From: Candidatus Dojkabacteria bacterium
GTDB lineage: Bacteria > Patescibacteriota > Dojkabacteria > SC72
Assembly: GCA_034002865.1 (NCBI GenBank)
Contig: JAVEZR010000001.1
Coordinates: 53,247-117,246 of the forward strand
Reading direction: 5' to 3'
DNA length: 64,000 nucleotides
Of this stretch, positions 1 through 64,000 are shown one piece after another (the stretch's first letter is position 1; each line of letters opens with the position of its first letter). The notes under the pieces were generated by a model. It did no database searches. It was not told where the DNA came from and worked only from the letters and a program-made list of their open reading frames with translations. The position numbers and the translations under genes are program-made.

Positions 1-35
1 AAAGAGGGAGAAGTTGTAGAGTAAGGGTAGAGTAC

Positions 36-65
36 GAAGGGGGCTTTATGCCCCCTTCTATTTTT
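36..65 (+). terminator. Rho-independent terminator-like hairpin (gaagggggc / tttat / gcccccttc) followed by a T-tract
   Basis: A perfect 9-bp inverted repeat at 36-44 and 50-58 with a 5-nt loop, then tattttt. It lies upstream of the first ORF and probably terminates a gene located before the window. Confidence 0.5.
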
Positions 66-112
66 GCTAAGATAAATGACAATATAAATAATTATTTATC
101 TGCCCTAGTATA

Positions 113-2416
113 ATGCTAAGTAATAATACAAAAAGTAATACATCCGATACTTCTACAATGGATTTATCATTCTTCCAAAGACAGCTTTTCTATATCACAC
201 TATTCTTTCTTCCTTGGTTTGTAATTCCATTACCTTGGGATTCTACAGACCAGATAAAGACAACCCTCTTTATTTTACTTGCCTCCCTTATCATACTTCT
301 AGAAGTAGTAAAGTGGATATGGGATGGTAAGATATCTATTCTTAGATCTAAATTTGACAAAGTATTTCTTGTACTACTCTTCTCATTTATCATCTCTACT
401 ATATTCTCATTGGATAAATGGATAGCTGTTTGGGGTTTTGAAGGGCGTCTAAGTACAGGACTTCTTTCAATGTCAGTACTCTTGGTATTCTTTTTCTTAG
501 CTAGGAGTTTTTTGAATAAAAGTAAGCAAATACTAAAATCTATAGAGATTTTACTTCTAGGAGTTGCGATTTTAACTATCCTAAGCATGTTATCTTTCTT
601 TAAGGTAGATATATTTAGCTGGATACCATATTTAAAACATTTCTTTATCGTAGGACTACCACTTACATTTTCACTGAAGGAAATACTCCTTATCTCTGGG
701 AGTTCAATATTCTTAAGTATAGCTTTGATAATTAACTACCTTGGAGAACATAAATATCAAAGGGTTTTACTACCTTTTGGAACTCTTACTCTTGGTTTTA
801 TATCAATCGTATTCTTTTCAATTAATCAGGGAATAGTAATCCCTATATTAATATTACTTGGAATTATATTAACCTCTCTACTTCTATTCGTTAAACTAGA
901 AAAAAAGTTTAATTTCTTTCCAGCCCTATTAGCAATCTTCTCTGTATTAACAATGGTATTCGCCGTTGGTTTTCAATACGAATCATTCAGAGATTCAATA
1001 TTAGGGTCCTCATTCGAAGTTATTTCACCTCTTAGTTTAGCTCCAGATATATCATGGAAAATCTCAAGCGGTGTTATTGTTGAAGACTTCTATAGGGGTC
1101 TAGTTGGAATCGGTAACGAATCTTTCTCTTTAGCTTATAAGCTATTCAGACCTGCAACAGCATCAACAATTTCTCTCGGAAATGTTGATTTAAACTACGC
1201 TTCAAGTGAGATTTTTACAACTCTCGCTAACCGAGGAATTATTGGGGTTATAGTTTGGATTCTTCTAGGAGTAGTACTACTTAAATCTTTAGTTTTGGAT
1301 TTAACAGAGAACTTTAAGGATCAGAAAAGTCTTCTAGTGATAGCTCTTGAGATTAACGCTATTATATTTTTCTTAGCTTCTCTTTTTGTTCCATTTTCAT
1401 TCCTCCTTTACTTCCTTTTCAGTGTATCGGTACTTCTTCTACTAATATTGAAGAATGTTACTGAAAAGAATGAAGAGCAATTTCTACTTAAATTCTGGGC
1501 AGTAAATATTGGAGGACAATCAAAGGATATAAATAAGACGATTACAGGTATTAATTGGTTCTTTACATCTCTTCTAATTATACTTACCTTTGCAGGACTT
1601 CTTTCCTTAGGTAGTAAAACTCTCTCCTCTTTATACATCGTAAGGGCTGAAGCGTACAGCATAGAGGAGAGTAAAAAATATGAAAGCAAACAGGAGGTTA
1701 CATTTGAGCAAAGAGAGGAGTTCTTTAATAGATTAATATCGTATTACTACAAAGCTCTACGATATGATTCTTCTAATCCAATAGCAAATAGAAAGGCCAG
1801 TGCCTCTGCATTAGAGATTATGGCAGTATTAAGTGAAAGTTATCAGAAAGCATCAGAGAGCGAGAAGTCTTCAATACTTTCTGAAATCTCAAACTGGAAA
1901 AATATCTCTATAGATTTATCAAAAGAAGCAATCAGTACCTCCTCGTATACATATACCAACTGGTATAACAGGGCTTCCATTTATATTGGATTTTTAAGTA
2001 TAGGGCTTTCAGATTACAGTGAGGATGCCCTTTCTGCTTTGCAGTATTGTGTTAATCTAAATCCCCTAGACTATGAATCATACTATCGTGCTGGACAGAT
2101 ATATATGATTAAGGAAGACTATGAGAAAGCTTTATCAGCATTTAATAACGTTTTGAATATAAATGGACAGCATGTTCCATCTTTAGTTCTTTCAGCGAGA
2201 ATATTCAATGAGAATGGTGATACTAAGAATGCAATATCATTCCTTGAAGCAGCAAAGAAGATAATGGAGATAAATAAGCTAGAGGAAGATGATATGTATA
2301 GTAGCATTGTAGATAGCCTAAAAGAGTTAGGTGCAAATAATCCGGAGTTAAAAGAGAGTAGTGATGAGAAAAGTGAGAATTCTTTAACTAATGAATTTGA
2401 GCCACTTGAGCCCTAA
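113..2416 (+). CDS. Polytopic membrane protein with a Wzy_C/O-antigen-ligase-like N-terminal region (~440 aa, ~10-12 TM segments) fused to C-terminal TPR repeats
   Basis: 767-aa ORF. The N-terminal region is a long run of hydrophobic helices. The C-terminal ~300 aa show Tyr/Ala/Leu periodicity typical of TPR (e.g. YYYKALRYDSSNP, YYRAGQIYMIKEDYEKALSAF). Confidence 0.45.
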   Translation: MLSNNTKSNTSDTSTMDLSFFQRQLFYITLFFLPWFVIPLPWDSTDQIKTTLFILLASLIILLEVVKWIWDGKISILRSKFDKVFLVLLFSFIISTIFSLDKWIAVWGFEGRLSTGLLSMSVLLVFFFLARSFLNKSKQILKSIEILLLGVAILTILSMLSFFKVDIFSWIPYLKHFFIVGLPLTFSLKEILLISGSSIFLSIALIINYLGEHKYQRVLLPFGTLTLGFISIVFFSINQGIVIPILILLGIILTSLLLFVKLEKKFNFFPALLAIFSVLTMVFAVGFQYESFRDSILGSSFEVISPLSLAPDISWKISSGVIVEDFYRGLVGIGNESFSLAYKLFRPATASTISLGNVDLNYASSEIFTTLANRGIIGVIVWILLGVVLLKSLVLDLTENFKDQKSLLVIALEINAIIFFLASLFVPFSFLLYFLFSVSVLLLLILKNVTEKNEEQFLLKFWAVNIGGQSKDINKTITGINWFFTSLLIILTFAGLLSLGSKTLSSLYIVRAEAYSIEESKKYESKQEVTFEQREEFFNRLISYYYKALRYDSSNPIANRKASASALEIMAVLSESYQKASESEKSSILSEISNWKNISIDLSKEAISTSSYTYTNWYNRASIYIGFLSIGLSDYSEDALSALQYCVNLNPLDYESYYRAGQIYMIKEDYEKALSAFNNVLNINGQHVPSLVLSARIFNENGDTKNAISFLEAAKKIMEINKLEEDDMYSSIVDSLKELGANNPELKESSDEKSENSLTNEFEPLEP

Positions 2417-2937
2417 AAGAGAGTTATTAATACAACCTCTTTTATACTCTTTCTCTTTATATTCTCTATTTCTTTCTTTAATATATCTATACTTTCTAAA
2501 GTTTCTCCTACTAAGATTATCCTTCCTTTCCCCCTCTCTTTGCTTAAGGAAGTAGCTAGGTACCTATTAAGATTGAATGCTTCCTTACTCTTAGAATGTA
2601 TTGGATATATTACTGACTTAGATATCATTCCCTCTAGCTTAGAATATTTAATAAGCTTAAAAAGTAAATATCTATATATACTGTAGATATTAAGAACCTT
2701 TTTTTTCTCTAACTCTCTTAAATATTTATCTCCAATATTCCATCCCTTAATAGAGAGAATAGGGATATCGCTAAATGAACACCCCTTATGAGTAACTCCA
2801 TTTGTAGATATTCTTTTGCATACACAGCATGCGGGAAGAGCTTTAGGTATATGTAGTAGGCAGTAATCGCATATTTCATAACCTACACGAGAGCAGAGAA
2901 TACACTGAGGGGGAAATATATGGTCTAGAAGTGGCAT
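2413..2937 (-). CDS. comFC: ComFC-like competence protein with an N-terminal zinc ribbon and a compact, degenerate PRTase-like C-terminus
   Basis: N-terminal C-x2-C ... C-x2-C zinc finger (PPQCILCSRV...CDYCL...CCVCKRIS), then a PRTase-like segment (GRIILVGETLESID) in place of the canonical VLLVDDVxTTGxT. The ORF is only 174 aa. Confidence 0.45.
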   Translation of the reverse strand: MPLLDHIFPPQCILCSRVGYEICDYCLLHIPKALPACCVCKRISTNGVTHKGCSFSDIPILSIKGWNIGDKYLRELEKKKVLNIYSIYRYLLFKLIKYSKLEGMISKSVIYPIHSKSKEAFNLNRYLATSLSKERGKGRIILVGETLESIDILKKEIENIKRKSIKEVVLITLF

Positions 2938-3033
2938 ATCATATTATACATTCCTATTATTAAAAAATTTGATTAATGTTTACATTTCCATTATGATATT
3001 ATTCGCTAATTACATATTGATAAAGGGATAATA

Positions 3034-4803
3034 GTGATAAAGAAAAACAGTGTTTTTACAGTAATGTTTATTCTCCTTGTAACGAAGATATTGGGCTTTT
3101 GGAAGCTTAGAATCTTTGCTCAAATGTTTGGAGCTTCTCATGAGTTAGATATCTTCTGGGCGGCCTTTACTATCCCTGACATTATCTTCATGGTGCTTGT
3201 TGCAGGCTCTATCAACGCCGCAATAATACCGATACTCTCAGAGGTATTGTATGATAAAGGCAAGAAGAGTTTTAACAAACTCTTTCAGCAGCTAACTGCT
3301 ATCTTCTTTGCACTAACCTTTGTCTCATTACTCTTAGCTCTGTTATTCGCACCTCAGATTACTACCTGGATAGTTTCTAATAACTATGCACATACAGTAT
3401 TTAATATGTCGTATCGTATATCCTCTACTGATTATGATCTCTTTATTCAACTATTTAGGATAGGGTTACTATCTCCACTATTCCTTAGTGTAAGTGGCTT
3501 TGTAACTGCATATTTACAAGTAAGAAGGCAGTTCTTTGTTACAACCCTTGCACCTCTGTTTTATAACTTAGCAATGATTATCGGTACATATGTATTAGTC
3601 CTATATACAGATTTAGGTGTTGTTGGTATCGCTATCTCTGCAGTTATTGGATCATTAATTCATCTCCTTATACAAATACCTCATCTATTAAAATATTATA
3701 AAACAGATAACTATTTACTGTTTGATATTAAATCACTAGTAAGAGAACCAAACATTGTTAGAGCATTTAGGTTAGCACTACCCAGAATGTTAGGAGTGTT
3801 AGGAGAACAGTTCAATACCATCGTAAATACCTTTATCAGTTTCACACTTACAGCAGGAGCATTGAGTGCATACAGATTTGCATACAGTCTACATCTCTTC
3901 CCAATTAACATTATCGGAAGTGCAGTAGCACAAGTAGCACTACCTGATCTAGCTAAATATTCCTGTAAAAATGAAGATGAGAAGTTTAAGAAGGTGTTCA
4001 ATGAGTCTATACAACTCTCCTTGTATCTCATATTCCCAATAGTCGCTATTATGCTAATACTAAGATTACCTCTTGTACGTCTAATCTACGGTACAGGAGC
4101 ATTTGACTGGCAAGATACCATCTTAACATCATGGACCTTAGCTCTTCTCTCTATCTCTGTAATAGGTCAAACTGTTGTTCAGATATTACTAAGAGCTTTC
4201 TACGCTCTTAAAGATACATGGATGCCCCTTATCGCTATCACTGTAGGTATACTAACCAATCTCTTAGGAGCATATCTCTTTACAAATTTCTTTAGTCATT
4301 ACTACGACTGGAGGCCAATACTTGAACAGGTATGGATTCAGGTAGCACAGGCTAACGGTAATGGAGTTATGTCTGTACTTAAATCTTTCTTAGGAGATAT
4401 TTACAGCTGGAGTACAACAAGAGGAGATTCTAATCTTGCAGTAGGAGGTTTAGCATTAAGTTTAAGTGTCTCATACTTCTTACAGATGATATTAGCAGCA
4501 TTCTTACTAAACAAAAAAAGGGCCGTTATCTCATGGCAAGAAACCATATATCCAACCCTTCTTAAAACTCTTAATACCTTAATAATGATGTTAGGAATGT
4601 ACTTTGTATTCAGACTCTTTGACTTCCAACTAGATACTAGTAGGACAGTATATGTAATTGTACTTACAGTAATAACCTCTCTGTATGGAGCCCTATCATA
4701 TCTCGTAGGTTCTAAGATTTTCTCTCCGGGTGAATTCTCTAAGGTAGAAGATATGCTCAAGGGTTTTAGAAAGAGATTTAGTAATGGAAATAATTTAACA
4801 TAG
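3034..4803 (+). CDS. murJ: Lipid II flippase MurJ (MviN)
   Basis: The N-terminus (KILGFWKLRIFAQMFGASHELDIFWAAFTIPDIIF) closely matches the MurJ signature (RVLGFxRDxxxAxxFGAGxxTDAFFVAFxxPN). ~14 predicted TM helices; GTG start. Confidence 0.85.
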   Translation: MIKKNSVFTVMFILLVTKILGFWKLRIFAQMFGASHELDIFWAAFTIPDIIFMVLVAGSINAAIIPILSEVLYDKGKKSFNKLFQQLTAIFFALTFVSLLLALLFAPQITTWIVSNNYAHTVFNMSYRISSTDYDLFIQLFRIGLLSPLFLSVSGFVTAYLQVRRQFFVTTLAPLFYNLAMIIGTYVLVLYTDLGVVGIAISAVIGSLIHLLIQIPHLLKYYKTDNYLLFDIKSLVREPNIVRAFRLALPRMLGVLGEQFNTIVNTFISFTLTAGALSAYRFAYSLHLFPINIIGSAVAQVALPDLAKYSCKNEDEKFKKVFNESIQLSLYLIFPIVAIMLILRLPLVRLIYGTGAFDWQDTILTSWTLALLSISVIGQTVVQILLRAFYALKDTWMPLIAITVGILTNLLGAYLFTNFFSHYYDWRPILEQVWIQVAQANGNGVMSVLKSFLGDIYSWSTTRGDSNLAVGGLALSLSVSYFLQMILAAFLLNKKRAVISWQETIYPTLLKTLNTLIMMLGMYFVFRLFDFQLDTSRTVYVIVLTVITSLYGALSYLVGSKIFSPGEFSKVEDMLKGFRKRFSNGNNLT

Positions 4804-4809
4804 TTTGAT

Positions 4810-5412
4810 GTGAAGAGATTTTTCAAATTCCTCTTTCTCTTAATATTAATATCTGCCATCCTCCTTCTAGGAGCTGTATTTCTGTTTATAAATAGGTATA
4901 ACACATGGGAGAAAGAGTTCGAGCAAAGCCTTGTATCCAGCAACCTAGTAATACCTGGTAATCCTTTGGAACAGGATATAGAGGAAAAGATTGTAAGATT
5001 TACACTCTCAGCTGAGAGTACAGATTCCTTAGTACTGACAACTCGTGAGGTAGGAGAGCTTACTCTTGTTGTATTACAAGATTACCTTAAAGAAGATATT
5101 CAAGTAAGTAAAATATATATTGAACCAAACAGTAGAGTCTGGAATATATATGCTAAGGTTAATTACAGAAAGCTCTCTCTTTGGATGTCTGTAGATGTTA
5201 ATAAGGATAATATGCAAACAGCCCAGCTATATATTACAGAGGTTAAGATAGGGCCATATTCGATAGGGAGAGTAGGTAATATGATTGAAATGATAAATAG
5301 CGGTATTGCGAACTCTCTACTTACTGTAAATGAGAATGGTTTCTCTGGAAGGTATTTAGAAAACATTGAACTTTTAGAGGACGCCCTTGTCATAAAGGGG
5401 TATAGATATTGA
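4810..5412 (+). CDS. Hypothetical membrane-anchored protein (N-terminal TM, extracytoplasmic domain)
   Basis: 200-aa ORF lying 7 nt after murJ. One N-terminal hydrophobic helix; no recognisable motif. Confidence 0.4.
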   Translation: MKRFFKFLFLLILISAILLLGAVFLFINRYNTWEKEFEQSLVSSNLVIPGNPLEQDIEEKIVRFTLSAESTDSLVLTTREVGELTLVVLQDYLKEDIQVSKIYIEPNSRVWNIYAKVNYRKLSLWMSVDVNKDNMQTAQLYITEVKIGPYSIGRVGNMIEMINSGIANSLLTVNENGFSGRYLENIELLEDALVIKGYRY

Positions 5413-5437
5413 CAATTCTTCTCTGACTCTCTAAAAT
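5409..5437 (+). promoter_or_regulatory. Sigma70-like promoter of groES-groEL (TTGACA-N17-TAAAAT)
   Basis: Perfect -35 TTGACA at 5409-5414, a 17-nt spacer, and TAAAAT at 5432-5437, about 50 nt upstream of the groES ATG. Confidence 0.55.
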
Positions 5438-5439
5438 CA

Positions 5440-5466
5440 TTAGCAGTCTCTTTTTACATTTGCTAA
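5440..5466 (+). promoter_or_regulatory. CIRCE-like inverted repeat (putative HrcA operator): TTAGCAGTC-N9-ATTTGCTAA
   Basis: The left arm matches the CIRCE consensus TTAGCACTC at 8 of 9 positions. There is a 9-nt spacer, and the right arm ends in TGCTAA. It sits between the -10 element and the groES start, as in canonical heat-shock operons. Confidence 0.45.
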
Positions 5467-5488
5467 ATAATTTATCAAACAAATTCAT

Positions 5489-5791
5489 ATGTCTAGTAAT
5501 ATAAAAATTACACCATTGGGTAGAAGAGTTGTAGTTAAACCCCAAGATATCCAGGAGAAAACCCCAGGAGGCTTAGTCATACCACCTAATGCAGCAGAAG
5601 AGAAAAGGCCAGCCTTTGGAGAAGTTGTTAAGTTAGGAATTGGAAAGGATAAAGAAGGAAAGGCTTTAAAGTTTGATGTTAAGGTTGGTGACTTAGTATA
5701 TTTTAAAAAATACACCCCAGAGGAAATAGAGGTAGATGGAGAAGAGTATTTAATACTTGAATCAGAAGATATCCTCGCTATCGTCAAGTAA
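5489..5791 (+). CDS. groES: Co-chaperonin GroES
   Basis: 100 aa with typical GroES sequence (ITPLGRRVVVKP...TPGGLVIPPNAAEEKRPAFGEVVKLG...GDLVYFKKYTPEEIEVDGEEYLIL). Confidence 0.95.
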   Translation: MSSNIKITPLGRRVVVKPQDIQEKTPGGLVIPPNAAEEKRPAFGEVVKLGIGKDKEGKALKFDVKVGDLVYFKKYTPEEIEVDGEEYLILESEDILAIVK

Positions 5792-5821
5792 CTTAGATTA
5801 AATTTTTAGTAATAAATAAGT

Positions 5822-7444
5822 ATGTCAAAATCAATAATATACGATGAAGAGGCAAGAAAAGCACTAAAAGCAGGAGTAGATATAATTGCAAATGCAGTTA
5901 AAACAACATTAGGTCCTAAGGGAAGAAATGTAGCCATAGCAAAGAGCTTCGGTTCTCAAACAGTAACTAAAGATGGTGTTACTGTTGCAAAAGAGATAGA
6001 AGATAAAGATCCTTTTAAAAATGTAGGAATAGAAATGATGAAAGAGGCATCCAGAAAGGTAAATGATTTAGCAGGAGATGGTACAACTACTGTAATAGTT
6101 TTAGCACAAGCAATTGTTAATGCAGGTTTTAGGAATGTTGCTGCAGGTTCTAATCCAATAGCTCTTAAGAGAGGTTTAGATAAGGGTGTAGAGATAGTTG
6201 TTAAAGCTCTTCAGAAATCAGCAAAGATGATTAACAGTAAGGAAGAGATATCCCAGGTAGCAACAATATCCTCTAACAATGACAAAGAGTTAGGAACGAT
6301 GATTGGAGATGTATTTGAGAAGGTTGGTAAAGATGGTGTGATTACTGTAGAAGAAGCGAAAGGTTTTCTTGATGAGATTGAATATACAGAGGGTATGCAA
6401 TTTGATCAGGGATATGTAAGTTCTTACTTTGTAACAGACTCAGAGAGCCAAGAGGCAGTTATGGAAAACCCATATGTATTTGTTACAGACAAAAAACTTT
6501 CTAGTCTTCAAGAGATTCAAGCTATTGCAGAGAAGGTATTAGCTGCAGCAGATAGACCATTAGTTATAATTGCAGATGATATCGAGAATCAAGCATTAGC
6601 AACATTGGTAGTTAACAAGTTAAGAGGTACTCTTAATGTAGTTGCAGTAAAAGCACCAGGCTTTGGAGATAGGAAGAAAGAGATATTAAAAGATATAGCA
6701 ATACTAACAGGGGCAGCATATATCTCAGATGAAATTGGTAAAACATTGGATAGTGTTGATTTAACAGATTTAGGTAGTGCAAAGAAATTTATAATTAATA
6801 AAGAGAAGACTGTCATAGTAGAAGGCTTAGGTAAGCAATCTGAAATTAAGAAAAGGGTTGCAGAAATTAAAGCACAGATAGAATCTACTACATCTGATTA
6901 TGACAAAGAGAAACTACAAGAGAGATTAGCAAAGATAGCAGGAGGAGTTGCAGTAATAAAAGTAGGAGCAGCTTCAGAGGTAGAGGCTAAAGAGAAGAAG
7001 CAGAGAGTAGAGGATGCTATTAATGCAACTAGAGCAGCTATTGAAGAGGGTGTTGTAGTAGGTGGTGGTTTAGCACTGCATAACATTAAGTCTGCACTAG
7101 ATAAAACATCTCTTAGTGATCCCGATGAACAGTTAGGAATAGAGATACTTAGAGGTATACTTAGTGAACCTTTAAAGCAGATAGCTCAGAATGCTGGTAA
7201 AGATGGTGCAGTCATTGCATCTAACTGTCATGATAATATTGGATATGATGCTAAAATAGATGAATATGTAGATATGCTTGAAACAGGAATAATTGATCCT
7301 GTTAAGGTAACAAGATTAGCACTTGTAAATGCATCTTCCGTAGGTACTATGCTAATTACAACAGAGGCGGTTGTAGCAGAAATACCTGAGGAGAAATCTC
7401 AGAGTCAAATTCCTGATATGTCAGGTATGCAAGGAATGATGTAA
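5822..7444 (+). CDS. groEL: Chaperonin GroEL
   Basis: 540 aa with canonical GroEL motifs (AGDGTTTVIVLAQAIV, GGGLALH...) and a C-terminal GM-rich tail (MSGMQGMM). Confidence 0.97.
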   Translation: MSKSIIYDEEARKALKAGVDIIANAVKTTLGPKGRNVAIAKSFGSQTVTKDGVTVAKEIEDKDPFKNVGIEMMKEASRKVNDLAGDGTTTVIVLAQAIVNAGFRNVAAGSNPIALKRGLDKGVEIVVKALQKSAKMINSKEEISQVATISSNNDKELGTMIGDVFEKVGKDGVITVEEAKGFLDEIEYTEGMQFDQGYVSSYFVTDSESQEAVMENPYVFVTDKKLSSLQEIQAIAEKVLAAADRPLVIIADDIENQALATLVVNKLRGTLNVVAVKAPGFGDRKKEILKDIAILTGAAYISDEIGKTLDSVDLTDLGSAKKFIINKEKTVIVEGLGKQSEIKKRVAEIKAQIESTTSDYDKEKLQERLAKIAGGVAVIKVGAASEVEAKEKKQRVEDAINATRAAIEEGVVVGGGLALHNIKSALDKTSLSDPDEQLGIEILRGILSEPLKQIAQNAGKDGAVIASNCHDNIGYDAKIDEYVDMLETGIIDPVKVTRLALVNASSVGTMLITTEAVVAEIPEEKSQSQIPDMSGMQGMM

Positions 7445-7456
7445 TTAGAATGATTA

Positions 7457-7485
7457 AGACCCCAGTAATGGGGTCTTTTTCTTTT
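7457..7485 (+). terminator. Rho-independent terminator after groEL (agacccc / agtaat / ggggtct, then tttttctttt)
   Basis: A 7-bp GC-rich stem and a 6-nt loop at 7457-7476, followed by a T-tract. It overlaps the 3' end of the convergent minus-strand ORF and may act in both directions. Confidence 0.7.
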
Positions 7486-8023
7486 AATACCTTATCTCTT
7501 GTGCAAGCAATTTACCAAGTATGTCCTCTTTAGAATCTCTTCTATATTTCTTTAACTCAAGAGAGTCATATCCTCTTACAAGAATATAGTCATTTGTTTT
7601 TATAGGAGTATCGGTAGAAACAAAAAACACGCTACTCTTAACATCCACTATCTGTGAAGTAACTAAAGAGCCATCAATAGCGATTACATTTTCATAGTTT
7701 TTAGCTATCCACTCTGGACAGAAGTAGTAATAGTTTGTTTGTAAGGGATCAAACCTTGCAGGAGAGGGAATCTGCGTAAAGAGAGAAACCCTTAAATCAT
7801 TCTGTAGTAATCCTTCAGGTATATGCTCCTGTAATAGCTGTGACTCTGAGACTCCTAGGGCTTTTGTAATCTTTTGAATCTTCTTTAAAGGTGAACTAGT
7901 AGCTCTCTCATATCTAGAAATCATTTCCCATGATACTCCTACCTTATCAGCTAACTGTTGCTGTGTTAATTTAGACCTTTCTCTGTATATACGGATATTT
8001 TCTCCTATATAATTTCGTTTCAT
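7484..8023 (-). CDS. XRE-family HTH repressor with a C-terminal LexA-like (S24 peptidase) domain
   Basis: N-terminal HTH (IRIYRERSKLTQQQLADKVGVSWEMISRYERA). The C-terminal region has a candidate Ser nucleophile (AIDGSLV) and a Lys general base (LELKKY), spaced as in the LexA/UmuD S24 fold. Confidence 0.5.
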   Translation of the reverse strand: MKRNYIGENIRIYRERSKLTQQQLADKVGVSWEMISRYERATSSPLKKIQKITKALGVSESQLLQEHIPEGLLQNDLRVSLFTQIPSPARFDPLQTNYYYFCPEWIAKNYENVIAIDGSLVTSQIVDVKSSVFFVSTDTPIKTNDYILVRGYDSLELKKYRRDSKEDILGKLLAQEIRY

Positions 8024-8078
8024 GTTTAAGAATTCTATTCTGTTGTAAACAGAAGATGTATAGAAGAGGAGTTCTTCT

Positions 8079-8534
8079 TTATGAAATGATATTGATCCAA
8101 TTCTCTTTTAACCACCGTCTGGATTTAGTATAGATATCTAATAACTCTCTCTTTTGAAATTCCTTCTTTATTACCCCACCCCTGTGTGGATGTCTATAAA
8201 TTCTTTTAAGTGGGGAATTAAAACCATGTGTATAGTGGCATAGCTCATGTGCAATTGTAGATTTAATAACATACTCTGGTATTTCGTTAGTAGAAAAATA
8301 CTTAGTAATGGTTATTAAAGAAACAGTAGGATCTTCAAAAACAGTATCTTCTAATTTAAGCCTTTTAATATATCTATGGAAAGTTTCCCTATCCTTCACC
8401 ATCTTTATACTCCCTAACTGTCTTTTAGAAGCTTTACCATATTTAATAGCTACGACATTTAATCTAGGAACATCACAAAAATTGTTCTCCCAGAGGTCAT
8501 ATAGTAAATTTTCTAAATATTTGTTGTCTCTCAT
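8079..8534 (-). CDS. SprT-like zinc metallopeptidase domain protein (HExxH)
   Basis: 151 aa. HELCHYTHGFNS supplies the HExxH...H motif, preceded by an SprT-like N-terminal region (LENLLYDLWENNF...RLNVVAIKYGKASKRQLGSI). Confidence 0.5.
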   Translation of the reverse strand: MRDNKYLENLLYDLWENNFCDVPRLNVVAIKYGKASKRQLGSIKMVKDRETFHRYIKRLKLEDTVFEDPTVSLITITKYFSTNEIPEYVIKSTIAHELCHYTHGFNSPLKRIYRHPHRGGVIKKEFQKRELLDIYTKSRRWLKENWINIIS

Positions 8535-8550
8535 GTTATTATATTCTTAG

Positions 8551-10359
8551 ATGAAACCCATTATACAAGATAAAGTAAAAACTCTCTGGAAAGTAGTAAT
8601 CTTTTTCTATGGAAGATACCCTAAAGAGGTAGTACTAAGAGATCTCATATTCATAGCAGTAATAGTAGCAGAAATGAGTGGTATAACAATCGCTGGTAAA
8701 TTCTTAGATGCTACACTCTCCATAATTAGAGAATCTACTGGAGAGTTTAACATCCATCAATATCTTGCTACAGACTCCTTCTACTTTCTTACCCTCTCCC
8801 TTCTTCTTTTAATAATCGTCATCATTGGTAGAAATATTCGTGCATATATAGCTGCTAATATAGCGGACAAGGTATGGAAAGATACTAGTTTAGAGGTACT
8901 TGGTAAGATCTCTAACAGTAATTTGCAAGATATAGAGAAGCCTAAGATACAAAACTTAATAGACTTTATACCAAACTACTCGATAAACAACCTCCTAATG
9001 TCATATGAAGCATTCTCTGGAATTGTATATCAGGTAGCAAGAGGAGTTACAGCATTCTTAATTCTTTCCTCTCATCTTGGTTGGAGTGTTCTTTTCCTAG
9101 TACTTTTTGTTTTACCAGAGATTTTACTTTCCCATTTCAATAGAAAGAGGATGCAACTTTACGATGATAATCAAATGAGTAGGCTTAAACTAACAAGCTA
9201 TATATATTTTACATTAGGTATGGATATTCGTAACTTTATGGAGTTAAGAGTAGATAATACATATGATTTCTTAAGGAAACGATATAAGAAGGAAAGAGAA
9301 GAGTACCTTGGCGGACTGTTTGAAAGAAGAAAGCATTTTACGATAGATGCTACCTTGGGTGGTGTATCCGGACAGCTTTTTAAGTATGTATACATAGTAT
9401 ATCTTGTAGCTCATGTAGTTATTAATAAGATTACAATTGGTACATTTAGTGCACTCTTTAACTATGTTGATGTTGTATATACAAGTGCTCTTACTGCTTT
9501 AAATACACTCTCTTTACTTGATACAAATCTTTCATATGCTTCTAAATATTTTGAGTTTGTACATTACCAAGGCTTTGGAGATGAGAACCATGGATTTGCG
9601 AAATTAGGAAGAAAAACTCCCTCTTTAGCTTTCCATAATTTAGACTTCTCATACCCTGATGAACCAGAGAAGAAGGTACTAGAGAATATTAACCTAGAGA
9701 TTAATCCCGGAGAGAAGGTTGCATTCTTTGGTGGAGATGGTTCTGGTAAAAGTAGCTTGATAAAGGTGTTAACAGGTTTGTACGAAGTTACCTCTGGTGA
9801 TTACCAAATAGGGCAGTATTCAGTAAGGGAGTTAGCAAGAGGTGAATTAAAAAGAAAGGTCTCTGTGACATTCCAGAACTATGTTAACTACAACTTTAGT
9901 ATTAGAGAGAACATTACATTAACAAGTCAAAGAAAGAATATAGATATGGAACTGTATAGGAAGATTGTTAAGGTATGTGAAATAGCTGACTTTATGAAAA
10001 AAGAAAAGATTACAGACAATCTAATACTTGGTAAATATCTAGATGGTAAGGAGCTCTCCCCTGGATATTGGCAAAGATTAGCTATCGCAAGAATGTTGTA
10101 CAGAAACAGAGAGATCTTTGTAATGGATGAGCCTTTTACATTCATAGATGCTCCATCTAGAGAGCATATATTAAAGGGGATAATAGATCTTCTTGGACCT
10201 AAAAAGACCTTAATACTGATTACAAGAGATACAGATCTTTTAGATAAGTTTGATAGGATATATGTATTTGATAATGGTCATATTGTCGAAGCAGGGGATT
10301 GGAAGGAGTTAATAAAAAAGAAGGGGAAATTCTACAAAGAGGTTAAGTACAATCAGTAA
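8551..10359 (+). CDS. ABC exporter with permease and ATPase fused; the signature motif is divergent
   Basis: ~340-aa N-terminal 6-TM domain, then an ABC ATPase. Walker A is GGDGSGKSS. The signature-like motif is LSPGYWQRLAIARML (LSGGQ degenerated). Walker B is IFVMDEP. Confidence 0.8.
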   Translation: MKPIIQDKVKTLWKVVIFFYGRYPKEVVLRDLIFIAVIVAEMSGITIAGKFLDATLSIIRESTGEFNIHQYLATDSFYFLTLSLLLLIIVIIGRNIRAYIAANIADKVWKDTSLEVLGKISNSNLQDIEKPKIQNLIDFIPNYSINNLLMSYEAFSGIVYQVARGVTAFLILSSHLGWSVLFLVLFVLPEILLSHFNRKRMQLYDDNQMSRLKLTSYIYFTLGMDIRNFMELRVDNTYDFLRKRYKKEREEYLGGLFERRKHFTIDATLGGVSGQLFKYVYIVYLVAHVVINKITIGTFSALFNYVDVVYTSALTALNTLSLLDTNLSYASKYFEFVHYQGFGDENHGFAKLGRKTPSLAFHNLDFSYPDEPEKKVLENINLEINPGEKVAFFGGDGSGKSSLIKVLTGLYEVTSGDYQIGQYSVRELARGELKRKVSVTFQNYVNYNFSIRENITLTSQRKNIDMELYRKIVKVCEIADFMKKEKITDNLILGKYLDGKELSPGYWQRLAIARMLYRNREIFVMDEPFTFIDAPSREHILKGIIDLLGPKKTLILITRDTDLLDKFDRIYVFDNGHIVEAGDWKELIKKKGKFYKEVKYNQ

Positions 10360-10440
10360 TCTTTATGCTTTTAGAGATACAATTGTGAGTTCGATATTTT
10401 TACCGTATATTATTCTTAATTAAAATCTTTCATATGAATT

Positions 10441-12255
10441 ATGAAAAAACTCTCTGTATGGTTTAAGGAATTACCCAAATGGGCAAAGATAGTATTTTTC
10501 CCTGCTCTAATCTTAGGCTCTTTAATTCTCTTTCTTTCTATTACATTAATTGTATCTTTATATCTTGATTCTTCTTCTAGATCTCAGAGTAGTACTACAC
10601 AGATAGATTTAGAGAGAAGTGATATAGGGGAAGAGCCTGAGGAAGAGGTTGAAAAAGAGTTTGTTCCTAGCTTAGTTGATTTAGAAATTGATTTACTAGG
10701 AGTACCTTTGAAGATAAATAACAAGTTTGATATCACTGATGTATATCAAGATGAATATATTAAGGACCCTATAGATTTAGATGAATCATTTATAGTTGGG
10801 TACAAGACAGGTAGTATAAAGAAAGGTCGTTTTATGGAGAGTGAACAATTAGCTTACAATTTGAGTGGCTATGATATCTATGTCTTATCTACACTCGAAG
10901 AACATGATTATGTTTACACTGTTAGAATAGCTTACTTAGATGATAACTCCCCAATATTTCTCCTTTCACAAGATCAGAGAGAGCCCGGTGATTTACTTGA
11001 GATCTCTTTAAAGCCTAATGTTATTAATATCTCTTCATACAAGATTACAGATCAGAGCCTGTTTGGGTTGGATATCTTCAAAGGCATGAAATATAACTCA
11101 AAGAAGGTAAGTGACAATGGTAATACTTTTACACTTGGAGCACCGATATTTAAACCGTTGGTAGAAGAATTAAGTAAGTTAGAAGAAATAGATAGCTTTG
11201 GAGAGGTAAAGATTTATAACTACAAAGTAGATATTGAAGGATACTCTGTTGTTGAATCTCCAGAGGGATTCTTACAGAAAGTAGTATATGTTCCTTCCAT
11301 TGTCGAATATGTCAGTAGTGATCCCAAAGTGGAAATAGTGTTGGATAAAACAGGAGAGAAAACAGAACATTTTTACGATTATATATCTGTAGGAGGTTGT
11401 TCAGAAAATGACCTAGAGGTAGCTAATGTAAAGGACACGGAATTAAGAAGTATTGGAAAAGCAAAGGATGGGAATCCAATTTATGTAAAAATTAACAGAA
11501 ATGATAGCTATCTTAAGAAACTTTATAACGAAGACTACCTATCTCCGGGGTCAGAAATGAATAAATATAATTATATTACAGAGGATGATATCACACCTTT
11601 CACATATGAGCAGTTTGTAGACGCGTATCCAATATTATATTGGAAAGATCCTTTTGGTAGATATATTATGTTTGCTAGGAGAGATTTTGTTATTACTGGT
11701 GGTTGTGCAAAGCCTGCAATATATCTCTACCCTGAAGAGAAAACAAGTTTAAATGTAAAGGTTATACCTAATGGATTACTGACATTTACATCTCCTAAGT
11801 ATGAAGTAGGGGGATGGAATATCAACGTAGGTACAGATGGCACCATTAATTATAAAGGGGGGAAGTATGAGTATCTGTGGTGGGATTCTATATCTAACGG
11901 ATACTATACTCCAAGTAATGGTTGGGTTATAGAAAGGGGAAACTTTGAGACTTTCATAACTGAGAAACTACAGGAGATGGGATTGAATGAAAAAGAGATT
12001 AGTGACTTTAATGAGTTTTGGGTCCCCCTTATTAGTAAGGAGAATACTCAATACCTATATATCACATTCCTCTTTAATTCAGAGGTTAATCAGATAGCCA
12101 AATTAGAATTCAGTATACAGCCTGATAATATATTTAGAGTATTCATGCTCTACGAATCTATGGATAAATATAAAGAGGTAAGGCCATTGAAGATAGAGAA
12201 AGTAAGCAGAACAGGCTTTACTGTAGTTGAATGGGGTGGTGCTAAAGAGAGGTAA
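10441..12255 (+). CDS. Hypothetical large extracytoplasmic protein anchored by an N-terminal TM
   Basis: 604 aa. One N-terminal hydrophobic helix (IVFFPALILGSLILFLSITLIV), then a long region rich in Tyr, Asn and Gly. No recognisable catalytic motif. Confidence 0.5.
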   Translation: MKKLSVWFKELPKWAKIVFFPALILGSLILFLSITLIVSLYLDSSSRSQSSTTQIDLERSDIGEEPEEEVEKEFVPSLVDLEIDLLGVPLKINNKFDITDVYQDEYIKDPIDLDESFIVGYKTGSIKKGRFMESEQLAYNLSGYDIYVLSTLEEHDYVYTVRIAYLDDNSPIFLLSQDQREPGDLLEISLKPNVINISSYKITDQSLFGLDIFKGMKYNSKKVSDNGNTFTLGAPIFKPLVEELSKLEEIDSFGEVKIYNYKVDIEGYSVVESPEGFLQKVVYVPSIVEYVSSDPKVEIVLDKTGEKTEHFYDYISVGGCSENDLEVANVKDTELRSIGKAKDGNPIYVKINRNDSYLKKLYNEDYLSPGSEMNKYNYITEDDITPFTYEQFVDAYPILYWKDPFGRYIMFARRDFVITGGCAKPAIYLYPEEKTSLNVKVIPNGLLTFTSPKYEVGGWNINVGTDGTINYKGGKYEYLWWDSISNGYYTPSNGWVIERGNFETFITEKLQEMGLNEKEISDFNEFWVPLISKENTQYLYITFLFNSEVNQIAKLEFSIQPDNIFRVFMLYESMDKYKEVRPLKIEKVSRTGFTVVEWGGAKER

Positions 12256-12334
12256 TAAACCATCTAAAATCTTTAGCAAATACTCAAAATATCCTGTAAA
12301 ATATCCAAGGGATAATATTTGTTAGGATAAAAAT

Positions 12335-13192
12335 ATGATTCTACTAGATGGTAGTACACTCTCCGATAAGAAGTTAAACAGATTAAGGGATCAAATAAAA
12401 GAGTATATAGATATAGGCTCTAGGACTCCTAGATTAGATATAATTCTTGTAGGTGAAGATTTCGGTAGTAAGAAGTATGTGGGAATGAAACAGAGCAGAG
12501 CAATGGGTTTAGGTATTAAATGTGTTGTTCATGAGTTTGAGTCAACTGTAAAAGAGAAAGAGATAGTAGAGTTAATAGAGAAGTTAAATAGAGATGAGAG
12601 AGTAGATGGCTTAATGGTTCAACTGCCACTACCAAAGGGAATAGACAGTGACATTGTATTAGAAACAATAGATCCTAAGAAGGATGTAGATGGTCTTACA
12701 TCTTCTAACTTAGGTAAACTTTTTAAAAATGACTCCAAAGCAATTGCTCCTGCAACAGCGAAAGGGATATTAGACATACTTAAGGAGTATGAAATAGAGA
12801 TAGATGGTGCAGAAGTAGTAGTAATTGGAAGAAGTGATATTGTAGGCTTACCAACAGCTGCAATATTACAAAATGCTAATGCTACTGTTACTGTATGTCA
12901 TTCTCATACAAAAAATCTCAAAAGTATATGTAAAAGAGCAGATATCTTAGTAGTTGGTATTGGTAAAGCAGAGTATATAGATAAAGGGTATGTAAAAGAT
13001 GGTGCAACTGTGATAGATATAGGTACTAATCGCAATCAAGAGGGGAAACTAGTAGGTGATGTTAAAATGGGTAGTGTAAAGAAGGTTGCAAAATATATTA
13101 CTCCTGTACCAGGTGGTATAGGTCCAATGACTGTAGTATCTCTCCTTGATAATTTGTTTGAGGTATATAAAAAGAATGTTAAGAAATTCTAA
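12335..13192 (+). CDS. folD: Bifunctional methylenetetrahydrofolate dehydrogenase/cyclohydrolase FolD
   Basis: 285 aa with FolD motifs (YVGMKQSRAMGLGIK, VDGLMVQLPLP, DVDGL, VIGRSDIVGLP, PVPGGIGPMTV). Confidence 0.9.
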   Translation: MILLDGSTLSDKKLNRLRDQIKEYIDIGSRTPRLDIILVGEDFGSKKYVGMKQSRAMGLGIKCVVHEFESTVKEKEIVELIEKLNRDERVDGLMVQLPLPKGIDSDIVLETIDPKKDVDGLTSSNLGKLFKNDSKAIAPATAKGILDILKEYEIEIDGAEVVVIGRSDIVGLPTAAILQNANATVTVCHSHTKNLKSICKRADILVVGIGKAEYIDKGYVKDGATVIDIGTNRNQEGKLVGDVKMGSVKKVAKYITPVPGGIGPMTVVSLLDNLFEVYKKNVKKF

Positions 13193-14411
13193 GGATACTA
13201 TTTTCAAATATATAGATGGTGAAGCTAGAAGACAGATAGAGGGTATTGAATTAATAGCTTCTGAAAACTATGTTAGCAAAGACGTACTTACTGCGATGGG
13301 CAGTATACTTACTAATAAATACTCAGAGGGATATCCAGATAAAAGATACTATGGTGGTAATGAATATATAGATAAAATAGAGAAGGAGTGTATAGCTAGA
13401 GCAAAGGATCTGTTTAAAGCAGAGCATGTTAATGTACAGCCTTACTCTGGTTCACCTGCTAACTTAGCTGTTCATTTAGCATTTTTAAATCCAGGAGATA
13501 AGACAATGGGTATGGATCTCTCTGCTGGTGGTCATCTTACACACGGCTTTAAAGTCTCAATTAGTGGTAAATATTTTGACTCAGTAAGTTACGGTGTAAA
13601 TAGTGATGGATATATTGATTACGATGAAGTAAGGAAGATAGCATTAGAACATAGGCCTAAGTTAATATGGAGTGGTTTCTCTGCATACTCTCGTATAATT
13701 GATTGGAGTGAGTTTAGGAAGATTGCAGATGAAATTGACGCTATTCTTGTTGCTGATATTGCTCATGTTGCTGGATTGGTTGCAGGTGGTGTATATCCCT
13801 CTCCTGTAGGTATAGCTGATGTGGTTACTACAACCACTCATAAGACGCTCAGAGGGCCTAGAGGAGCAATGATTATGTGTAAAGAGGAGTATGGAGAGGT
13901 AATAGATAAAGCAGTATTCCCTGGCCTTCAGGGAGGTCCACACAATCATACTACAGCAGCAATAGCTATATCTTTACAAGAGGCTAATACGGATGAATTT
14001 AAGCAGTATTCAAAGCAAACAGTGGATAATGCAAAAACTCTTGCTAATGATTTAATAAAGAGAGGATTTAAGATTGTATCTAATGGAACAGATAACCACC
14101 TTTTTCTCATTGATACAGTAGGTAGTGTGGGTTTAAGTGGTAAAGAAGCCTCTGATATCTTAGAAGAGGTAAATATTACTGTAAACAAGAATAGTATACC
14201 TAATGATACACGTAAACCTTGGGATCCATCAGGTATACGTATTGGTACACCAGCTATTACTACAAGAGGTATGAATGAGAAAGATATGCTCTTTATCTCT
14301 GAAGTAATAGATAGCGCTATTAATAAAAAAGAAGATTTAAAGATATTAAAATCGAAGGTAATAAATTTTACAAAGAGATTTCCAATCCCTGGAATAGAAA
14401 TAAATTCATAA
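13176..14411 (+). CDS. glyA: Serine hydroxymethyltransferase GlyA
   Basis: Canonical SHMT motifs (LIASENYVS, YSEGYP, VQPYSGSPANLAV, the TTTTHKTLRGPRG PLP-lysine region). The track ORF begins at 13146. The Met at 13176 (MLRNSKD...) best matches SHMT N-termini and overlaps the end of folD by 17 nt. Confidence 0.93.
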   Translation: MLRNSKDTIFKYIDGEARRQIEGIELIASENYVSKDVLTAMGSILTNKYSEGYPDKRYYGGNEYIDKIEKECIARAKDLFKAEHVNVQPYSGSPANLAVHLAFLNPGDKTMGMDLSAGGHLTHGFKVSISGKYFDSVSYGVNSDGYIDYDEVRKIALEHRPKLIWSGFSAYSRIIDWSEFRKIADEIDAILVADIAHVAGLVAGGVYPSPVGIADVVTTTTHKTLRGPRGAMIMCKEEYGEVIDKAVFPGLQGGPHNHTTAAIAISLQEANTDEFKQYSKQTVDNAKTLANDLIKRGFKIVSNGTDNHLFLIDTVGSVGLSGKEASDILEEVNITVNKNSIPNDTRKPWDPSGIRIGTPAITTRGMNEKDMLFISEVIDSAINKKEDLKILKSKVINFTKRFPIPGIEINS

Positions 14412-14421
14412 TCTTAAACAC

Positions 14422-16017
14422 ATGAAGGGAACCTTTAGAAAAGATTTACAGATAGCTACTGTAAAATCTCAATCTGTATGGAACAAATTTAAAGTACATA
14501 CTCTTTTACAAAACCCTTCTCAAAAACAACCCTCTATTAATGCATATCTTGGTGCAAGATATAGTAGATCTTCTGACTCTATCCTTGATATTGCCAAGGA
14601 GATTATAAACTCAAATACAGATGCTGCAGACAGATTAGAAAAAATCTTTCATGGGTATGGCCATAAGTCTGTAGGAGATATGGCAGATCTTTTTGTATGT
14701 ATAGAGAATATCCCTATGTTTACTGCAATGAAGATCTTCTACCTTAACTCTGTTATCTCTGGTCAAGAGAGATCTACTAGATATCAGAACTTTGAGAGTC
14801 CAGAATTTATTAAAATACCAAAAGAGCTATGTAAAGATAGTGAGATTAGGAAAGAGTACGACCGTATTATGCTTAAACAGATGTCTGATTACAGAAAACT
14901 ACTTAAGAAGACACGTATATTACTTAAAGAACAGTTTAAAATTAATAAAGAGAATCCTGCAGAGGTATCAGCATGGAAATCTAGATCATTTGATGTAGCA
15001 AGATACTTACTACCGTATGGATTACGAACTAGTTTAGCAGCAGTAATGTCTGCTAGGAATTGGTCTGAATTAATATCTTACTTTAATGCTAATGATAGTG
15101 TGGTAGATAATGAAGTTGCTAACTTACTAATGAACTTACTTGGGGAATCAGATTTAGAGATACGAGGATATATACGAGAGGCAGATGGTTTGATTAAGCA
15201 TACAGATGCAAACTGTTGTAGAAGGAATTCAACTAAGGAAGTTTTACAGTACCTAGAACCTATAATCTCTAAACAGAAAGAATTGAAAGATCTAGGTTGT
15301 GAACAGGATACATGCACTATCTCTTACAATGTAGACCCTGTAGAGGACTTAATTACTCACTATGAACTTCTTTTAAATCCTCTAGGTAGTAAGAAGGAGT
15401 TAGAGTTTGATGAGAAAGACTCAATTTCAATTGGAGAGAAGATATTTGATAACCATAACCATCATAACTTAATGGGAAATATTGGTCAGTCAGGGGCTAT
15501 AAAGATAGAGGGTATGGCTACATTAGGAACATTAAAGGATTTAAATAGGCATAGGAGTTTAGAGAGATATATACCTCTCTTTCATGATCATTTAAATATT
15601 GATAATGAATTAAAGAGGGATGAGAAAGATTGTTTCTCCCTCTGCAACTATCTTGATATAAAAGAGTTGGGGAAATTAAAGGATGAATATGAACAGTGTT
15701 TAGTAGAAACATATAAAATGATAAAGAATTGGAGAAGTGTCTCTAAGCAGTTTATGTCAGAGGAGGTCTCTACTGAATATACAAAATATCTCTTACCTCA
15801 TGCTCACTTCACTAAATACAGTTTCTATGGCTCTATAGATGATTTACAGTATACAATCAATCTTAGGGTTAGAAGAGGTGGACATATTGCATATAGAGTT
15901 TTAGTGTATAAATGGCTAGAATTATTAAATGAGAAAGATTCAATCTGGAAATCATTACTTAAAAGTATTCAGAAACCTGATTATAAATCTAAAGAGCAGT
16001 TTGTAGATAGAAGTTAA
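14422..16017 (+). CDS. thyX: Tandem-duplicated flavin-dependent thymidylate synthase (ThyX-like pseudo-dimer)
   Basis: 531 aa, about twice the length of ThyX. Half 1 (HGYGHKSV...NSVISGQERSTRY, ARYLLPYGLRTSLAAVMSARNWSEL) and half 2 (NIGQSGAI...LNRHRSLERY, YLLPHAHFTKYSFYGSIDDLQYTINLRVRRG) both align to the ThyX core (GHESxxEH...RHRxxSxxxxSxRY; R..LP.n..t....t.N.R.l..f...R). The gene sits between glyA and dcd. Confidence 0.6.
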   Translation: MKGTFRKDLQIATVKSQSVWNKFKVHTLLQNPSQKQPSINAYLGARYSRSSDSILDIAKEIINSNTDAADRLEKIFHGYGHKSVGDMADLFVCIENIPMFTAMKIFYLNSVISGQERSTRYQNFESPEFIKIPKELCKDSEIRKEYDRIMLKQMSDYRKLLKKTRILLKEQFKINKENPAEVSAWKSRSFDVARYLLPYGLRTSLAAVMSARNWSELISYFNANDSVVDNEVANLLMNLLGESDLEIRGYIREADGLIKHTDANCCRRNSTKEVLQYLEPIISKQKELKDLGCEQDTCTISYNVDPVEDLITHYELLLNPLGSKKELEFDEKDSISIGEKIFDNHNHHNLMGNIGQSGAIKIEGMATLGTLKDLNRHRSLERYIPLFHDHLNIDNELKRDEKDCFSLCNYLDIKELGKLKDEYEQCLVETYKMIKNWRSVSKQFMSEEVSTEYTKYLLPHAHFTKYSFYGSIDDLQYTINLRVRRGGHIAYRVLVYKWLELLNEKDSIWKSLLKSIQKPDYKSKEQFVDRS

Positions 16018-16035
16018 TATGTATAGAATATAGAT

Positions 16036-16596
16036 ATGATACTGTCGGATAGAAGTATAAAAGAAAAAATACGTACTGGAGAGATTAGTATAGAGCCTTT
16101 CTCACATGAATTCATACAACCTGCTTCATATGATTTACATTTAGATAAAAATATATTGGTTTTTAATACTAAAAAGTATGACATTATCGATGTAAAAAAA
16201 CCTCTAGATGACTTAATGTTAAAGGTAGAGATTGATGATATAGAGGGGTATACTCTTAAACCTACTGAATTTATCTTAGCTAATGTAGTAGAGATAACTG
16301 GGGTAGATAGTAAGCACGTTGGTAGGTTAGAGGGTAAGAGTTCATTAGCAAGAATGGGTTTAATCATTCATGCTACTGCAGGATTTTTAGATCCGGGTAA
16401 TAAGCTTAGACTTACTCTTGAGATAGCGAATCTTTCTCCATTACCAATTAGAATATATGAGGGTATGAAGATAGCACAGTTAGCTTTTGAACAGCTAGAT
16501 AAGGATTGTGAAAGACCTTACGGTAGTTCTGGCTTAAATAGTAAGTACAAGGGTGATATGACTGTACAGGCAAGTAGGATGTGGAAGAATTTTTAA
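16036..16596 (+). CDS. dcd: dCTP deaminase
   Basis: 186 aa. The N-terminus MILSDRSIKEKIRTGEISIEPF...QPASYDLHL matches the Dcd family, and the size is typical. Confidence 0.88.
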   Translation: MILSDRSIKEKIRTGEISIEPFSHEFIQPASYDLHLDKNILVFNTKKYDIIDVKKPLDDLMLKVEIDDIEGYTLKPTEFILANVVEITGVDSKHVGRLEGKSSLARMGLIIHATAGFLDPGNKLRLTLEIANLSPLPIRIYEGMKIAQLAFEQLDKDCERPYGSSGLNSKYKGDMTVQASRMWKNF

Positions 16597-16614
16597 TTTA
16601 ATTTTCCATAAGTA

Positions 16615-17904
16615 ATGTTTAAAGATATCAGAAAAGAGTTTCCAATATTAAAAGATTCTCTTTTTGGTAAAAAGTTTGTGTATTTAGATAGTGCTGCATC
16701 TACACAGAAACCTGAGTATGTAATCGAACGTCTTAAGAAATACTATGTAGAGGAGAATGCAAATATTCATAGAGGCCCATATGATCTTTCTGTGAATGGT
16801 ACAAAGCTTTGGGAGTGGGCTCATGAGAAGGTAGCCTCCTTTATCAATGCTAAGTCATATAAAGAGATAATCTTTGTTAGAAATACTACAGAGGGTTTAA
16901 ATTTCTTAGTAAATACATTCGGTAGAGAGCTACTGTCAAAGGGGGATACTGTAGTTGTGAGTGAGATGGAGCATCACAGTAATATTGTTTCTTGGATGTT
17001 ATTACAAAAGCAGATTGATTTTAAAATAGAGTATATTCCTTTAAAGGAGGATTTTACTTTAGATTTAGATTGGTTAAGAGAGTTGATAAAGAGAGAGGGT
17101 AGTAGGATAAAGATAGTTTCTGTTGTACATATATCTAATGTATTAGGTGTAAAGAATGATGTAGAGGAGATATTTAAGATTGCTAAAGAGAATAGCTCTT
17201 TTACAATCCTTGATGCTGCTCAAAGCATTGTTCATACCAAGGTTGATGTTCAAAAGATTGGTTGTGATGCTTTGGTGTTCTCTGGACATAAGGCGTATGC
17301 TCCTACAGGTACGGGAGCGATATATTGTAAGCAGGAATACTTAGAGAAACTTACACCATGGATGGGTGGTGGAGAGATGATATCTTCTGTGTCTTTTAAA
17401 GATTTTGAATACAATGAACTACCGTGGAAGTTTGAGGCTGGTACTCCAGATATAGGGGGAGGTATTGTACTTGGTAGTGCAATAGAGTGGTTTGAGAATA
17501 CATTAGAGAGGATAGGGGGTTGGGATGGTTTAATAGAGCATGAGCAGGGATTAATAAAGTTTTTCTTTAATGAGTTTGATGGTATTGAGTGGTTTAAACA
17601 TTTTGGGCCAAAGGATAGCTCTCTGAAGTATGGTGCTATCGCATTTCATCTTGATGGTTTTACATTTAGAGGCTGTAAGGATATTTTTAGGATAGAAACA
17701 AATAGGGAGGGAAACAGTATTAGTGAGTTTCTTAACGAGAGTGGAATAGCCTTCAGAGAGGGTTATCACTGTGCAGAGCCTTTGCATGATAAGTTGTGTG
17801 TAGGTCCTTCATTAAGATTTAGTTTAGGTATATATAATAACCAAGATGATCTTAAATATGCTGCTAATATGCTTAAACAGGCGGTTTTGAGAGGAATGGA
17901 GTAA
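16615..17904 (+). CDS. sufS: Cysteine desulfurase, SufS/Csd family (class V aminotransferase)
   Basis: SufS-like throughout (DSAASTQKP, ANIHRGPYDLS, SEMEHHSNIVSW, FSGHKAYAPTGTGAIY, FEAGTPDIGG, the REGYHCAEPL active-site Cys region). Confidence 0.85.
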   Translation: MFKDIRKEFPILKDSLFGKKFVYLDSAASTQKPEYVIERLKKYYVEENANIHRGPYDLSVNGTKLWEWAHEKVASFINAKSYKEIIFVRNTTEGLNFLVNTFGRELLSKGDTVVVSEMEHHSNIVSWMLLQKQIDFKIEYIPLKEDFTLDLDWLRELIKREGSRIKIVSVVHISNVLGVKNDVEEIFKIAKENSSFTILDAAQSIVHTKVDVQKIGCDALVFSGHKAYAPTGTGAIYCKQEYLEKLTPWMGGGEMISSVSFKDFEYNELPWKFEAGTPDIGGGIVLGSAIEWFENTLERIGGWDGLIEHEQGLIKFFFNEFDGIEWFKHFGPKDSSLKYGAIAFHLDGFTFRGCKDIFRIETNREGNSISEFLNESGIAFREGYHCAEPLHDKLCVGPSLRFSLGIYNNQDDLKYAANMLKQAVLRGME

Positions 17905-17985
17905 GCCTGTCTTCTAGTTATACTCTTAGATTAAAGCTTTTAGTCAAATTCCCATGGTTATAGGTCGAGCAAGCCAGGCTTTAAT

Positions 17986-19152
17986 ATGATATATTTTGAT
18001 ATGGATTTAAATAGTGCCCGGAGCAATGCTCCTGTAAATACAGCTAATGATATTCTCTCTGAGATTGTAGAGCTGCAAAACAAGCTTAGTACTTCTCCTG
18101 CACCAATAGAGCTTAAAGAAGATGTAATGAGAACCATTCAGAGATTGGAGAGAATGGCAAAATGGGGTAACTATAGCTCAGAGTTTGAGAGTGTAGATAA
18201 GTATGTAGACTGGGTAACAAGAATACCTTGGGGAGTTATCTCAGAGGATAACTTGAATATTGAGAATGCGAAAGAGCTAATGGACTCTACACACTACGGT
18301 ATGGATGTTGTAAAGAATTTGATACTAGATTACTTAGCAGTAATGCAGATACAGAAGTTAACAGGTAGGAACACTCCTCAGAGTAGTAACTCAGATATGG
18401 CTGGACTAAGGGGTTCATCTGCTAATGCTCCTGTACTTCTTTTCTTAGGCCTACAGGGTGTAGGTAAAACCTCTATTGCAAAATCCATAGCTCAGTCAAT
18501 GGGAAGGAAGTTCGCTAGAGTCTCACTTGGAGCTATTGGAGATGTAAGAACATTAAGAGGTTCACCAAGGCATGAGATTGATTCCGAGCCAGGACAGATA
18601 ATTAAGGCACTAGTTAGGACAGGTACAATGAATCCAGTAATTTTAATTGATGAGATAGAGAAAGCAAGTGGTAATGCTGGTTTACTTAATGATGTAATGG
18701 CAGCTCTACTTGAGATATTAGATTCAGAGCAGAACTCTACTTTTATAGACCACTATGTTGATCATCCTGTAGATTTATCTCAAGTATTTTTCATATGTAC
18801 AGCAAATAACCTAGGCGGGTTATCTGCAGCACTGTTAGATAGGGTGGAGATAATTAGGTTTACTAGTTACTCTGATGAAGAGAAAGGTGTAATAGCTAAG
18901 TCATATATACTACCTAAGGTTTTAAAAAATATGGGACTTACAGATCAACATATTCAAATTACACAGGAGGTATGGCCACTACTAATTAGGCCTGTTGGTT
19001 TTGATGCAGGTATAAGGCAGTTAGAAAGAAATATTGCTACATTAGCTAGAAGTGCTGCTAGACAGATAGTAGGGGGGCATCCTTTACCAATAGTTGTAAC
19101 ACCTGAGAATGTTAAAGAGTATGTACTTCCAGATCAAGGCCCTCTAAGTTAA
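17986..19152 (+). CDS. Lon-like AAA+ ATPase module with no N-terminal LAN domain and no C-terminal protease domain
   Basis: Matches the Lon coiled-coil linker and AAA+ core: YVDWVTRIPWG, HYGMDVVKNLILDYLAV, Walker A GLQGVGKTSIAKSIA, Walker B VILIDEIEK, sensor LLDRVEIIRF. The ORF stops right after the AAA+ small domain. Confidence 0.75.
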   Translation: MIYFDMDLNSARSNAPVNTANDILSEIVELQNKLSTSPAPIELKEDVMRTIQRLERMAKWGNYSSEFESVDKYVDWVTRIPWGVISEDNLNIENAKELMDSTHYGMDVVKNLILDYLAVMQIQKLTGRNTPQSSNSDMAGLRGSSANAPVLLFLGLQGVGKTSIAKSIAQSMGRKFARVSLGAIGDVRTLRGSPRHEIDSEPGQIIKALVRTGTMNPVILIDEIEKASGNAGLLNDVMAALLEILDSEQNSTFIDHYVDHPVDLSQVFFICTANNLGGLSAALLDRVEIIRFTSYSDEEKGVIAKSYILPKVLKNMGLTDQHIQITQEVWPLLIRPVGFDAGIRQLERNIATLARSAARQIVGGHPLPIVVTPENVKEYVLPDQGPLS

Positions 19153-19376
19153 TATCCCTTAAAAGGGTTTGTTAATTGTAAAGCCTTCATTACCCTTGAT
19201 AGATTCTCATCCTTTATTGCCCTGGAGATGTCAGTTTTTACTCTACTTTTTTCTTCATACTTCTCTAAAAATAGAAGATCATTATTAACCTTCTCTTGAG
19301 ATAGCTGTTTTATATCCACAGCTTCTGTTACAAGATACTTCTTTAATTCTTCGTTACTGTTTTGATTTGTCATCAT
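19149..19376 (-). CDS. Small hypothetical protein (75 aa) that is the last gene of the VirB4 operon
   Basis: Charged, probably helical ORF that overlaps the 3' end of the VirB4-like gene (19354-19376), consistent with operon coupling. No motif. Confidence 0.3.
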   Translation of the reverse strand: MMTNQNSNEELKKYLVTEAVDIKQLSQEKVNNDLLFLEKYEEKSRVKTDISRAIKDENLSRVMKALQLTNPFKGY

Positions 19377-21759
19377 TCTCTATTATACCTTGTGGAGTTA
19401 TATGAGTTCTCCCTTTATTTAATTCCTCTCTCTGTTTACGTACCTGCCCCGGTATTGTGTTTTCTTCTACCATATCTACAAAGGATTTCTGAGACTCAAA
19501 CTTTTTAGGATTAAGAATCTCTTCCTGTTCCCTTAGTCTCTTTTCTAACTCCTCCTGATATTTGTTTCTCTCAGATTGAATCTTTTGTATATCTTCCTGC
19601 CTTCTCTCGACTGCTCTTTCAATTAACTCACTCTGTTTTGTAGAATCTGCAGAGATATTCTTCATAGGCTGTTGAGCTGCCGGTGGGTCATATATCTGAG
19701 CTAACTCTTGTATAGATCTTGTATCAGTCATACCTTTCTGACTCTTTCTAGCCTCTATTTCTCTTGGGTCTGAGGTAATTAGTTCATGCTCTGATTGGCT
19801 AGAGAGAACCTGTATTCCAACATGGTTAGCTCCTGCAAAGAAGAGACCTTGTCCTCTGTCACAGTTTAGTAAGAAGTTTCTTTCTCCGTCAGAGAGATTA
19901 AATACCTGTTGTAATTTTTCTACAGCAGATGGACTCTGTTTCATTAATATCTGTATTGAAGAGTTTGAGATTATTGCCCTTCCCATATCATTGTTCATAA
20001 AGTCGGCGACATCTTGTGTAATAGTTGTTAATCCTAAGTAGTACTTTCTTGCTCTTTTAGCTAAAGAGTACATAAATTTTGCAGAATCTTCTCTTTGCAT
20101 CATATACCAAGCTTCATCAACAATTAACTGTCTCCTTCTTTGATCCTTACGTATCTTTGTCCATATGAAATCTAACATTAGATACATTGAGAGAGGCTTT
20201 AGTTCTTCTTGTAGATCTCTAACACTAAATACTGTAAATGGATTATTAATTTCAAAGTTACTAGCCTCATTAAATACTCCAGCCGCACTTCCCATTATAT
20301 ATTTCTCCATTCTTTTAGAGAGCTCGTGTGCTTCTGTTTCTGCCATTCCCTTCAACACCTTATACAGATCCTCTAGAAGTGGAGCAGGGCGTTTCTGTGT
20401 TGCAGGGTCAAATGTAATACCTTTTTCTCTGTACGTTAATATCAGTGCTCTATCTAATATTGAGGTTTCTACATTTGTAAGTCCTTCAAACATTACTTTA
20501 AAGAATCCTTGCAGTGCTAGTAGTTTCATTCTTAACTCGTCATCTCCTTCCTCTGTCACCCCTGAGAGTTCAAATGGATTCATCTTATGACCTTTGTCTT
20601 GTGAGAAAGAAATGTATGCTCCATTAACTGCTTTTGAGAGATCTTCATACTCTCGCTCTGGATCAATAATTATTATATGTGTACCAAGCATTAAGCTTCT
20701 TACGGCTTCTAATTTTACAAAGTAACTTTTACCTGCACCTGACTTAGCAAAGACAACGGCATTTGCATTCTCTAATTCAAATCTGTCAAATATTACTAAG
20801 CTCTTGTTATGCATATTAATCCCGTACATAATTCCATGGTCCATTGTTAACTCTGATGTTACAAATGGGAATGTTGTAGCAAGAGAGGTAGTATCCATAT
20901 TCCTAGTAATGTACAGTTTGTCCAATCCTAATGGCTGAGTGCTGATAAAGGCAGGCTCTTGTTGAAGTGTTGCAGGTTTTGCTATTACATTCATAGCAGC
21001 AAGCGTAGAGGTAACATTCCTAGAGTATTTCTCAAGTAAATCTTTTGAAGGTCCATATATTGTTACGTACATAGCAAAGTGGAAGAACTTCTCAGTACCC
21101 TCTGCTATGGAGTCTTGTAGCTGTTGAGCATCAGAGAGAGCTACCTTTAAAGATGGGTCTACAACTTTCCTATCTTCCATCTGGGAGTAAAGGGTAGCTT
21201 CCATCTCACCTATCTTTTTCTTAAGTTTCTCTAATATGATTTTAGAATCTACAGGGTAGTAAAAGGTACTTATTCTAAGTGAGTGCTCAAAGTTGATAAT
21301 GGGGGAGAGCCAATTAGGTCCTACAAATCTGGGATATCCACTAACAAAAAAGGTTCTAGAGTAGTAATCACCCATTTGTAATGTATTAAAATCTACCTCT
21401 ACATCTATTGGAGCAATGATATCTTGAGTACTTAAGCCTTCGAATTTACCAACAGGAGCTTCAGCTTTTATTTCAACCTTTGGAGGTTTTATACCTATGG
21501 TTGTTTTAAAGTTATCGATTATTTTTGCAAAAGGACTCCTTTTATCCTCTTCCTTAGTATCATTAAATCTATCTTTTTTATCTACTTGCTCTTTAGATGT
21601 TTTAATATTCTCTAAATCTTTTCTTAGATCACCTTGAAAAGAAGCATATTTGTTCTCGGTAAGCTTGTTTTTACGCTCATCGAGCATCTGCATAGTCTTC
21701 GATGTTAAGTTGTTTTTACTATCTTTGTTATTCATCCTCTCCTTTTGGTAATTCTTCAT
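19354..21759 (-). CDS. virB4: VirB4/TrbE/CagE-family type IV secretion ATPase with K/E-rich N- and C-terminal extensions
   Basis: N-domain motif YSRTFFVSGYPRFVGPNWLSPII. Walker A VVFAKSGAGKSYFVK. IIIDPEREYEDL (VirB4 D-P-x-G/E-Y). Walker B LIVDEAWYMM. GLTTITQDVADF. No TM helices. ~100 aa of K/E/D-rich N-terminus and ~150 aa of charged C-terminus lie outside the ATPase core. Confidence 0.85.
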   Translation of the reverse strand: MKNYQKERMNNKDSKNNLTSKTMQMLDERKNKLTENKYASFQGDLRKDLENIKTSKEQVDKKDRFNDTKEEDKRSPFAKIIDNFKTTIGIKPPKVEIKAEAPVGKFEGLSTQDIIAPIDVEVDFNTLQMGDYYSRTFFVSGYPRFVGPNWLSPIINFEHSLRISTFYYPVDSKIILEKLKKKIGEMEATLYSQMEDRKVVDPSLKVALSDAQQLQDSIAEGTEKFFHFAMYVTIYGPSKDLLEKYSRNVTSTLAAMNVIAKPATLQQEPAFISTQPLGLDKLYITRNMDTTSLATTFPFVTSELTMDHGIMYGINMHNKSLVIFDRFELENANAVVFAKSGAGKSYFVKLEAVRSLMLGTHIIIIDPEREYEDLSKAVNGAYISFSQDKGHKMNPFELSGVTEEGDDELRMKLLALQGFFKVMFEGLTNVETSILDRALILTYREKGITFDPATQKRPAPLLEDLYKVLKGMAETEAHELSKRMEKYIMGSAAGVFNEASNFEINNPFTVFSVRDLQEELKPLSMYLMLDFIWTKIRKDQRRRQLIVDEAWYMMQREDSAKFMYSLAKRARKYYLGLTTITQDVADFMNNDMGRAIISNSSIQILMKQSPSAVEKLQQVFNLSDGERNFLLNCDRGQGLFFAGANHVGIQVLSSQSEHELITSDPREIEARKSQKGMTDTRSIQELAQIYDPPAAQQPMKNISADSTKQSELIERAVERRQEDIQKIQSERNKYQEELEKRLREQEEILNPKKFESQKSFVDMVEENTIPGQVRKQREELNKGRTHITPQGIIENDDKSKQ

Positions 21760-22384
21760 CTGGGTTATATATTGTATAAAACTCTGTTATTAACTCTTTA
21801 TTTGTAAGTTGATGTCCAAAGAGTCCCATTCTTCCTAACTGCTTTAGTAGATGATCTCTTTTTGGATAGAGGAAGATTTTAGATTTTTCTAGTAGTTGAT
21901 CCTGTTTCATTGCTAAGCTTCTCTCTATTTCTTCTCTTGTTTGTTTCGATTTTAAAAGAGATGAACCGGGAATCTCACCTGCAGGATTAAAGGGAATTAC
22001 TATTAAGAATGTTTTATCTAATACATCATTTTGAACTATTAAGTTCTGTATAAACTCGGTATATATATTTAACTGTCTTTTTAAACCCTCAGACATGGCT
22101 TCATTCTCCTGCTCTTCAAGGTAATCCACATAGTTAGAGATATCTATTCTCCTTGTTCTAATTAATATTTGGATATGGAAATTAAGGGAGTTTAGTAGTC
22201 CTGCAAAAGCATATATCTTACTATCCTGCTCATACTCTGCTAGTAAGTCAAAGTTAATAGCGGAGGTTTGAAGTACAAGAGCTACAGTACCAGTTTTTGT
22301 AATAACTAAATCATCAACTATCTCTCTTACTTCGAGATGATCCTGTGTAGATGAAGTTGTTCTTGCTCTTGCATTTATATCCAT
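21728..22384 (-). CDS. Hypothetical soluble protein (218 aa), translationally coupled to the flanking membrane-protein and VirB4 genes
   Basis: The stop overlaps the VirB4 start by 32 nt, and the start overlaps the stop of the upstream gene (ATGA). No TM and no recognisable motif. Confidence 0.5.
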   Translation of the reverse strand: MDINARARTTSSTQDHLEVREIVDDLVITKTGTVALVLQTSAINFDLLAEYEQDSKIYAFAGLLNSLNFHIQILIRTRRIDISNYVDYLEEQENEAMSEGLKRQLNIYTEFIQNLIVQNDVLDKTFLIVIPFNPAGEIPGSSLLKSKQTREEIERSLAMKQDQLLEKSKIFLYPKRDHLLKQLGRMGLFGHQLTNKELITEFYTIYNPDEELPKGEDE

Positions 22385-23220
22385 TACTTCAGTGTTATCT
22401 TCAAAGGTAATTTACTCTGATTAGATGATACAACTATTCTTAACTTTGGTGCTCCTGAGATTGGGCCTTCAAACTCTACTGTATATATTCCTTCTGGATA
22501 TATTTTATTAGTTAAGAAGTATCCATTAGGGCCAGTCTTATTAGCATACAGGATCTTACCATTAGAATCCTTAAGAAAGGCATTTATACCAGAGAGAGGT
22601 TGACTGTCTTTAGTACATAGCCAGATATTAATATTACCAGGTAGTTGATCTACACTTTTTATTGGAAATTGGAAGTTAGAGATATTTTCCTCTGAAATAG
22701 TGAGATACTCCTCTGTAGGAGTAATTACCTCTTCTGTTTCTTGCACTACCTGTGGTGTAGTCATAACTTCCTGTGTACTATCTCCTGCTAAGATATCATC
22801 TCCTGGATTCTCTTCAAAGATGTCTACCCTCTGTTTTTGTGTAATATCTGAAGCTCCTATTACCTTCTTCTTGCTTTCATCTACAGCATTAACCTGAGGT
22901 TTAATCCTTTGCTCTTTCATAGTTTGGTTTAACCATACTCTCTGTGTAGGCTTATTTATTGCAGAGAAGAAATTTATAATGGCTTTATCTGCAGGTAAAT
23001 CATTTATTGGTACAAGTGCTAAGAAAGCCCCTATACCTGAGAGTATTGCAAAGAGAGGTATACCAACAATGCCAGGTATATCTCCTCCGATAGAGAAGTA
23101 GAGGAAGATAGAGCCTGTACCTATACCTAAGGCTAAATATGCGAACTCTTTTAATGTAAACCTTGTGAAGAGTTTAAACTCGATATCTAATACATTTTGT
23201 GGAATAGGATGTTGTCTCAT
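22384..23220 (-). CDS. PrgI/VirB3-like membrane hairpin protein fused to a C-terminal extracytoplasmic beta-sandwich domain (carboxypeptidase-regulatory-like)
   Basis: The N-terminus (IPQNVLDIEFKLFTRFTLKEFAYLALGIGTGSIFLYF, then a second TM) resembles PrgI/TcpE/VirB3-family proteins encoded next to VirB4. The C-terminus (KDSNGKILYANKTGPNGYFLTNKIYPEGIYTVEFEGP) looks like a CarboxypepD_reg/Ig-like fold. Confidence 0.45.
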   Translation of the reverse strand: MRQHPIPQNVLDIEFKLFTRFTLKEFAYLALGIGTGSIFLYFSIGGDIPGIVGIPLFAILSGIGAFLALVPINDLPADKAIINFFSAINKPTQRVWLNQTMKEQRIKPQVNAVDESKKKVIGASDITQKQRVDIFEENPGDDILAGDSTQEVMTTPQVVQETEEVITPTEEYLTISEENISNFQFPIKSVDQLPGNINIWLCTKDSQPLSGINAFLKDSNGKILYANKTGPNGYFLTNKIYPEGIYTVEFEGPISGAPKLRIVVSSNQSKLPLKITLK

Positions 23221-23279
23221 TATTCAGGAATAGTTTACCAGAATTATCAATAATAGTGGAGGGTAATACTTCTTAAAAG

Positions 23280-24107
23280 ATGTTGTACCTGCTATCATAT
23301 CCTGTAATGTACAGAAAAGAGCTAAAAGAAATAATAGAGGAGTTAGTACTGTTTAAATCTAATATGGGGCTAAAACTCTCTATTAAAAAGCTTCAATATA
23401 TATGGGGTAAGGGAATTATAAAGGGGCTAGATGAGAGTATATTAAATACTCTGGAAAGAGGAACAAAAGAAGAGAGTTCTAATATTACACAGAAGAAAAT
23501 AGAGATTGCAAATGAAAGAGTAAAATCTTTATTGGTATCTAACTGGGTTAGATTTGTAGGTATATCTGGTTCTGTAGCTGCAGGCTTTACTAAAGAGGAT
23601 GATGATATAGATTTATTTATCGTTGTTAGAGATGGTAGCGCATGGATATATAGGGGGATATTAACAGTAAGAAATATATTTAATCATATAGCTAGGACAA
23701 GTAGAGATGGGAATACTGTTAAGGATCTGTTCTGTATAAATTTCATAGTTGAAGAGAGAGGCTTAGAGCTTGAATCTGATATATTTAATTTCCATGAGCT
23801 TATGTATCTTATACCTCTTTACAATGAGAGATATCTTAATCATATTTACAGAAAGAATAGATGGTTACTTACTAAGTATTTCATCAACAAAGAATTAGTA
23901 GTAAGTAGGGAGAGAGAGCTTAAGAGAGTAAATATCTTCTTAAGAATTATTAATTGGCTTGCATATATAGCCCAAATCCTCTTTATGATACTTTCAGGTC
24001 ATAGGCCAGAGATAGATAGGTTACTTAGTAATTATAAAGAGGGTAGGATAGAGTTCTTTCCTAAGGAGTATAAAAGCGAGGTAATGAAAAGTGTGATTAA
24101 GAAATAG
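23280..24107 (+). CDS. Nucleotidyltransferase-fold protein (Pol-beta/LicD-like GS...DDDID motif)
   Basis: GISGSVAAGFTKEDDDIDLFIVV fits the minimal nucleotidyltransferase pattern hG[GS]x9-13DhDh. 275 aa, with a helical C-terminal region. Confidence 0.4.
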   Translation: MLYLLSYPVMYRKELKEIIEELVLFKSNMGLKLSIKKLQYIWGKGIIKGLDESILNTLERGTKEESSNITQKKIEIANERVKSLLVSNWVRFVGISGSVAAGFTKEDDDIDLFIVVRDGSAWIYRGILTVRNIFNHIARTSRDGNTVKDLFCINFIVEERGLELESDIFNFHELMYLIPLYNERYLNHIYRKNRWLLTKYFINKELVVSRERELKRVNIFLRIINWLAYIAQILFMILSGHRPEIDRLLSNYKEGRIEFFPKEYKSEVMKSVIKK

Positions 24108-24110
24108 AGA

Positions 24111-25190
24111 TTATATCTCTCCGTTTAAATGTATTAGCTGTGCATCTTTTAATATGCTCTTCGGTAATGTTTTATAATCTATTACAGTAATAAATGTTTG
24201 TTGTCTATCAAGAAACTTTTTCTCAAAGATTCTCTTTGTATTTGATATATCTAACTCTGATGCAATATCATCTAACAAGAGGATAGGGTAGAAGCCTGTT
24301 TTGTTATTTACAATCTCTTGTGTATGGAATATGAGTTTCCCTATTGCTAATCTTTTTTCACCTCTTGATCCAAACTTTCTAATATCCATACCTAAAGATA
24401 TCTCCCAATCATCTCTATGTGGCCCTATGTTTGTATACCCAGTAGCTATGTCCTTCCTTTTACTATTTTCTAAATCTTGTAGTAAGATTTCGTTTAAATA
24501 CTCTTTGTTATTTAATTTTCTTCTATCAAATAGAAAGCCGGTATTGTACTTAATCTCATATCCATCTTTAGATAGCTCTCTTGCTAGCTGTATTCTGTTT
24601 TGTAAGATTGGAATAGAGTGTAGTACTATCTGATTGCTCCAGAAGTTTAGTTGAGGGTCATTTATTGCTAAGACACCTTTCTCGTAGAATAGCTTTGCTA
24701 ATCTTTTTAAGTATGCATTTCTCTGTCTTAATACCTTCTTGAAATTCTTTAAGTCATATTCATACTCATAGTTATATTTCTGGATTGTATCATCTAAGAA
24801 ATCTCTTCTTTGTGATGATGAAATCATTAGTAGCTCTATCTTCTCTGGATTAAATATAGTTGCACATCTATCCTGAAAGAAGGATTTGCTTCTTACACTT
24901 TTACCATCTACCTTGAATATTTTCTTCCCTATATCCTTAAAATATACATAGCTTTTCTCATCCTTTACAATCTCTATTCTAGTATGTGAACCTATTTCCG
25001 TTTGCTCTGTATTAACAAATTCATCTGTAGATGCCCATGGTGATTTACCATTGCTGATGATATATAAAGCTTCTAGTACAGAGCTTTTACCTTGAGCGTT
25101 ATGTCCGTAAAATACTGTAATATTGGTATTGAATTTAAAGTTCTTTTCTTTAAATTTTCTGAAGTTTTTTACTACTAATTCCTCTATCAT
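24111..25190 (-). CDS. recF: DNA replication and repair protein RecF
   Basis: The N-terminus (MIEELVVKNFRKFKEKNFKFNTNITVFYGHNAQGKSSVLEALYII) matches RecF, including the Walker A. 359 aa. Confidence 0.8.
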   Translation of the reverse strand: MIEELVVKNFRKFKEKNFKFNTNITVFYGHNAQGKSSVLEALYIISNGKSPWASTDEFVNTEQTEIGSHTRIEIVKDEKSYVYFKDIGKKIFKVDGKSVRSKSFFQDRCATIFNPEKIELLMISSSQRRDFLDDTIQKYNYEYEYDLKNFKKVLRQRNAYLKRLAKLFYEKGVLAINDPQLNFWSNQIVLHSIPILQNRIQLARELSKDGYEIKYNTGFLFDRRKLNNKEYLNEILLQDLENSKRKDIATGYTNIGPHRDDWEISLGMDIRKFGSRGEKRLAIGKLIFHTQEIVNNKTGFYPILLLDDIASELDISNTKRIFEKKFLDRQQTFITVIDYKTLPKSILKDAQLIHLNGEI

Positions 25191-27013
25191 TATGTCTTAA
25201 GGATACTTAAAAATGCCTCTTGTGGGATATTAACTTGACCTACCATCTTTAACCTCTTCTTACCTTTCTTCTGTTTCTCTAAGAGTTTTAATCGTCTAGT
25301 GTAATCACCTCCGTACAGTTTAGCAGTTACATCTTTTCTAAATGCTTTTACATCCTCTCTTGCAATTATCTTAGCCCCTATGGCAGCTTGAAGCGGTATA
25401 GGGAACTGTTGTCTAGGTATTTCATTTTTCATCACTTCTAGAAGCTTAGAGGCTTTAGATTGTGCTAACTCTCTTGTTTCTAAGAAGCTTAGCGCTGGTA
25501 TTTCTTCATGATTAACAAGTACAGCTACTTTTACTAAATCTACAGGGAAGAAATCTATCAATTCATACTCCATAGAGGCATATCCACTAGATTTGTTTTT
25601 AAGTTGATCAAAGAAATTAGAAACTAAACTTGCTAATGGCATATCATACTCTAAAACTATATATTGATCCTTTAGCTGTATACTCCCTGATTTCGCTGTT
25701 ATATATTCTGTATTAACATATTGGCCTCTTTTGGTTTGGCATAGCTCCATTAGTACTCCCATATATCTATCTGGAGTCATTAGTTTTAATCTTACCCACG
25801 GTTCTAATATCTCTGATATTTCAGATGGATCTGGTAACTCCTGTGGTGTTTGTATTGTTATCTTCTCTCCTGTTATCTTTGTAATCTCATACTCTACAGT
25901 AGGTGCTGTTATTATTAACTCTACATCATGCTCTCTTTCTAATCTTTCTTGGATAATTTCCATATGTAGTAGCCCAAGGAAGCCACACCTGAATCCAGAG
26001 CCTAAGAGATTAGATCTTTGGTCTGTAAATGTTAATGAAGCATCATTCATACTTAATTTGTTTAACCCTATCTTAAGAGGTTGATAGTCATCTGACGTAA
26101 CGGGAAAGAATGTAGCAAAGACATTTGGTTTAGGAGTTCTGTATCCTTCTAGAGCTTCAGTCTTAGGGCTATCTGAGATTGTATCTCCTACTGTAAAGAA
26201 ACTTATATCTTTAAATCCGGTGGCTATATATCCTACCTCTCCTGTATCTAAATGTTCTGTTTCTTCCAAATCTGGAGTAAATATTCCCACCTCTGTTGGT
26301 TTAAATACCTCTTTCTTTTGTAGTATGTATAGGTCTGTTGATTTGCCAGGTGTATATACTATCTTTCCATCAAAAACTCTAACAGCGACAACTACACCCC
26401 TATGTTCATCGTAGAAAGAATCGAAGATTAAACTTTTTAAAGGAGAGTTTATATCACCCTGTGGAGCAGGGCATTTCTCAACTATCCTATCAAGGAGTAA
26501 TTCTACACCCTCTCCTGTTTTCCCAGATACTTTTATTATCTCCTCTTTTCTAAATCCTAGGAGATTTTCTAATTCCTGTTCTCTAGCAGCAATATCTATA
26601 TTTGGTAAATCTATTTTATTTATTACAGGGATTAGTGTTAGTCCTAAATCTAGCGCCTTCTGTGTATTAGAGATTGTCTGTGCTTGTACTCCTTGTGATG
26701 CATCTACAAGAAGTATTGCAGCCTCACATGCAGCTAGAGACCTTGAGACTTCATATGAGAAGTCTACATGTCCTGGTGTATCTATTAGATTGAGTTGGTG
26801 TTCTTTCCATATCATTCTACACGCCTGTAGCTTTATAGTGATGCCTTTCTCTTGCTCTAAGTCTAATCGATCTAATACTCTAGAATCTCTCTTATCCCTA
26901 GAGATATCTATATGAGCAGCTTCAAGCATTCGATCTGCTAATGTAGATTTCCCATGATCTATGTGAGCTATTATGGAAAAGTTTCTAATTTTGTTTAAAG
27001 CTGTGTTACCCAT
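25190..27013 (-). CDS. lepA: Elongation factor 4 (LepA)
   Basis: IRNFSIIAHIDHGKSTLADRML, DTPGHVDF, NKIDLP, and the LepA-specific C-terminal domain. 607 aa. Confidence 0.95.
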   Translation of the reverse strand: MGNTALNKIRNFSIIAHIDHGKSTLADRMLEAAHIDISRDKRDSRVLDRLDLEQEKGITIKLQACRMIWKEHQLNLIDTPGHVDFSYEVSRSLAACEAAILLVDASQGVQAQTISNTQKALDLGLTLIPVINKIDLPNIDIAAREQELENLLGFRKEEIIKVSGKTGEGVELLLDRIVEKCPAPQGDINSPLKSLIFDSFYDEHRGVVVAVRVFDGKIVYTPGKSTDLYILQKKEVFKPTEVGIFTPDLEETEHLDTGEVGYIATGFKDISFFTVGDTISDSPKTEALEGYRTPKPNVFATFFPVTSDDYQPLKIGLNKLSMNDASLTFTDQRSNLLGSGFRCGFLGLLHMEIIQERLEREHDVELIITAPTVEYEITKITGEKITIQTPQELPDPSEISEILEPWVRLKLMTPDRYMGVLMELCQTKRGQYVNTEYITAKSGSIQLKDQYIVLEYDMPLASLVSNFFDQLKNKSSGYASMEYELIDFFPVDLVKVAVLVNHEEIPALSFLETRELAQSKASKLLEVMKNEIPRQQFPIPLQAAIGAKIIAREDVKAFRKDVTAKLYGGDYTRRLKLLEKQKKGKKRLKMVGQVNIPQEAFLSILKT

Positions 27014-27103
27014 ATATCAGGGTATTATATCGAGAATATTGTTATATTAAAAGGAAAGAGAGTGTATATGCTCTCTTTAACGTATTTTAGATATCTACGT
27101 TTG

Positions 27104-27760
27104 TCAATCTAAAAAAGTAATTGACTCTATGATGTGCCAATATCCTAATTCTGCTAAACCTCTAAATCTTATATCTAGGATATTATCTTTATGTTCTACA
27201 ACATACCCGCTACTTAAGAATGCTACATTCCCAGGTATATACATGTAGGCATCCTTCCCTGATATTAATATCTCAGTGTAGTTTAAGGAGGCATTCATTA
27301 GAGGATCTTCATTCTCAATATCCTCTTGGAGAGTTTTAACATACTCTAAGGTTTTTGTACTATTTGTGCCTGGTACGATCCAAAGATATGCTTGTCTTTC
27401 TGTACCCTCTTTCTCATTCATTGCGTGAGCTATTATTGAATCATTATCACTTATCTCGACTTCCCAATCGGACGGATATTTAAAGGAAATTCCATATTTA
27501 GTATTTGTATATACTTGCCAATCTGCATATTCATCAATTTTGTTATCATCGGATGCAGTTTCCTCTTCCTCTACTGTTTGTACTTCCTTACCAAGTAATT
27601 CATCAATGTATTTTTGACCATCCAAAAACAGGTACGTAAGAGTAAGGCCCCCAATAATGAAAATTATTAGAAGAAGGACAAGAGCAAGAGAATTCTTCTT
27701 TGGAGATTTTTCCTCTATTACAGGTATCTCTTGTGGTGTGTTCATTCCTGCAGTATCCAT
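27104..27760 (-). CDS. Hypothetical membrane-anchored protein
   Basis: 218 aa with one N-terminal TM (LALVLLLIIFIIGGLTLTYLFL) and an acidic extracytoplasmic domain. Confidence 0.4.
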   Translation of the reverse strand: MDTAGMNTPQEIPVIEEKSPKKNSLALVLLLIIFIIGGLTLTYLFLDGQKYIDELLGKEVQTVEEEETASDDNKIDEYADWQVYTNTKYGISFKYPSDWEVEISDNDSIIAHAMNEKEGTERQAYLWIVPGTNSTKTLEYVKTLQEDIENEDPLMNASLNYTEILISGKDAYMYIPGNVAFLSSGYVVEHKDNILDIRFRGLAELGYWHIIESITFLD

Positions 27761-27783
27761 ATTAAGTATGTTCTTTAAATTAA

Positions 27784-28335
27784 CTATTGAATCTCTTTTA
27801 TGTTTAATTCGAAGTCTTCTTCAAATCTAACATCTGAAAAACTCTCTATGTAAAGATATATTACATATGTTTCTTTAGGTGCAAGAGTAATCTTTTGAGT
27901 TAGGGGATTACCATTAGATTCCTGTAATCTATATCTCTGTTCTCCTATTATTATCCCAATATCAGAGTTTGTACGTATGGATGTTCCTCCATATATTTCT
28001 AAATTAACACTCTCCTCCTTATTATTCACTATCTCTATTATAGGTTTAGAGTAGCTATCTGCTTCTCTTTTTACTAACTTAGTTTTATATGTATATATAT
28101 CTTCATTACTATCTATTCTTTCATTTAGAAAGATTAGATGAGATCCCCCTATGATATTAACTTTTAATCCTGAAGAGTTTGTTACTCCTAGAACATCCAA
28201 ATCTTTTAATTTTTTTGTAATTGGTTGTAGATTAACAACAGTTATAGCGGGGATGATGAAGAGTAGGGCTAGTAACCCTAATGCTATTGGTTCTAATACT
28301 AAGGCTAATGTTTTTTTAACTTTGTTCTCTTTCAT
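27784..28335 (-). CDS. Hypothetical membrane-anchored protein
   Basis: 183 aa with an N-terminal TM and a beta-rich remainder. Confidence 0.4.
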   Translation of the reverse strand: MKENKVKKTLALVLEPIALGLLALLFIIPAITVVNLQPITKKLKDLDVLGVTNSSGLKVNIIGGSHLIFLNERIDSNEDIYTYKTKLVKREADSYSKPIIEIVNNKEESVNLEIYGGTSIRTNSDIGIIIGEQRYRLQESNGNPLTQKITLAPKETYVIYLYIESFSDVRFEEDFELNIKEIQ

Positions 28336-28337
28336 AT

Positions 28338-28886
28338 TTAGTAGTATCTCTTATTATCAGGATATACATTATTACTTTCAATTTCAAATGTTTTTACAGC
28401 TCCTACTCCACAGAGGAATGCAAAGGAACCTGCAAGAATTCCAACCCATGTATATGTACTATCTTGTAGTACATTTATTACAACAATGGATGATGCTACC
28501 CAAAGGAATGCACACCAAATGAATATCTTAAGAAAGGTTGTATCATCTTTTGTAATCCACTGTAAGATATTAAACTTTGTTACCTTTACAATGGTCTTAG
28601 GATTACCAACGGTTGATTGAAATATTGCTGTTTTAAATATGAAATATGCAGTAGGTATTGCTAAGAAAAGGAACATTGAGAGATCAGAGAAAGAGTTTAC
28701 AAAAAGAGTAATCGCTTTATCTTCAAAATATATTTGTGTTGAAAATATACCATTAAGCTCATTACCAACTTCAATGGTAAGGCCATATATGGCACTTGTT
28801 AGGAATATTCCTAATACTTTTCCCGCAATCATTAGTATTGCAGGAAACAGAGAGTTTTTAAGCGCTCTTTTTAGCAGTTTTGACAT
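28338..28886 (-). CDS. Hypothetical polytopic membrane protein (~4 TM)
   Basis: 182 aa with four hydrophobic segments. It overlaps the end of rpsT by ~29 nt; the internal Met at MIAGKVLG could be the true start. Confidence 0.4.
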   Translation of the reverse strand: MSKLLKRALKNSLFPAILMIAGKVLGIFLTSAIYGLTIEVGNELNGIFSTQIYFEDKAITLFVNSFSDLSMFLFLAIPTAYFIFKTAIFQSTVGNPKTIVKVTKFNILQWITKDDTTFLKIFIWCAFLWVASSIVVINVLQDSTYTWVGILAGSFAFLCGVGAVKTFEIESNNVYPDNKRYY

Positions 28887-29154
28887 TATCTATGGACAGT
28901 TTGTTAAGTTGAATTGCAAGTCTAGACTTCTTACGACTTGCTGTACCCTTCTTTATAACATTTTTCTTAGCTGCCTTGTCAAGAACTTTATTAGTTTGTT
29001 TTAAAGATTTCTCTGCAGCCTCTTTCTCTCCTGTACTTACTAATTCTTGGAATCTCTTTACAGATTTCTTAACTCTTTTTCTTAATCTATCGTTGTGTAC
29101 AGTTCTTCTCTTTGTCTGTCTTAAGTCTTTTATTGATGTTTTTAGGTTTGGCAT
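28858..29154 (-). CDS. rpsT: 30S ribosomal protein S20
   Basis: 98-aa basic protein (MPNLKTSIKDLRQTKRRTVHNDRLRKRVKKSVKR...) typical of bS20. Confidence 0.85.
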   Translation of the reverse strand: MPNLKTSIKDLRQTKRRTVHNDRLRKRVKKSVKRFQELVSTGEKEAAEKSLKQTNKVLDKAAKKNVIKKGTASRKKSRLAIQLNKLSIDNVKTAKKSA

Positions 29155-29252
29155 TAGAAAAAAATATATTTAAAATGATTCAATATTGCGTTGTATTATA
29201 TCTGTTAGGGCTATGTTTGTAAACAAAATATTAAATTGATACACTAGATTAT

Positions 29253-29666
29253 ATGCATAGTATCGATACAAAGAAAGTTATTGGTTTTTCTCTTCTCATT
29301 GTAATACCTTTTTTGACGATTTTTTCTACACTGTATCTCCTTTTAAAAGAGGATGAAGTTAAAGGTATTCAGGTAGAGAGGGTGATGTCTGTGCAGGAAC
29401 CATATATTACAAATTTAATGCCAAAGATTGTTAATGTAAATGAAGAGTATATTTTTGTTCCAAGGGTTGTAGCTACTGACTTTAGTAATGTTACTATTAC
29501 TGTCCAAGAGGGGCCTGAGTGGTTATGGGTAGATGGAGAGGGGATTGTAAGGGGTTATCCTCTTATAGAGGATATTGGTACATACAAGGTAGTTCTTAAG
29601 GTAGAAGATGAAGTAGGTAGCTCTACAATAACGGAATATGTTATCGTAGTAGATGATGAAGAATAG
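29253..29666 (+). CDS. Hypothetical small anchored or secreted protein
   Basis: 137 aa with an N-terminal TM or signal peptide and an acidic C-terminus. Confidence 0.35.
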   Translation: MHSIDTKKVIGFSLLIVIPFLTIFSTLYLLLKEDEVKGIQVERVMSVQEPYITNLMPKIVNVNEEYIFVPRVVATDFSNVTITVQEGPEWLWVDGEGIVRGYPLIEDIGTYKVVLKVEDEVGSSTITEYVIVVDDEE

Positions 29667-30051
29667 AGGATTGTTTTTAATAACCGTAGTTACTGTACTC
29701 TCCCTTGTAGTAGGGCTATTTGTATTTAGAGTTTCAGGCTCTAGTAGCTCTCTTTCTATAGAGGGTTGTGATCCTTACAATGTAAAGATAGAGAAGGGGG
29801 AGAAAGAGAACTCTGTGGTAATATCTTGGAAGAGTAAGGCAGAGTGCTCTGCATATGTTATATATGGTGGTGAGATGAAAGATTTGCATTTAATAGGGAT
29901 TGATTTAGAGAATGAGATAAAGGATAGGGATCATAGGGTAGTTTTAAACTCCCTTATTTCTTCTAAGATATACTTCTTCTCTATAGTTTCGGATAGTACT
30001 ACCTATGGTAAAGATGGTTTACCAATATCATTCTCTATTTCTTCTCTCTAA
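29653..30051 (+). CDS. Small secreted protein with an FN3/purple-acid-phosphatase-N-like beta-sandwich domain
   Basis: 132 aa with a signal peptide. The domain VVISWKSKAECSAYVIYGG...HRVVLNSLISSKIYFFSIVSDSTTYGKDG is paralogous to the repeated domains in the 50505-52127 product. Confidence 0.4.
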   Translation: MMKNRGLFLITVVTVLSLVVGLFVFRVSGSSSSLSIEGCDPYNVKIEKGEKENSVVISWKSKAECSAYVIYGGEMKDLHLIGIDLENEIKDRDHRVVLNSLISSKIYFFSIVSDSTTYGKDGLPISFSISSL

Positions 30052-31771
30052 CAATTTTCTCTTCAAAATATTTCTTTGGATTAGTATATTTATACTTAGT
30101 CATCTCTGCATCTTTATATATATCTGAGTTAAGGATAATTTGAGATAGTTTTACCCCTTCAGGTCTTGTATATACAGCCCATGCTGTTGCGAAGAGTACT
30201 ATTCCTATTGCCAATCTTACAAAGAGGTTGTCTAATATTCCAGTAGATGGTGTAGTTACAGGTACTGTTGGATTATCACAGTCTTGAGCAACAACTATTG
30301 AAGCTTGAGATCTTAATGTTGAAGGATCAGATGGTATCTGTACAGGATTTACAATTACTTCATTTAGGTTTTCTCCAGTAAGTGCATTACTATCTGCTTT
30401 TGCTCTGAATACAATAGTTAGCTGTCCACTAGCAACTACACTCCAAGGAGATGATTGCTGCCATACTATCTCTTGTGTAGACCCTATATTTGATACAGTA
30501 GTTAAGGAACCATCTGTAGCCGCAGTTCCATTTACAACTGTACTTTCTACTACATATGTGAATCCAAGAGGTAGTTTGTCTTTTATAGAGGTTATTTCTT
30601 GAGTTATATCACTGTTGTTCTTAATAGAGATAGTGAATGTTGCAACATTATTACTCTCAACTCTCTCTATACATGATGGAGATGCTATCTTAGATGTGGA
30701 AAAGTTAGAGTGACTCTCTTCTTCCTCTTCTTCCTCATCTGTTTCCTCTACCACTGGTACTTCCTGGGAAAGAAATTCTACCTCAGTACTTACTACTCCA
30801 ATACTTGTATCATCTACAAATACCTCTGCTGTAATAGGTAGGGGGCCTTCATGATTGTCTAGGATAGCGAATGATTGATCACCTACGAAGTTAGTTGCAT
30901 CGTACAGGTTAGCTTTTGTAATTGTGACTGTACCTTTAGCACTTTCAATGTTTAGCCCTCCCTCTGTTGTTAATGTTTGGAACTTTGTTCCAAATGAGAA
31001 ACTTACTTTTACATTCTCACTACTTAACTGCCCAACAGAGATTGTAATTTGAGAGATCTTTGTTCTACCATCACTCTGTCTTTCAGTAGTTGCAGTAAGA
31101 GCATTCGCACCTGTACTACCGCTCACATTAATATCTATAACTCTTCGACATATTATCGAATTAATGGAATCCCCTTTACTATCTGTTGCAGTAGCTAGAA
31201 TATCAAGAGAGTTTACATCTTTGAAGTCAGTAACCTTTTTGTATATCTTTTTACCCTCTATTTTGTCCGGTGTATTAGATTGTGTATTTATTTTAAAGGT
31301 GTAGTTACTGTAATTCTCATTATCAAAAGTTGCCTCTATGTTAACTTCATCTTCGGGATTAATCTTACCTGTAATTAACTTTCCATCCTGATCTGTAAGT
31401 ATCATTTCCTGACATCTAGCGTCAGAAATACTTCGTATGTTACAACTTTTAAACCTATCTGTTGCAGTACTACTTTTGATTACATATTCGGAGAGTAGTT
31501 GTGTATCACAGGCTATACTACATGCTTGGTCCGAGGGTACACTCTTTGAGCTAAAAAGAAATGCTTTCTTAGGATCTCCACAATCATTAACAACTGCAGG
31601 GTCTATCATGTAACAACCACAGGTAATCTGATTTCCTTTTTGCTCCTCCTGTACGGTATCTGCAATTGCGTAAAAATATATTACTGCGCCTATTAAAGCA
31701 ACTATTAATATACCACCGACAATGAGTAAGACTCTTAAAGCTCTTTTTGTATTTCTACTCTGTGTCCTCAT
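30035..31771 (-). CDS. Large surface protein: N-terminal TM, Cys-rich domain, Ig-like repeats, poly-Glu linker, C-terminal TM
   Basis: 578 aa. N-terminal helix LRVLLIVGGILIVALIGAVIYFYAI. Multiple Cys in the first 120 aa. An EETDEEEEEEES linker. C-terminal hydrophobic segment LFVRLAIGIVLFATAWAVY. Confidence 0.5.
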   Translation of the reverse strand: MRTQSRNTKRALRVLLIVGGILIVALIGAVIYFYAIADTVQEEQKGNQITCGCYMIDPAVVNDCGDPKKAFLFSSKSVPSDQACSIACDTQLLSEYVIKSSTATDRFKSCNIRSISDARCQEMILTDQDGKLITGKINPEDEVNIEATFDNENYSNYTFKINTQSNTPDKIEGKKIYKKVTDFKDVNSLDILATATDSKGDSINSIICRRVIDINVSGSTGANALTATTERQSDGRTKISQITISVGQLSSENVKVSFSFGTKFQTLTTEGGLNIESAKGTVTITKANLYDATNFVGDQSFAILDNHEGPLPITAEVFVDDTSIGVVSTEVEFLSQEVPVVEETDEEEEEEESHSNFSTSKIASPSCIERVESNNVATFTISIKNNSDITQEITSIKDKLPLGFTYVVESTVVNGTAATDGSLTTVSNIGSTQEIVWQQSSPWSVVASGQLTIVFRAKADSNALTGENLNEVIVNPVQIPSDPSTLRSQASIVVAQDCDNPTVPVTTPSTGILDNLFVRLAIGIVLFATAWAVYTRPEGVKLSQIILNSDIYKDAEMTKYKYTNPKKYFEEKIVREKK

Positions 31772-31853
31772 GTAAAGGCAGTGTTTCGTATATTAATGGT
31801 TATCCCTACAATAGAGTTTATGAAAATACCTATGGTAATGTCAATGAATATGT

Positions 31854-32780
31854 TTACAATATAGTGCAAAGGAGAGTAAGTCCTAGCTTTGGCTCTATCC
31901 TTCCTACCTTTATTTCATAATCTAAACTACTTAACTTCTCATATATCTTACTTATCCTTTCTTTTGTATATCTATTACTTGCACTTACTAATGGACTTAA
32001 TGTAAATGGGGGTATTTTTAGTATTGAGGGCATTTCTGTATATTGGGTATTTTTTTCTACTAGATGTTTTGTCATTGTAAGCAGTCTGATATTTCTAAGT
32101 ATCATAGCTATTATGTAGTGGGGATCTGTGGAATTTCTGAGAAGATTCTCTAATATTAGTAGAGGCTTACCACTCTCACTATTTATCTCATCTAGTAATT
32201 TCCAGATGTCTTCTTCCAATGTATCAGGGGAGAACTCTCTTATATCCTCCTCTGTTATATTATCCTTCTCTATTAGCTTTAACTTCTTTAAATTGTTCTC
32301 AAATCGTTGAGAATCATAGTTAGAGTATGTAGCGAGAAGATTAATAGCGTTACTGTTAATGCTAATATCCATTTTCTGTGTGATTTCTTTCGCCCATGTA
32401 AGAAAAGATCTTTTGTTGAACTTTGTATACTCTTCTAGTTGCTTATTTGATTTAAAGAATTTTACATACCTTGTTACTGCACTTACCTTTTGGTCTTCCC
32501 ATATTACAATTTGATCTGTTGTATTGTTGGGTAGATATTCTAAAAGGAAATTTACTATGGATTCTCTCTCTTTATTTCTATATACCCTTTTAAGAAATAT
32601 TAAACGAGAGGTACTAAAGAGGGAGGGAGAGGAGAGTAGGTCCACAAGGTCACTTGCTTTTACTTTCTCTACATCCAAGGTTATGTACTCGTTATCACTA
32701 TTCTCTCGAAGGAGTGTAACAAATTTCTTTGCTTGAGAGAGGGATATGTATGTTTCGTTACCTATGTATAGTTTGTACAT
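31854..32780 (-). CDS. holA: DNA polymerase III delta subunit (HolA)
   Basis: 308 aa with a HolA-like pattern (MYKLYIGNETY..., SLFSTSRLIFLK, LLATYSNYDSQRFENNLKKLKL). Confidence 0.6.
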   Translation of the reverse strand: MYKLYIGNETYISLSQAKKFVTLLRENSDNEYITLDVEKVKASDLVDLLSSPSLFSTSRLIFLKRVYRNKERESIVNFLLEYLPNNTTDQIVIWEDQKVSAVTRYVKFFKSNKQLEEYTKFNKRSFLTWAKEITQKMDISINSNAINLLATYSNYDSQRFENNLKKLKLIEKDNITEEDIREFSPDTLEEDIWKLLDEINSESGKPLLILENLLRNSTDPHYIIAMILRNIRLLTMTKHLVEKNTQYTEMPSILKIPPFTLSPLVSASNRYTKERISKIYEKLSSLDYEIKVGRIEPKLGLTLLCTIL

Positions 32781-32783
32781 ATT

Positions 32784-34220
32784 CTATTGTGAAGTAGAAA
32801 TATCTGAGTTTGTCTCGGAGATTTCTTTACCAAACAGAATTGAGATATCTTCTCCTCTTAGTTTGGTTGTTATATATTCTGGCTTAGTAGTGCCTGTAGG
32901 TTTAAAGTATTTAGAGAGTTGATTTACAGAATATTCAAATGAGTCCTCCTTATTACTAAATATGTAGACTCCTTCCTTATCACTGTAAAGGTTCCCTATG
33001 AATTTTATATCAAGATATTTAAAATCTTTTCTTAATGACTGAGTTTCGTTATATGTATTTTGATATCCCAAACCAGTATTGTAAGTGTATATAGAGGGGT
33101 CTTCAGAGTAGAGCTGTGGATTCTTTAATATTAAGTCTACATACTCTTTTATATTATCGTATTTACCTAATCCTTCTATTGGACCTATTGCATATGCTCC
33201 TGTATTTACTACATTTTGGCTAGTAATCAGAGATGAGTTGCCTGCGGATGGATCTAGGACAAAGGAGTATGTATTTCCTTTCTTCTCATCAAACTCTTTG
33301 AGCAAATTCACTCCAGCCTCTATATCATCTAAGGTAAATTCAGAGATTTTTATATTATTTTGTATAGCGCTCATTAAATCCATTATCTTTTTAGGATTGA
33401 GTAATGTTTCAGAGCTTAATACTAAGTCTTTAAATGCAATTATTACCTTCTGCTGTCTTCTTGCTCTTGCGAAATCAGTCCCCTCATTGTTATGCATAGA
33501 GTGTCTTGATCTTGAATATTTCAATGCGGTAGTACCGTCCATTAACTGTGGTCCTGATTTAAAGCTAATGGTTTCATATCTGGAGCCTTTTGGATACATG
33601 TAATCAGTAAAACTGTTCTCTACATTAACATATACACCTCCTACAGCATCTATCAGCTGTACAAAGCCATTGAAATCGATCATTGCATGGTACTGTATTT
33701 CCATTCCAGTCATTTGTTCAACGATATCTCTTAGTGCAAGTAATCCGGAGTCTTTCTTTTTCTGTTCATTTACAGCGTATGCAGAGTTTATCTTATTAAA
33801 CCAATACTTATCTCTATTTACTTGTACATGGAAATCTCTTGGAATGGATACCATTACAATGTCTTTTGTATCATGATTAAAGGATGCAACTATTATGGTG
33901 TCTGTATTCATTAAATTTCCTTTCTCTCTTGTATCTACACCAATTAACAGAACATTTGTATATTTGCCTGTACTATCTTTCTTAAGCTCTGGCTTTGCTT
34001 CTGGTTTTAGTATGTTTGTTGGTGTAAATTGGAAACCTATATCTGAAGATACTTTATACCCTTTGTAGAGAAGATATATTCCAGAAGTAATACCACCGAT
34101 GAGAAAAATGGCAAGTACAACCAGTAACCATGGAGTTTTTTTCTTTGTTCTTACACCATTGTATCTTGGAATCTTGGTCTTTGCCAACTCTTTGTCACTC
34201 ATGTTTATGGATACTTCCAT
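32784..34220 (-). CDS. LCP-family (LytR-CpsA-Psr) cell-wall polymer transferase
   Basis: N-terminal TM, then NVLLIGVDTREKG...TDTIIVASFNHDTKDIVMVSIPRDFHVQV, the LCP core. 478 aa. Confidence 0.8.
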   Translation of the reverse strand: MEVSINMSDKELAKTKIPRYNGVRTKKKTPWLLVVLAIFLIGGITSGIYLLYKGYKVSSDIGFQFTPTNILKPEAKPELKKDSTGKYTNVLLIGVDTREKGNLMNTDTIIVASFNHDTKDIVMVSIPRDFHVQVNRDKYWFNKINSAYAVNEQKKKDSGLLALRDIVEQMTGMEIQYHAMIDFNGFVQLIDAVGGVYVNVENSFTDYMYPKGSRYETISFKSGPQLMDGTTALKYSRSRHSMHNNEGTDFARARRQQKVIIAFKDLVLSSETLLNPKKIMDLMSAIQNNIKISEFTLDDIEAGVNLLKEFDEKKGNTYSFVLDPSAGNSSLITSQNVVNTGAYAIGPIEGLGKYDNIKEYVDLILKNPQLYSEDPSIYTYNTGLGYQNTYNETQSLRKDFKYLDIKFIGNLYSDKEGVYIFSNKEDSFEYSVNQLSKYFKPTGTTKPEYITTKLRGEDISILFGKEISETNSDISTSQ

Positions 34221-34237
34221 CGGCAGTTTAGAGTAAT

Positions 34238-35236
34238 TTATCTAAGATATTTCTGAACATTCTGGTTATGTTCTGTTAAAGTCTCAGCGTAATGTGGATT
34301 CCCACTTGCATCATGTATGTAGTAGTAATATTGGTTAGGTTTTGGATTTCTTACAGCATTTATAGCAGCTAAGCCTGGATTACATATTGGGGTAGGGGGA
34401 TATCCCTGTCTCTTGTAAGTATTGTAAGGGTTATCATCCTGCTTGTCTGCTACAGTAATGGGTGACTTCCAATCCTTTTTAGGGTACAGAAGTGTAGCAT
34501 CTATTTGGAGTAACCACCCCTCTTTGTTTCTTCTTTGTATTATATCTGCAATCATTGGCCTATCTTCAGATGTATATCCTTCTCTTTCAACCATACTTGC
34601 AACAATTATATCTTCATATGTATCTGTAAAACCAACCCTGTTCTTAAAGTTTGTAAGAAGTATACCTAGTATACTTTGAGTATCAGTATTTACAGAGAAA
34701 GAGTATTTATCTGGGAAGAGGAAGCCTTCTAAATCTGTAAGTGGGTATGGTATTGCTAAGCTTTGGATATATTGTGGGTCTTCTGTTAATCTAAGGAACT
34801 CTTCTTTAGAGAAATTCGTACCATCTATCTTCTCATACTCAGATGCAATTATATTCGCAATCTCATCTTTTCTTAAACCCTCTGGTATTGTAATCCATAC
34901 TCCTTGCTCTTTAGATGATTGTATCATCTGTGCAATCTCCTTTATATTTAAATTCTTTGGAATATCATACACACCGGCTTGTATCTTAGGTGCTAGTTTG
35001 TTGAGTTTGATATATATTTCAAAGTAGGTAGCCCACTTTTCTTTAAGTACCCCTGCAGTAATCAGGTCATCTATTATTGATTCTAGAGGTTCACCTTTCT
35101 CAATTTCAAGTACAACCTTCTCACTACTGTCACTATTAGGTGTCTCAAGTGTAGAGTAGTAGGATTTTTTGATAAAGAAGGCTCCTATTACAACGGTAAG
35201 TAGGGCTAGTAAGAAAATTTTAATTATGGTCTTCAT
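34238..35236 (-). CDS. mltG: Endolytic murein transglycosylase MltG (YceG family)
   Basis: N-terminal TM. YceG-like C-terminal motifs (ASMVEREG, YNTYKRQGYPPTPICNPGLAAINAV, YYYIHDASGNPHYAETLTEH). The alaS-ruvX-mltG synteny is conserved. Confidence 0.85.
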   Translation of the reverse strand: MKTIIKIFLLALLTVVIGAFFIKKSYYSTLETPNSDSSEKVVLEIEKGEPLESIIDDLITAGVLKEKWATYFEIYIKLNKLAPKIQAGVYDIPKNLNIKEIAQMIQSSKEQGVWITIPEGLRKDEIANIIASEYEKIDGTNFSKEEFLRLTEDPQYIQSLAIPYPLTDLEGFLFPDKYSFSVNTDTQSILGILLTNFKNRVGFTDTYEDIIVASMVEREGYTSEDRPMIADIIQRRNKEGWLLQIDATLLYPKKDWKSPITVADKQDDNPYNTYKRQGYPPTPICNPGLAAINAVRNPKPNQYYYYIHDASGNPHYAETLTEHNQNVQKYLR

Positions 35237-35672
35237 TCTTATTAGATTCTGAGTTTAAAAATTCTTGAAGAAACACAGTCGCAGCTATCTTATCTATCTT
35301 ATGTCTTGATGACTTAGTATTCTGTCCTAGGGATAGTAACATATTTTGAGCTTCAGTTGTAGAATAGCTTTCATCTTGATATATGATAGGGAGATTGGTC
35401 AATTGAGAGAGCTTTTCTTTAAATGATTCTATTACCTTTGTAGTTTTAAGATGCTTACTATCAAAGATTTGAGGATTTCCTAAAAGTATAGTTTTTATTC
35501 TATACTCCTCTATTATCCTAAGAATATCTTGAATTAGAGTATCCATACTTCTTCTCTTTGTTACTTCGAGTACCTCTAGTGGAGAAGCTATGACTCCCTT
35601 ACTGTCAGAGAGTGCTAATCCAATTCTTTTGTTGCCATAGTCTATGGCTAATATTGGTTTTTGGGTTTGCAT
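35220..35672 (-). CDS. ruvX: Putative pre-16S rRNA nuclease / Holliday junction resolvase-like RuvX (YqgF)
   Basis: ILAIDYGNKRIGLALSD N-terminal motif; 150 aa. Confidence 0.85.
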   Translation of the reverse strand: MQTQKPILAIDYGNKRIGLALSDSKGVIASPLEVLEVTKRRSMDTLIQDILRIIEEYRIKTILLGNPQIFDSKHLKTTKVIESFKEKLSQLTNLPIIYQDESYSTTEAQNMLLSLGQNTKSSRHKIDKIAATVFLQEFLNSESNKNEDHN

Positions 35673-35674
35673 AT

Positions 35675-37423
35675 TTATTCTAATATTGCTTTTATCCTCT
35701 TTATACCTGCACCTACGTTTTCCTGCTTTACTATCTTAAATTTACCTAACTCTCTTGTATTAGATACATGAGGGCCGTTACATATCTCCAAGGAGTAGGG
35801 GTTCTCTTTTTCTCCAACATAGTACAGCTTTACGATATCTCCGTACCTTTCTTCAAAAGCAGCAAATGGGACTCTTTCTAATGCTTCCTGTTTAGATACC
35901 TCTTCAAAATTAACATCAAGGGATTTATTGATAGCGTCATTTACATACTTCTCTACCTTCTCTATTTGCTCTTGAGTTAATTTCTCATCACTAGGGAAAT
36001 CTAATCTAAGTCTTTCTGAGGTAATATTACTACCTTTCTGATATACATGATCTCCTAAGGTTTTCCTTAGGGCTTCAAGGAGTAGGTGTGTAGCTGTATG
36101 ATATCTTGTTGTCATTTCAGAGCTATCTGCTAAACCTCCCTTAAACATTCCTGCAGATGAGGTCCTAGATTTCTCTTGATGTTTACTTTGTGCTTCAGTA
36201 AAACTCTCTTTGTTAATTATCTCTAACTCTTTCTCCTTTAGTATTTCTTCAATGACTTCTAGTGGTAATCCATATGTTTCGTACAGTTGGAATGCTTTCT
36301 CTCCATTGATATGTCCTATCGTAGAGAGGGTCTTTTCTAACTCTTTTAAGCCATGCTCTACTGTCTTATTAAATTTCCTTTCCTCATCTTCTATGGTTTT
36401 AAGTATGAAATCCCTTTTCTCTATTAACTGAGGCCATACATTTTTAAACTGTTCTATTGCTACATCTGCAACCTCTCTTGTAAATTCCCTATCTATCTCT
36501 AACTTTCTACCATGCCTTACAGCCCTTCTAATTAATCTCCTGAGAATATATCCCTGCTGTGTGTTAGAAGGTAAAACTCCATCCATCACAATCCAAGTAG
36601 CTGCCTTTAGATGGTCTGTAATTATTCTTTGGGATTTTAGATCCTCTGATTTAGAGAGTGTTTTTACTTTCTCAAATATCGGTCTGTATATGTCTACTTC
36701 GTATACAGAGTTTACCCCTTGGCATACTGAAACTAATCTATCTAACCCTCCTCCAAAATCTACATTATGTCTTCCTAATGGCTTGTATATACCATCTTCT
36801 AGTAGATATTCCATGAATACGTTATTGCCAATCTCTACTAATTCTCCACTGTCTGTTTTATAAAATAGCTCACTATCTGGACCACATGGACCACCAGATG
36901 GTAAGCCCCACCAGTTATCTTCTCTTCCTAATGGCATTATCCTTTCTTCTTTTCCTACCTTTGCATCTATTCCATATTTTGAGAATATCTCTTCCCATAC
37001 AGCTATTGAAACCTCATCTCTTGGTATATCTCCTTCACCTTCAAATACGGAGGCATATATTCTGTTAATATCTAGGCCTAATTCTTCTACAAAAAACTGT
37101 ACTGTCATCTCTATAGCTTCCTTTTTAAAGTAGTCATTTAGAGACCAATTACCTAACATTTCAAAAGTTGTACAGTGAGTTGCATCTCCAACCTCATCTA
37201 TATCTCCTGTCCTAACACATCGTTGAGAGTTAGTTAGCCTATTTCCTTCTGGATGTCTTTGACCTTTAAGAAAGGGCACTAATGGGAACATCCCTGAATT
37301 AACAAAGAGTACAGAGGGATCATCCTCTGGAACTAATGGTGCACTTGGAATCTCTTTATGATTTCTGTTTACAAAAAAATCTAAATATTTACCCCTTATA
37401 TTTTCATATGTAAGATTGTTCAT
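35675..37423 (-). CDS. alaS: Alanine--tRNA ligase, compact form (catalytic, tRNA-binding and editing regions; no C-terminal C-Ala extension)
   Basis: FVNSGMFPLVPFLKG, HCTTFEMLGNWSLNDYFK, editing HxxxH (TATHLLLEAL), and a C-terminal ICNGPHVSNTRELGKFKIVKQE motif. 582 aa, versus ~870 for a typical AlaS. Confidence 0.85.
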   Translation of the reverse strand: MNNLTYENIRGKYLDFFVNRNHKEIPSAPLVPEDDPSVLFVNSGMFPLVPFLKGQRHPEGNRLTNSQRCVRTGDIDEVGDATHCTTFEMLGNWSLNDYFKKEAIEMTVQFFVEELGLDINRIYASVFEGEGDIPRDEVSIAVWEEIFSKYGIDAKVGKEERIMPLGREDNWWGLPSGGPCGPDSELFYKTDSGELVEIGNNVFMEYLLEDGIYKPLGRHNVDFGGGLDRLVSVCQGVNSVYEVDIYRPIFEKVKTLSKSEDLKSQRIITDHLKAATWIVMDGVLPSNTQQGYILRRLIRRAVRHGRKLEIDREFTREVADVAIEQFKNVWPQLIEKRDFILKTIEDEERKFNKTVEHGLKELEKTLSTIGHINGEKAFQLYETYGLPLEVIEEILKEKELEIINKESFTEAQSKHQEKSRTSSAGMFKGGLADSSEMTTRYHTATHLLLEALRKTLGDHVYQKGSNITSERLRLDFPSDEKLTQEQIEKVEKYVNDAINKSLDVNFEEVSKQEALERVPFAAFEERYGDIVKLYYVGEKENPYSLEICNGPHVSNTRELGKFKIVKQENVGAGIKRIKAILE

Positions 37424-37467
37424 AGGAATGATTATACCAAATGAGAACTCTGTATTCGAGGAGAATA

Positions 37468-39324
37468 TTAGGAATTATCGTCATCCTCTTTCTTTGCAGC
37501 GTCAATCTCTGTTAGAAGTATTGAAAGGTCTGCTTCTGGCTCTGGAATACTGGTAGCTTCATTTTGAGTCACACTTTCTATCGGCTTAGGTGCTTGAAAA
37601 GATTCTGTTACTAAGTTTTCAACATCGCTACTATTACTGTACGGGTCGATATTCCCAGGGTTATTATCTTTCGGTGTAGATGGAGGGAGAGTAGGATTAA
37701 TGGTTTTCGACTCTTGAGAGTCATCTTTCCATACAGCAAAAATTATCATTGGAGTGAATATCGCAAGTACTACTAACGCAATACCTCCTGCAATTATTAA
37801 TGCAACCCTTTTGTTAATGTAGTAGCCGAAGATATTAAAACTATCAGGGTCTACATCTTCACCATCTGAGATGGAAAAGGTCCAACTCTTTTCTACAGCC
37901 TTCTCTGAGCTATCTGAGAATGAAATATCAACTTTATGTACACCCTGTTCTAAAATTTCTTCAGGTAGGTATATTACAGTATATTCATATTCAGATATCT
38001 TGTTGATTTTTATCTCAGATGTAATATCACTGTCATCAAGTAATACTTTTATACTCTCTTGGTTAACAGTAGAGTCTCTGGAAGCTATTAATGATGCTTT
38101 TATAGTGGGTTTGTTGTTCTGTACAGTATCAGAGCTTGTTGGGGAGAAGTTGATAACTTGGGGGGTATCTAGTACTACAGAATCATCAGGCTCTTTACCC
38201 TCTATTTGTCCTTTGGCTATTACAATCTCTTGTGAGACATCCATTCCAATGGCTTCAGGTTTCTGATTGTCTATAGCTCTAAGAATTACTCTGTACGTAC
38301 CATCTTTAAATTGTGAAGTATCTATGTCATATGATGATCTGTTATACTCAATTTCTTTATCTATACTTATCCAACTCTTTTCATTTGTAGGGTTAGAGGA
38401 AAGATACATTTCAAACCTAACAATGTGATTATCATCTACAGCATCCCATGCTACTTTAAGAGTTTTTTGATCAGAGATAACGGTTCTTGTTAGTGGTTCT
38501 ATTATCTTTACAGTAGGTATATCATTCTCTTTAGGACTTACACTTACAACCCATGATTGAGAGGCAAGATGCTTACTGTATCCATCATGAATGAAGATAT
38601 TGGCCAGGTAACTGGCAGCGTCTGTTGTAGAGCCCCTAAACTTTATTGTAAGTTTTCCATTACCTCCATCTTCTATTACAGTTGCTTTTAACCAATCAGT
38701 ACCAGGAGTAAATGAGTATGAGTAGTTTATTGTATCTCCATCTATGTCTTCTGCTACTAATGTGTATTCATATGTATCCCCTGTCTTTATACTTTGAGAT
38801 GGTATGGAGTTTTTAGGAAGAGTCACAAATATTGGTTTAGAGTTATCAGCTATGGCTCTTACTCCAGACACATCATATGGACTACTGACTACACATTCAT
38901 ATGTTTTCTTGTTTAAATCAAGCATTAAGCCCTTAATCTCATATGCTTTTGCAGCAGTAGGGGTGAAATTGAATGACTCTGATACTCTTTTGGGTACATC
39001 TTCACCATATGTTTTGCTTAGTAGAGGGTTGTTGTTCTCATCAATAACGGAGAGAGCTTTTATACCTAAAGATGTAGAGAGTGCATCTATCTGTACTCTA
39101 AAAGTGCTATCTACTTCCAGAGAGTATGGGTTTACATTTGGGAAGGAGATTACACAGGGGTTAACATCACTTACCTCTATATCATCAAAGGCCCTGTTTC
39201 TAATATCAAAACTCTCATCTTGTAAAAGACCGACAACAAAGACTGGTATTGAGAGGAGAAGGAGAAAGGTTAGAAACAAACTTCTTCCTTTTCTACTTTT
39301 TCTTGGGGCAAATTTTGACTTCAT
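37468..39324 (-). CDS. Large surface protein with Ig-like beta-sandwich repeats, a C-terminal TM anchor and a Pro-rich cytoplasmic tail
   Basis: 618 aa. N-terminal signal or TM. Repetitive beta-rich domains. TM (LIIAGGIALVVLAIFTPMIIFAVW) about 110 aa from the C-terminus. Confidence 0.5.
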   Translation of the reverse strand: MKSKFAPRKSRKGRSLFLTFLLLLSIPVFVVGLLQDESFDIRNRAFDDIEVSDVNPCVISFPNVNPYSLEVDSTFRVQIDALSTSLGIKALSVIDENNNPLLSKTYGEDVPKRVSESFNFTPTAAKAYEIKGLMLDLNKKTYECVVSSPYDVSGVRAIADNSKPIFVTLPKNSIPSQSIKTGDTYEYTLVAEDIDGDTINYSYSFTPGTDWLKATVIEDGGNGKLTIKFRGSTTDAASYLANIFIHDGYSKHLASQSWVVSVSPKENDIPTVKIIEPLTRTVISDQKTLKVAWDAVDDNHIVRFEMYLSSNPTNEKSWISIDKEIEYNRSSYDIDTSQFKDGTYRVILRAIDNQKPEAIGMDVSQEIVIAKGQIEGKEPDDSVVLDTPQVINFSPTSSDTVQNNKPTIKASLIASRDSTVNQESIKVLLDDSDITSEIKINKISEYEYTVIYLPEEILEQGVHKVDISFSDSSEKAVEKSWTFSISDGEDVDPDSFNIFGYYINKRVALIIAGGIALVVLAIFTPMIIFAVWKDDSQESKTINPTLPPSTPKDNNPGNIDPYSNSSDVENLVTESFQAPKPIESVTQNEATSIPEPEADLSILLTEIDAAKKEDDDNS

Positions 39325-39341
39325 TAGATATATAATAATGG

Positions 39342-40685
39342 TTATTTATTAGTAACTGCAAGTTGATCGTTTATATCCTTCTCTACATTAGTTAAAATAC
39401 TCTTTGCTTCTTTCTTGTTCTCTGCTACCTCTGTTATTGCTTCTCTAAGTAACTCCTCTACAAATCCCTGATCTCCCATCTGCCAGGATTTCATATATGG
39501 TGCCATCTCACCAATAGCTTTGGTGTACGGATTAGCTAAGAGATCTGAGTTAAGACTTATTCTAGAGTAAGGTTCTCCAAAGGCTCGTATTTTAGAGGAG
39601 TTTGTAAAGAGTAGCTTCTGCTGTTCAGGTTCACTTAGGTATTTAATAAATTTCCAGGCCTCTTTACTATTTATGCTTGTTTTACTCACACTGTCTCCCC
39701 AATACATTGAGTAGTATACAGGGTCATTGTTAGGTAGCTGAGGTAAGCTTGCTAATCCAAACTCTATCTGTGGAGCGGCTTGCAATATATCGAAAGCTCT
39801 CCAGCTAGGAGCAAACATCATAGCTAACTCTCCTTTAAAGAATGTTGTTAAATCACTTGCTAAATATGATGCCCATGTAGGATTACTTCCTGATGCAAAG
39901 CTAGTGTATGTGGTGAGAGCTGTAATGGCCCTTTCTGAGGTTAAGTTTACTTGATTCCTACTACTATTCATTATACTTGCATTGTTTTGAAGCATTAGAA
40001 AACCGAGTATGTCTGCTGAGTGTACAATATTTCTTGCAGTTCCAATTGCTAGACCAGATTGAGTTATTCTCCCAGAGCTATCTCTTTTGGTAAGCTTGTC
40101 TGCTGCTTCCATAAAGGTATCCCAATCTTCTGGGGGTTCATTGTATCCGGCTGCTGAAAGAAGCTGCTTGTTGTAAATAACCATGAGGCCATCTATCTCC
40201 CAAGGTATCGCGTATATCTGCCCATCTGCACCTGTAAAATCATCTATAGCTGTAGGGTAAAACTCTTCTGCGTACTCCTGTGTAGACATTACTTCATTGG
40301 GTAATGGAGTTAAGAATGTTTGGTATTTAGGTAACCATGTGTTGTTAATCCTAACTATGTCGGGTGCTGGTTCTGTAGAGCTAGTAGATTGTTGTAGTCT
40401 GGTATATACTCGGCTCTCGTAGTTTTTAAAAGTTTGTTGAGAGTAGAGTATCTTTACTCCAGGATTTTCTGATTCGTATTTATCTATAATCGGTTGAATT
40501 ACATCAGTAGGTTCCCATAACCCCCAATATATTAGTTCTACCTGTTGTGAAGTATCTGGCTTATCAGGTTCAGTACCACCATCTTTCTTCTTAGAAAGTA
40601 TAATGGCAGTTACTGTTACTAATATCAAAAGTACAACTGTTACTGCTGATAGTATTATGACTAATTTCTTTTGATCCTTTTCCAT
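39342..40685 (-). CDS. Extracellular solute-binding protein (ABC SBP family 1, sugar-type), TM-anchored
   Basis: N-terminal TM anchor. The family-1 SBP fold is suggested by ELIYWGLWEPTDVIQPIIDKYESENPGVKI...PDIVRINNTWLPKY. There is no adjacent permease or ATPase. Confidence 0.65.
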   Translation of the reverse strand: MEKDQKKLVIILSAVTVVLLILVTVTAIILSKKKDGGTEPDKPDTSQQVELIYWGLWEPTDVIQPIIDKYESENPGVKILYSQQTFKNYESRVYTRLQQSTSSTEPAPDIVRINNTWLPKYQTFLTPLPNEVMSTQEYAEEFYPTAIDDFTGADGQIYAIPWEIDGLMVIYNKQLLSAAGYNEPPEDWDTFMEAADKLTKRDSSGRITQSGLAIGTARNIVHSADILGFLMLQNNASIMNSSRNQVNLTSERAITALTTYTSFASGSNPTWASYLASDLTTFFKGELAMMFAPSWRAFDILQAAPQIEFGLASLPQLPNNDPVYYSMYWGDSVSKTSINSKEAWKFIKYLSEPEQQKLLFTNSSKIRAFGEPYSRISLNSDLLANPYTKAIGEMAPYMKSWQMGDQGFVEELLREAITEVAENKKEAKSILTNVEKDINDQLAVTNK

Positions 40686-40705
40686 TAAATATCATTGTAC
40701 AAAAA

Positions 40706-41506
40706 TTAGAATCTTTCTGCTACTACAACTAATCTTTTTGTTCCAACTCCAAGTGGCCAACAAGTCATCATTGTTAATGTTTCCTTGTCACTCTGGCTCT
40801 TTAGTATGGAAAAATCATCAGGAGAAACTATTCTTTTATTCCTAACAATATATCTTAATTCCTCTCCTCCCTTATTTATACTCACACTATCTCCTATATC
40901 TACCCCCTCTAATCTTGTAAATATCGTCTCTGGTAAGTTGGAGTGCCTACTAAAGAATTTCTCTACAGCACTATGTCCATAGATAAAGGAGTTACCACCA
41001 TCTCCTGGTAGAGGTGTTCCCTTAAAGTGAGCCAATCCGAACTTAAGGTATTGGTCATATATTTTTTCATCAGAGCTTTCTACATTAGGAGTAATACGTA
41101 TATCCTTAATATCTATCTTCTCGATAGTGATATACATATTCTCTGAGTAATCTTTATTTACTATGATTGGTTTACTAGTTTTTGTTTGGGGATCATATGT
41201 AAAAATTCCTTGATACTGTAACCCTTCTGCACTATCCGAGAGATTTGCAAAGTAGCTTTTACCTGGATCATAGTAGGCAAATTCATCTGCAATATACTGT
41301 CTGTATGACTCTGGGAGAGGATCTTTCATAATCCTCTGTTTAAGCTCTTGGAATTCTCCCTGTACGTATGACCTAGTGAGAGGGAATACCTGACTTATGA
41401 TTACTACTATTCCTACCACTCCTAGTATCCAAGCTATAGTTTTTTTCATCCTTTTTACTTTCCTCTCATCTATAGAGGATATTTCTATGTTTTCATCCAT
41501 CTTCAT
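40706..41506 (-). CDS. Sortase (transpeptidase)
   Basis: N-terminal TM. Catalytic His (FIYGHS). TLxTC motif (TLTMMTCWP). Conserved Arg (KRLVVVAER). Confidence 0.8.
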   Translation of the reverse strand: MKMDENIEISSIDERKVKRMKKTIAWILGVVGIVVIISQVFPLTRSYVQGEFQELKQRIMKDPLPESYRQYIADEFAYYDPGKSYFANLSDSAEGLQYQGIFTYDPQTKTSKPIIVNKDYSENMYITIEKIDIKDIRITPNVESSDEKIYDQYLKFGLAHFKGTPLPGDGGNSFIYGHSAVEKFFSRHSNLPETIFTRLEGVDIGDSVSINKGGEELRYIVRNKRIVSPDDFSILKSQSDKETLTMMTCWPLGVGTKRLVVVAERF

Positions 41507-41538
41507 ATCTTATCAATTAAATATTTCTCTGTCATTTC

Positions 41539-41565
41539 TTGGCACTCTTTGTAATTGTTTGCTAG
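41539..41565 (+). promoter_or_regulatory. CIRCE-like inverted repeat upstream of dnaJ: TTGGCACTC-N9-GTTTGCTAG
   Basis: The left arm matches the CIRCE consensus TTAGCACTC at 8 of 9 positions. The spacer is 9 nt. The right arm shares the TTTGCTA core with the groES element. It ends 10 nt before the dnaJ ATG. Confidence 0.4.
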
Positions 41566-41575
41566 AATTGTACCC

Positions 41576-42667
41576 ATGAGCAAGAAAGATTACTATGAAA
41601 TCCTTGGGATTTCAAAAGAAGCAAAAAAAGAAGAGATAAAGAAAGCATACAGGAAACTTGTTAAGAAGTATCATCCAGATGTAAATAAAGAATCTGGAAC
41701 AGATGAGAAATTTAAAGAAGTTCAGGAGGCATATGAAGTACTCTCTGATGAATCTAAGAGAAAGGCATATGATCAGTATGGACATGCAGGAACAGAAGGT
41801 TTTAATCCTGGAGCAGGCTTTAATGGATACAGTACATATGGGGACGCCCCTTTTGATATGGGAGACATCTTTAATACTTTCTTTGGAGGAGGTGCAAGTA
41901 ACTTTGGTTTTGATTTTGGACAGGGTGGGTCTAGAAGACAATCCAATTTAGGTGAAGATTTAAGATACAGAGTTAAGGTCACTTTTGCAGAGGCAATGAA
42001 GGGTGGAGAGTACAAGATAGGGATTAAGAAAAATGTTAGATGTAGTAGGTGTAGCGGAACTGGTAGTGAGAGTGGTAAAAGAAAAACCTGTGATGTATGT
42101 AACGGTACAGGTAAAGAGAGGAGAGTACAAAACAGTTTCTTAGGACAAATAGCAGTTATGGCTGAGTGTTCTAAGTGTAGAGGTATGGGTACAATTCCAG
42201 AAAAGGCTTGTACTGTATGTTCTGGTACAGGTATTGAATCTAAGAGTGAGGCAGTTAAGGTAAGAATACCTGCAGGTGCATACGATGGAATGGTCCTTCG
42301 TTTTAGAGAGGGTGGTAATGCTGGTGTAGGTGGTGGAGAATTCGGAGATCTATATATTGAGGTAGAAGTAGAACCCTCTGTAAAGTTTGATAGAAGGGGG
42401 AATGACTTGTACTCTATAGAAGATATCCCAGTTCACCTTGCAGTGTTAGGAGGCAATATTCAAATCGAAACTGTAGATGGTACTGTTAAGCTTAAGATTC
42501 CTAAGGGTACTCAATCGGGCTCTGTATTTAGAGTGAGGGGTGAAGGTGCACCTGTTCTTGGTAAAGATGGCTCTAAGGGAGATCTATATGTACGTATAGA
42601 TGTAAATATTCCAGAGAAATTAAGTAGGCAAGAGAAGAAGCTTTGGGAAGAGCTAAGTTCTCAGTAA
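41576..42667 (+). CDS. dnaJ: Chaperone DnaJ
   Basis: J-domain ([35 protein letters not shown]), G/F region, four CxxCxGxG zinc-finger repeats, and a C-terminal domain. The track ORF starts at 41555; the Met at 41576 ([11 protein letters not shown]) matches DnaJ N-termini. Confidence 0.93.
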
Positions 42668-42714
42668 GGTTTACATACTAAACTATTTCTGCTATTATTA
42701 ACCAGTTATACAGG

Positions 42715-42744
42715 AGGGTGGGGCGAAGGTCTCACCTTTTTTTT
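42715..42744 (+). terminator. Rho-independent terminator after dnaJ (ggtggg...ctcacc stem followed by T8)
   Basis: A GC-rich hairpin at 42717-42736 is immediately followed by tttttttt. Confidence 0.6.
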
Positions 42745-42780
42745 AGTAAAGATATTTTAATTTGTTAGATATATATAAAA

Positions 42781-44007
42781 ATGGCTATGACATCAGAATT
42801 AGTAGCTGCAATTAATCAGATCGCTGCAGAGAGAGGTATAGATAAAGAGGAAGTATTTAAGGCTTTAGAGTCTGCAATATTGAGTGCAGTAAAGAAGGAT
42901 AGGTATGGAAGGGTTGATAGAGAAGATGAAGAGATAGATGAGAAGTTGGGTGCTAATCTTTTTGCAGAGGTAGATAGAGAGACAGGAGAGTTTAAGCTCT
43001 TTGCTTCAAAGGTTGTTGTTAAGAAAGTTAAAGATGAAGAGCTTGAGATTGCACTAAGTGAGGCTGAATTAATCTCCCCAAGTGTAGAGATCGGAGATGC
43101 TGTTCAGATAGAGATGCCCTCTGATGATTTAGGTAGGATTGCAACTCAAACAGCAAAGCAGGTATTACTACAAAAGATTAGAGAGTCTGAAAAGGATGCC
43201 TTAATTAGTGAATTTAGTGATAAGGTGGGAGAGGTATACACCGCATTAATGCAAAGGATGCAAAAGGGTATGGCAGTTATGGAGATAGGTAAAGCTACAG
43301 CATTTATGCCTCCTGAGGAGCAAATTGCAAACGAGTTCTATAGAGTTGGAGAAAGATACAAGGTTTTGTTAAAGAGTATAGAGGATTCTCAGATTCTAGT
43401 ATCAAGAGCAGATCCTAAATTTCTTGTTGAGCTTTTCAGATTAGAAGTCCCAGAGATAGAGTCTGGTGCTGTTGAGATTAAGGCGGTAGCAAGAGAGGCT
43501 GGCTCTAGGAGTAAAATTGCTGTAGTATCTCATCAGGATGGTATAGACCCAATTGGTTCATGCGTAGGTCAAAGAGGTATTCGTATTGCAAATGTAATGA
43601 ATGAGCTTGGGGAGGAGAAGATTGATATAATCGAGTGGGATGAAGATTTAGATAGATTTGTTGCAAATGCTCTAAGTCCTGCAAAAGTAGACTCCGTTAA
43701 AATCTCAGATGAAACAGCAACTGTTACATGTCCTTCCGATCAGCTTTCTTTAGCAATAGGTAGAGATGGACAGAATGTTAGATTAGCATGGAAGTTAACA
43801 GGTACAAAGATTGATATTGTTGGGGCACAGGGAGAAGAGGTAGAGGTGGTTGAAGATGAGAAAGAAGATAGTAAGGATGAGAAAGAGGTAAAGCCAAAGA
43901 AAAAAGCAGAAGCTAAGAAAGAGAGTAAGGAAGATATTGTAGAAGAGAAAGATGCTGTAGAAGAGTATGCGAAAGAGAGTGAAGAGGATGTAGTTAGTAA
44001 AGAATAA
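42781..44007 (+). CDS. nusA: Transcription termination/antitermination factor NusA
   Basis: NusA N-terminal domain (ELVAAINQIAAERGIDKEEVFKALESAILSAV), S1 and KH domains (GSCVGQRGIRIANVMNELGEEKIDIIEWDED), and an acidic K/E-rich tail. Confidence 0.9.
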   Translation: MAMTSELVAAINQIAAERGIDKEEVFKALESAILSAVKKDRYGRVDREDEEIDEKLGANLFAEVDRETGEFKLFASKVVVKKVKDEELEIALSEAELISPSVEIGDAVQIEMPSDDLGRIATQTAKQVLLQKIRESEKDALISEFSDKVGEVYTALMQRMQKGMAVMEIGKATAFMPPEEQIANEFYRVGERYKVLLKSIEDSQILVSRADPKFLVELFRLEVPEIESGAVEIKAVAREAGSRSKIAVVSHQDGIDPIGSCVGQRGIRIANVMNELGEEKIDIIEWDEDLDRFVANALSPAKVDSVKISDETATVTCPSDQLSLAIGRDGQNVRLAWKLTGTKIDIVGAQGEEVEVVEDEKEDSKDEKEVKPKKKAEAKKESKEDIVEEKDAVEEYAKESEEDVVSKE

Positions 44008-44023
44008 TTATAGTTTGTAAGTA

Positions 44024-45604
44024 ATGACAAAGAAGAAAGCAGTGAAAAATACAGAGGTAAATAGAGTTCCAATAGTAGCTATCTTGGGTCATGTTGATCA
44101 TGGAAAAACTACAATATTGGACCAAATACGTAAGAGTAATGTACAAAGCTGCGAAGCTGGTGGTATTACTCAGAGAATTTCTGTGTTTACTGTTTCTCCA
44201 AATAGTGATGAATCTAAGAAAATTACCTTTATTGATACCCCAGGGCATGAGGCCTTTGATTTAATGAGGCTAAGAGGGGGTAGTATTGCTGATATTGTAA
44301 TACTTGTTGTTGCTGGCAATGATGGTGTAAAGCCTCAAACTATTGAATCTATAGACATTATTAATAACTCTACTGCAAGAGCAATAGTAGTTATTAACAA
44401 GAGTGATTTGCCAGATATAGATGTTGCAAAGATAAAAAGAGATTTGGTTAAACATGGTCTTTCTGTAGAAGGGATGGGGGGGAAGATTCCAGTAATAGAG
44501 GTTTCGGGTAAAACAGGTAAGGGAATACCTGAGCTATTAGACTTAATAAATCTTGTTGTAGACATAGAAGGTTTACAAGAGAGAGAAACTCTTACAGAGG
44601 GTGTTGCAGCTAAAGCTTTTGTGTTGGAGTCTGTAAAAGAGCAATCTAAGGGGAATGTATCTACCCTAGTTCTAACGTCAGGAGATCTCTGTAAGGGATC
44701 TTGGATAGGGTATAAGATTGGAGAGAGGTTTAAGATAGAGAAAGTTAAAGGCATTATCTCTGAGGAAGGAGAGAATGTTTGTGACCTTTTCTGTGGCTAT
44801 GGAGGTAATGTAATAGGTCTCTCAGAGTTAATACCTGTTGGTTCACAAGTATATATATTAAAAGAGAATAGTGAGAAGCTTCTTTCCTCTTTATATAAAG
44901 TTGAGGAAGAAGTCGTAGAAGAAGAAGTAGTTGAAGGGGAAGAGAAAGCCATTGCTCAAGATGATATGTTTGGGGATTTGTTCAAAGAGGAAAAAGAAGA
45001 GGGAGAGAATTTCCTAAACGTTATACTTAAAAGCTCTTCGGAGGGATCTCTTGAGGCTATTAAGAAATCTCTTAGTAAGGTAGAGAAAGATGGGTATAAA
45101 GTAAAAGTTATATCTGAAGGAGTTGGTGATGTTAGTTTACAAGATGTAGAGATGGCTAAGCTCTCCAAGGCTATTCTTTTAGGATTTGAAGTTGGTAGTG
45201 AGAGGGGCGTACAAGATATTTCTAAGAAGAGTGGGGTTTTATACCGTACATATTCAATTATCTACAAACTAGTTGAAGAGATTGAGGATGCTCTAGATAT
45301 GCTCTCCGCTCCTGCACATGAAGAGGAAGAGATAGGGAGTGGAGTTATAAAGATGATTATTACCCTTACAGATGGATCTAAGGTATTGGGAACAAGAGTT
45401 AAAGATGGTATATTAAAGAGAGATTGTAAATGTTACTTGGTTAGAAATGATGAAATTCTTGGAGAGAGTAAGATTAAATCTTTAAGAAAGAGCAAAGATA
45501 CAGTTACTCAAGTAAAGCAGGGAGAAGAGTGTGGAGTTATATTGAATAGCAATGTAGAAGCCCAAGAGGGAGACGAGCTTTACTGTTATAAGGTTATTCA
45601 TTAG
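44024..45604 (+). CDS. infB: Translation initiation factor IF-2, minimal form that starts at the G domain
   Basis: VPIVAILGHVDHGKTTILD, DTPGHEAF, NKSDL, and a C-terminal beta-barrel. At 526 aa it lacks the long N-terminal region of typical bacterial IF-2. Confidence 0.9.
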   Translation: MTKKKAVKNTEVNRVPIVAILGHVDHGKTTILDQIRKSNVQSCEAGGITQRISVFTVSPNSDESKKITFIDTPGHEAFDLMRLRGGSIADIVILVVAGNDGVKPQTIESIDIINNSTARAIVVINKSDLPDIDVAKIKRDLVKHGLSVEGMGGKIPVIEVSGKTGKGIPELLDLINLVVDIEGLQERETLTEGVAAKAFVLESVKEQSKGNVSTLVLTSGDLCKGSWIGYKIGERFKIEKVKGIISEEGENVCDLFCGYGGNVIGLSELIPVGSQVYILKENSEKLLSSLYKVEEEVVEEEVVEGEEKAIAQDDMFGDLFKEEKEEGENFLNVILKSSSEGSLEAIKKSLSKVEKDGYKVKVISEGVGDVSLQDVEMAKLSKAILLGFEVGSERGVQDISKKSGVLYRTYSIIYKLVEEIEDALDMLSAPAHEEEEIGSGVIKMIITLTDGSKVLGTRVKDGILKRDCKCYLVRNDEILGESKIKSLRKSKDTVTQVKQGEECGVILNSNVEAQEGDELYCYKVIH

Positions 45605-45611
45605 TTAAAAG

Positions 45612-45640
45612 TTGACACAAACCCTATAAGGATATAAAAT
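45612..45640 (+). promoter_or_regulatory. Sigma70-like promoter upstream of rpsO (TTGACA-N17-TAAAAT)
   Basis: TTGACA at 45612-45617, a 17-nt spacer, and TAAAAT at 45635-45640. The hexamers are identical to those of the groES promoter. Confidence 0.5.
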
Positions 45641-45702
45641 AGGCTTTGTATTGTCTGTTGTTAGTATTGTAAAATTAATTATATGGTGTTAATCTTGAAT
45701 AT

Positions 45703-45966
45703 ATGTCACTAGTCAAAGAAGAAAAGCAGAATATAATAAACGAATTTGCCCTCCATGAGGGTGATACTGGTTCTCCAGAAGTTCAGATAGCTATCCTTAC
45801 AGAAGAGATCACTAGATTAACTGAACATCTAAAGGATCATAAGAAAGATAATCACTCAAGGAGAGGCTTGCTACAGAAGGTAGGTAAGAGACGAAGACTT
45901 ATTCAATATCTTCAACTTAACGAACCTGAAAGATACGAGACATTTTCAAAGAAAATAAAGATATAG
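45703..45966 (+). CDS. rpsO: 30S ribosomal protein S15
   Basis: 87 aa: [51 protein letters not shown]. Confidence 0.95.
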
Positions 45967-45970
45967 CTTA

Positions 45971-46000
45971 GGGGCTTTTGTTAAAAGCCTTTCTTTTTCT
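45971..46000 (+). terminator. rpsO-pnp intergenic hairpin (ggctttt / gtt / aaaagcc) plus T-tract; attenuator or terminator
   Basis: A 7-9-bp stem at 45971-45991 followed by ttctttttct. This rpsO-pnp position corresponds to the regulatory hairpin known in other bacteria. Confidence 0.5.
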
Positions 46001-46076
46001 CCTCTCTCTTGATATAACTTCTAAGTTAAAGGCCTAAAGCCTGAGTTTTGATAATTTAATATTTATACATTTATTT

Positions 46077-48182
46077 ATGCTTTTTAATCATAAAATATAC
46101 GAATTTGAAATAGATGGTAGGAAGTGTTCCTTTGAAACAGGAAAGCTTGCCTTGCGATCTGAATCTGCAATTATTGCCAGAATGGGCGATACTGTTGTAG
46201 AAGTTAATGTGAACAGTGCTCCAGCAAAAGGAGATCTCGACTATTTCCCTCTCTCTGTAGAGTACATAGAAAGATTCTATGCATCTGGAAAGATAAATGG
46301 GTCTAGATTTGTAAAGATAGAGAGATATCCTAGTGATGATGCTGTTCTTAAGGCAAGGATGATAGATAGGGCACTACGTCCTAGATTCCCCAGTGATTAC
46401 AGAAATGAGGTAAGTCTAATTGTAACTGTAATGTCATATGATGAAGAGAATGACCCTGTCCTCTTAGCAATTAATGCAGCTTCAGTTGCTTTACTTAATT
46501 CTAAGGCACCATTCAATGGACCTGTATCAGGTGTAAGAATGGGGATTGTAGATGGGAAGATAAAGCCAATATATAAGAGTATGGAGGATGTAGATGAGAA
46601 GAATCAAATGAACTATGTAGTAGGTGGAGATGGAGAGCAGTTCTCAATGATTGATGCAGGCTGTTATGAAGTACCAGAGGATCAAGTAATAGATGCAATG
46701 GAGAGTAGTCTTGTAGAAATGAAAGTATGGGTAGAGGAACAGAACAAATTTGTAGATATGTTAGAGAAGAAAGATAAAGCATATGTACCATTTGTAATAG
46801 AAGAAGATATGCTAAATGCTATTTCAGAATTTCTAGGAGATAGGGTATTAGAGAATCTCTTAGCTGCTGATAGACAGAAGCATGAGGAAACCAAAGAGGA
46901 GATGTTTAAGCAGTTTGAGGGTAAATATACAAAATCAAATATGACAGAAGCATATGATAAGCTTCAGAAGAAAGCATTACGTAAGTATGTAAAAGAAACC
47001 AAAAAGAGAGTTGATGGAAGAGAGTTAAATGAGATTAGGGAAATGGCTGCAGAGGTAGATTTACTACCTAGAGTCCATGGATCTGCCCTCTTTACAAGAG
47101 GAGTAACCCAAGTTCTCTCTATAGCTACATTAGGTAGTCTTAAGGATGCAAAGTTAGTGGACGATATGTTAGGTGAGAAAGAGAAAAGATATATGCACTT
47201 CTATAATGATTTACCATTCGCATACGGTGTCGCAGACAGAGTTAGGTTAAATCCAAGTAGGAGAGCTGTAGGTCATGGAATGTTAGCAGAGAAAGCCCTT
47301 ATTCCTGTAATACCATCAGAGTCAGATTTCCCATATACAATCCTAGTTATGTCTGAGATACAGGGAGAGAATGGATCTAGCTCAATGGCTTCAGCATGTG
47401 GTTCCTCTTTAGCACTAATGGCAGCAGGTGTCCCTATACGAAAGATAGTGGGTGGTATTGCTTGTGGTCTTGTTGCAGATGAAAACGGAGAGTTTCATAT
47501 CTTAACTGATATGCAAGGTGTAGAAGATTTCTATGGAGACATGGATTTCAAAGTAACAGGTACAAAGGATGGAATAACTGCAGTACAAATGGATACTAAG
47601 ATGGCAGGATTGAGTATGGATATTGTTAAGGCAACATTTGAAGTATCTAAAGAGGCAAGAGTAAAAGTAATTGAAGTAATTGAAGGCTCTCTTTCTGAGT
47701 CTAGAGGAGAAATCTCTAAGTTTGCACCAAAGGTAGCTAGAGAGAAAATACCCGTAGACAAGATTGGAGAGTTAATTGGCCCTGGAGGTAAAAATATTAG
47801 AGAATTAACTGAACAGACTGGAGCAGAGATAGCTGTAGAGGAAGATGGTACTGTAAATATATACTCTTCAAGTCAAGAGTCTATAGATATGGCACTGAAA
47901 TATGTTAAAGGTCTTAGCTTTGTACCAGTAGTAGGAGAGATATATGACGGTAAGGTAGCCTCTATCATGGAGTACGGAGCCTTCGTAGATATTGCTCCAG
48001 GAGTATCTGGCTTAGTACATGTATCTGAGATTACAGATGAATTTGTAAAAGATGTACATAAATTCCTTAATGAGGGAGACAGTGTAAAGATAAAGATATT
48101 GGAGAAAGATAAGCTTGGGAGATTAAAATTCAGTATCAAACAGGCAACAGAAGGAAATAAGAGAGAAGAAGTTCAGGAGTAA
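46077..48182 (+). CDS. pnp: Polyribonucleotide nucleotidyltransferase (PNPase)
   Basis: 701 aa. Two RNase PH-like domains, then KH (IGELIGPGGKNIRELTEQTGAEI) and S1 (GKVASIMEYGAFVDIAPGVSGLVHVSEI) domains. Confidence 0.95.
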   Translation: MLFNHKIYEFEIDGRKCSFETGKLALRSESAIIARMGDTVVEVNVNSAPAKGDLDYFPLSVEYIERFYASGKINGSRFVKIERYPSDDAVLKARMIDRALRPRFPSDYRNEVSLIVTVMSYDEENDPVLLAINAASVALLNSKAPFNGPVSGVRMGIVDGKIKPIYKSMEDVDEKNQMNYVVGGDGEQFSMIDAGCYEVPEDQVIDAMESSLVEMKVWVEEQNKFVDMLEKKDKAYVPFVIEEDMLNAISEFLGDRVLENLLAADRQKHEETKEEMFKQFEGKYTKSNMTEAYDKLQKKALRKYVKETKKRVDGRELNEIREMAAEVDLLPRVHGSALFTRGVTQVLSIATLGSLKDAKLVDDMLGEKEKRYMHFYNDLPFAYGVADRVRLNPSRRAVGHGMLAEKALIPVIPSESDFPYTILVMSEIQGENGSSSMASACGSSLALMAAGVPIRKIVGGIACGLVADENGEFHILTDMQGVEDFYGDMDFKVTGTKDGITAVQMDTKMAGLSMDIVKATFEVSKEARVKVIEVIEGSLSESRGEISKFAPKVAREKIPVDKIGELIGPGGKNIRELTEQTGAEIAVEEDGTVNIYSSSQESIDMALKYVKGLSFVPVVGEIYDGKVASIMEYGAFVDIAPGVSGLVHVSEITDEFVKDVHKFLNEGDSVKIKILEKDKLGRLKFSIKQATEGNKREEVQE

Positions 48183-48203
48183 TCTCTAAATTGGTATTGC
48201 AAG

Positions 48204-48235
48204 AGGGGAGGCTTAGCTTCCCCTTTCTCTTTCTA
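48204..48235 (+). terminator. Rho-independent terminator after pnp (9-bp stem aggggaggc / tta / gcttcccct, then T-rich run)
   Basis: Hairpin at 48204-48224 followed by ttctctttct. It lies between the convergent pnp and rsmB-family genes. Confidence 0.6.
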
Positions 48236-48240
48236 ATACC

Positions 48241-49299
48241 CTATGCTTTAACTATCTTAGCAATATAGAACCCCATCATTTCAGGAGAGGGTAAAATTCT
48301 AATACTCTTTTTAACTGAAGGATCATATGTATTACCACTCCAATGAGTTATACCAGGAGATGTAAACTGCTTAAAAGCTTTAAATTTGTCAGAGCTAATT
48401 AAATCTATATCTACTACCTTTGCATTCCTATGCTTATCTAATAGGTATGTAACAATCGCTTCATTCTCTTCTGGTTCTAATGTACATGTAGAGTAAACAA
48501 GTGTACCACCACTTTTTAATGTTCTAAATGCAGACTCTATTAACTCCTTTTGTAGAGTAGAGGAACCTTTTACTTTCTTAATACTCCAAAATCTTAGAGG
48601 TTTAGGACCCTTTAGATATATCATTCCCTCACCACTACATGGAGCATCTAGAAGAACTTTATCAAAATAGTCTGGGTACTTTCTACCAAACTCTCTTGCA
48701 TCACTAAGAGTAATCTTTACACTTGTAGCACCAAACTGTTCTACAACATTCCTAAGTGAATTTGTACGACTAACTTCTATTTCATTTGCAAGAATGGTTG
48801 CCTTATTATTTGTTAACTGTGCAATATGGGTAGTCTTACTACCAGGTGCGGAGCATAGATCAACGATAGTCTCCCTTGGCTTAGGATCTAATACCAATGT
48901 ACCTAATATGCTAGAGAGATTTTGTATATAGAAATCTCCATGCCTATACTCCTCTGTTTGTGACACCTCATCCTTATCCCTGTTATTAACAAAGTAGGTA
49001 TCAGGAGCCCACGGTATCTCCTCTAAGACATAACCCCTAAGCTTTAAACTTTTAAATGTATCCTGTGGTCTAGCTTTAAGAGAGTTTAATCTAATAGTAG
49101 TTCTTGCTCTTTGGCTAAATATTGGTACTATCTGAGCCTTAGATACTCTTAATATACTTGCCATTCTTGAGATAAAGATATCCTCTTTCGTGTAATATCT
49201 TTCCTCTTTAGAGCTATCATAGAAAGGAACTGCTCTTTTCCTCTTAAAATTTGTTCTTAGCTTCCTCTTAAATTCTCTTCCCTTTTTTCTATCTTTCAT
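48241..49299 (-). CDS. RsmB/RsmF (NOL1/NOP2/Sun) family rRNA cytosine-C5 methyltransferase
   Basis: SAM-binding DLCSAPGSKTTHIA, and catalytic LLDAPCSGEGMI and TLVYSTCTLEPEENE motifs. There is no NusB-like N-domain. Confidence 0.75.
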   Translation of the reverse strand: MKDRKKGREFKRKLRTNFKRKRAVPFYDSSKEERYYTKEDIFISRMASILRVSKAQIVPIFSQRARTTIRLNSLKARPQDTFKSLKLRGYVLEEIPWAPDTYFVNNRDKDEVSQTEEYRHGDFYIQNLSSILGTLVLDPKPRETIVDLCSAPGSKTTHIAQLTNNKATILANEIEVSRTNSLRNVVEQFGATSVKITLSDAREFGRKYPDYFDKVLLDAPCSGEGMIYLKGPKPLRFWSIKKVKGSSTLQKELIESAFRTLKSGGTLVYSTCTLEPEENEAIVTYLLDKHRNAKVVDIDLISSDKFKAFKQFTSPGITHWSGNTYDPSVKKSIRILPSPEMMGFYIAKIVKA

Positions 49300-50027
49300 T
49301 ATATATCTCCCTTTAGATATTTTAATATACTACCAATTACTAACCCTGCTGTTTCTGTTCTTAGCATATTACCCTCTAGTTTAATAAAGCTAAATCCTAA
49401 ATCTTTGAATATCTCTATATCACTCTCACCCCATCCCTTCTCAGGACCTATTGCAATCACAAATGGCTTCTTTATATTAACACCCTTTACATACTGACTT
49501 AGAGAGGATGTTTGTACATTCTCTGTAGCTAGACATATCTTATTACTACCTTCATCTACAGAGAGCTCTGTAATTTTAATAGGTTTCTCTATTATCGTAC
49601 TCTTTAAAGTTCTAGATTGTTCTACAGCATCTTTAATAATCTTTCTCCAAAGACCGTAATCTTTAATAGCCTTGTTTTTACTTCTAAGAGAATATTTAGA
49701 CTCTATTGGAACAATTCTATCTATACCAATCTCTACAGATTTTTCTATAAAGAAGTTAAACTTACTATCATTACTTAATGATTGAATAATTGTAAAATCT
49801 ATTCCATCTAAAACATCCTTCTCTTCAATCATCTCTCTGATCTCTACCTCCACAGAGCTCTTCTCTATATCTGTTACTATTGCTAAAAAGATAGATTGAT
49901 AGTTCTCTATTTCAATAACATCTTCAATATTGAGCTTCAGTGTATTAATAGCAAAGCTACTATCTTTGTCTGATAGGTGAGTAATATCTCCCTCTTCTAA
50001 TTTATGACTAATAAAGAATCTTTTCAT
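49299..50027 (-). CDS. rsmE: 16S rRNA (uracil1498-N3)-methyltransferase RsmE
   Basis: MKRFFIS... N-terminus, IAIGPEKGW and NMLRTETAG motifs; 242 aa. Confidence 0.75.
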   Translation of the reverse strand: MKRFFISHKLEEGDITHLSDKDSSFAINTLKLNIEDVIEIENYQSIFLAIVTDIEKSSVEVEIREMIEEKDVLDGIDFTIIQSLSNDSKFNFFIEKSVEIGIDRIVPIESKYSLRSKNKAIKDYGLWRKIIKDAVEQSRTLKSTIIEKPIKITELSVDEGSNKICLATENVQTSSLSQYVKGVNIKKPFVIAIGPEKGWGESDIEIFKDLGFSFIKLEGNMLRTETAGLVIGSILKYLKGDI

Positions 50028-50080
50028 ATGTGCTCATTATACCACCTAGGAGCTTAAAACGTTGTTTTTTAGTATAAAAC

Positions 50081-50109
50081 TTGACATGTTAAGCAAAAAA
50101 TAATTAGAT
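50081..50109 (+). promoter_or_regulatory. Candidate promoter for the 7-gene envelope operon (perfect -35 TTGACA; weak -10)
   Basis: TTGACA at 50081-50086. The best -10 candidate 17 nt downstream is TTAGAT, a poor match. The 115-nt region is AT-rich and sits between divergent rsmE and the operon. Confidence 0.25.
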
Positions 50110-50142
50110 GTATTAATAACTAAAGTTTAAATATTTGAAAAT

Positions 50143-50463
50143 ATGGAAACAATCCCCCCTTTATATTGGATGATAATTATTGCAATAGGAGTAGGCTTTA
50201 TCTGCTTCGTCCTATATGAATTTGCAATGCTAATTAAAGAGTCTAAGAATGCTGTAGCTGATTCAAGGAAGATTATTCAAGAAGCTGAGAAAACAGTGGA
50301 TATGGCTAATAAAATTGTAACAGAGGCAACAGAGATTGTAGGAGTTGTAAAAGGTACAGTCTATGAATTAAATAGTGCAATAATAAGGCCAGTGAGAAAG
50401 ATTTCATCATTGGTATCTGTAGCATCCGCATTTACTGAGGGTTTAACCTCTAAAAGAAAGTAG
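50143..50463 (+). CDS. Small single-pass membrane protein with a coiled-coil tail (first gene of the envelope operon)
   Basis: 106 aa. TM LYWMIIIAIGVGFICFVLYEFAML, then a heptad-like helical region. Confidence 0.4.
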   Translation: METIPPLYWMIIIAIGVGFICFVLYEFAMLIKESKNAVADSRKIIQEAEKTVDMANKIVTEATEIVGVVKGTVYELNSAIIRPVRKISSLVSVASAFTEGLTSKRK

Positions 50464-50504
50464 AAATCGTTGCTATTGCGTTTCTCTCTTTGTATGATGA
50501 ATAG

Positions 50505-52127
50505 ATGCATTTAACACCTTACCAAAAAAGACAGCTGAAGATTGTTGTTGCTTTAGTTATAGGCATACCATTAACAATATTTGCCGTATATCAAGGTATT
50601 CAGTATCTCTCCAAAGCAAGTGCAGATGTAACTCCTCAAGATGTTGTAATTACTAACCTAACAACTAACTCTCTTACAGTAACATGGTTTACGCAGAGTT
50701 CTGCAGATGGATATGTTGTTCCACTATTAAATGGAGTAGAGCAAAGTCCTGTTAGAGACAAAAGGGGGAGTGGCAAGAGAACATCCCACTATGTTGAATT
50801 AAGAAGTCTAGAGCCTAGTACTAAATATAGCTTTACGATAGTGTCAGGAGGTAGTAAGTATACGAATAGTAGTGGTATAAACTATGAGTTTACAACTGCA
50901 CCTGTTGGTACTGATACTCCAATTCCAAACCCTATACATGGTACTGTAACAGGGATTTCTAATGATGATGTTGTTGTGTATGTATTCCCTAAAAACAAAA
51001 GTACATATCCAGTATCTACAACAATCCCAAGCGGTGGTAACTGGATAGTAGATCTTTCTTCTTTGAGAAAGATATCTGACAAGAGTATGGTAAAGATTAC
51101 TGATGATACTGAGTTAGTATTAATGGCTAAAAATACTGCAAATAAAGGAGCAGTACTAGAGGGGTCATACTCATCTCTTTTTGATAGTAATGGGAAATTA
51201 AATAGAACACTCTCCTTAGCTATAGGAGAGCTTGGAGATCTCATTACACACTTTCCTGACGATTCGAAGTTAGGAACGAAAGCTGTAGTTACTACCAAAC
51301 CTACTCCAACTCCTACGCCGAAGCCTCCTACAACTCCTACTAAAGATCCTGATGAAGAAGATACCGATACAGTTGTAGATCGAGATTATCAAATAGTGCA
51401 TGATTTAAGATGGGTAGATATGGTTACTGGGCAGGCTACTAGTAACTTACAAAGTGGAGAGGGTACAGTACTGATTACAAACTTAACAGATGTAGGCTTT
51501 ACTGTTGTATGGAGATCTCCTCAGAAAGTAGATGGATATATAAAGTATGGAACAAGTAAGACATCTCTTACAGAAGAGGTTTGGGATGTTAGAGATGGTT
51601 TGTCCAATAGAGGTACATACTATGCTCACTCAGTAGAGAGTAAAAGGGTAGATCCCGATACTACATACTACTTTACAATATACTCTGGAGAGGATATCTA
51701 TAACAACTCGGGAAGTATGTACTCTGTTACAACTCTTCCTACTTTAAGTTCTCCTCCTCCCTTTGAAACTAGATCTGGTTCTCTTGGAGAAGTGTCTACT
51801 CCTGGTGATTGGATAGTAGTTGCTAAAATTGTAGATGACGATGAAGCAGGTACATTGGGTAGCTCTAAGTTAATGTCTACAATCCCAGATGATAATGGGT
51901 ATTGGATATTAACAGTAGGAGATACTAGAAGTGAGGATGGTAGTACATACTTCTCATTCTCTAATACAGATATACTTAATATATACTTCTTAGGAGCAAA
52001 GGAGAAGCTATTTGAATTCCCTATGTCTATCTCTGAGATTAGCTTAGATACCTCTTCTGTAGGTAGTGCTGTAGTAGAAAGTAGTGTTAAATTGCTTTCT
52101 GATTATGGAATAGTTAATATAAAGTGA
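50505..52127 (+). CDS. Secreted or anchored protein with two FN3/PAP-N-like domains in tandem-duplicated modules
   Basis: 540 aa with an N-terminal TM or signal. Module 1 is TNLTTNSLTVTWFTQSSADGYVV...TSHYVELRSLEPSTKYSFTIVSGGSKYTNSSG. Module 2 is TNLTDVGFTVVWRSPQKVDGYIKYG...YYAHSVESKRVDPDTTYYFTIYSGEDIYNNSG. A Thr/Pro-rich linker (KPTPTPTPKPPTTPTKDP) separates them. Confidence 0.5.
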   Translation: MHLTPYQKRQLKIVVALVIGIPLTIFAVYQGIQYLSKASADVTPQDVVITNLTTNSLTVTWFTQSSADGYVVPLLNGVEQSPVRDKRGSGKRTSHYVELRSLEPSTKYSFTIVSGGSKYTNSSGINYEFTTAPVGTDTPIPNPIHGTVTGISNDDVVVYVFPKNKSTYPVSTTIPSGGNWIVDLSSLRKISDKSMVKITDDTELVLMAKNTANKGAVLEGSYSSLFDSNGKLNRTLSLAIGELGDLITHFPDDSKLGTKAVVTTKPTPTPTPKPPTTPTKDPDEEDTDTVVDRDYQIVHDLRWVDMVTGQATSNLQSGEGTVLITNLTDVGFTVVWRSPQKVDGYIKYGTSKTSLTEEVWDVRDGLSNRGTYYAHSVESKRVDPDTTYYFTIYSGEDIYNNSGSMYSVTTLPTLSSPPPFETRSGSLGEVSTPGDWIVVAKIVDDDEAGTLGSSKLMSTIPDDNGYWILTVGDTRSEDGSTYFSFSNTDILNIYFLGAKEKLFEFPMSISEISLDTSSVGSAVVESSVKLLSDYGIVNIK

Positions 52128-52130
52128 GGT

Positions 52131-53504
52131 TTGTTAATTGTTTATAAATGCATTAGAATCATTTGCTTAATGGATATTAAAAGTACACTCTTAAAATTTA
52201 AACCCATATTCTTCTTACTACTAATGTCTTTTGTGACCTTTACTCTTGTATGGACAGTTAATCAGTTTAAAGATAGCTCTGAGTTTGTATCTGCCAAAGA
52301 GAACACTAAGGAGTTAAATTCTGTAGAAATAGTATCTCCTGTTTTAAATGAAAGTGATAGTGCAGTACCTGAGAAAGTGCAGGAGGATAACAAACCAATA
52401 GTGTTAAGTACAATAGCTTCTAGTGAATGCTCTGCATCGGTCATTAAGATAGACTCATACTCGGTTTGTACTAGAGGTGGCAGTGCAGAAATAGACTATA
52501 AAGATGGGTACAGATCGGGTACCTCTGTAAGTAAGAACTCAACCGTTGAACTAGTAGAGGTTAATATCCCTCTAGAGCTATTCTCAGGTTCTGGTGTAAA
52601 AGATTCGAATAGGAAAATTACAACAAAAACACCGATATATAAACCTGCAGGAGAACAGCTCGATCCTAAGGTCGCAAATGTAAAGCTACCTCCCGGTACT
52701 AATATAGTTGAGTATAAAAGCCCAGTAAAAGATAGACCTTTCTCTACACCATACACTACATCGATGGCAGATCAGGTATCAGAAGATGGTGAGGTGATTG
52801 TTGATAAGAAGATAATAAATAATTGTGAAGAGTGTAATAACCCTTCTAATGTGAATCCAGATAACTCAAATAAAAGCTCTGAATTTGTATATGAATCTCT
52901 GTATAAAGCACCCGGAGAAAAAGCTACCGCTAACACATCTAAAGCTATTGAGTCTTGTACTGAGGATGATCAATTTGTAGATTGGCCATCTCCAGCATCT
53001 AATAGAAAAGCATGTGCTACATCTCCTATAGCTGTTGCAGTAAAGCTTATACAGACATTCTCTGAAGCGATATGGAGCGAGTGTAATGGGATTTTGAAAT
53101 ACGATGCTAATGGTAATCCTATTCCTCCTAGCGATAATTGTATTCGTCCTGAAGATATTGTAATAAAGATGACATCGGCTTTTGGTTCGGACAGAGAGTG
53201 TCTTGATGGTGTGTGTACGAATGCATATATGAATACAAGAAATAAAGTAGCATTGATGCCTTCAGAGTCAGAGAAGTATTCAGATAAGGTATATTACACT
53301 ACAGATTGTAAGGTAATTATCGAAGGTAAGAGATATACTGTAAAGTGTGCATGGGATATGTCTCATCTATTTAAAGAAAGGAAGTTCTCGGAGTATGATG
53401 ATTTACCAGATATTGAGAAAACTCCTCCCAAAGAGGTTTATAAAGATTTTTTAACCAATGAAGCTACTAAGAGACAGTATGAGCCAGTAGTAAAAATATA
53501 TTAG
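52131..53504 (+). CDS. Cys-rich secreted or anchored hypothetical protein
   Basis: 457 aa. The probable start is the internal Met (MDIKSTLLKFKPIFFLLLMSF) with a TM anchor. More than 20 Cys in the extracytoplasmic part. No known motif. Confidence 0.45.
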   Translation: MLIVYKCIRIICLMDIKSTLLKFKPIFFLLLMSFVTFTLVWTVNQFKDSSEFVSAKENTKELNSVEIVSPVLNESDSAVPEKVQEDNKPIVLSTIASSECSASVIKIDSYSVCTRGGSAEIDYKDGYRSGTSVSKNSTVELVEVNIPLELFSGSGVKDSNRKITTKTPIYKPAGEQLDPKVANVKLPPGTNIVEYKSPVKDRPFSTPYTTSMADQVSEDGEVIVDKKIINNCEECNNPSNVNPDNSNKSSEFVYESLYKAPGEKATANTSKAIESCTEDDQFVDWPSPASNRKACATSPIAVAVKLIQTFSEAIWSECNGILKYDANGNPIPPSDNCIRPEDIVIKMTSAFGSDRECLDGVCTNAYMNTRNKVALMPSESEKYSDKVYYTTDCKVIIEGKRYTVKCAWDMSHLFKERKFSEYDDLPDIEKTPPKEVYKDFLTNEATKRQYEPVVKIY

Positions 53505-53526
53505 ATTAATTTATTAACAAACAACA

Positions 53527-55011
53527 ATGAGTATATCTCTTAAAGTATATGGTAGCGGTCTTAGGATAAAAAGATTCCTAGGCACTAAAACATTCCAGAG
53601 CTCTCTTATTGCTTTCTTGTCGGTATTGATGTTCTTTGGGACATTTAATATATATGCTCAAGAAGGTATTTCGCCTGAGTGGGAAGGTACAAAGAGGTTT
53701 CACAATATTATAAGTGGAACTGACGGAGAGGAAGATAATATGAACAGTATGCAAGGATTGGAAATTCTAAATTCCGGTTGGGCAATTTTCTCTATTATGG
53801 TACCAGAGGCTACTCAGAATGCAGATAAAGTACTGTCGGATTCAAAAATCCCTAATGACTTAAAAAGGGGAGTCCTTGGAATGGCTGAAGATGCTAGCTA
53901 TGCTGCGTATGCATCATACCCTTCAGTAGATGTGGGAAAACATTTAGCTCAACAGTGGGTACCTGGCTATCAAGAGAGCGTTACAAGCTTGTATGCACAG
54001 AGCTCTTCTGCAGGACATGAATCGGGATACTCTGAATTAATGGGAAGTGGAATAGTGAAGCTATGGAATAGGGTGTTAAATATTGCATATGTAGCATTTG
54101 TTGTAGTAATGATAGCTGCAGGCTTTATGATTATGTTTAGACATAAGCTTGGTGGTCAGACTATGGTAACCATAGGGAATGTATTACCAGGAGTTATTAC
54201 AGCCCTTATTATTGCTACATTCAGTTTCGCTATAGCAGGATTAATAATAGATTTCGGTGGGGTATTAACCTCTATTGTAGTGTTTATTCTAAAAGGGAGT
54301 TCGGATTTGAATATTCATAGTACATCTAACATATATACACTGATGATAGGGGCCTTTGGTAATGTACTCAATGATCTCGGGAAGCTGTCTCCTGTACATA
54401 CGGGAGTTGGAGTAATAGACAAAGTATTAGATCTCTCAGCTATAGTAATAGGTATAGTTGGAACCGTTGCAACAGTCGGTATTCCACTGTTAATTTTAGG
54501 ATTAATTACAGCCGGTGTTGTTTTTGTTGGGGCTGTGAAAGTTTTAATTGTCCTGTTCAAGGCATACTTTAATATCCTCCTAAATACAATTATTGGTCCT
54601 GTTCAGATTGCATTAAGTGCTTTGCCTGGAAATGGACACATGCTTCAAAATTGGTTTACAAGTATACTCAGAAATGTCTTAGTCTTTCCTTTGGTATTAG
54701 CAATAATAAATATACCAAATGCTATTGTTGCTGCTACGGATGGAGATTTTGATTTAAAACTCCCTGAGAAGCTAACATATGATCAGAATCAAGGTATTTT
54801 TGAAACTTTAGTTCCAAATCTTGGACTGAATATAGGAGGAGGTTTTGTAATGGTTCTCTTTAGAATCTTTATCCTTTATTTCGCAGCTCAAGCACCTAAA
54901 TTCCTTGAAGCGTGGTTACCACCTAATACTCCAAAGCCAGTTGGAGAGGCTATGGTGTCGGCGAAAGGTAGTCTATCTAAAGTTCCTTTGATTGGAACAC
55001 TATTTAAGTAG
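53527..55011 (+). CDS. Polytopic membrane protein (~7-8 TM) with a signal peptide and ~150-aa extracytoplasmic N-domain; VirB6/TrbL-like architecture
   Basis: 494 aa. Signal-like N-terminus (LIAFLSVLMFFGTFNIYAQE). Multiple Gly/Ile/Val-rich TM helices (e.g. VLDLSAIVIGIVGTVATVGIPLLILGLITAGVVFVGAVKVLIVLF). Resemblance to VirB6/ConG-type proteins rests on architecture only. Confidence 0.4.
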   Translation: MSISLKVYGSGLRIKRFLGTKTFQSSLIAFLSVLMFFGTFNIYAQEGISPEWEGTKRFHNIISGTDGEEDNMNSMQGLEILNSGWAIFSIMVPEATQNADKVLSDSKIPNDLKRGVLGMAEDASYAAYASYPSVDVGKHLAQQWVPGYQESVTSLYAQSSSAGHESGYSELMGSGIVKLWNRVLNIAYVAFVVVMIAAGFMIMFRHKLGGQTMVTIGNVLPGVITALIIATFSFAIAGLIIDFGGVLTSIVVFILKGSSDLNIHSTSNIYTLMIGAFGNVLNDLGKLSPVHTGVGVIDKVLDLSAIVIGIVGTVATVGIPLLILGLITAGVVFVGAVKVLIVLFKAYFNILLNTIIGPVQIALSALPGNGHMLQNWFTSILRNVLVFPLVLAIINIPNAIVAATDGDFDLKLPEKLTYDQNQGIFETLVPNLGLNIGGGFVMVLFRIFILYFAAQAPKFLEAWLPPNTPKPVGEAMVSAKGSLSKVPLIGTLFK

Positions 55012-55022
55012 TCCAATTCTTT

Positions 55023-57632
55023 ATGGCTAAGAAGTCTAAAACAGAAAACTTTGATGCTTTAGGTAGTGTATTTGATTTTCTCTTTACTGAGGCTAAGAAA
55101 CCACCAGATAAAAGGAAACCAATTAAACCTACAGGAGTAGCTGGAGATAGCGCACTTACTGACGCTTTGTTTTCATCTTTAGAGATGCCAGGAGCATTTG
55201 TAACAGATACCATTGTAGACGAATTTAACGGGGCAATAGATATTGAGTTGGGAAGGGTGAAATATGGAGAATACGGTAATGTAAAATTCACGACGACATC
55301 TTTAATTGATCTTTTGAAAGACCCTGAGAAAGCTTTCCAAAAAGCTGTTACTACTCAGAAGGCAATCCGAAAATCTCAGAGAGCGATGTTTCTTGGTGCT
55401 GCAATGGAAGATTTGGTTACCTCTGCATGGGCGCATAAGTACGGTAACCTCGAGGCAAGAGCTGCTATCTATGGTGCGTCCGTAGCTAATAGAGCAGAAA
55501 GTTACAAAATTGAAAGAGCTCTTGGGCAGTTTGGTGCATCACACAAGGAAGATGGAGTATCAAAGTTACAAGGTACTGGAGCTCCTGGGCGTTTCTCTCC
55601 AAAAGATTTAAACTTCATGGCCGATAGGTCAACTGATTTACTAGGCAGTAAGACGTTCGGTAGCAATTGGAATACATTGAGTGACTCGGATAAAGCGGAG
55701 TTTGCGAGCCAAGTAAGTGGAAAGAAAACTTCTGAGATACAGACATACTTAGCAAAGAAATATGGAACTACTATTCCAAGTGCAGCTACTAATTTTGGAG
55801 CAGCCGTTGGAAGTACAGAGAACGTAGATATCTTTAACGGTGCACTGTATAAGAAATTAGAAGGTGCTAATTTGCAAGATAAAATTGCGGATCCCTCAAC
55901 ATCTTCTGAAGAAAGAGAGATATACAAAAAAACATACTACTTATTACAAAGGGACAAAGTAACTCTTAATACTGCAATAAAGGATATTAAGGATAGATTA
56001 AAGAGAGCTACGTCTTCAGTAGATAAGGCAGTATTAGAGAAGGAGTTAAAAGAGACTAGAAATGTTCTAAGGATTGTACAAGGGCATGGTGTTTTCGGAA
56101 GAATTGGTCAAATTGAAGGATATTATAACTCTCTAAACAATATTTATGGAGGAGTATTAGGTTCTAATTTCGCTGCTAGTGTGTTAAATGGAAAACTTTA
56201 TGATAAAAACCAAAATTCCTTATTCTTACCTGTAAGTGAGGCTAAGGTAGGTGGCGTGGATATCTTAGTTGCAAAGGATAGTCCTTACAAGTTACTAGGT
56301 AAGTATAACCAAGTCATGACCGATATATACTATCTTACACCTAGATCATTGGCTCGTAATTTCTATAATGGCGAAGGTTTTGCATACCTTTTACATAAGA
56401 AATTGATAAATATAACTAAGCTTCCTGCTTTTTCAAAACTTTCTAGCTTAGGAATAGATAAAAAAACATTATTAGAAGGATTTAATAGTAAAGACATAGA
56501 TACTTTTATTAATGATTTATTGAAAAAATCTTCAGGTATATTGAATGCTAAAGAGTTAGAAAAACTTGAAAAGTTTCTACAGTCATCAAAAACTCTTAAA
56601 AAATTAGCTCATAGATTTAGTTTTGTCTCTAGAGTTCAAGAATCTTTGAATAAGGCACTTGGAGAGCAACTAAAGAAATTCCGTACTGAGATTAAAGATT
56701 GGATATTGAAAAATCCTAAGGTTCTCGCTTGGTTTACAAAAGTAGGTGCCGATAAGTTACTAAAACAGTGGGCTCTTAAAGGAGGAATCGATGTTTTAAT
56801 AAAATCTCTTCTAAGTGCAATAGCCAGTGCATTAGGACTAAGTATGGGCCCTGTAGTTAGTGCTATTGTAGGAGGATTAACGATGATTGTATCAGGTGTT
56901 GTAATGAAAGTACTAGGCGTTGGATTGAATATGCTGAAGTGGGCTGCAATAGGTGCATTCGCTATCCTACTTATTATCCCTACATTAGGTTACGGTTCTT
57001 TAATTAGTTATAATCAAAAGAATTTATCATATAAGTTGGAAACCCCAGGATCAATAATTCAATGCACAGTATATCAAGAAACAGAGCTTGAAGAGGGAGA
57101 TACCCCTTGGGGAGACACAATTATACCTCCTCCATCTGGAGAAAGCTGTATATTTGGAGCAGGAAGCTTTGGATGTTCACAAGGATACAATGATGTAGAT
57201 GGCTGGACCCATCAGAGAACCTCACATCTAATGCCTGTAGACTTAACATCCGTAGGATATATATATGCTCCTCAATTTTGTAGTACAGGGAATTGTAGTA
57301 TTACAAGAATTGCAATGATTAACTGTAGTGATGGATCTAATGCTGGAGGTATAGTTGAATTAACTGCTACAAGTGGAGGTACTACTTACTTCTTTAAACT
57401 ACTACATGTAAAACCTTTGGCAGGATTAGGTGAGAAGCTCTCAGGAGGGCAGGCTGTTGCAGTAGTTCAAGAATCTCCAGAGGTAGAGAAAGGATGGTGT
57501 TGGACAGGTAAGCATTTACACTTAGAAACAAGACAGAATGGTGCAGTAGTAGATCCTTTGGAATTACTACAAAGTTTTAGCTGTGGAGTACCTGATGAGT
57601 CCAGTTGTAGTAGGCCAAAACCTAAGTTATAA
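55023..57632 (+). CDS. Membrane protein with a ~570-aa cytoplasmic N-domain, 2-3 TM helices and a C-terminal extracytoplasmic Cys-rich M23 (LytM-type) peptidase domain
   Basis: 869 aa with no signal peptide. TM block LSAIASALGLSMGPVVSAIVGGLTMIVSGVVMKVLGVGLNMLKWAAIGAFAILLIIPTL. The C-terminal domain has M23 motifs HxxxD (SHLMPVD) and HxH (GKHLHLETRQNGAVVDP). Confidence 0.6.
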   Translation: MAKKSKTENFDALGSVFDFLFTEAKKPPDKRKPIKPTGVAGDSALTDALFSSLEMPGAFVTDTIVDEFNGAIDIELGRVKYGEYGNVKFTTTSLIDLLKDPEKAFQKAVTTQKAIRKSQRAMFLGAAMEDLVTSAWAHKYGNLEARAAIYGASVANRAESYKIERALGQFGASHKEDGVSKLQGTGAPGRFSPKDLNFMADRSTDLLGSKTFGSNWNTLSDSDKAEFASQVSGKKTSEIQTYLAKKYGTTIPSAATNFGAAVGSTENVDIFNGALYKKLEGANLQDKIADPSTSSEEREIYKKTYYLLQRDKVTLNTAIKDIKDRLKRATSSVDKAVLEKELKETRNVLRIVQGHGVFGRIGQIEGYYNSLNNIYGGVLGSNFAASVLNGKLYDKNQNSLFLPVSEAKVGGVDILVAKDSPYKLLGKYNQVMTDIYYLTPRSLARNFYNGEGFAYLLHKKLINITKLPAFSKLSSLGIDKKTLLEGFNSKDIDTFINDLLKKSSGILNAKELEKLEKFLQSSKTLKKLAHRFSFVSRVQESLNKALGEQLKKFRTEIKDWILKNPKVLAWFTKVGADKLLKQWALKGGIDVLIKSLLSAIASALGLSMGPVVSAIVGGLTMIVSGVVMKVLGVGLNMLKWAAIGAFAILLIIPTLGYGSLISYNQKNLSYKLETPGSIIQCTVYQETELEEGDTPWGDTIIPPPSGESCIFGAGSFGCSQGYNDVDGWTHQRTSHLMPVDLTSVGYIYAPQFCSTGNCSITRIAMINCSDGSNAGGIVELTATSGGTTYFFKLLHVKPLAGLGEKLSGGQAVAVVQESPEVEKGWCWTGKHLHLETRQNGAVVDPLELLQSFSCGVPDESSCSRPKPKL

Positions 57633-57644
57633 AACTAAGATATA

Positions 57645-58616
57645 ATGAAAATACAGGGAAGTAGAAAGAATGCCTTCTATATTCTAATAGCCTTTATAAT
57701 TATCATCTCAGTAGTACTTCTAATAGTGCTAAACTCCCTTTATGCTAAACAGTATCCAGAGGAACCAATTAAGATGAAGAACCTTGGTAAAAGTACTCAA
57801 ACAATTGATATATCTTCCTTAAGTAAAAAGATTGAACAGGAAGATATCCCTGTATATTTTGTACACCCAAGATTACATATCTCAAATGTAGAGGAGATGA
57901 TTGATAAAATGGGTTTGTCATTAAAAAGAGAAGATATAGTTAAAGATAGCTATATCCAATGGAGTGATGGGGAAAATAGCTTCACATATGACTCTGTACA
58001 AGACACAGTATCGTTTCAATTAACAAGAAGGATATCATTAGAAAGAGGGGTAGAAGCTTTTAAGAATGTATTTCAAAAGTACCTAGGTATCCAACACGAT
58101 TATGTTTTAATTAAAGAGAGAAAGAACAACGATGGAGGAGTAACTTACTACGCTTCTCGTACCTTAGATGGTATTCCTGTTCAGTTTGGTGCTAACTATG
58201 AATACTCTGAGATTTTAAAATTTAACAAGGAGGGAGTTTTAGAATCAGGACAGTTACTATTAGCAGAGTTTGAGAAGTATGATCTATATGTTCCAACCAT
58301 TACCAATGATGAGTTAAAAGCGTATATAAATGCAAAAGATTATCCTAAAGAGCACTATATAGATAGCTCTGTATTAACAGAGACATTAGATCTTAACTAT
58401 CTTGATGAAGCCTGGGGAGAAATAGAGGGCACATTGGAGGAGTGTAAGGCTCAAGATTTTGAAAATATCTTTCTTTACAAAAATAGTAATCAAGGATACC
58501 TTTTACCCGTAGTAAAGATATCTGCTAATTGTAATGTTACTAGTAAAGCCACTGTATATACCGTACCCGTAACTTTCTATGTTAATGGAGTTAGCCCCGA
58601 TTATGTGACTTTGTAA
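57645..58616 (+). CDS. Hypothetical membrane-anchored extracytoplasmic protein
   Basis: 323 aa with an N-terminal TM (FYILIAFIIIISVVLLIVL). No motif. Confidence 0.4.
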   Translation: MKIQGSRKNAFYILIAFIIIISVVLLIVLNSLYAKQYPEEPIKMKNLGKSTQTIDISSLSKKIEQEDIPVYFVHPRLHISNVEEMIDKMGLSLKREDIVKDSYIQWSDGENSFTYDSVQDTVSFQLTRRISLERGVEAFKNVFQKYLGIQHDYVLIKERKNNDGGVTYYASRTLDGIPVQFGANYEYSEILKFNKEGVLESGQLLLAEFEKYDLYVPTITNDELKAYINAKDYPKEHYIDSSVLTETLDLNYLDEAWGEIEGTLEECKAQDFENIFLYKNSNQGYLLPVVKISANCNVTSKATVYTVPVTFYVNGVSPDYVTL

Positions 58617-58623
58617 GCATCTT

Positions 58624-59829
58624 TTGTGGTACAATATTGAAATGAAAATATTCAGATTATTTACAATTCTCTTTGTTACACAACTCTTCTTCTTACTTCT
58701 TGGTAGTACTACTTACGCTATGGATATTACTACCAGAGAAGATCTTAAATTAGATAGTACTCTCTCAGAAGAGGAGTCACTCTTTACACAACCTCAGAAG
58801 ATATATATTACTCAGGTAAAAAGTTTAAACAAAGAGCTTAAGAATGATAGTCGTGCATGGGTAAGGTCAATATATTACTACAGTATTACAAGGTTAAAAT
58901 TAAATGATATACCTTACAACTATCTTGTAGATAGTAGTGGAAATGTATTTGAAGGAACAAGGGGTGGAGCTGGAGCAAATCCAGGCCTACAGGGAGGAGA
59001 TAACGTTGTACTTATAGGGATACTAGATAGTGATTCAACATTAACACCTAGAGCTCAAAGCTCCCTTGTAGAGTTAGTTGAAACTCTTTCATATAAGTAT
59101 GGGATAAAGGAAGGCTCTTGGGATTTTGTAGATTTACAGATTGCTATGAATGAGGGAGAGAGATCATATCTTACATATACGTCATCTAGTAGCTCTGTAT
59201 CGCAAACTATAACCCAAACAATGTCTTCTGTACGTTGGTCAGCAGAGGAGCATTTAGAGTACAAGGCAAGTATAGTAGATGTTGAATATCCAAAAGAGAT
59301 AGAGGTAGGTAAGCAGTTACCAGTGAAGGTTACAATTAAAAATGAGAATGATTTTACTTGGTTTAGTGATACTAAGTATATCTATATCTCTACTGCAGAT
59401 TCCTCTGAGAGTCCATATGCTATTAACTCTGCATGGGAGAGTTTTAGTAGGCCTACATATATTAAAGAGAAATATGTAAAACCTGGAGATAGTGTAGAGG
59501 TACAGTTTAATATGCTAGGTAAGAGCAAACCTGGGGAGTATAAAGAGGAGTTTATTTTTGTTAAGGATAGTGCTTCCCAATTTAAAGATTCAAACTTTGA
59601 AGTAACTTTTAATATCATTGCTGGAGAGTATAAGCTTGTAGAAGTAGTATCTCCACAGTATGGATTTGTAAATATTCGTGAATGTAGATGGTATAGCTGT
59701 GCAAAGATAGAGGTAGCAAATGATGGAGACGTCTTTATTATGAACAAGAAAGAGGAGGGATGGTATGAAATTTACTACAACGAAGGGAATTTAGGTTGGG
59801 TATCCCAAACCTATATGAAAGAGCTATAG
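58624..59829 (+). CDS. Secreted PGRP/amidase_2-like peptidoglycan-binding protein with a C-terminal SH3b-like domain; the zinc ligands appear to be missing
   Basis: Signal peptide. PGRP-like core (IPYNYLVDSSGNVFEGTRGGAGANPGLQGGDNVVLIGIL vs PGRP DIGYNFLIGGDGxVYEGRGW...GAHA...NxxSIGI). The expected His and Cys ligands are not evident. The C-terminus (EGWYEIYYNEGNLGWVSQTYM) is SH3b-like. Confidence 0.5.
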   Translation: MWYNIEMKIFRLFTILFVTQLFFLLLGSTTYAMDITTREDLKLDSTLSEEESLFTQPQKIYITQVKSLNKELKNDSRAWVRSIYYYSITRLKLNDIPYNYLVDSSGNVFEGTRGGAGANPGLQGGDNVVLIGILDSDSTLTPRAQSSLVELVETLSYKYGIKEGSWDFVDLQIAMNEGERSYLTYTSSSSSVSQTITQTMSSVRWSAEEHLEYKASIVDVEYPKEIEVGKQLPVKVTIKNENDFTWFSDTKYIYISTADSSESPYAINSAWESFSRPTYIKEKYVKPGDSVEVQFNMLGKSKPGEYKEEFIFVKDSASQFKDSNFEVTFNIIAGEYKLVEVVSPQYGFVNIRECRWYSCAKIEVANDGDVFIMNKKEEGWYEIYYNEGNLGWVSQTYMKEL

Positions 59830-59914
59830 CTTATAGCAAAATTTCTTCTGATATCTTTATCTTATAACCCTGTTTTACTATCTATTACTAATCAATTTAA
59901 ATATAATCAATCAC

Positions 59915-61924
59915 GTGGCACCTCAAGATATAATTCTCGGAAAACTAAATCCACAGCAAAGAATTGCAGTGGAAACAACAGAGGGACCTTTGCTCGTATT
60001 CGCAGGGGCTGGATCAGGTAAAACAAGAGTTATTACCAACAGAATAGCCTACCTAATTACAGAGAAAAAGGTTTCTCCCGAGAACATCCTGGCAGTAACA
60101 TTCACTAAAAAAGCAGCAGGAGAAATGCAAGAAAGGGTAGTAGGACTTCTTAAGGAGTTAAATGTCAATGCAAAGAAACCTCCACTTATTGGAACTTTCC
60201 ATTCAATAGGTGCACTCTTCCTTAGGGAGAATTCTAAAGAGGTAGGATTAACTCCCAACTTCTCTATCTATGACAGTGCAGATTCTGAGAACTTAGTAAA
60301 AGATATACTTGTTGAACAGGGTATTGATATAAAACAGATTAGGCCTAAGGCTATCTCTTACTTCATATCCTCTGCAAAGAATGAAATGGTTTCCCCTGAG
60401 AACTTTAGAAATCACTACGGTGGCTTTATAGAGGATATTGTTGCAGATATATATCCTTTGTATCAAAAACAGCTATTAGCACAAAATTCTGTTGATTTTG
60501 GAGATCTCCTATATCTAGCAGTGAAACTACTTTCAGAGAAGAAAGATGTTCTTTCTAGATATCAAGAGTATTACAGATATATGATGATTGATGAGTATCA
60601 AGATACTAACAATGCACAGTATATGTTTGCCAAATTACTCTCTGAGAAGTATAAAAATATATGTGTAGTAGGTGATGATGATCAGGGTATATATGCATGG
60701 AGAGGTGCTGATATTAAAAATATTCAATCTTTTGAAAAAGATTTTGAGAATGTAAAAACAGTTAAGTTGGAACAGAATTATAGATCTAGTGCTAATGTAA
60801 TAGATGCTGCTACTGCTGTTATTAAACAGAATTACTCTAGAGTAGAGAAGGCCCTTTGGACAGAGAAAGAGTCAGGAGAGAGTATTACTGTATATCAATC
60901 ATTAGATCAAGATGATGAAGCTCAGTATGTGATGGATGAGATAGAGAATCTGAAGAGAAAGGGAGAAAAGCTCTCTAATATGGCAGTACTGTATCGAACT
61001 AACTATCAATCTCGTGTAATTGAGGAGGCTCTCTTAAAGAGAGGTTTGCCTTATAAATTGGTAGGAGGTTTTAGATTCTATGAGAGAAAAGAGGTAAAAG
61101 ATATTCTTAGCTATATGAGGTTTATACATAATATTAAAGATGAGTTAAGCCTTTCAAGAATATTAAATACACCTACAAGGAAAGTAGGTCCTAAGTCAGT
61201 GGCAACACTGCATGAAATTGCAAAATCATGTGAATGCTCTGTAGGAGAATTACTGGTAGCCACATATGAGATTGAGAATAGTATAGAGAGAAGATTAAAA
61301 ATATCCCCTCAGAGATATTCTAAAATAGAGGAAAAGATCTCTTTAATGGGTAAGTATACAAACTTAGTAAATATCTTTGGGGAAATATATACTGACTCAC
61401 AAGGGGAAGATGCTCTTACTGTAATAGACATTATTCTAAGAAAAATTAAGTATATACAGTGGATGGATGATGGTTCAGAGGCTGCAGAGTACAAGAAAGA
61501 GAATATAGAGGAGCTAAAGAATGTTGCCAGCAGTTATGCCCAGAAACATGGAGATAAATCTTTAGACGTACTCTTACAAGAGATAAATCTTTTAGAACAG
61601 GAACAGGATAAAAATCAAGATGGTAGTGGTAACTATGTTAACCTTATGACTTTACACTCTTCTAAAGGTTTAGAATTTGAAAATGTCTTCATTATTGGTA
61701 TGGAGGAAGGGATACTTCCACACTCTAGATCTTTCACTGATGAAGATGGCTTGGAAGAGGAAAGAAGGCTTTGCTATGTAGGTATTACAAGAGCAAGAGA
61801 GAAGCTGTATTTAACATTCGCAGATAAAAGGCAGGGAAGAGAAGGATATAATACTCAGATACCATCTAGATTCTTAGGAGAGATACCTCAAGATATTTGT
61901 GAATATTACAGTTGGCAAACTTAG
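59915..61924 (+). CDS. uvrD: ATP-dependent DNA helicase UvrD/PcrA family
   Basis: GTG start. LNPQQRIAVETTEGPLLVFAGAGSGKTRVITNRIAYLI (motifs Q and I), DEYQDTN (II), VGDDDQGIYAWRGA (III), and the C-terminal VGITRAREKLYLT (VI). 669 aa. Confidence 0.9.
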   Translation: MAPQDIILGKLNPQQRIAVETTEGPLLVFAGAGSGKTRVITNRIAYLITEKKVSPENILAVTFTKKAAGEMQERVVGLLKELNVNAKKPPLIGTFHSIGALFLRENSKEVGLTPNFSIYDSADSENLVKDILVEQGIDIKQIRPKAISYFISSAKNEMVSPENFRNHYGGFIEDIVADIYPLYQKQLLAQNSVDFGDLLYLAVKLLSEKKDVLSRYQEYYRYMMIDEYQDTNNAQYMFAKLLSEKYKNICVVGDDDQGIYAWRGADIKNIQSFEKDFENVKTVKLEQNYRSSANVIDAATAVIKQNYSRVEKALWTEKESGESITVYQSLDQDDEAQYVMDEIENLKRKGEKLSNMAVLYRTNYQSRVIEEALLKRGLPYKLVGGFRFYERKEVKDILSYMRFIHNIKDELSLSRILNTPTRKVGPKSVATLHEIAKSCECSVGELLVATYEIENSIERRLKISPQRYSKIEEKISLMGKYTNLVNIFGEIYTDSQGEDALTVIDIILRKIKYIQWMDDGSEAAEYKKENIEELKNVASSYAQKHGDKSLDVLLQEINLLEQEQDKNQDGSGNYVNLMTLHSSKGLEFENVFIIGMEEGILPHSRSFTDEDGLEEERRLCYVGITRAREKLYLTFADKRQGREGYNTQIPSRFLGEIPQDICEYYSWQT

Positions 61925-62868
61925 TTAATACCGTATGTTCTAACATATTTAGCATGACATGCAGGCCATTGGCTTCTTCTAGTAGATTCTCCAGCTCTAT
62001 ATTTAAAAATAGTGTTCCTTATCTGTGCATGACCATCAAAGATATTCTCTGAGAACTGTTTACGCCATGTAGTAGGACTCCATTGGAAAAGACCTTTGTA
62101 AGTACCTTTATTTGACTCTGCATTACATCCTGATTCACAGTACATTATAGATTTTAACCATCTTCTCTCTTCCTCGTTATACGGTCCTGAATCTACAACT
62201 GAGTACCAGTAATCACAGTTATACCCCTTAGGATCAATTCCTGCTAATGAGTAAAGTGATGTTCCTACCTCTAACACTTTGGTGACAGGCTCTTTAGCTA
62301 TACTCTCTGAAAGCAATGTACTTTCTACTAATTTACCATCCTCATAGTAGGTAAGCACTCTCTCCTTTTTAATACCTAATACTCCCTCCTGTGTAATATA
62401 CTCTTCACCTTTAAGGTACTTGTCTGTTTTAATTACATTCACATCAAATGGTATATCAGAAACAATCTCTTCAATTACAGATTCTGTTTTAATAACTCTA
62501 ACTAAGCTACCATTTGTAACATATTCAGAGCTTAGAATAATCCTATACTCTCCATCTAGGTATATCTTGTACTGATCTAATATCTTGTAAATATCTGTTT
62601 CTACAGTAAAGATTTTGTATACATACTCTCCCTTCTTAATATGAAGTAACTTTGGTCTTCTAGAGCTTCTTTCTAATTCACTATCTGTACCATATACTAT
62701 CTCCTTTATATCAATATCTTGTGAGTCAGTAGAACTACTTTGTGCTAACACAAGATTGTTATGAGAGTTATATGAAAAGAAAAGAATTAAAAGGAAGGTA
62801 ACAACTAGAGCAATTGTAAATCCTTTATATCTAATAGAAGGTCGTCGATTTGTACTGTTTGTATACAT
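61921..62868 (-). CDS. Rpf-like (resuscitation-promoting-factor type) transglycosylase with a G5 domain and N-terminal TM
   Basis: N-terminal TM. A G5-like segment (VIKTDKYLKGEEYITQEGVLGIKKERVLTYYEDGKLVE). A C-terminal transglycosylase-like motif (WLKSIMYCESGCNAESNKGTYKGLFQWSPTTW, cf. Rpf ECESGGNW...GLYQFS..TW). Confidence 0.6.
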   Translation of the reverse strand: MYTNSTNRRPSIRYKGFTIALVVTFLLILFFSYNSHNNLVLAQSSSTDSQDIDIKEIVYGTDSELERSSRRPKLLHIKKGEYVYKIFTVETDIYKILDQYKIYLDGEYRIILSSEYVTNGSLVRVIKTESVIEEIVSDIPFDVNVIKTDKYLKGEEYITQEGVLGIKKERVLTYYEDGKLVESTLLSESIAKEPVTKVLEVGTSLYSLAGIDPKGYNCDYWYSVVDSGPYNEEERRWLKSIMYCESGCNAESNKGTYKGLFQWSPTTWRKQFSENIFDGHAQIRNTIFKYRAGESTRRSQWPACHAKYVRTYGIN

Positions 62869-62973
62869 GTTTTTAATATTTTCCTCTGCTTGTCAATTAG
62901 AGGTTACAGGAAAGTATAGCATGATTGATAAAACATGTGTAAAATGAAAATATATAGTTTAATGTAATAGAAA

Positions 62974-64000
62974 TGAAAAATATATCTAAAATACTTTCGT
63001 ATGCAGTTCTCCTCATATTAAGCGGTTTTCTACTCTCAGGCTGTAAGCCTTCGGAGGAAACTCTCTCGAAATACAATCAGATTGTTTCAGATGCGGATTT
63101 ATTAATAGAGGGAAAGGAGTACTCTTCCGCTATGGAGAAGCTAAGTGATGCTACTCAATTAGTACCGCAGCGATATGATGCATATGAAAGAATGGTAGAT
63201 ATATTACTACTGAAAAACAGGTTGGATGATGCTAAGAAACTAATAGATGAATCTGCTAATAAGTTGGGTGAAGACGATAGAGCTCAGTTATATACCACAG
63301 TGGGTAGAGCTTTCTATGATAATATGGAGTACTCTAAAGCTTTAATATGTTTTGAATTGGCAAAGGGGGCATTGGAGAGTGGTAATACAGTAAACCTAGA
63401 AATTGCCAAGGTGTATCTTCAGCAGGGAAATATACAGGGAGCTAAATCTATACTTAAGGGTAATTTCGAAGATGAACTTAATACAGAAGCCAAACTACTG
63501 TACTCATATCTACTCTCTACTACGGATACTAATCAAGCATTAGAGCTTGTAAGAGAGATTCAGCCATCAGAGCAGTGGAGTGAAAAATATTTAACCTGGG
63601 AAGAGACTCTGGGTAGTTTAAATGAAGATGAACTTTTTAATAGTGCCAAACTATCACAGGTATATATAGATGAGGGATATCCATATCTCGCAATTTCAGT
63701 CCTTGAATCTAAAAAGGAGAGTATGCAGGAGTATATAGATGGGATGTATCTTCTTGGTAAGGCTTACTATGAAAATGGAAAGTATCAAGAGAGCATAGAT
63801 ACCCTTGCAGGAGTAACTACATTGAGTAATTTAAACCCATACCTTTACTGGACTATAGCAAGGTCTTACTACTTACTAGATGATATTAATAACGCAACAT
63901 CTTACTATGATAGTGCAGTCTCATATGCGGGGGATAGCGCAGATGTTAAGGTATACCAGGAGTATTTAGATTTATTAATGGATAACAATCAGACAACAAA
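62974..64000 (+). CDS. TPR-repeat lipoprotein (partial; it continues beyond the window)
   Basis: A lipoprotein-type signal (LSGCKPS, a lipobox-like LSGC), then multiple TPR-like repeats (YDAYERMVDILL..., YSKALICFELAKG..., AYYENGKYQESIDTLAG...). There is no stop codon within the window. Confidence 0.5.

Follow-up and report, generated by a model that had tools for sequence, protein, structure and literature searches.

Lon is the textbook example of a single chain that unites an ATPase with a protease, and a long-standing debate concerns a chaperone activity of Lon that would be independent of proteolysis. The substrate is gripped by a tyrosine of the pore loop (E. coli Y398, M. taiwanensis Tyr397), and Tyr397 is required for degradation (PMC8503904). 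The E. coli fragment EcLon(235-584) (PDB 6N2I) binds ADP and packs into a hexameric spiral that is open, whereas the hexamers of MtaLon fragments are closed (PMC6722904). LonC is a Lon-like protease without ATP-powered unfolding activity (PMC3391209). Here we describe a Lon homologue encoded in a stretch of 64,000 nucleotides (64 kb) from a Candidatus Dojkabacteria bacterium, referred to throughout as the window.

Results

A 388-aa ORF on the plus strand of the window encodes a Lon-derived AAA+ ATPase (Table 1). Pfam matches to the protein are confined to AAA (PF00004, residues 151-293, 1.4e-19) and Lon_lid (PF22667, residues 314-365, 8e-10), with neither Lon_C (PF05362) nor LON_substr_bdg/LAN (PF02190) detected. 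TIGR00763 ('lon'), the NCBIfam LonA equivalog, aligns over model positions 253-566 of 795 with 329.7 bits, below its cut-off of 608.05, and NF008053 scores 223.8 bits against a cut-off of 891. When the 64-kb window was searched by tblastn at a permissive threshold, residues 254-579 of the 784 in E. coli Lon aligned to 18073..19125 (2e-63, 36% identity). The best PDB matches are LonA and LONP1 chains (E 1e-71 to 1e-57), with B. subtilis LonA 3m6a at the top (3.5e-71) and the engineered E. coli fragment 6n2i_A among them (5e-63); the top 50 Foldseek matches are all Lon, LONP1 and LonA ranking highest, and the AF2 model of the protein is only moderate (pLDDT 72).

The ORF is the middle of LonA only: a three-helix bundle, an AAA+ nucleotide-binding domain and a Lon-type lid. 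The original prediction of a stand-alone Lon AAA+ module with neither N domain nor S16 domain is thus borne out by Pfam, NCBIfam and tblastn, and the motifs that it quoted are all present (GVGKTS in Walker A, with K161; ILIDEIEK in Walker B, with D222/E223; LLDRVEIIRF, with the Arg finger R286). It also placed the C terminus correctly at the S16 boundary, the protein stopping 0-3 residues beyond the start of the LonA protease-domain linker (Ec ~585). Its view that the protein starts right after the LAN domain needs revision: judging by the AF2 helices and the description of EcLon(235-584) (PMC6722904), only the last three-helix bundle of HI(CC) is kept, and the long coiled-coil helix is gone as well.

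The bundle, which carries a conserved Y(V/I)DW...PWG motif, is the equivalent of alpha8-alpha10 in the HI(CC) region of LonA and aligns to Ec Lon 254-310. Before Walker A lies a lineage-specific insertion of 17-25 residues in the Dojkabacteria subclade that is absent from LonA and predicted to be disordered (pLDDT < 50 at residues 130-149, AF2). In pore loop 1, Glu197, preceded by His196, takes the place of the substrate-gripping Tyr of LonA (Ec Y398); throughout the family, acidic residues also stand in for Gly (Asp199) and Met (Glu201). The lid matches the isolated Lon alpha-domain structures 4git, 1x37 and 1qzm. The LPDQGPLS tail, in which Pro382 is the residue outside the conserved seven, is conserved in the Dojkabacteria subclade and not in the wider family. 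A 'VGF' tripeptide before sensor-2 was considered as an IGF-like loop for ClpP docking and dismissed, because it sits in the nucleotide-site region of the lid and not in a surface loop.

Table 1. Features of the Lon-like ATPase gene; coordinates are those of the window and residues follow the 388-aa numbering
Feature	Coordinates	Strand	Remarks
ORF as listed	17986..19152	+	388 aa; stop TAA 19150-19152 overlaps the stop of convergent orf75
Likeliest true CDS	18001..19152	+	383 aa, begins MDLNSAR...
Three-helix bundle, N-terminal	18034..18222	+	residues 17-79; AF2 helices 17-35, 41-59, 67-79
AAA+ nucleotide-binding (alpha/beta) domain	18259..18864	+	residues ~92-293; Pfam PF00004, Foldseek
Variable low-complexity insertion before Walker A	18364..18432	+	residues 127-149; gap opposite Ec Lon
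Walker A GLQGVGKT (K161)	18448..18471	+	family form G-(L/V/I)-x-G-x-G-K-T; LonA GPPGVGKT
Pore loop 1, RGSPRHEIDSEPG	18556..18594	+	residues 191-203
Walker B VILIDEIEK (D222, E223)	18637..18663	+	followed by pore loop 2 with a 2-residue insertion
Sensor-1 CTAN (N274) and trans-acting arginine finger LLDR (R286)	18796..18861	+	both residues invariant
Lon-type lid (small alpha-helical) domain	18865..19125	+	residues 294-380; Pfam PF22667
Sensor-2 motif GIRQLER (R344)	18997-19029	+	inside the lid domain
C-terminal tail LPDQGPLS	19126..19149	+	seven of eight residues invariant or >= 90% in the Dojkabacteria subclade

Translation probably begins at ATG 18001 and yields a protein of 383 aa, because Met6 (388-aa numbering) is invariant in the A1 alignment, the NCBI model (P0002) has 383 aa, and one relative (L008) has an in-frame stop two codons 5' of the corresponding Met. 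At the 3' end the gene adjoins a convergent 75-aa ORF (orf75), the two stop codons overlapping in TTAA at 19149-19152, and a VirB4-like gene comes after orf75 in the same convergent operon; the opposed arrangement of the ORF and the VirB4 operon was described correctly in the original prediction. Because the 3' end abuts orf75 in this way, there is no room for a frameshifted protease remnant. A scan of 16500-19600 returned fewer promoter-like sites than shuffled sequences did, and no terminator after the Lon-like gene.

The searches for a protease domain, a LAN domain or ClpP covered 64 kb of the source genome and ±10 kb in ~150 related genomes (~2 Mb). With S16 (E. coli Lon 585-784), N-domain and ClpP queries, no other tblastn match in the 64 kb had an E-value under 0.5. 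No S16 match at E <= 0.01 was present in 86 Dojkabacteria-type loci (1.3 Mb), where the alignment to E. coli Lon never runs beyond residue 583 and starts at ~212 at the earliest in relatives; 68 loci of the wider family (0.78 Mb) gave no S16, ClpP or LAN match at E <= 1e-4. As a positive control, the same query matched S16 at 1e-47 to 1e-73 in 15 of 16 full-length Lon loci in the same database. Neither PF05362 nor PF02190 appears in the precomputed Pfam annotation of the neighbouring genes. A frameshifted S16 remnant downstream was also sought by all-frame tblastn with the E. coli Lon S16 domain and rejected: none was found, as had been predicted for the flanking frames, and the DNA downstream is taken up by the conserved operon of orf75 and VirB4.

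A scan with one genome per GTDB species turned up a relative of the same length in at least 162 species-level Dojkabacteria genomes, so that the truncated form, whose conservation had been left to be checked, is the conserved form. The best 80 of these 162 show 63-88% identity, and every one is of the short type. Among 5.8 billion proteins, the best 120 homologues have 332-407 aa and 66-100% identity, match AAA and Lon_lid only, and all lack Lon_C; those from named organisms belong to Candidatus Dojkabacteria or WS6. Comparison with six relatives gave pN of 0.08-0.15 and pS of 0.64-0.78, that is, pN/pS of 0.11-0.21 with synonymous sites saturated, and such low ratios indicate strong purifying selection. 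All 118 aligned members have K161, D222/E223, N274, R286 and R344. Across Dojkabacteria, the gene is intact, its length is fixed and it evolves under purifying selection.

When 1.84 billion cluster representatives were searched exhaustively with HMMER, further short proteins were recovered at 40-54% identity; in ten of these checked by Pfam, AAA was found in 10/10, Lon_lid in 9/10 and Lon_C or LAN in 0/10. A profile built from these wider short proteins (A2) has as its best 120 matches proteins of 342-405 aa with AAA and Lon_lid only, the names among them being Nomurabacteria, Saccharimonadales, WWE3, Dojkabacteria and 'Patescibacteria group'. Nearly all short homologues stop 0-3 residues past the equivalent of E. 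coli 585. In a neighbour-joining tree of 281 AAA+ columns, a distance method only, 25 short sequences split from 29 full-length Lon sequences in 81 of 100 bootstraps. The short proteins also share two derived traits: a Walker A that reads G-(L/V/I)-x-G-x-G-K-T instead of the GPPGVGKT of LonA (GLQGVGKT in the source protein), and a pore loop 1 that ends in (D/E)-(A/S)-E-P-G where LonA has G-(A/S)-(M/L)-P-G (D-S-E-P-G in the source protein). The Glu at the Ec-402 position is found in 118/118 sequences of the Dojkabacteria set and 118/118 of the wider set. The pore-loop aromatic (Phe or Tyr) is kept in 83 of 119 members of the wider family and in 0/118 of the Dojkabacteria subclade, in which the position is Glu in 93, Ser in 17 and Ala in 5.

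The source protein therefore belongs to one Patescibacteria-wide (CPR) clade of protease-less Lon homologues. The source gene is one family member and no local oddity, with a pore loop that has diverged further in Dojkabacteria. No account of a protease-less Lon from Patescibacteria, CPR, Dojkabacteria or Saccharibacteria came up in a literature search; this large clade is apparently undescribed and uncharacterised. In the complete genome of the Saccharibacteria member Southlakia epibionticum, the ATPase gene appears to be absent (Pfam supplement of PMC10633639), so the family is widespread in the radiation and not universal. The Southlakia Pfam table has Lon_C only in YifB/ComM and PF07724 only in two Clp-type ATPases, and the organism has FtsH, ClpP and Clp-type ATPases (supplement of PMC10633639); at least this one member of the radiation is without any Lon protease. 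It keeps the order pnp-hyp-rnj-ftsK without the Lon-like ATPase gene.

Neighbour counts were taken from 68 short-type loci, assembled from a metagenome scan and look-ups, with the loci that have enough flank as denominators. The usual order in other Patescibacteria is nusA-infB-rpsO-pnp-(hyp)-[Lon-like ATPase]-udg-rnj-ftsK: in the wider family, 30/44 loci have PNPase on the same strand no more than 1.6 kb upstream, 30/38 have RNase J no more than 2 kb downstream, and in 21/50 a gene for a PF03167 uracil-DNA glycosylase follows directly, often with 0-60 bp in between. The Dojkabacteria gene is the last of a co-directional array, ABC-folD-glyA-thyX-dcd-(sufS), and faces an orf75-VirB4-TraC-like-PrgI-like operon; in the source window the array is folD-glyA-thyX-dcd-sufS, that is, thymidylate and dUTP metabolism. 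Because nusA, infB and pnp are distant here (42.8-48.2 kb, with pnp at 46077..48182) and udg, rnj and ftsK are all absent from the 64-kb window, the Dojkabacteria gene must have left the usual cluster. One Dojkabacteria-like locus (L084) retains udg between the Lon-like gene and VirB4. The Patescibacteria-wide clade, the remodelled pore loop and the usual pnp-(gene)-udg-rnj context elsewhere had all escaped the original prediction. A BrxL-type or defence-associated Lon-like ATPase was considered and set aside, as PADLOC returned only generic AAA matches (best DolB, 38.8 bits) and no BrxL.

Discussion

We give a somewhat better than even chance to the reading that the protein is a functional, ring-forming, non-proteolytic descendant of LonA that remodels proteins. 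Its subunits would assemble into a Lon-like ring, as argued by the invariance of the trans-acting Arg finger, which has a purpose only in an oligomer, and by the hexameric spiral in which the equivalent E. coli fragment packs. Since the protease domains of LonA help to stabilise its hexamer, a protein that lacks them need not form a ring. All residues expected to serve ATP binding and hydrolysis are invariant, including the Arg finger, which would act across subunit interfaces. Protein clients would be gripped and remodelled or unfolded through the central pore at the expense of ATP, and then released undegraded, making of Lon an unfoldase or a chaperone-like remodeller. From the Arg finger and the packing of EcLon(235-584) we infer hexameric assembly and ATP hydrolysis for the Dojkabacteria protein, and its oligomeric state, ATPase activity and any client are to be taken in the same conditional sense.

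The pore loop bears on what such a remodeller would handle. The family-wide acidic motif (D/E)-(A/S)-E-P-G points to a changed client preference, and basic segments are plausibly the preferred clients of an acidic pore loop. In the Dojkabacteria subclade, the loss of the Tyr, with Glu197 in its place and His196 before it, suggests a grip that is weaker than or different from that of LonA, and the lack of an aromatic in all 118 sequences argues against efficient polypeptide threading there.

Among the alternatives, a role linked to nucleic acids, with PNPase, RNase J or uracil repair as partners in place of general protein quality control, is unlikely; the ATPase might, for example, remodel ribonucleoprotein or DNA-protein complexes. 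Its recurrent same-strand place between pnp and rnj, with udg often following, would fit such a role, as would the udg pairing retained at L084, the thymidylate/dUTP metabolism array in the window and the standing of LonA as a known DNA binder (the title of PDB 6n2i reads 'DNA-binding ATP-dependent protease La'). However, nusA-infB-rpsO-pnp...rnj...ftsK is an old housekeeping synteny in which position may lack functional meaning. The Dojkabacteria gene left the pnp cluster without visible change to its core, and Southlakia kept its version of the cluster without the Lon-like gene. An acidic pore loop would also be a poor fit for nucleic acid threading. A split Lon, whose ATPase feeds unfolded clients to a peptidase encoded elsewhere as ClpX does to ClpP, we consider decidedly unlikely, be that peptidase a free S16 domain, ClpP, an HslV-like protein or another. 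AAA+ proteases made of two components are a common arrangement (for domain schemes, see PMC6722904), the LPDQGPLS tail, nearly invariant within Dojkabacteria, could be a docking element, and the searches covered only a small part of any genome; but neither the window nor the ±10 kb around the gene in ~150 genomes contains an S16, ClpP or LAN gene, conservation of the tail does not extend to the wider family, and no ClpP-docking IGF-type loop was identified. The confinement of Lon_C to YifB/ComM in Southlakia counts indirectly, in a genome apparently without the Lon-like ATPase.

Proximity to the VirB4 operon, implied as a link in the original prediction, could mean that the protein is an accessory factor of the adjacent VirB4/TraC-like/PrgI-like type-IV-secretion-like operon, which we hold to be very improbable. 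The convergent adjacency with overlapping stop codons recurs in 81 of 86 Dojkabacteria loci, but the whole 20-kb region is syntenic among them, the convergent orientation precludes co-transcription, an insertion of 2-3 kb separates the two genes in several Dojkabacteria loci, and a VirB4-like gene lies within 10 kb in only 2 of 27 loci of other Patescibacteria. We therefore rejected functional linkage in favour of lineage-specific synteny; the adjacency is specific to Dojkabacteria and probably without function. That the gene is a decaying lon remnant, either a pseudogene or a recent truncation, is practically inconceivable. Two of the three LonA regions are missing, and nothing further speaks for decay; against it stand the equal length in at least 162 species, the pN/pS of 0.11-0.21, the invariant catalytic motifs, the lack of S16-like sequence downstream in any frame and the next 4 bases, which already belong to another conserved gene. 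The stand-alone module and the absence of a downstream remnant thus survive from the earlier interpretation, and its suggestion of a remnant of gene fission is refuted, as is a pseudogene, by a short form kept under purifying selection, with intact ATPase motifs, in all these species-level genomes.

One evolutionary scenario is a long shot: the N and protease domains might have been lost together, once and long ago, at an early stage of the Patescibacteria, leaving a non-proteolytic AAA+ remodeller that the radiation has widely retained as a housekeeping gene. Within the pnp-rnj cluster it would serve as a new ATP-driven component of RNA turnover or nucleoprotein remodelling, and it would be the only relic of Lon in organisms otherwise without a Lon protease.

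Neither the fold nor the chemistry of the protein is new, but one would not have expected strong selection to maintain a natural Lon that has no protease. With its protease and N domains gone, this Lon, which hundreds of Patescibacteria species possess, is a natural experiment on the Lon motor alone. Sources annotate the short proteins as 'ATP-dependent Lon protease' or 'Lon protease', a label that would falsely credit the reduced genomes of Patescibacteria with Lon proteolysis and that is corrected here. Concrete, testable hypotheses follow from the acidic, remodelled pore loop and from the repeated association with pnp, udg and rnj.

Comparison with known systems

Relative to LonA (E. coli Lon, B. 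subtilis LonA, human LONP1), the Dojkabacteria protein is homologous over the bundle, the AAA+ domain and the lid (35-37% identity, Ec 254-579), has the same Walker A and B, sensor-1, Arg-finger and sensor-2 residues, and conserves the pre-sensor-1 hairpin region. By contrast, it is without the LAN domain, the long coiled-coil helix and the S16 Ser-Lys protease domain, scores below the TIGR00763 cut-off, carries GLQG in Walker A where LonA has GPPG, has the 17-25-residue insertion before Walker A, and reads RGSPRHEIDSEPG in pore loop 1 where LonA reads RGHRRTY(I/V)G(A/S)MPG. Its boundaries are near-identical to those of EcLon(235-584), which likewise consists of the three-helix bundle, NB and H with no N or P domain; however, that fragment is an engineered truncation of a protease, whereas the Dojkabacteria protein is the entire product of a natural gene under selection, and its pore loop is remodelled. 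MtaLon 207-492 (PDB 4YPN) is a comparable laboratory fragment.

The second AAA+ module of ClpB/Hsp104 belongs to the same HCLR clade and gives weak direct matches (ClpB D2, E ~1e-6). ClpB sets a precedent for a protease-free remodeller within that clade, as a functional analogy and not as membership, since ClpB combines two AAA+ modules with an N domain and a coiled-coil M domain and retains the canonical pore-loop Tyr, and the Dojkabacteria protein is far closer to Lon. LonC (PMC3391209) is likewise a natural Lon derivative that has given up one of two coupled activities, and it is the mirror image of the present case: LonC has kept the protease and lost the ATPase function, and the Patescibacteria family is the reverse.

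Position and neighbours of the Lon-like ATPase gene

The gene for the protease-less Lon-type ATPase is relocated by ~27 kb from the pnp region in the window's lineage. We compared the pnp region of the window with loci of the wider Patescibacteria family (L088-L091 and L092-L151); in most other Patescibacteria, pnp is followed by the Lon-like ATPase gene, udg, rnj and ftsK. The window encodes nusA, infB and pnp without these usual followers, in place of which two convergent RNA methyltransferase genes lie 3' of pnp.

At its present site, the ATPase gene meets a four-gene, type-IV-secretion-like operon, with which it is convergent. The 75-aa ORF of this operon and the Lon-like gene share a stop overlap, a TTAA palindrome, whose offset is the same in most Dojkabacteria loci. 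This downstream VirB4 operon is a fixed neighbour of the ATPase gene, unlike the upstream gene: because one Dojkabacteria sublineage (loci L006 and L007) carries a 388-aa opposite-strand gene instead of the SufS-like gene, the upstream neighbour is variable.

Many metagenome-assembled genomes with the Dojkabacteria-type gene and synteny (including L009, L012, L015, L017 and others, from 'binchicken' and SRP co-assemblies) are titled 'uncultured Candidatus Saccharibacteria bacterium', a label that seems either generic for Patescibacteria genomes or wrongly assigned to them.

Coordinates of the features discussed (window unless a related locus is named)
Feature	Length (aa)	Position	Strand	Remark
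folD		12335..13192		as listed
glyA		13146..14411		as listed, TTG start
ThyX (PF02511)	531	14422..16017	+	
Operon		19149..23220	-	four genes
Conserved ORF	75	19149..19376	-	no Pfam hit
VirB4/TraG-P-loop ATPase	801	19354..21759	-	
TraC-like	218	21728..22384	-	
PrgI-like	278	22384..23220	-	
nusA, infB, pnp		42781..48182	+	
RsmB/F-like and RsmE-like (PF04452)		48241..50027	convergent	RNA methyltransferases
Large ORF	869	55023..57632	+	among co-directional genes
Upstream gene, L006	388	8707..9873	-	no Pfam hit
Upstream gene, L007	388	4135..5301	-	no Pfam hit

Other features of the window and the wider family

The thyX gene belongs to a folD-glyA-thyX-dcd array, and its product is about twice the usual ThyX length, a feature kept in the four Dojkabacteria contexts examined (531-538 aa). 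Since the listed folD and glyA ORFs share 47 nt, the true glyA start is probably further downstream than the TTG. For the 869-aa ORF, a Pfam search at E <= 1e-4 was negative.

In some proteins of the wider protease-less family, an additional 70-190 residues extend the N- or C-terminus: P0143 (548 aa), P0145 (428 aa), P0121 (507 aa), P0147 (486 aa) and P0196 (529 aa). These extensions, which have no Pfam match, may serve as adaptors or in targeting, each specific to its lineage.

Follow-up and report, generated by a model that had tools for sequence, protein, structure and literature searches.

Candidatus Dojkabacteria (CPR/Patescibacteria) are tiny, probably host-dependent bacteria. The window analysed here, a contig stretch of 64,000 nucleotides from such a bacterium, contains seven densely packed ORFs (O1 to O7) on the plus strand between positions 50143 and 59829, and membrane or secretion features are present in all of them. 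This raises the question whether these genes encode one machine and, if so, which one. The original prediction had proposed a trans-envelope apparatus, with secretion among its possible roles, that matched no described system. The apparatus and the secretory role are supported by our results; the lack of a described counterpart is not, as the T4SS of Patescibacteria now matches the cluster (PMC10633639, PMC12102498). It is probable that the seven genes represent the envelope part of a Patescibacteria-type T4SS with split gene organization, and a distribution of the Dojkabacteria system over at least two loci appears probable to the same degree.

Organization and conservation of the gene cluster

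The ORF listing of the window agreed exactly with the seven predicted ORFs in coordinates and lengths, and the spacers from O1 through O7 comprise 41, 3, 22, 11, 12 and 7 nt, respectively:

50143-50463, plus strand: O1, 106 aa, bitopic, N-terminal TM helix and helical tail; first operon gene
50505-52127, plus strand: O2, 540 aa, surface protein with N-terminal anchor
52131-53504, plus strand: O3, 457 aa, TTG start, Cys-rich, secreted or anchored
53527-55011, plus strand: O4, 494 aa, polytopic, predicted to be VirB6-like
55023-57632, plus strand: O5, 869 aa, cytoplasmic domain, TM cluster, extracellular M23 peptidase
57645-58616, plus strand: O6, 323 aa, bitopic, extracellular part with YycI/YycH/YpeB-like (PepSY-type) fold
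58624-59829, plus strand: O7, 401 aa, TTG start, secreted or anchored, PGRP-like part, Ig-like middle and C-terminal SH3b

Each of the seven has conserved orthologs, and the order O1 to O7 was retained in every related locus of sufficient length (83 loci were fetched, 80 of them from one scan, which confirmed 430 O4 relatives in the genome collection). The operon is therefore more than a chance arrangement. In those Dojkabacteria loci which extend far enough, the cluster is located between rsmE and uvrD. Because these housekeeping flanks are also syntenic, class-wide synteny alone points to general genome stability and not to selection for a unit. Recurrence of the gene order, which had been suggested as a check, was observed throughout the class. 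It was also seen in L084, whose flanking genes differ; there, a collinear set O1-O4-(161-aa gene)-O5C-O6 adjoins type IV pilus and cell division genes (ftsQ/A/Z/W).

An origin of the cluster as a chromosomally fixed remnant of a mobile element (prophage or conjugative element) is highly improbable and largely refuted. M23 peptidases and long helical proteins can together resemble phage tape-measure proteins, and this likeness would favour such an origin. The same applies to the ultimate descent of T4SS genes from conjugative elements (PMC12102498). However, there was no PHROG match beyond a marginal one to a peptidase, no integrase or relaxase is located nearby, and the GC content of the cluster equals that of its flanks. 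The position between rsmE and uvrD in Dojkabacteria and the differing flanks in L084 likewise speak against a mobile remnant.

Surface and wall-associated proteins

As predicted for a small single-pass protein, O1 possesses one hydrophobic segment (residues 2-33). A weak DUF948 match was obtained for one ortholog, and in L084 a counterpart of 105 aa lies ahead of the O4-like gene (E 6e-3, 16-sequence search). In O2 (TM residues 9-33) the expected duplication of FN3-like modules was recovered: two modules, each consisting of an FN3 and a beta-rich part, are separated by a Pro/Thr-rich linker, with Pfam matches to fn3 (43-114) and the FN3-like Pur_ac_phosph_N (325-410) and a match of the ortholog profile to FN3 domains in the PDB (E 6e-7). 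O3, which had been described as a Cys-rich secreted protein, indeed shows an N-terminal hydrophobic segment and 14 Cys; 8 Cys are invariant and 2 nearly invariant across 23 orthologs. Pfam, NCBIfam, PHROG and PDB gave no match for O3, and relatives outside the class were not detectable. Judged from ortholog lengths, O3 and O7 probably start at the downstream ATG codons at positions 52170 and 58642, respectively.

The anchored protein O6 carries a single N-terminal TM helix, and structurally it comes closest to YycI, YycH and YpeB of wall-homeostasis and germination systems. O6 is not an equivalent of VirB8, its fold being YycI/YycH/YpeB-like and not NTF2.

O7 matched SH3b (E 4e-7) and PGRP (E 1e-4 to 1e-2) in the PDB profile search, and SH3_3 as well as, weakly, Amidase_2 in Pfam (PGRP/Amidase_2 in the N-terminal part), which is the predicted combination. 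Residues 1-205 of its translation contain no His, and no invariant His or Cys occurs in the PGRP-like domain across 25 orthologs. Because the zinc-ligand histidines are missing, this domain probably serves in wall binding and not in catalysis.

The VirB6-like protein O4 and its coupling to O5

In O4, an N-terminal TM helix or signal precedes an extracellular domain (about 130 aa), after which about 7 TM helices follow (about 7-8 hydrophobic helices by hydropathy), as anticipated for a VirB6/TrbL-like layout. With the O4 model, the top five Foldseek matches were all TrwI/VirB6 (probability 0.98-1.00; next match 0.25), and a helical membrane fold is shared with both VirB6/TrwI and DotA over 214-234 residues at 11-14% identity. 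Two structure-comparison programs, independent of each other, thereby place the predicted structure with VirB6. Confidence in the model is moderate (pLDDT 66), and the TM-scores given by Foldseek are low (0.3-0.46). The proposed comparison with VirB6/TrbL thus gave a structural match but none at the sequence level: O4 matched neither Pfam TrbL/VirB6 nor PDB sequences nor PrgH. One distant member of the O4 family showed a weak TrbL/VirB6 Pfam match. Furthermore, four of nine distant O4-family loci (L085, L087, L092, L093) lie within T4SS clusters. All four contain VirB2-type pilin genes, two PrgI, one a TraC/TrsD-like gene and one a 1473-aa M23 protein. Several O4 paralogs occur per genome, with tandem paralogs near dnaA, apart from that of the seven-gene cluster.

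In O5, residues 1-587 form a cytoplasmic domain, which contains a conserved motif at its N-terminus, and no hydrophobic segment occurs before residue 588. A TM cluster then spans residues 588-663, and the remainder (about 664-869) is an extracellular M23 peptidase domain rich in Cys. The M23 matches are weak (Pfam E 3e-3; PDB profile E 9e-4). In precomputed Pfam annotation PF01551 is assigned to several orthologs, with CHAP instead in one; H795 is present in 60/62 orthologs and H831/H833 in about 70%. These data uphold the assignment of O5 as a membrane-tethered M23 wall hydrolase. The suggested resemblance to PrgK held for role and architecture but not for sequence, where no similarity was detected; homology is not implied.

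With an hhalign probability of 94.7%, the N-terminus of O5 is homologous to the N-terminus of 660-684-aa proteins whose genes come after O4 paralogs near dnaA; an extended O4 and an O5-N-like protein thus form a paralogous pair there. In addition, the comparison with close relatives revealed the following feature:

54269-56994, plus strand: exchanged allelic block, O4 residues ~248-494 and O5 residues 1 to ~657

This 2.7-kb block, comprising the C-terminal half of O4 and the cytoplasmic/TM part of O5, was swapped as a unit between close relatives. DNA identity to L091 is 88-90% over 47698-54269 and 56994-63250 and 41-68% in between, and the left breakpoint is the same against L005 and L006. 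At the protein level, identity to L091 is 49% (O4 C-terminal half), 39% (O5 N-domain) and 32% (O5 TM region) inside the block, and 93% (O5 M23 domain), 89% (O6) and 94% (O7) outside. The paralogous pair near dnaA, the block across the O4/O5 boundary and the collinear set of L084 together indicate that O4 and O5 are coupled.

A distal VirB4 operon and the function of the cluster

About 32 kb from the seven-gene operon, the same window contains putative motor genes (19354-23220):

22384-23220, minus strand: PrgI-like (VirB3-type) membrane protein, 278 aa; heads the distal ATPase operon
21728-22384, minus strand: TrsD/TraC-like protein, 218 aa
19354-21759, minus strand: VirB4-type ATPase, 801 aa

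The first matched Pfam PrgI (E 3.8e-5; hydrophobic segments at 26-75), the second a gene of L085 that follows PrgI (PF26593 TraC-like; phmmer E 1.4e-41), and the third P-loop_TraG (E 1.3e-29), AAA_10, DUF87 and TraC_F_IV. Neither VirB6 nor a hydrolase is encoded beside them.

Patescibacteria-type T4SSs are derived from Gram-positive MPF-FATA conjugation machinery. Several observations support a split system: the VirB6-like structure of O4 in two programs, the T4SS surroundings of four distant O4-family loci, the coupling of O4 and O5, and the class-wide order O1 to O7. The two loci of the window are also complementary, as the seven-gene operon supplies the VirB6-like protein and the hydrolase which are part of Gram-positive T4SSs but missing from the VirB4 operon, and the sequence of VirB6-like, hydrolase and bitopic protein mirrors prgH-[prgI-prgJ]-prgK-prgL of pCF10. 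Similar parts are found in the essential T4SS of S. epibionticum, where a TrbL/VirB6 protein and a ~1100-aa protein with a C-terminal metallopeptidase domain are encoded next to VirB4 (PMC10633639). The split reading is weakened by the absent sequence matches, moderate model and low TM-scores of O4, by the fold of O6, and by the pilus and cell division neighbours in L084. Moreover, none of the Dojkabacteria loci examined had VirB4 or PrgI less than 10 kb away from the cluster, and coupling protein, relaxase and VirB2 pilin were not found in the window.

Some of these points would also suit a complex for wall remodelling or envelope homeostasis without relation to VirB4, in which the O5 hydrolase is controlled by O6 and by the wall-binding modules O7 and O2, and O4 is a mere membrane scaffold happening to share the VirB6 helical fold. 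The best matches of O6, the wall-directed O5 and O7, the separation from VirB4, the ftsQ/A/Z/W neighbours in L084 and further wall genes in the window (MurJ, LytR-CpsA-Psr, YceG and a G5/transglycosylase-like gene) favour this explanation. It is nevertheless unlikely: two programs gave a specific match to VirB6/DotA, O4 relatives elsewhere lie inside pilin/PrgI/TrsD clusters, a histidine kinase or other WalK-like partner is absent from the operon, and ordinary wall-turnover enzymes need neither a 590-aa cytoplasmic domain nor FN3 stalks nor a Cys-rich partner.

Alternatively, the cluster could form an autonomous conduit for host attachment or feeding, a VirB6/DotA-like channel that does not use the VirB4 motor, whose FN3 and Cys-rich proteins and wall binder contact the host while M23 cuts host peptidoglycan. 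The genomic independence from VirB4 across the class, the several O4 paralogs per genome, the surface-type domains and the exchange of O4/O5 core alleles between relatives are compatible with this idea. We consider it quite improbable, as the operon encodes no energy source and, to our knowledge, there is no precedent for a VirB6-family protein acting without an ATPase of the VirB4 type. In addition, the block that was exchanged is cytoplasmic and membrane-located rather than surface-exposed, and is a poor fit to a host-specificity determinant.

Folds, domains, gene order, genomic surroundings and the exchanged block are shown directly by the data. For the split T4SS we infer physical assembly, VirB4 partnership, transport direction and cargo along the following lines. 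O4 would act as the VirB6-like subunit and form the membrane platform or channel, on which the PrgI(VirB3)-TrsD-VirB4 module might dock in order to power the machine. O5 would sit beside O4 via its TM helices and cytoplasmic domain, and its extracellular M23 endopeptidase would open the peptidoglycan locally, in the role of VirB1/PrgK/CwlT. Judged from fold and adjacency, O6 may restrain or position the hydrolase, and O7, non-catalytic, could anchor the assembly through its PGRP-like, Ig and SH3b parts to peptidoglycan, either its own or that of the host. The O2 FN3 stalk and O3 might represent the surface-exposed, host-facing part and O1 a small membrane accessory, and the machine would move material between epibiont and host cell.

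Comparison with known systems

YycH/YycI (WalK regulators) and YpeB (partner of the lytic enzyme SleB) differ from O6 in that the operon contains no histidine kinase, sequence similarity is lacking, and the context is a T4SS-like cluster and not sporulation or WalRK.

The T4SS of Patescibacteria (Southlakia epibionticum SEML1_0006-0019; survey of Quinonero-Coronel et al. 2025) is likewise of the monoderm type with PrgI/VirB3, TrsD and VirB4, possesses a polytopic VirB6-like protein and large proteins ending in a wall peptidase (SEML1_0007 parallels O5), and is chromosomal and conserved, with no relaxase nearby. In contrast, the Dojkabacteria VirB6-like and hydrolase genes form their own seven-gene operon ~32 kb from virB4. 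By rough gene count this is outside the +/-20 CDS range of the survey, so that published virB4-centred surveys probably missed the putative envelope half of the Dojkabacteria T4SS. Further differences are the lack of a VirB2 pilin array in the window and of an NTF2/VirB8-like protein in the operon, and the short O4 (494 aa versus 1088 aa for the Southlakia VirB6). For O1, O2, O3, O6 and O7, no description was found for the Saccharibacteria system.

PrgH-PrgI-PrgJ-PrgK-PrgL of pCF10 (MPF-FATA) shares a membrane-anchored hydrolase of ~870 aa and the absence of an outer-membrane core. O4, O5 and O6 show no detectable sequence similarity to PrgH, PrgK and PrgL, O5 has M23 only and a large cytoplasmic domain, O6 is YycI-like and not NTF2, and the operon lacks a coupling protein, relaxase and PrgB-type adhesin.

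With VirB6/TrwI (R388) and DotA (Legionella Dot/Icm), O4 has in common that an external domain at the N-terminus precedes five or more TM helices, whereas a VirB5 or IcmX partner is unrecognisable in the Dojkabacteria operon. As virB5 is located upstream of virB6, the position of O3 upstream of O4 might be an analogous arrangement.

Organization and conservation of the seven-gene cluster

The seven densely packed plus-strand genes O1 to O7, which the original prediction had put forward as an operon of envelope proteins, were all recovered in the ORF listing:

50143–50463, plus strand: O1, 106 aa
50505–52127, plus strand: O2, 540 aa
52131–53504, plus strand: O3, 457 aa
53527–55011, plus strand: O4, 494 aa, candidate VirB6-like protein
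55023–57632, plus strand: O5, 869 aa, putative M23 protein
57645–58616, plus strand: O6, 323 aa
58624–59829, plus strand: O7, 401 aa

The intergenic gaps comprise 41, 3, 22, 11, 12 and 7 nt, and hydropathy analysis revealed either several TM helices or one N-terminal hydrophobic segment in all seven products. The listed TTG starts of O3 (52131) and O7 (58624) are probably not real, and the ATG codons at 52170 and 58642 are favoured by the lengths of the orthologs. Database records identical to O4 and O5 belong to a Candidatus Dojkabacteria MAG and are annotated as hypothetical proteins; the window is therefore part of a CPR/Patescibacteria genome. A scan for promoters and terminators gave counts not above those of shuffled sequence and is silent on a single transcript.

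The cluster is embedded in housekeeping genes. On the 5' side, genes for NusA, IF2, S15 and PNPase (plus strand) are followed by those for RsmB and RsmE (minus strand), and on the 3' side a helicase (UvrD/PcrA) is encoded, as is a protein with a G5 domain. The G5 gene (61921–62868, minus strand) lies directly downstream of uvrD, a synteny kept in nearly all related loci, and its product possesses a weak transglycosylase-like (Rpf-type) C-terminus. That the cluster is the remnant of a mobile element is highly improbable, as its GC content is the same as that of the flanks, its chromosomal position is fixed, and a PHROGs scan revealed no phage-like matches beyond one marginal peptidase. The same scan speaks against an interpretation as prophage or tape-measure genes.

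In a pattern scan that covered each species by a single genome, 430 stretches coding for an O4 relative were confirmed, and the best 80 of these were fetched. When all proteins of the window were compared to 83 loci by tblastn, the order O1 to O7 was identical wherever the contig was long enough, so that the gene order does recur in related genomes. In the Dojkabacteria loci of sufficient length among these 83, rsmE and uvrD bracket the cluster. Since the synteny within the class takes in the flanks, it is alone no proof of a functional unit. In this respect a locus from a more distant genome (L084) is more informative. It carries a compact, collinear version of the cluster between other neighbours, namely type IV pilus genes at one end and ftsQ/A/Z/W at the opposite end.

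Genes of the collinear cluster in locus L084, in order
Gene 1: 105 aa, O1-like
Gene 2: O4 relative, E 1.6e-60
Gene 3: 161 aa
Gene 4: 365 aa, matches O5 over the TM and M23 regions, E 1e-29
Gene 5: 328 aa, O6-like, E 2.7e-5 (small search)

In several relatives, rsmE and O1 are separated by an additional gene (e.g. positions 3783–6737 of locus L003), whose product of ~984 aa possesses a Pur_ac_phosph_N/FN3 domain and which does not occur in the window; in many other loci the gap between rsmE and O1 amounts to 3–4 kb. Some contigs with this Dojkabacteria cluster are filed as MAGs of Clostridia, Gammaproteobacteria, Prolixibacteraceae or Saccharibacteria (L005, L012, L023 and many TPA records of 'uncultured Candidatus Saccharibacteria'), which is probably due to bin contamination or coarse taxonomic labels.

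The VirB6-like membrane protein O4

O4 showed no match in Pfam, NCBIfam or the PDB sequences, and the TrbL/VirB6 profile PF04610 was not reached. An exhaustive profile search yielded 3483 clusters (50% identity) of O4 relatives, and one distant member of the family gave a weak TrbL/VirB6 Pfam match (E 5e-3, under the curated cut-off). The AF2 model of O4, calculated with 25 homologs, was of moderate quality overall (pLDDT 66), with values of 80–90 in the TM core. In a Foldseek search with this model the five top matches were all TrwI/VirB6 chains (probability 0.98–1.00), followed by a match with a probability of 0.25. The VirB6/TrbL-like layout proposed earlier is consistent with this result, and the model points to O4 as a VirB6-like polytopic membrane subunit of a type IV secretion system (T4SS), by fold and not by sequence.

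The putative M23 protein O5 and its proposed coupling to O4

In O5 the first hydrophobic segment occurs only from residue 588 onwards; a cluster of TM helices (588–663) is followed by a Cys-rich C-terminal domain. The latter gave weak M23 matches (Pfam score 18.2 bits, cut-off 28.7), and PF01551 is present in the precomputed Pfam annotation of several orthologs, one ortholog possessing CHAP instead. H795 is nearly invariant, and the HxH motif (H831/H833) occurs in the protein of the window and in ~70% of the orthologs; the spacing of the first zinc motif (H730 to D740) is non-canonical in comparison to HxxxD. O5 is therewith the predicted enzyme in the peptidoglycan-hydrolase slot of a T4SS (the role of VirB1/PrgK/CwlT), which it would fill by its C-terminal M23 domain. 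The extracellular M23 part that had been described for the 869-aa protein was retained. It would be an enzyme of the same type as PrgK, to which, however, no homology was detected. Hhalign comparisons of O4, O5 and O6 to PrgH, PrgK and PrgL of pCF10, respectively, showed no similarity (probability <2% in each case), the single-sequence templates making these weak tests.

The best-conserved part of O5 throughout the class comprises the first 45 residues (46% mean pairwise identity versus 24% for residues 141–587). VirB2-type pilins of other CPR loci repeatedly matched O5 at non-significant levels (E 0.014–0.23). We suspect that these matches fall on the Gly/Ala-rich TM helices 588–663, and they are probably compositional.

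Comparison with a close relative (locus L091) revealed a sharp mosaic structure. The DNA identity to the window amounts to 88–90% over 47698–54269 and 56994–63250 and to 41–68% in between. The exchanged block (54269–56994) corresponds to O4 residues ~248–494 and O5 residues 1 to ~657, and its left breakpoint (54269) is the same against L005 and L006, two further related loci.

Protein identity between the window and locus L091
O2: 91%
O3: 91%
O4, C-terminal half: 49%
O5, N-domain: 39%
O5, TM region: 32%
O5, M23 domain: 93%
O6: 89%
O7: 94%

The replaced block is the membrane and cytoplasmic core, and the extracellular domains lie outside. A block which crosses the boundary of O4 and O5 and ends at domain borders was therefore replaced as a unit, which suggests a co-inheritance of interacting parts of both proteins.

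A related gene pair occurs in a second Dojkabacteria locus beside dnaA/dnaN/rnpA/yidC, found at ~7–15 kb in each of L086, L088 and L090 (the last from GCA_050950125.1). Here a 233-aa protein is encoded together with one or two extended O4 paralogs (593–878 aa), after which comes a protein of 660–684 aa, whose N-terminus is homologous to that of O5 (hhalign probability 94.7%, E 6e-8; motif FDFIF...KP common to both). This 660–684-aa protein does not reach the length of O5 and gave no M23 match. An FtsA/PilM-like gene is located nearby on the opposite strand.

It is conceivable, if rather unlikely, that in a VirB6-based envelope machine the C-terminal half of O4 and the cytoplasmic and TM regions of O5 act as a core cassette open to exchange, and that interacting O4/O5 alleles are swapped whole between Dojkabacteria lineages by recombination. 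A reason might be that the cytoplasmic face selects cargo or is a target of phage or rival factors, and the machine might even be a host conduit distinct from classical VirB4-driven secretion.

Accessory proteins O2, O3, O6 and O7

The structure model of O6 was confident (pLDDT 89, pTM 0.83) and folds like YycI/YycH/YpeB. According to this model, O6 is a PepSY-type bitopic protein and not a protein of the NTF2/VirB8 fold. A VirB8-like bitopic protein with NTF2 fold was not found in the cluster, in which no bitopic protein other than O6 has a suitable size; VirB8 homologues were detected in few Patescibacteria (Quinonero-Coronel et al. 2025, PMC12102498). The sequence profile of O6 against the PDB yielded only a FliF match, which was non-significant and confined to the TM region.

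For O7, the predicted combination of a PGRP-like and an SH3b domain was recovered by profile matches, with PGRP/Amidase_2 at the N-terminus and SH3b at the C-terminus. The zinc site of T7 lysozyme and PGRPs needs two His plus Cys/Asp for catalysis. Residues 1–205 of O7 are devoid of histidine, and no His or Cys in that domain is invariant among 25 orthologs. Since zinc ligands are lacking, the PGRP-like domain most likely serves as a binding module and not as an enzyme. The duplicated FN3-like modules foreseen for O2 were detected by Pfam and by the ortholog profile against the PDB, and the two are connected by a Pro/Thr-rich linker. O3 contains 14 cysteines, eight of which are invariant and two more nearly invariant across orthologs; it gave no match in Pfam, NCBIfam or PHROGs, nor did its ortholog profile in the PDB.

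Outside the cluster, a sortase gene (40706–41506, minus strand) lies near genes for large surface-type proteins (30035–41506). These include a 578-aa protein with DUF11 and a 618-aa protein with Big_7, accompanied by small He_PIG and FN3-like ORFs (29253–30051), and these proteins could be sortase substrates or adhesins. Furthermore, a ThyX-like ORF (14422–16017) encodes 531 aa, of which the Thy1 domain covers residues 41–221 only, leaving ~300 aa unassigned.

Proposed link to the distal VirB4 operon

A three-gene operon is located ~32 kb from O4:

22384–23220, minus strand: PrgI-like (VirB3-type) protein, Pfam PrgI E 3.8e-5
21728–22384, minus strand: 218-aa TrsD/TraC-like protein, second gene of the operon
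19354–21759, minus strand: VirB4

In L085, a distant locus of the O4 family, the gene that follows PrgI is annotated as TraC-like and shows homology to the 218-aa protein (E 1.4e-41). Neighbours of this operon are genes for an AAA ATPase and a nucleotidyltransferase as well as recF; VirB6, a hydrolase, a pilin or a coupling protein were not found next to it. A profile of the pilins from L085, L087, L092 and L093 retrieved nothing significant in the window, and no coupling protein or relaxase turned up among those ORFs of the window that were compared to Pfam. Both are mostly absent from the systems of Patescibacteria.

Among nine distant loci of the O4 family that were inspected, four belong to T4SS clusters. 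L085 contains a pilin array, PrgI and the TraC-like gene, L087 and L093 each possess a pilin array, and L092 encodes a pilin, a 1473-aa M23 protein and PrgI. Profiles of O5 and O6 detected no homology to the L092 M23 protein and 313-aa protein.

In the Dojkabacteria loci examined, VirB4 or PrgI never occurred within 10 kb of the cluster, and it is solely the complementarity of the parts which suggests their partnership. The separate location would, like the fold of O6, also suit a complex for wall homeostasis that acts independently of VirB4, an explanation to which we give little credence. An autonomous VirB6-based conduit seems less probable still.

Proposed mechanism

We favour the cluster as the envelope module of a split T4SS of the Patescibacteria type. 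The folds and domains, the order of the genes, their contexts in the genome and the mosaic block are observed; how such a machine might work is our inference. O4 would serve as membrane platform for PrgI, TrsD and VirB4. O5 would be positioned beside it and open the wall by its M23 domain, and O6 may restrain or position this enzyme, by analogy to YpeB with SleB. O7, O2 and O3 would bind the wall or the host surface, and the assembly would carry material between epibiont and host. Taken as a whole, this mechanism is reasonably probable.

Significance and comparison with known systems

A large part of the uncultivated bacteria belongs to the Patescibacteria. In Dojkabacteria, VirB6-like and hydrolase parts are present far from virB4, in a class-wide operon annotated as hypothetical only. 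The cluster names concrete components for the half of the machine that spans the wall, with O6 as proposed hydrolase regulator and O7, O2 and O3 as proposed wall or host binders, and the recombining block marks those pieces which probably touch each other.

According to a survey of 2025, homologues of VirB6, VirB8 and VirB1 were missing or scarce in several classes, which it ascribed to sequence divergence; only genes up to 20 CDS away from virB4 were considered there (PMC12102498). In the window, O4 lies more than 20 genes from virB4 by a rough count from the ORF lists. The locus suggests that, in reduced genomes, T4SS components are under-counted by surveys confined to the surroundings of virB4.

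In Southlakia epibionticum, the only species tested genetically, growth on the host requires the T4SS. SEML1_0013, a TrbL/VirB6 protein, belongs to this system, as does a protein of ~1100 aa with a C-terminal metallopeptidase domain, which adjoins VirB4 (PMC10633639). As prgH-I-J-K-L of pCF10 illustrates, a VirB6 protein and a wall hydrolase are regular parts of Gram-positive T4SSs, whereas the distal VirB4 operon is devoid of both. The kind of system is already known, and what would be new is the split arrangement, together with an accessory set specific for Dojkabacteria, in which a YycI-like protein occurs where a VirB8-like one is expected. The recombining O4/O5 core block is likewise new.

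Follow-up and report, generated by a model that had tools for sequence, protein, structure and literature searches.

The gene designated g5 (55023..57632, + strand), located in the window (the whole stretch of 64,000 nucleotides that was analysed), encodes an 869-aa protein in which an N-domain, a membrane block, a linker and an M23 ectodomain follow one another, and this protein may serve as the catalytic subunit, tethered to the membrane, of an envelope complex that comprises seven proteins and is specific to Dojkabacteria, a proposal whose chances are considered to be evenly balanced. The delineation of g5 is based on its open reading frame, its homologues and family alignments. The frame runs from ATG to stop and spans the 869 aa given in the earlier note; its product is 100% identical to a hypothetical protein deposited from a Candidatus Dojkabacteria MAG, and a protein search retrieved 45 homologues besides. 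A clear Shine-Dalgarno sequence is absent upstream of the ATG; despite this, the start is, judging by sequence, fixed by the conserved N-terminus. The N-domain family is narrow (206 clusters among 1.84 billion proteins), with the N-domain always N-terminal, and g5 searched as a single sequence had no match among PDB sequences.

The protein is divided by a hydrophobic block (aa 587-664; 56781..57014, +), which was analysed by hydropathy, hydrophobic moments and modelling and is read as crossing the membrane once or three times. The block is continuous over 78 aa, is the sole such block in g5 by hydropathy, and comprises two amphipathic helices (588-608 and 610-632) followed by a plain TM helix (640-662), the hydrophobic moments of the three being 1.01, 1.08 and 0.07, respectively. 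In the AF2 model, it forms helices 589-603 and 610-667, the latter being one long helix of low confidence; the family alignment shows conservation of the loop, bearing Lys, that connects segments 2 and 3. The protein had been described earlier as bitopic with two to three TM helices: a hydrophobic block does precede the M23 domain, but it fits either one TM helix preceded by two amphipathic helices or three passes, and an even (two-pass) reading would place the M23 domain inside. For one pass or three passes alike, we infer from sequence an N-in/C-out topology because of the charge difference (net +23 for the N-domain versus -9 for the C-domain), the distribution of Cys and the requirement that the M23 domain be outside. 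Nine Cys lie within aa 681-862 and none within aa 1-665 of g5, and across the family the N-domain holds 0-1 Cys versus 3-24 in the C-domain. Taken alone, the lack of Cys in the N-domain (0 observed versus 3.4 expected from the window background, P(0) about 0.03) is weak evidence for topology. The architecture proposed earlier, i.e., an inside domain, a membrane block and then an outside hydrolase, is supported, with no export signal ahead of the block.

The N-domain (aa 1-586; 55023..56780, +) is predicted to be cytoplasmic on the grounds that it has no export signal, is basic (pI 9.5, net +23) and is devoid of Cys. Within aa 1-580, the highest 19-residue Kyte-Doolittle mean is 1.27, below what a signal peptide or TM helix would require. 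The domain is all-alpha apart from two small beta hairpins, and of the enrichment in K, E, S and G previously ascribed to it, only that of K (11.6%) stands, Lys being the sole standout residue. Searches of the N-domain against Pfam, NCBIfam, PHROG, PDB sequences and PDB folds gave no match, its profile drew only coiled-coil noise (aa 270-380) from PDB sequences, and no relative was present in 2.9 million IMG/VR viral contigs; the description of a large N-terminal region without known fold thus agrees with the PDB fold and sequence searches. Two stretches of the domain are especially well conserved. The N-terminal motif (aa 1-60, MAKK..DALGSVFDFLFTEAKKPPDKRKPIKPTG..LEMPGAF; 55023..55202, +), in which an amphipathic helix precedes a basic/Pro-rich stretch, includes the best conserved stretch of the whole protein (aa 11-35, lowest column entropy), is modelled with low pLDDT and a helix at 9-24, and is carried by g5 alone within the window; it is a candidate for docking a cytoplasmic partner. 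The second best conserved stretch is the core motif (aa 436-455, YYLTPRSLARNFYNGEGFAY; 56328..56387, +), of which Y437, P440, G450, E451 and F453 are invariant across 31 sequences in the family alignment.

The ectodomain (aa ~701-862; 57123..57608, +) is assigned to the M23/LytM type from its fold and its candidate metal/catalytic residues (H730, D740, H795, H831 and H833). Modelling and structure matching reveal the LytM/M23 beta-sheet fold, the closest structural match of this head being the phage endopeptidase LysTt72 (8s3m), on which a literature search gave no match. The own PF01551 (M23) match of g5 (18.2 bits, E = 0.0029) lies below the gathering score of 28.7 bits; the g5 family profile hits PDB M23 chains at E = 3.4e-6, and several relatives carry PF01551, with one head scoring 67.9 bits. 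The HxH motif that the earlier note had recognised at GKHLHLE is confirmed as H831-L-H833 in TGKHLHLE, invariant in 41 sequences. In the same 41 sequences, H795 (in FKLLHV) and D740 are invariant and H730 is near-invariant. H795 aligns (HMMER) to the corresponding His of M23 chains and is taken by us to be the second catalytic His, at the position of LytM H260; D740 belongs to the PVDL strand, at the place of GxD in M23 enzymes. The HxxxD reported earlier at SHLMPVD proved to be a misreading, as the sequence is H735-x4-D740 (HxxxxD) with no His at -4 from D740, H735 is not conserved (e.g., TSNMPVD in the relative P0006) and the conserved His is H730. The spacing of H730 to D740 is H-x9-D in g5 and H-x6-D in more distant subgroups; thus, whereas canonical M23 enzymes (LytM, lysostaphin, ShyA/MepM, LysTt72) place the His 4 residues upstream of the Asp, the distance is 10 in g5 and 7 in the other subgroups. 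The head is further set apart from these enzymes by eight conserved Cys (709, 718, 753, 758, 768, 826, 854 and 862). The conservation of eight of the nine Cys positions in family alignments fits disulfides in an extracytoplasmic domain, in line with the earlier suggestion that the Cys-rich M23 region implies disulfides (or metal sites). Furthermore, M23/LytM enzymes are usually secreted or N-terminally anchored, whereas the head of g5 is C-terminal, behind a 586-aa domain predicted to be cytoplasmic. As MurJ, encoded in the window, indicates, the organism makes peptidoglycan; the head would act as a zinc endopeptidase with about four disulfides, cutting the peptide cross-links of this polymer.

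g5 is the fifth gene of a seven-gene operon of envelope proteins, and a signal peptide or TM helix is present in each of the seven products. The operon occupies a site extending from rsmE/rsmB to pcrA, which is the same in relatives down to 24% identity; there are no phage genes around it, its housekeeping flanks are fixed, and the operon does not represent a phage or mobile element. The first gene, g1 (50143..50463, +), encodes 106 aa with an N-terminal TM helix (hydropathy) and a coiled coil and is kept at the operon start in all operons examined. It is followed by g2 (50505..52127, +), a membrane-anchored protein (TM helix aa 9-33) bearing a Pro/Thr linker and two fn3/purple-acid-phosphatase-N-like domains (Pfam PF16656 at 2.5e-11, fn3 at 3.4e-8), and by g3 (52131..53504, +), which hydropathy and orthologues mark as membrane-anchored, its ectodomain being rich in Cys (14 residues); g3 probably starts at the ATG at 52170, and its orthologues measure 427-449 aa. 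Hydropathy describes g4 (53527..55011, +; 494 aa) as polytopic, with a signal peptide and about 7-8 TM helices. Conservation within the operon is highest for g4; its 309 homologues (44-71% identical) yielded no Pfam domain, and the g4 profile found no relative in the PDB. Downstream of g5 and g6, g7 (58624..59829, +) encodes a secreted protein that combines a PGRP/amidase_2-like domain with a C-terminal SH3b domain, as indicated by weak Pfam matches (Amidase_2 and SH3_3) and by its profile against the PDB (PGRP E = 3.5e-4, SH3b E = 2.4e-4); its orthologues begin MKI.., and the gene probably starts at the ATG at 58642. Pfam, NCBIfam and PHROG searches gave nothing consistent for the N-domain, g3, g4 and g6, and the seven proteins have no PHROG match beyond a weak peptidase one. 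A promoter/terminator scan of the operon performed no better than on shuffled sequence, and no description of the operon was found in the accessible parts of papers mentioning Dojkabacteria.

The outside module varies among the relatives of g5, being M23, an HExxH domain or C39-like (C39_2), or having a CHAP or VanY module added, and the head swaps occurred in situ, in orthologous operons, where a lysozyme-like head is also among those exchanged. The replacement heads retain catalytic-type motifs or families (HExxH motif, CHAP, VanY), the profile of the HExxH head gave nothing significant against the PDB, and in one pair of operons the heads are 82% identical with N-domains only 40% identical. 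Directly downstream of g5 lies g6 (57645..58616, +), which encodes 323 aa comprising an N-terminal TM helix and, by fold match, a YycI/YycH/YpeB-like (PepSY-type) ectodomain. Across six operons, which amount to 15 non-independent pairs, the divergence of g6 tracks that of the g5 ectodomain (Pearson 0.96, and again 0.96 after removing pcrA divergence), versus r = 0.26 for the g5 N-domain. Between M23-type and HExxH-type operons, g6 is 20-25% identical, compared with 42-67% for the other genes. From these sequence comparisons, g6 looks like the putative cognate partner of the hydrolase module. PepSY-type membrane proteins reportedly govern wall enzymes, YpeB keeping SleB inactive (bioRxiv 10.64898/2026.06.01.729290) and CopD controlling PBPs (PMC10653890). 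By analogy, the g5-g6 pairing fits a hold-inactive or regulatory role: as in SleB-YpeB and YycH/YycI, a wall hydrolase gene precedes an anchored YycI/YycH/YpeB-like gene, and here the two co-evolve. Unlike SleB, a soluble lytic transglycosylase, the hydrolase of these operons is a peptidase, of M23 or HExxH type, that forms one protein with an anchor and a cytoplasmic domain; unlike the YycH/YycI pair, which regulates WalK, the g5-g6 operon has no histidine kinase.

The earlier note had wall cleavage regulated or energised from the cytoplasm. Energising finds no counterpart in the sequence, as g5 lacks both a Walker A motif and a nucleotide-binding domain, no Walker motif occurs anywhere in the operon, none of the seven proteins has an ATPase domain (ABC or other), and no ATPase lies in or adjoining the operon in the relatives examined. 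That the hydrolase is controlled stays plausible; what speaks for regulation, however, lies with a PepSY-type partner that is extracellular and co-evolves with it, the cytoplasmic domain being a putative scaffold. As in the FtsEX-EnvC/PcsB/CwlO/RipC systems, an outside wall hydrolase is coupled to a cytoplasmic component, and varied hydrolase types are mounted on one chassis from lineage to lineage. Unlike those systems, the g5 operon has no ABC ATPase/permease, and the coupling is by covalent fusion in one polypeptide.

In the proposed working of the complex, the cytoplasmic N-domain would be a scaffold rather than a motor, positioning the head and not energising it, and the aa 11-35 peptide together with the aa 436-455 core motif would dock a cytoplasmic partner deciding where and when the wall opens. 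g6 would bind the hydrolase head and hold it inactive or direct it, as YpeB does for SleB. Because only ~35 residues link the head to the membrane, the cell's own wall, in its innermost layer, would be the most likely target. Such opening may serve growth or division, or may let the rest of the complex (polytopic g4 and extracellular g2, g3 and g7) span the wall. The own wall is preferred as target over a host wall mainly on account of the short tether and the core-genome position of the operon; effector-immunity cassettes also swap a head together with its cognate partner, hence this reading is only a preference.

The host-directed alternative, in which g5 is a weapon or access tool of an episymbiont whose head, released or presented at the contact site, breaches the host wall, with g6 being immunity-like and shielding the producer, is considered unlikely. 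It would account for the exchange of chemically different heads together with a partner that diverges alongside them, a pattern also seen in effector-immunity cassettes, and the 82% head versus 40% N-domain identity is compatible with cassette exchange. The operon neighbours carry adhesion or wall-binding domains (fn3, SH3b, PGRP-like), and the epibiont life of cultivated CPR bacteria (PMC12102498, PMC10633639) also counts in its favour. However, the head is tethered to the membrane of its producer by only ~35 residues with no obvious cleavage site, the operon is fixed between housekeeping genes in all relatives rather than placed in a variable region, and it has no secretion ATPase; moreover, the lifestyle of Dojkabacteria is not established.

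It is likewise unlikely that g5 is the wall-opening (VirB1/PrgK-like) component of a Patescibacteria type IV secretion system (T4SS), with the operon supplying the envelope parts missing beside virB4 (a very divergent VirB6 in the form of g4, the hydrolase in that of g5, and surface parts in g2 and g3). The window does encode a VirB4-like ATPase (19354..21759, -; PF19044 at 1.3e-29) and a PrgI/VirB3-like gene, with neither a VirB6 nor a hydrolase adjoining the pair, and the top Pfam family among g4 relatives is TrbL/VirB6, though weak (2/25 members, E = 0.0017). The g5 family also shares modular hydrolase heads with PrgK and TraG. In some Patescibacteria classes VirB6 is scarce and presumably divergent, and VirB1-type hydrolases usually do not adjoin virB4 (PMC12102498), both of which count for a T4SS role. 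Against this, some 30 kb with about 28 genes separate the operon from virB4, which is encoded on the opposite strand, and the fold of g6 is YycI/PepSY-like rather than VirB8/NTF2-like. The hhalign probabilities against pCF10 (g5-PrgK 0.1%, g4-PrgH 0.3%, g6-PrgL 0.6%), all <1%, led to the rejection of kinship with PrgK, PrgH and PrgL, of which PrgH is the VirB6 counterpart and PrgL the VirB8 counterpart; likeness to PrgH or PrgL is thus absent from the neighbours of g5. The resemblance to the LytM domain of PrgK is common to every M23 domain. PrgK-type enzymes have no large cytoplasmic domain; PrgK itself has a short N-terminal anchor with all its domains outside, whereas g5 has 586 aa without export signal ahead of its membrane block. 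Therefore, the comparison drawn in the earlier note with T4SS hydrolases such as PrgK and TraG fails as kinship, g5 being unrelated in sequence to PrgK (pCF10) and lying outside a T4SS cluster, in contrast to PrgK, TraG (pIP501), TcpG and CwlT.

A non-catalytic LytM regulator or adaptor like EnvC, NlpD, SpoIIQ or SpoIVFA, activating or docking another enzyme, is very improbable, even though the HxxxD spacing is non-canonical and the PGRP/amidase_2-like g7, two genes downstream, offers a possible client. The residues typically lost by degenerate LytM factors are all kept in g5 (D740, H795, H831 and H833 invariant, H730 nearly so, in 41 sequences), and the catalytic-type motifs of the replacement modules are likewise at odds with an adaptor. 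SpoIIQ and SpoIVFA have short cytoplasmic parts and often degenerate LytM domains, whereas g5 has 586 cytoplasmic aa and conserved catalytic residues. Finally, a domesticated phage tape-measure/tail-lysin protein like T5 Pb2, which the layout (long helical region, hydrophobic segments, C-terminal M23, as in tape-measure proteins with M23 heads) and the structural match to the phage endopeptidase LysTt72 might suggest, has a negligible probability, since phage origin was rejected by the PHROG and IMG/VR searches (no PHROG match beyond the weak peptidase one, no N-domain relative in IMG/VR) and the housekeeping context is fixed.

The reading of g5 as the tethered catalytic subunit of an envelope complex bears on envelope building, division and host interaction in CPR/Patescibacteria, whose lineage-specific genes mostly lack an assigned function. 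Throughout an entire class-level lineage, the operon is fixed in the core genome; it centres on an enzyme of guessable chemistry joined to a 586-aa domain that resembles nothing known. The in-situ swapping of heads with a co-evolving partner constitutes a natural experiment on keeping wall hydrolases safe, and testable units are at hand in the form of an expressible head, a predicted cognate inhibitor or regulator (g6) and a 25-residue conserved peptide with an expected cytoplasmic partner. More tentatively, and on balance doubtfully, the operon may specify an undescribed Dojkabacteria trans-envelope machine, in which a novel, cytoplasmic helical domain is covalently coupled to swappable heads, each with its own PepSY-like safety catch in a cassette system akin to effector-immunity pairs, for use at a symbiont-host interface or as a wall conduit in host-dependent uptake. 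If it is true that the complex acts on hosts, it would represent a new kind of symbiont-host interface.

A hypothetical protein deposited from a Candidatus Dojkabacteria MAG has the same sequence as the product of reading frame g5 (55023..57632, + strand, 869 codons from ATG to stop), and there are 45 further full-length homologues (identity 24-61%, mostly 860-930 aa). The protein is rated as a putative membrane-anchored, regulated peptidoglycan hydrolase, comprising an N-domain (aa 1-586), a membrane block and a C-terminal head. The surrounding window is low in G+C (33-39%) and otherwise holds housekeeping genes such as those for NusA, IF-2, PNPase, PcrA, GroEL, MurJ and LepA. Presence of the lipid II flippase MurJ (3034..4803, + strand; PF03023 at 2.1e-63) implies that the organism makes its own peptidoglycan.

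Within aa 1-580, no 19-residue stretch is hydrophobic enough for a signal peptide or a transmembrane (TM) helix, and a single continuous hydrophobic block occupies aa 587-664. Its first two segments (588-608 and 610-632) are amphipathic, with a hydrophobic moment of about 1.0, and are joined by a loop that is short and uncharged across the family; a second loop with a conserved Lys leads to a plain hydrophobic third segment (640-662, moment 0.07). Judged from sequence, these loops would fit either three passes (in-out-in-out) or two interfacial helices and one pass, and either model would make the protein N-in/C-out. With pI 9.5 and a net charge of +23 the N-domain is basic; the acidic C-domain has pI 4.9 and a net charge of -9. 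All nine Cys lie in the C-domain, with none in the N-domain and membrane block; over 158 full-length family members, the corresponding counts are 3-24 versus 0-1.

The head belongs to the M23 family but is divergent, and its first-ligand spacing is non-canonical. This assignment holds despite a sub-threshold Pfam M23 score (18.2 versus 28.7 bits), because a profile of 14 C-domains matches PDB M23 chains (LysTt72 and StM23, E = 3.4e-6; ShyA, LytM and SpoIIQ next), the AF2 model of the C-terminal region has pLDDT 85-94 and Foldseek relates the head to LysTt72, LytM and beta-lytic protease (probability 0.97-1.0). Among 41 M23-bearing relatives, the invariant positions are D740, H795, H831, H833 and five Cys, and H730 and another three Cys come close to invariance. 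The HxH motif proposed in the earlier note was therefore correctly placed (H831/H833), but its 'HxxxD at SHLMPVD' was a misreading, as the spacing there is H735-x4-D740 and close relatives have other residues in place of H735. The ectodomain has only five His (H730, H735, H795, H831 and H833), and the conserved one near the Asp is H730, ten residues ahead of it in g5 and seven in more distant subgroups, making it a candidate first zinc ligand at non-canonical spacing. The eight conserved Cys could form four disulfides, as would suit an extracytoplasmic domain.

Instead of M23, 4 of the 30 aligned relatives have an unrelated, Cys-rich domain whose HExxHxxQ...EWGAD motif is invariant; Pfam and PDB gave no relative for this domain. 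The 158 full-length members comprise 101 with the M23-type HxH, 37 with HExxH, one with both motifs and 19 with neither, and several carry extra modules. Pfam recognises M23 with VanY, CHAP, Peptidase_C39_2 and canonical M23 (67.9 bits) among these members, and one close relative has CHAP in addition; every recognisable module is of a peptidoglycan-peptidase type. As the operon and its locus are the same for HExxH-type genes, heads were swapped in place while the chassis of N-domain and membrane block stayed constant. The HExxH ectodomain (about 190 aa; L059 11083..11664, L060 9287..9868 and L061 11026..11607 among the relatives' loci) takes the place of M23 in roughly one family member in four. 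Its carriers include proteins P0031-P0034 and P0044, with the motif HExxHxxQ...(R)EWGAD..SNNGGGY, and it may constitute a new zincin-type wall peptidase family. Between the window and the relative locus L001 (10001..12649), the head is 82% identical, PcrA 83% and the N-domain only 40%; one reading is that the exposed catalytic domain is far slower to evolve than the putatively cytoplasmic one, and the other is an exchange of the head (and of g6, 60%) between lineages.

The chassis is without known relative. Pfam searches of 12 N-domain members gave no family matched by more than one member, NCBIfam and PHROGs gave no match, a PDB sequence search returned only coiled-coil noise (aa 270-380) and Foldseek probabilities were all below 0.1. 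The AF2 model of the N-domain shows helices throughout apart from two small hairpins; pLDDT is 75-90 over aa 200-560 and lower over aa 1-190. Searched against 1.84 billion cluster representatives, the N-domain profile matched no more than 206 proteins at E <= 1e-3; in all of the best 150 of these the domain is N-terminal, and most are 830-1400 aa long. One-genome-per-species collections contain 53 loci, essentially one copy per genome, on contigs titled Dojkabacteria, WS6 or 'uncultured Ca. Saccharibacteria' (ENA third-party bins). The last title applies to many species-representative MAGs among L009-L058, and looks loosely assigned, since at least one such bin (CAZPFV01, L059) has complete Dojkabacteria synteny around its g5-type gene. 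Three short contigs in bins named Gammaproteobacteria, Prolixibacteraceae and Clostridia probably reflect mis-binning. Conservation within g5 peaks at two stretches of the N-domain, aa 11-35 (DALGSVFDFLFTEAKKPPDKRKPIK) and aa 436-455 (YYLTPRSLARNFYNGEGFAY), which surpass even the catalytic HLHLE. Such stretches within otherwise fast-evolving sequence (40% identity where PcrA has 83%) and the absence of a Walker A motif from g5 suggest that the domain is a scaffold with a few docking points, and neither an enzyme nor a motor.

The gene is the fifth of seven tightly spaced ones (g1-g7; 50143 to 59829, gaps 3-41 nt), each encoding a product with a signal peptide or TM helix and none an ATPase: a small TM and coiled-coil protein (g1), a membrane-anchored protein with two fn3/PAP-N-like domains (g2), a membrane-anchored Cys-rich protein (g3), a polytopic membrane protein (g4), an N-terminally anchored 323-aa protein (g6) and a secreted PGRP/amidase_2-like protein with SH3b (g7). 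The TTG codons listed as starts of g3 (52131..53504) and g7 (58624..59829) probably lie upstream of the true ones; comparison with the lengths and N-termini of orthologues favours ATG at 52170 (about 444 aa) and 58642 (395 aa), respectively. The seven-gene order between rsmB/rsmE and pcrA is identical around homologues of 48, 31, 29 and 24% identity, and both order and placement recur around three HExxH-type members. With order and site constant across relatives, g1-g7 is a core chromosomal operon and not a mobile element. Additions to the seven genes occur at L003 (920..5190), L004 (126..956) and one further locus: some operons have an additional 950-1034-aa PAP-N/fn3-type protein upstream of g1, and one lineage carries a KilA-N-domain gene, on the opposite strand, between g1 and g2. 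After pcrA, all relatives have a G5-domain protein (about 310 aa, PF07501; window 61921..62868, - strand), followed in relatives by a TPR protein, EF-G and EF-Tu. G5 domains are known from wall-associated proteins, and this gene may be a further wall-related neighbour. Cassette-like head swapping and the adhesion and wall-binding character of the operon neighbours would suit a host-directed tool with g6 as its immunity protein; this is unlikely, considering the short tether of the head and the core-genome position of the operon.

The fold of g6 matches YycI (10.5), YycH (8.6), the PepSY-containing C-terminal part of YpeB (8.3) and protease propeptides (6.6-7.1), with no VirB8/NTF2 or ring-building proteins in this comparison. 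YycH and YycI control WalK. Over six operons, g6 identity tracks head identity (Pearson 0.96, Spearman 0.80; Pearson still 0.96 once PcrA divergence is removed) and not that of the N-domain (0.26) or g4 (0.17), a large effect in a small sample whose 15 pairs are not independent. Between M23-type and HExxH-type operons, g6 drops to 20-25%, whereas g1-g4 and g7 stay at 42-67%. Control of wall enzymes has been reported for PepSY-type membrane proteins, YpeB keeping SleB inactive (bioRxiv 10.64898/2026.06.01.729290) and CopD controlling PBPs (PMC10653890). Accordingly, g6 is read as a putative cognate regulator or inhibitor of the head.

Assignment of g5 and its operon to a type IV secretion system (T4SS) draws on genes about 30 kb upstream: a VirB4/TraC-like ATPase (801 aa, 19354..21759, - strand; PF19044 at 1.3e-29) and a PrgI/VirB3-like gene (278 aa, 22384..23220, - strand; PF12666 at 3.8e-5, below threshold), with a 218-aa ORF between them (21728..22384, - strand) and no VirB6, VirB8 or hydrolase gene beside them. 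The stretch 19354..23220 (- strand) is a minimal monoderm-type T4SS core. Weak TrbL matches of g4 relatives, and the divergent or missing VirB6 and unlinked VirB1 reported in Patescibacteria (PMC12102498), count in the same direction. Nevertheless, profile comparisons with PrgK, PrgH and PrgL were negative, g6 does not resemble VirB8 and virB4 is not linked to the operon, leaving the assignment rather improbable. A degenerate LytM regulator is highly improbable given the conserved catalytic residues of the head, and a phage tail protein was rejected; no N-domain relative was found in IMG/VR viral contigs and, apart from a weak peptidase match, no operon protein matches phage families.

For the regulated hydrolase, an N-in/C-out topology would expose the head as a disulfide-stabilised zinc endopeptidase cutting peptide cross-links. 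A tether of only about 35 residues (aa 665-700, modelled as disordered) would point to the innermost layer of the wall of the producer itself as its target. The head may be gated by g6, with the cytoplasmic scaffold and the conserved N-terminal peptide setting placement or timing, and cutting might serve growth or division, or open the wall for other members of the putative complex. PrgK-type T4SS hydrolases, FtsEX-coupled hydrolases and SleB-YpeB are the nearest concepts, but each fails at least one defining feature. To our knowledge, no described wall hydrolase fuses a cytoplasmic domain of about 590 aa to interchangeable heads in one polypeptide. That g1-g7 represents a new kind of envelope machine is a tentative possibility; the architecture of g5 is solid and lineage-wide, in an uncultured group.
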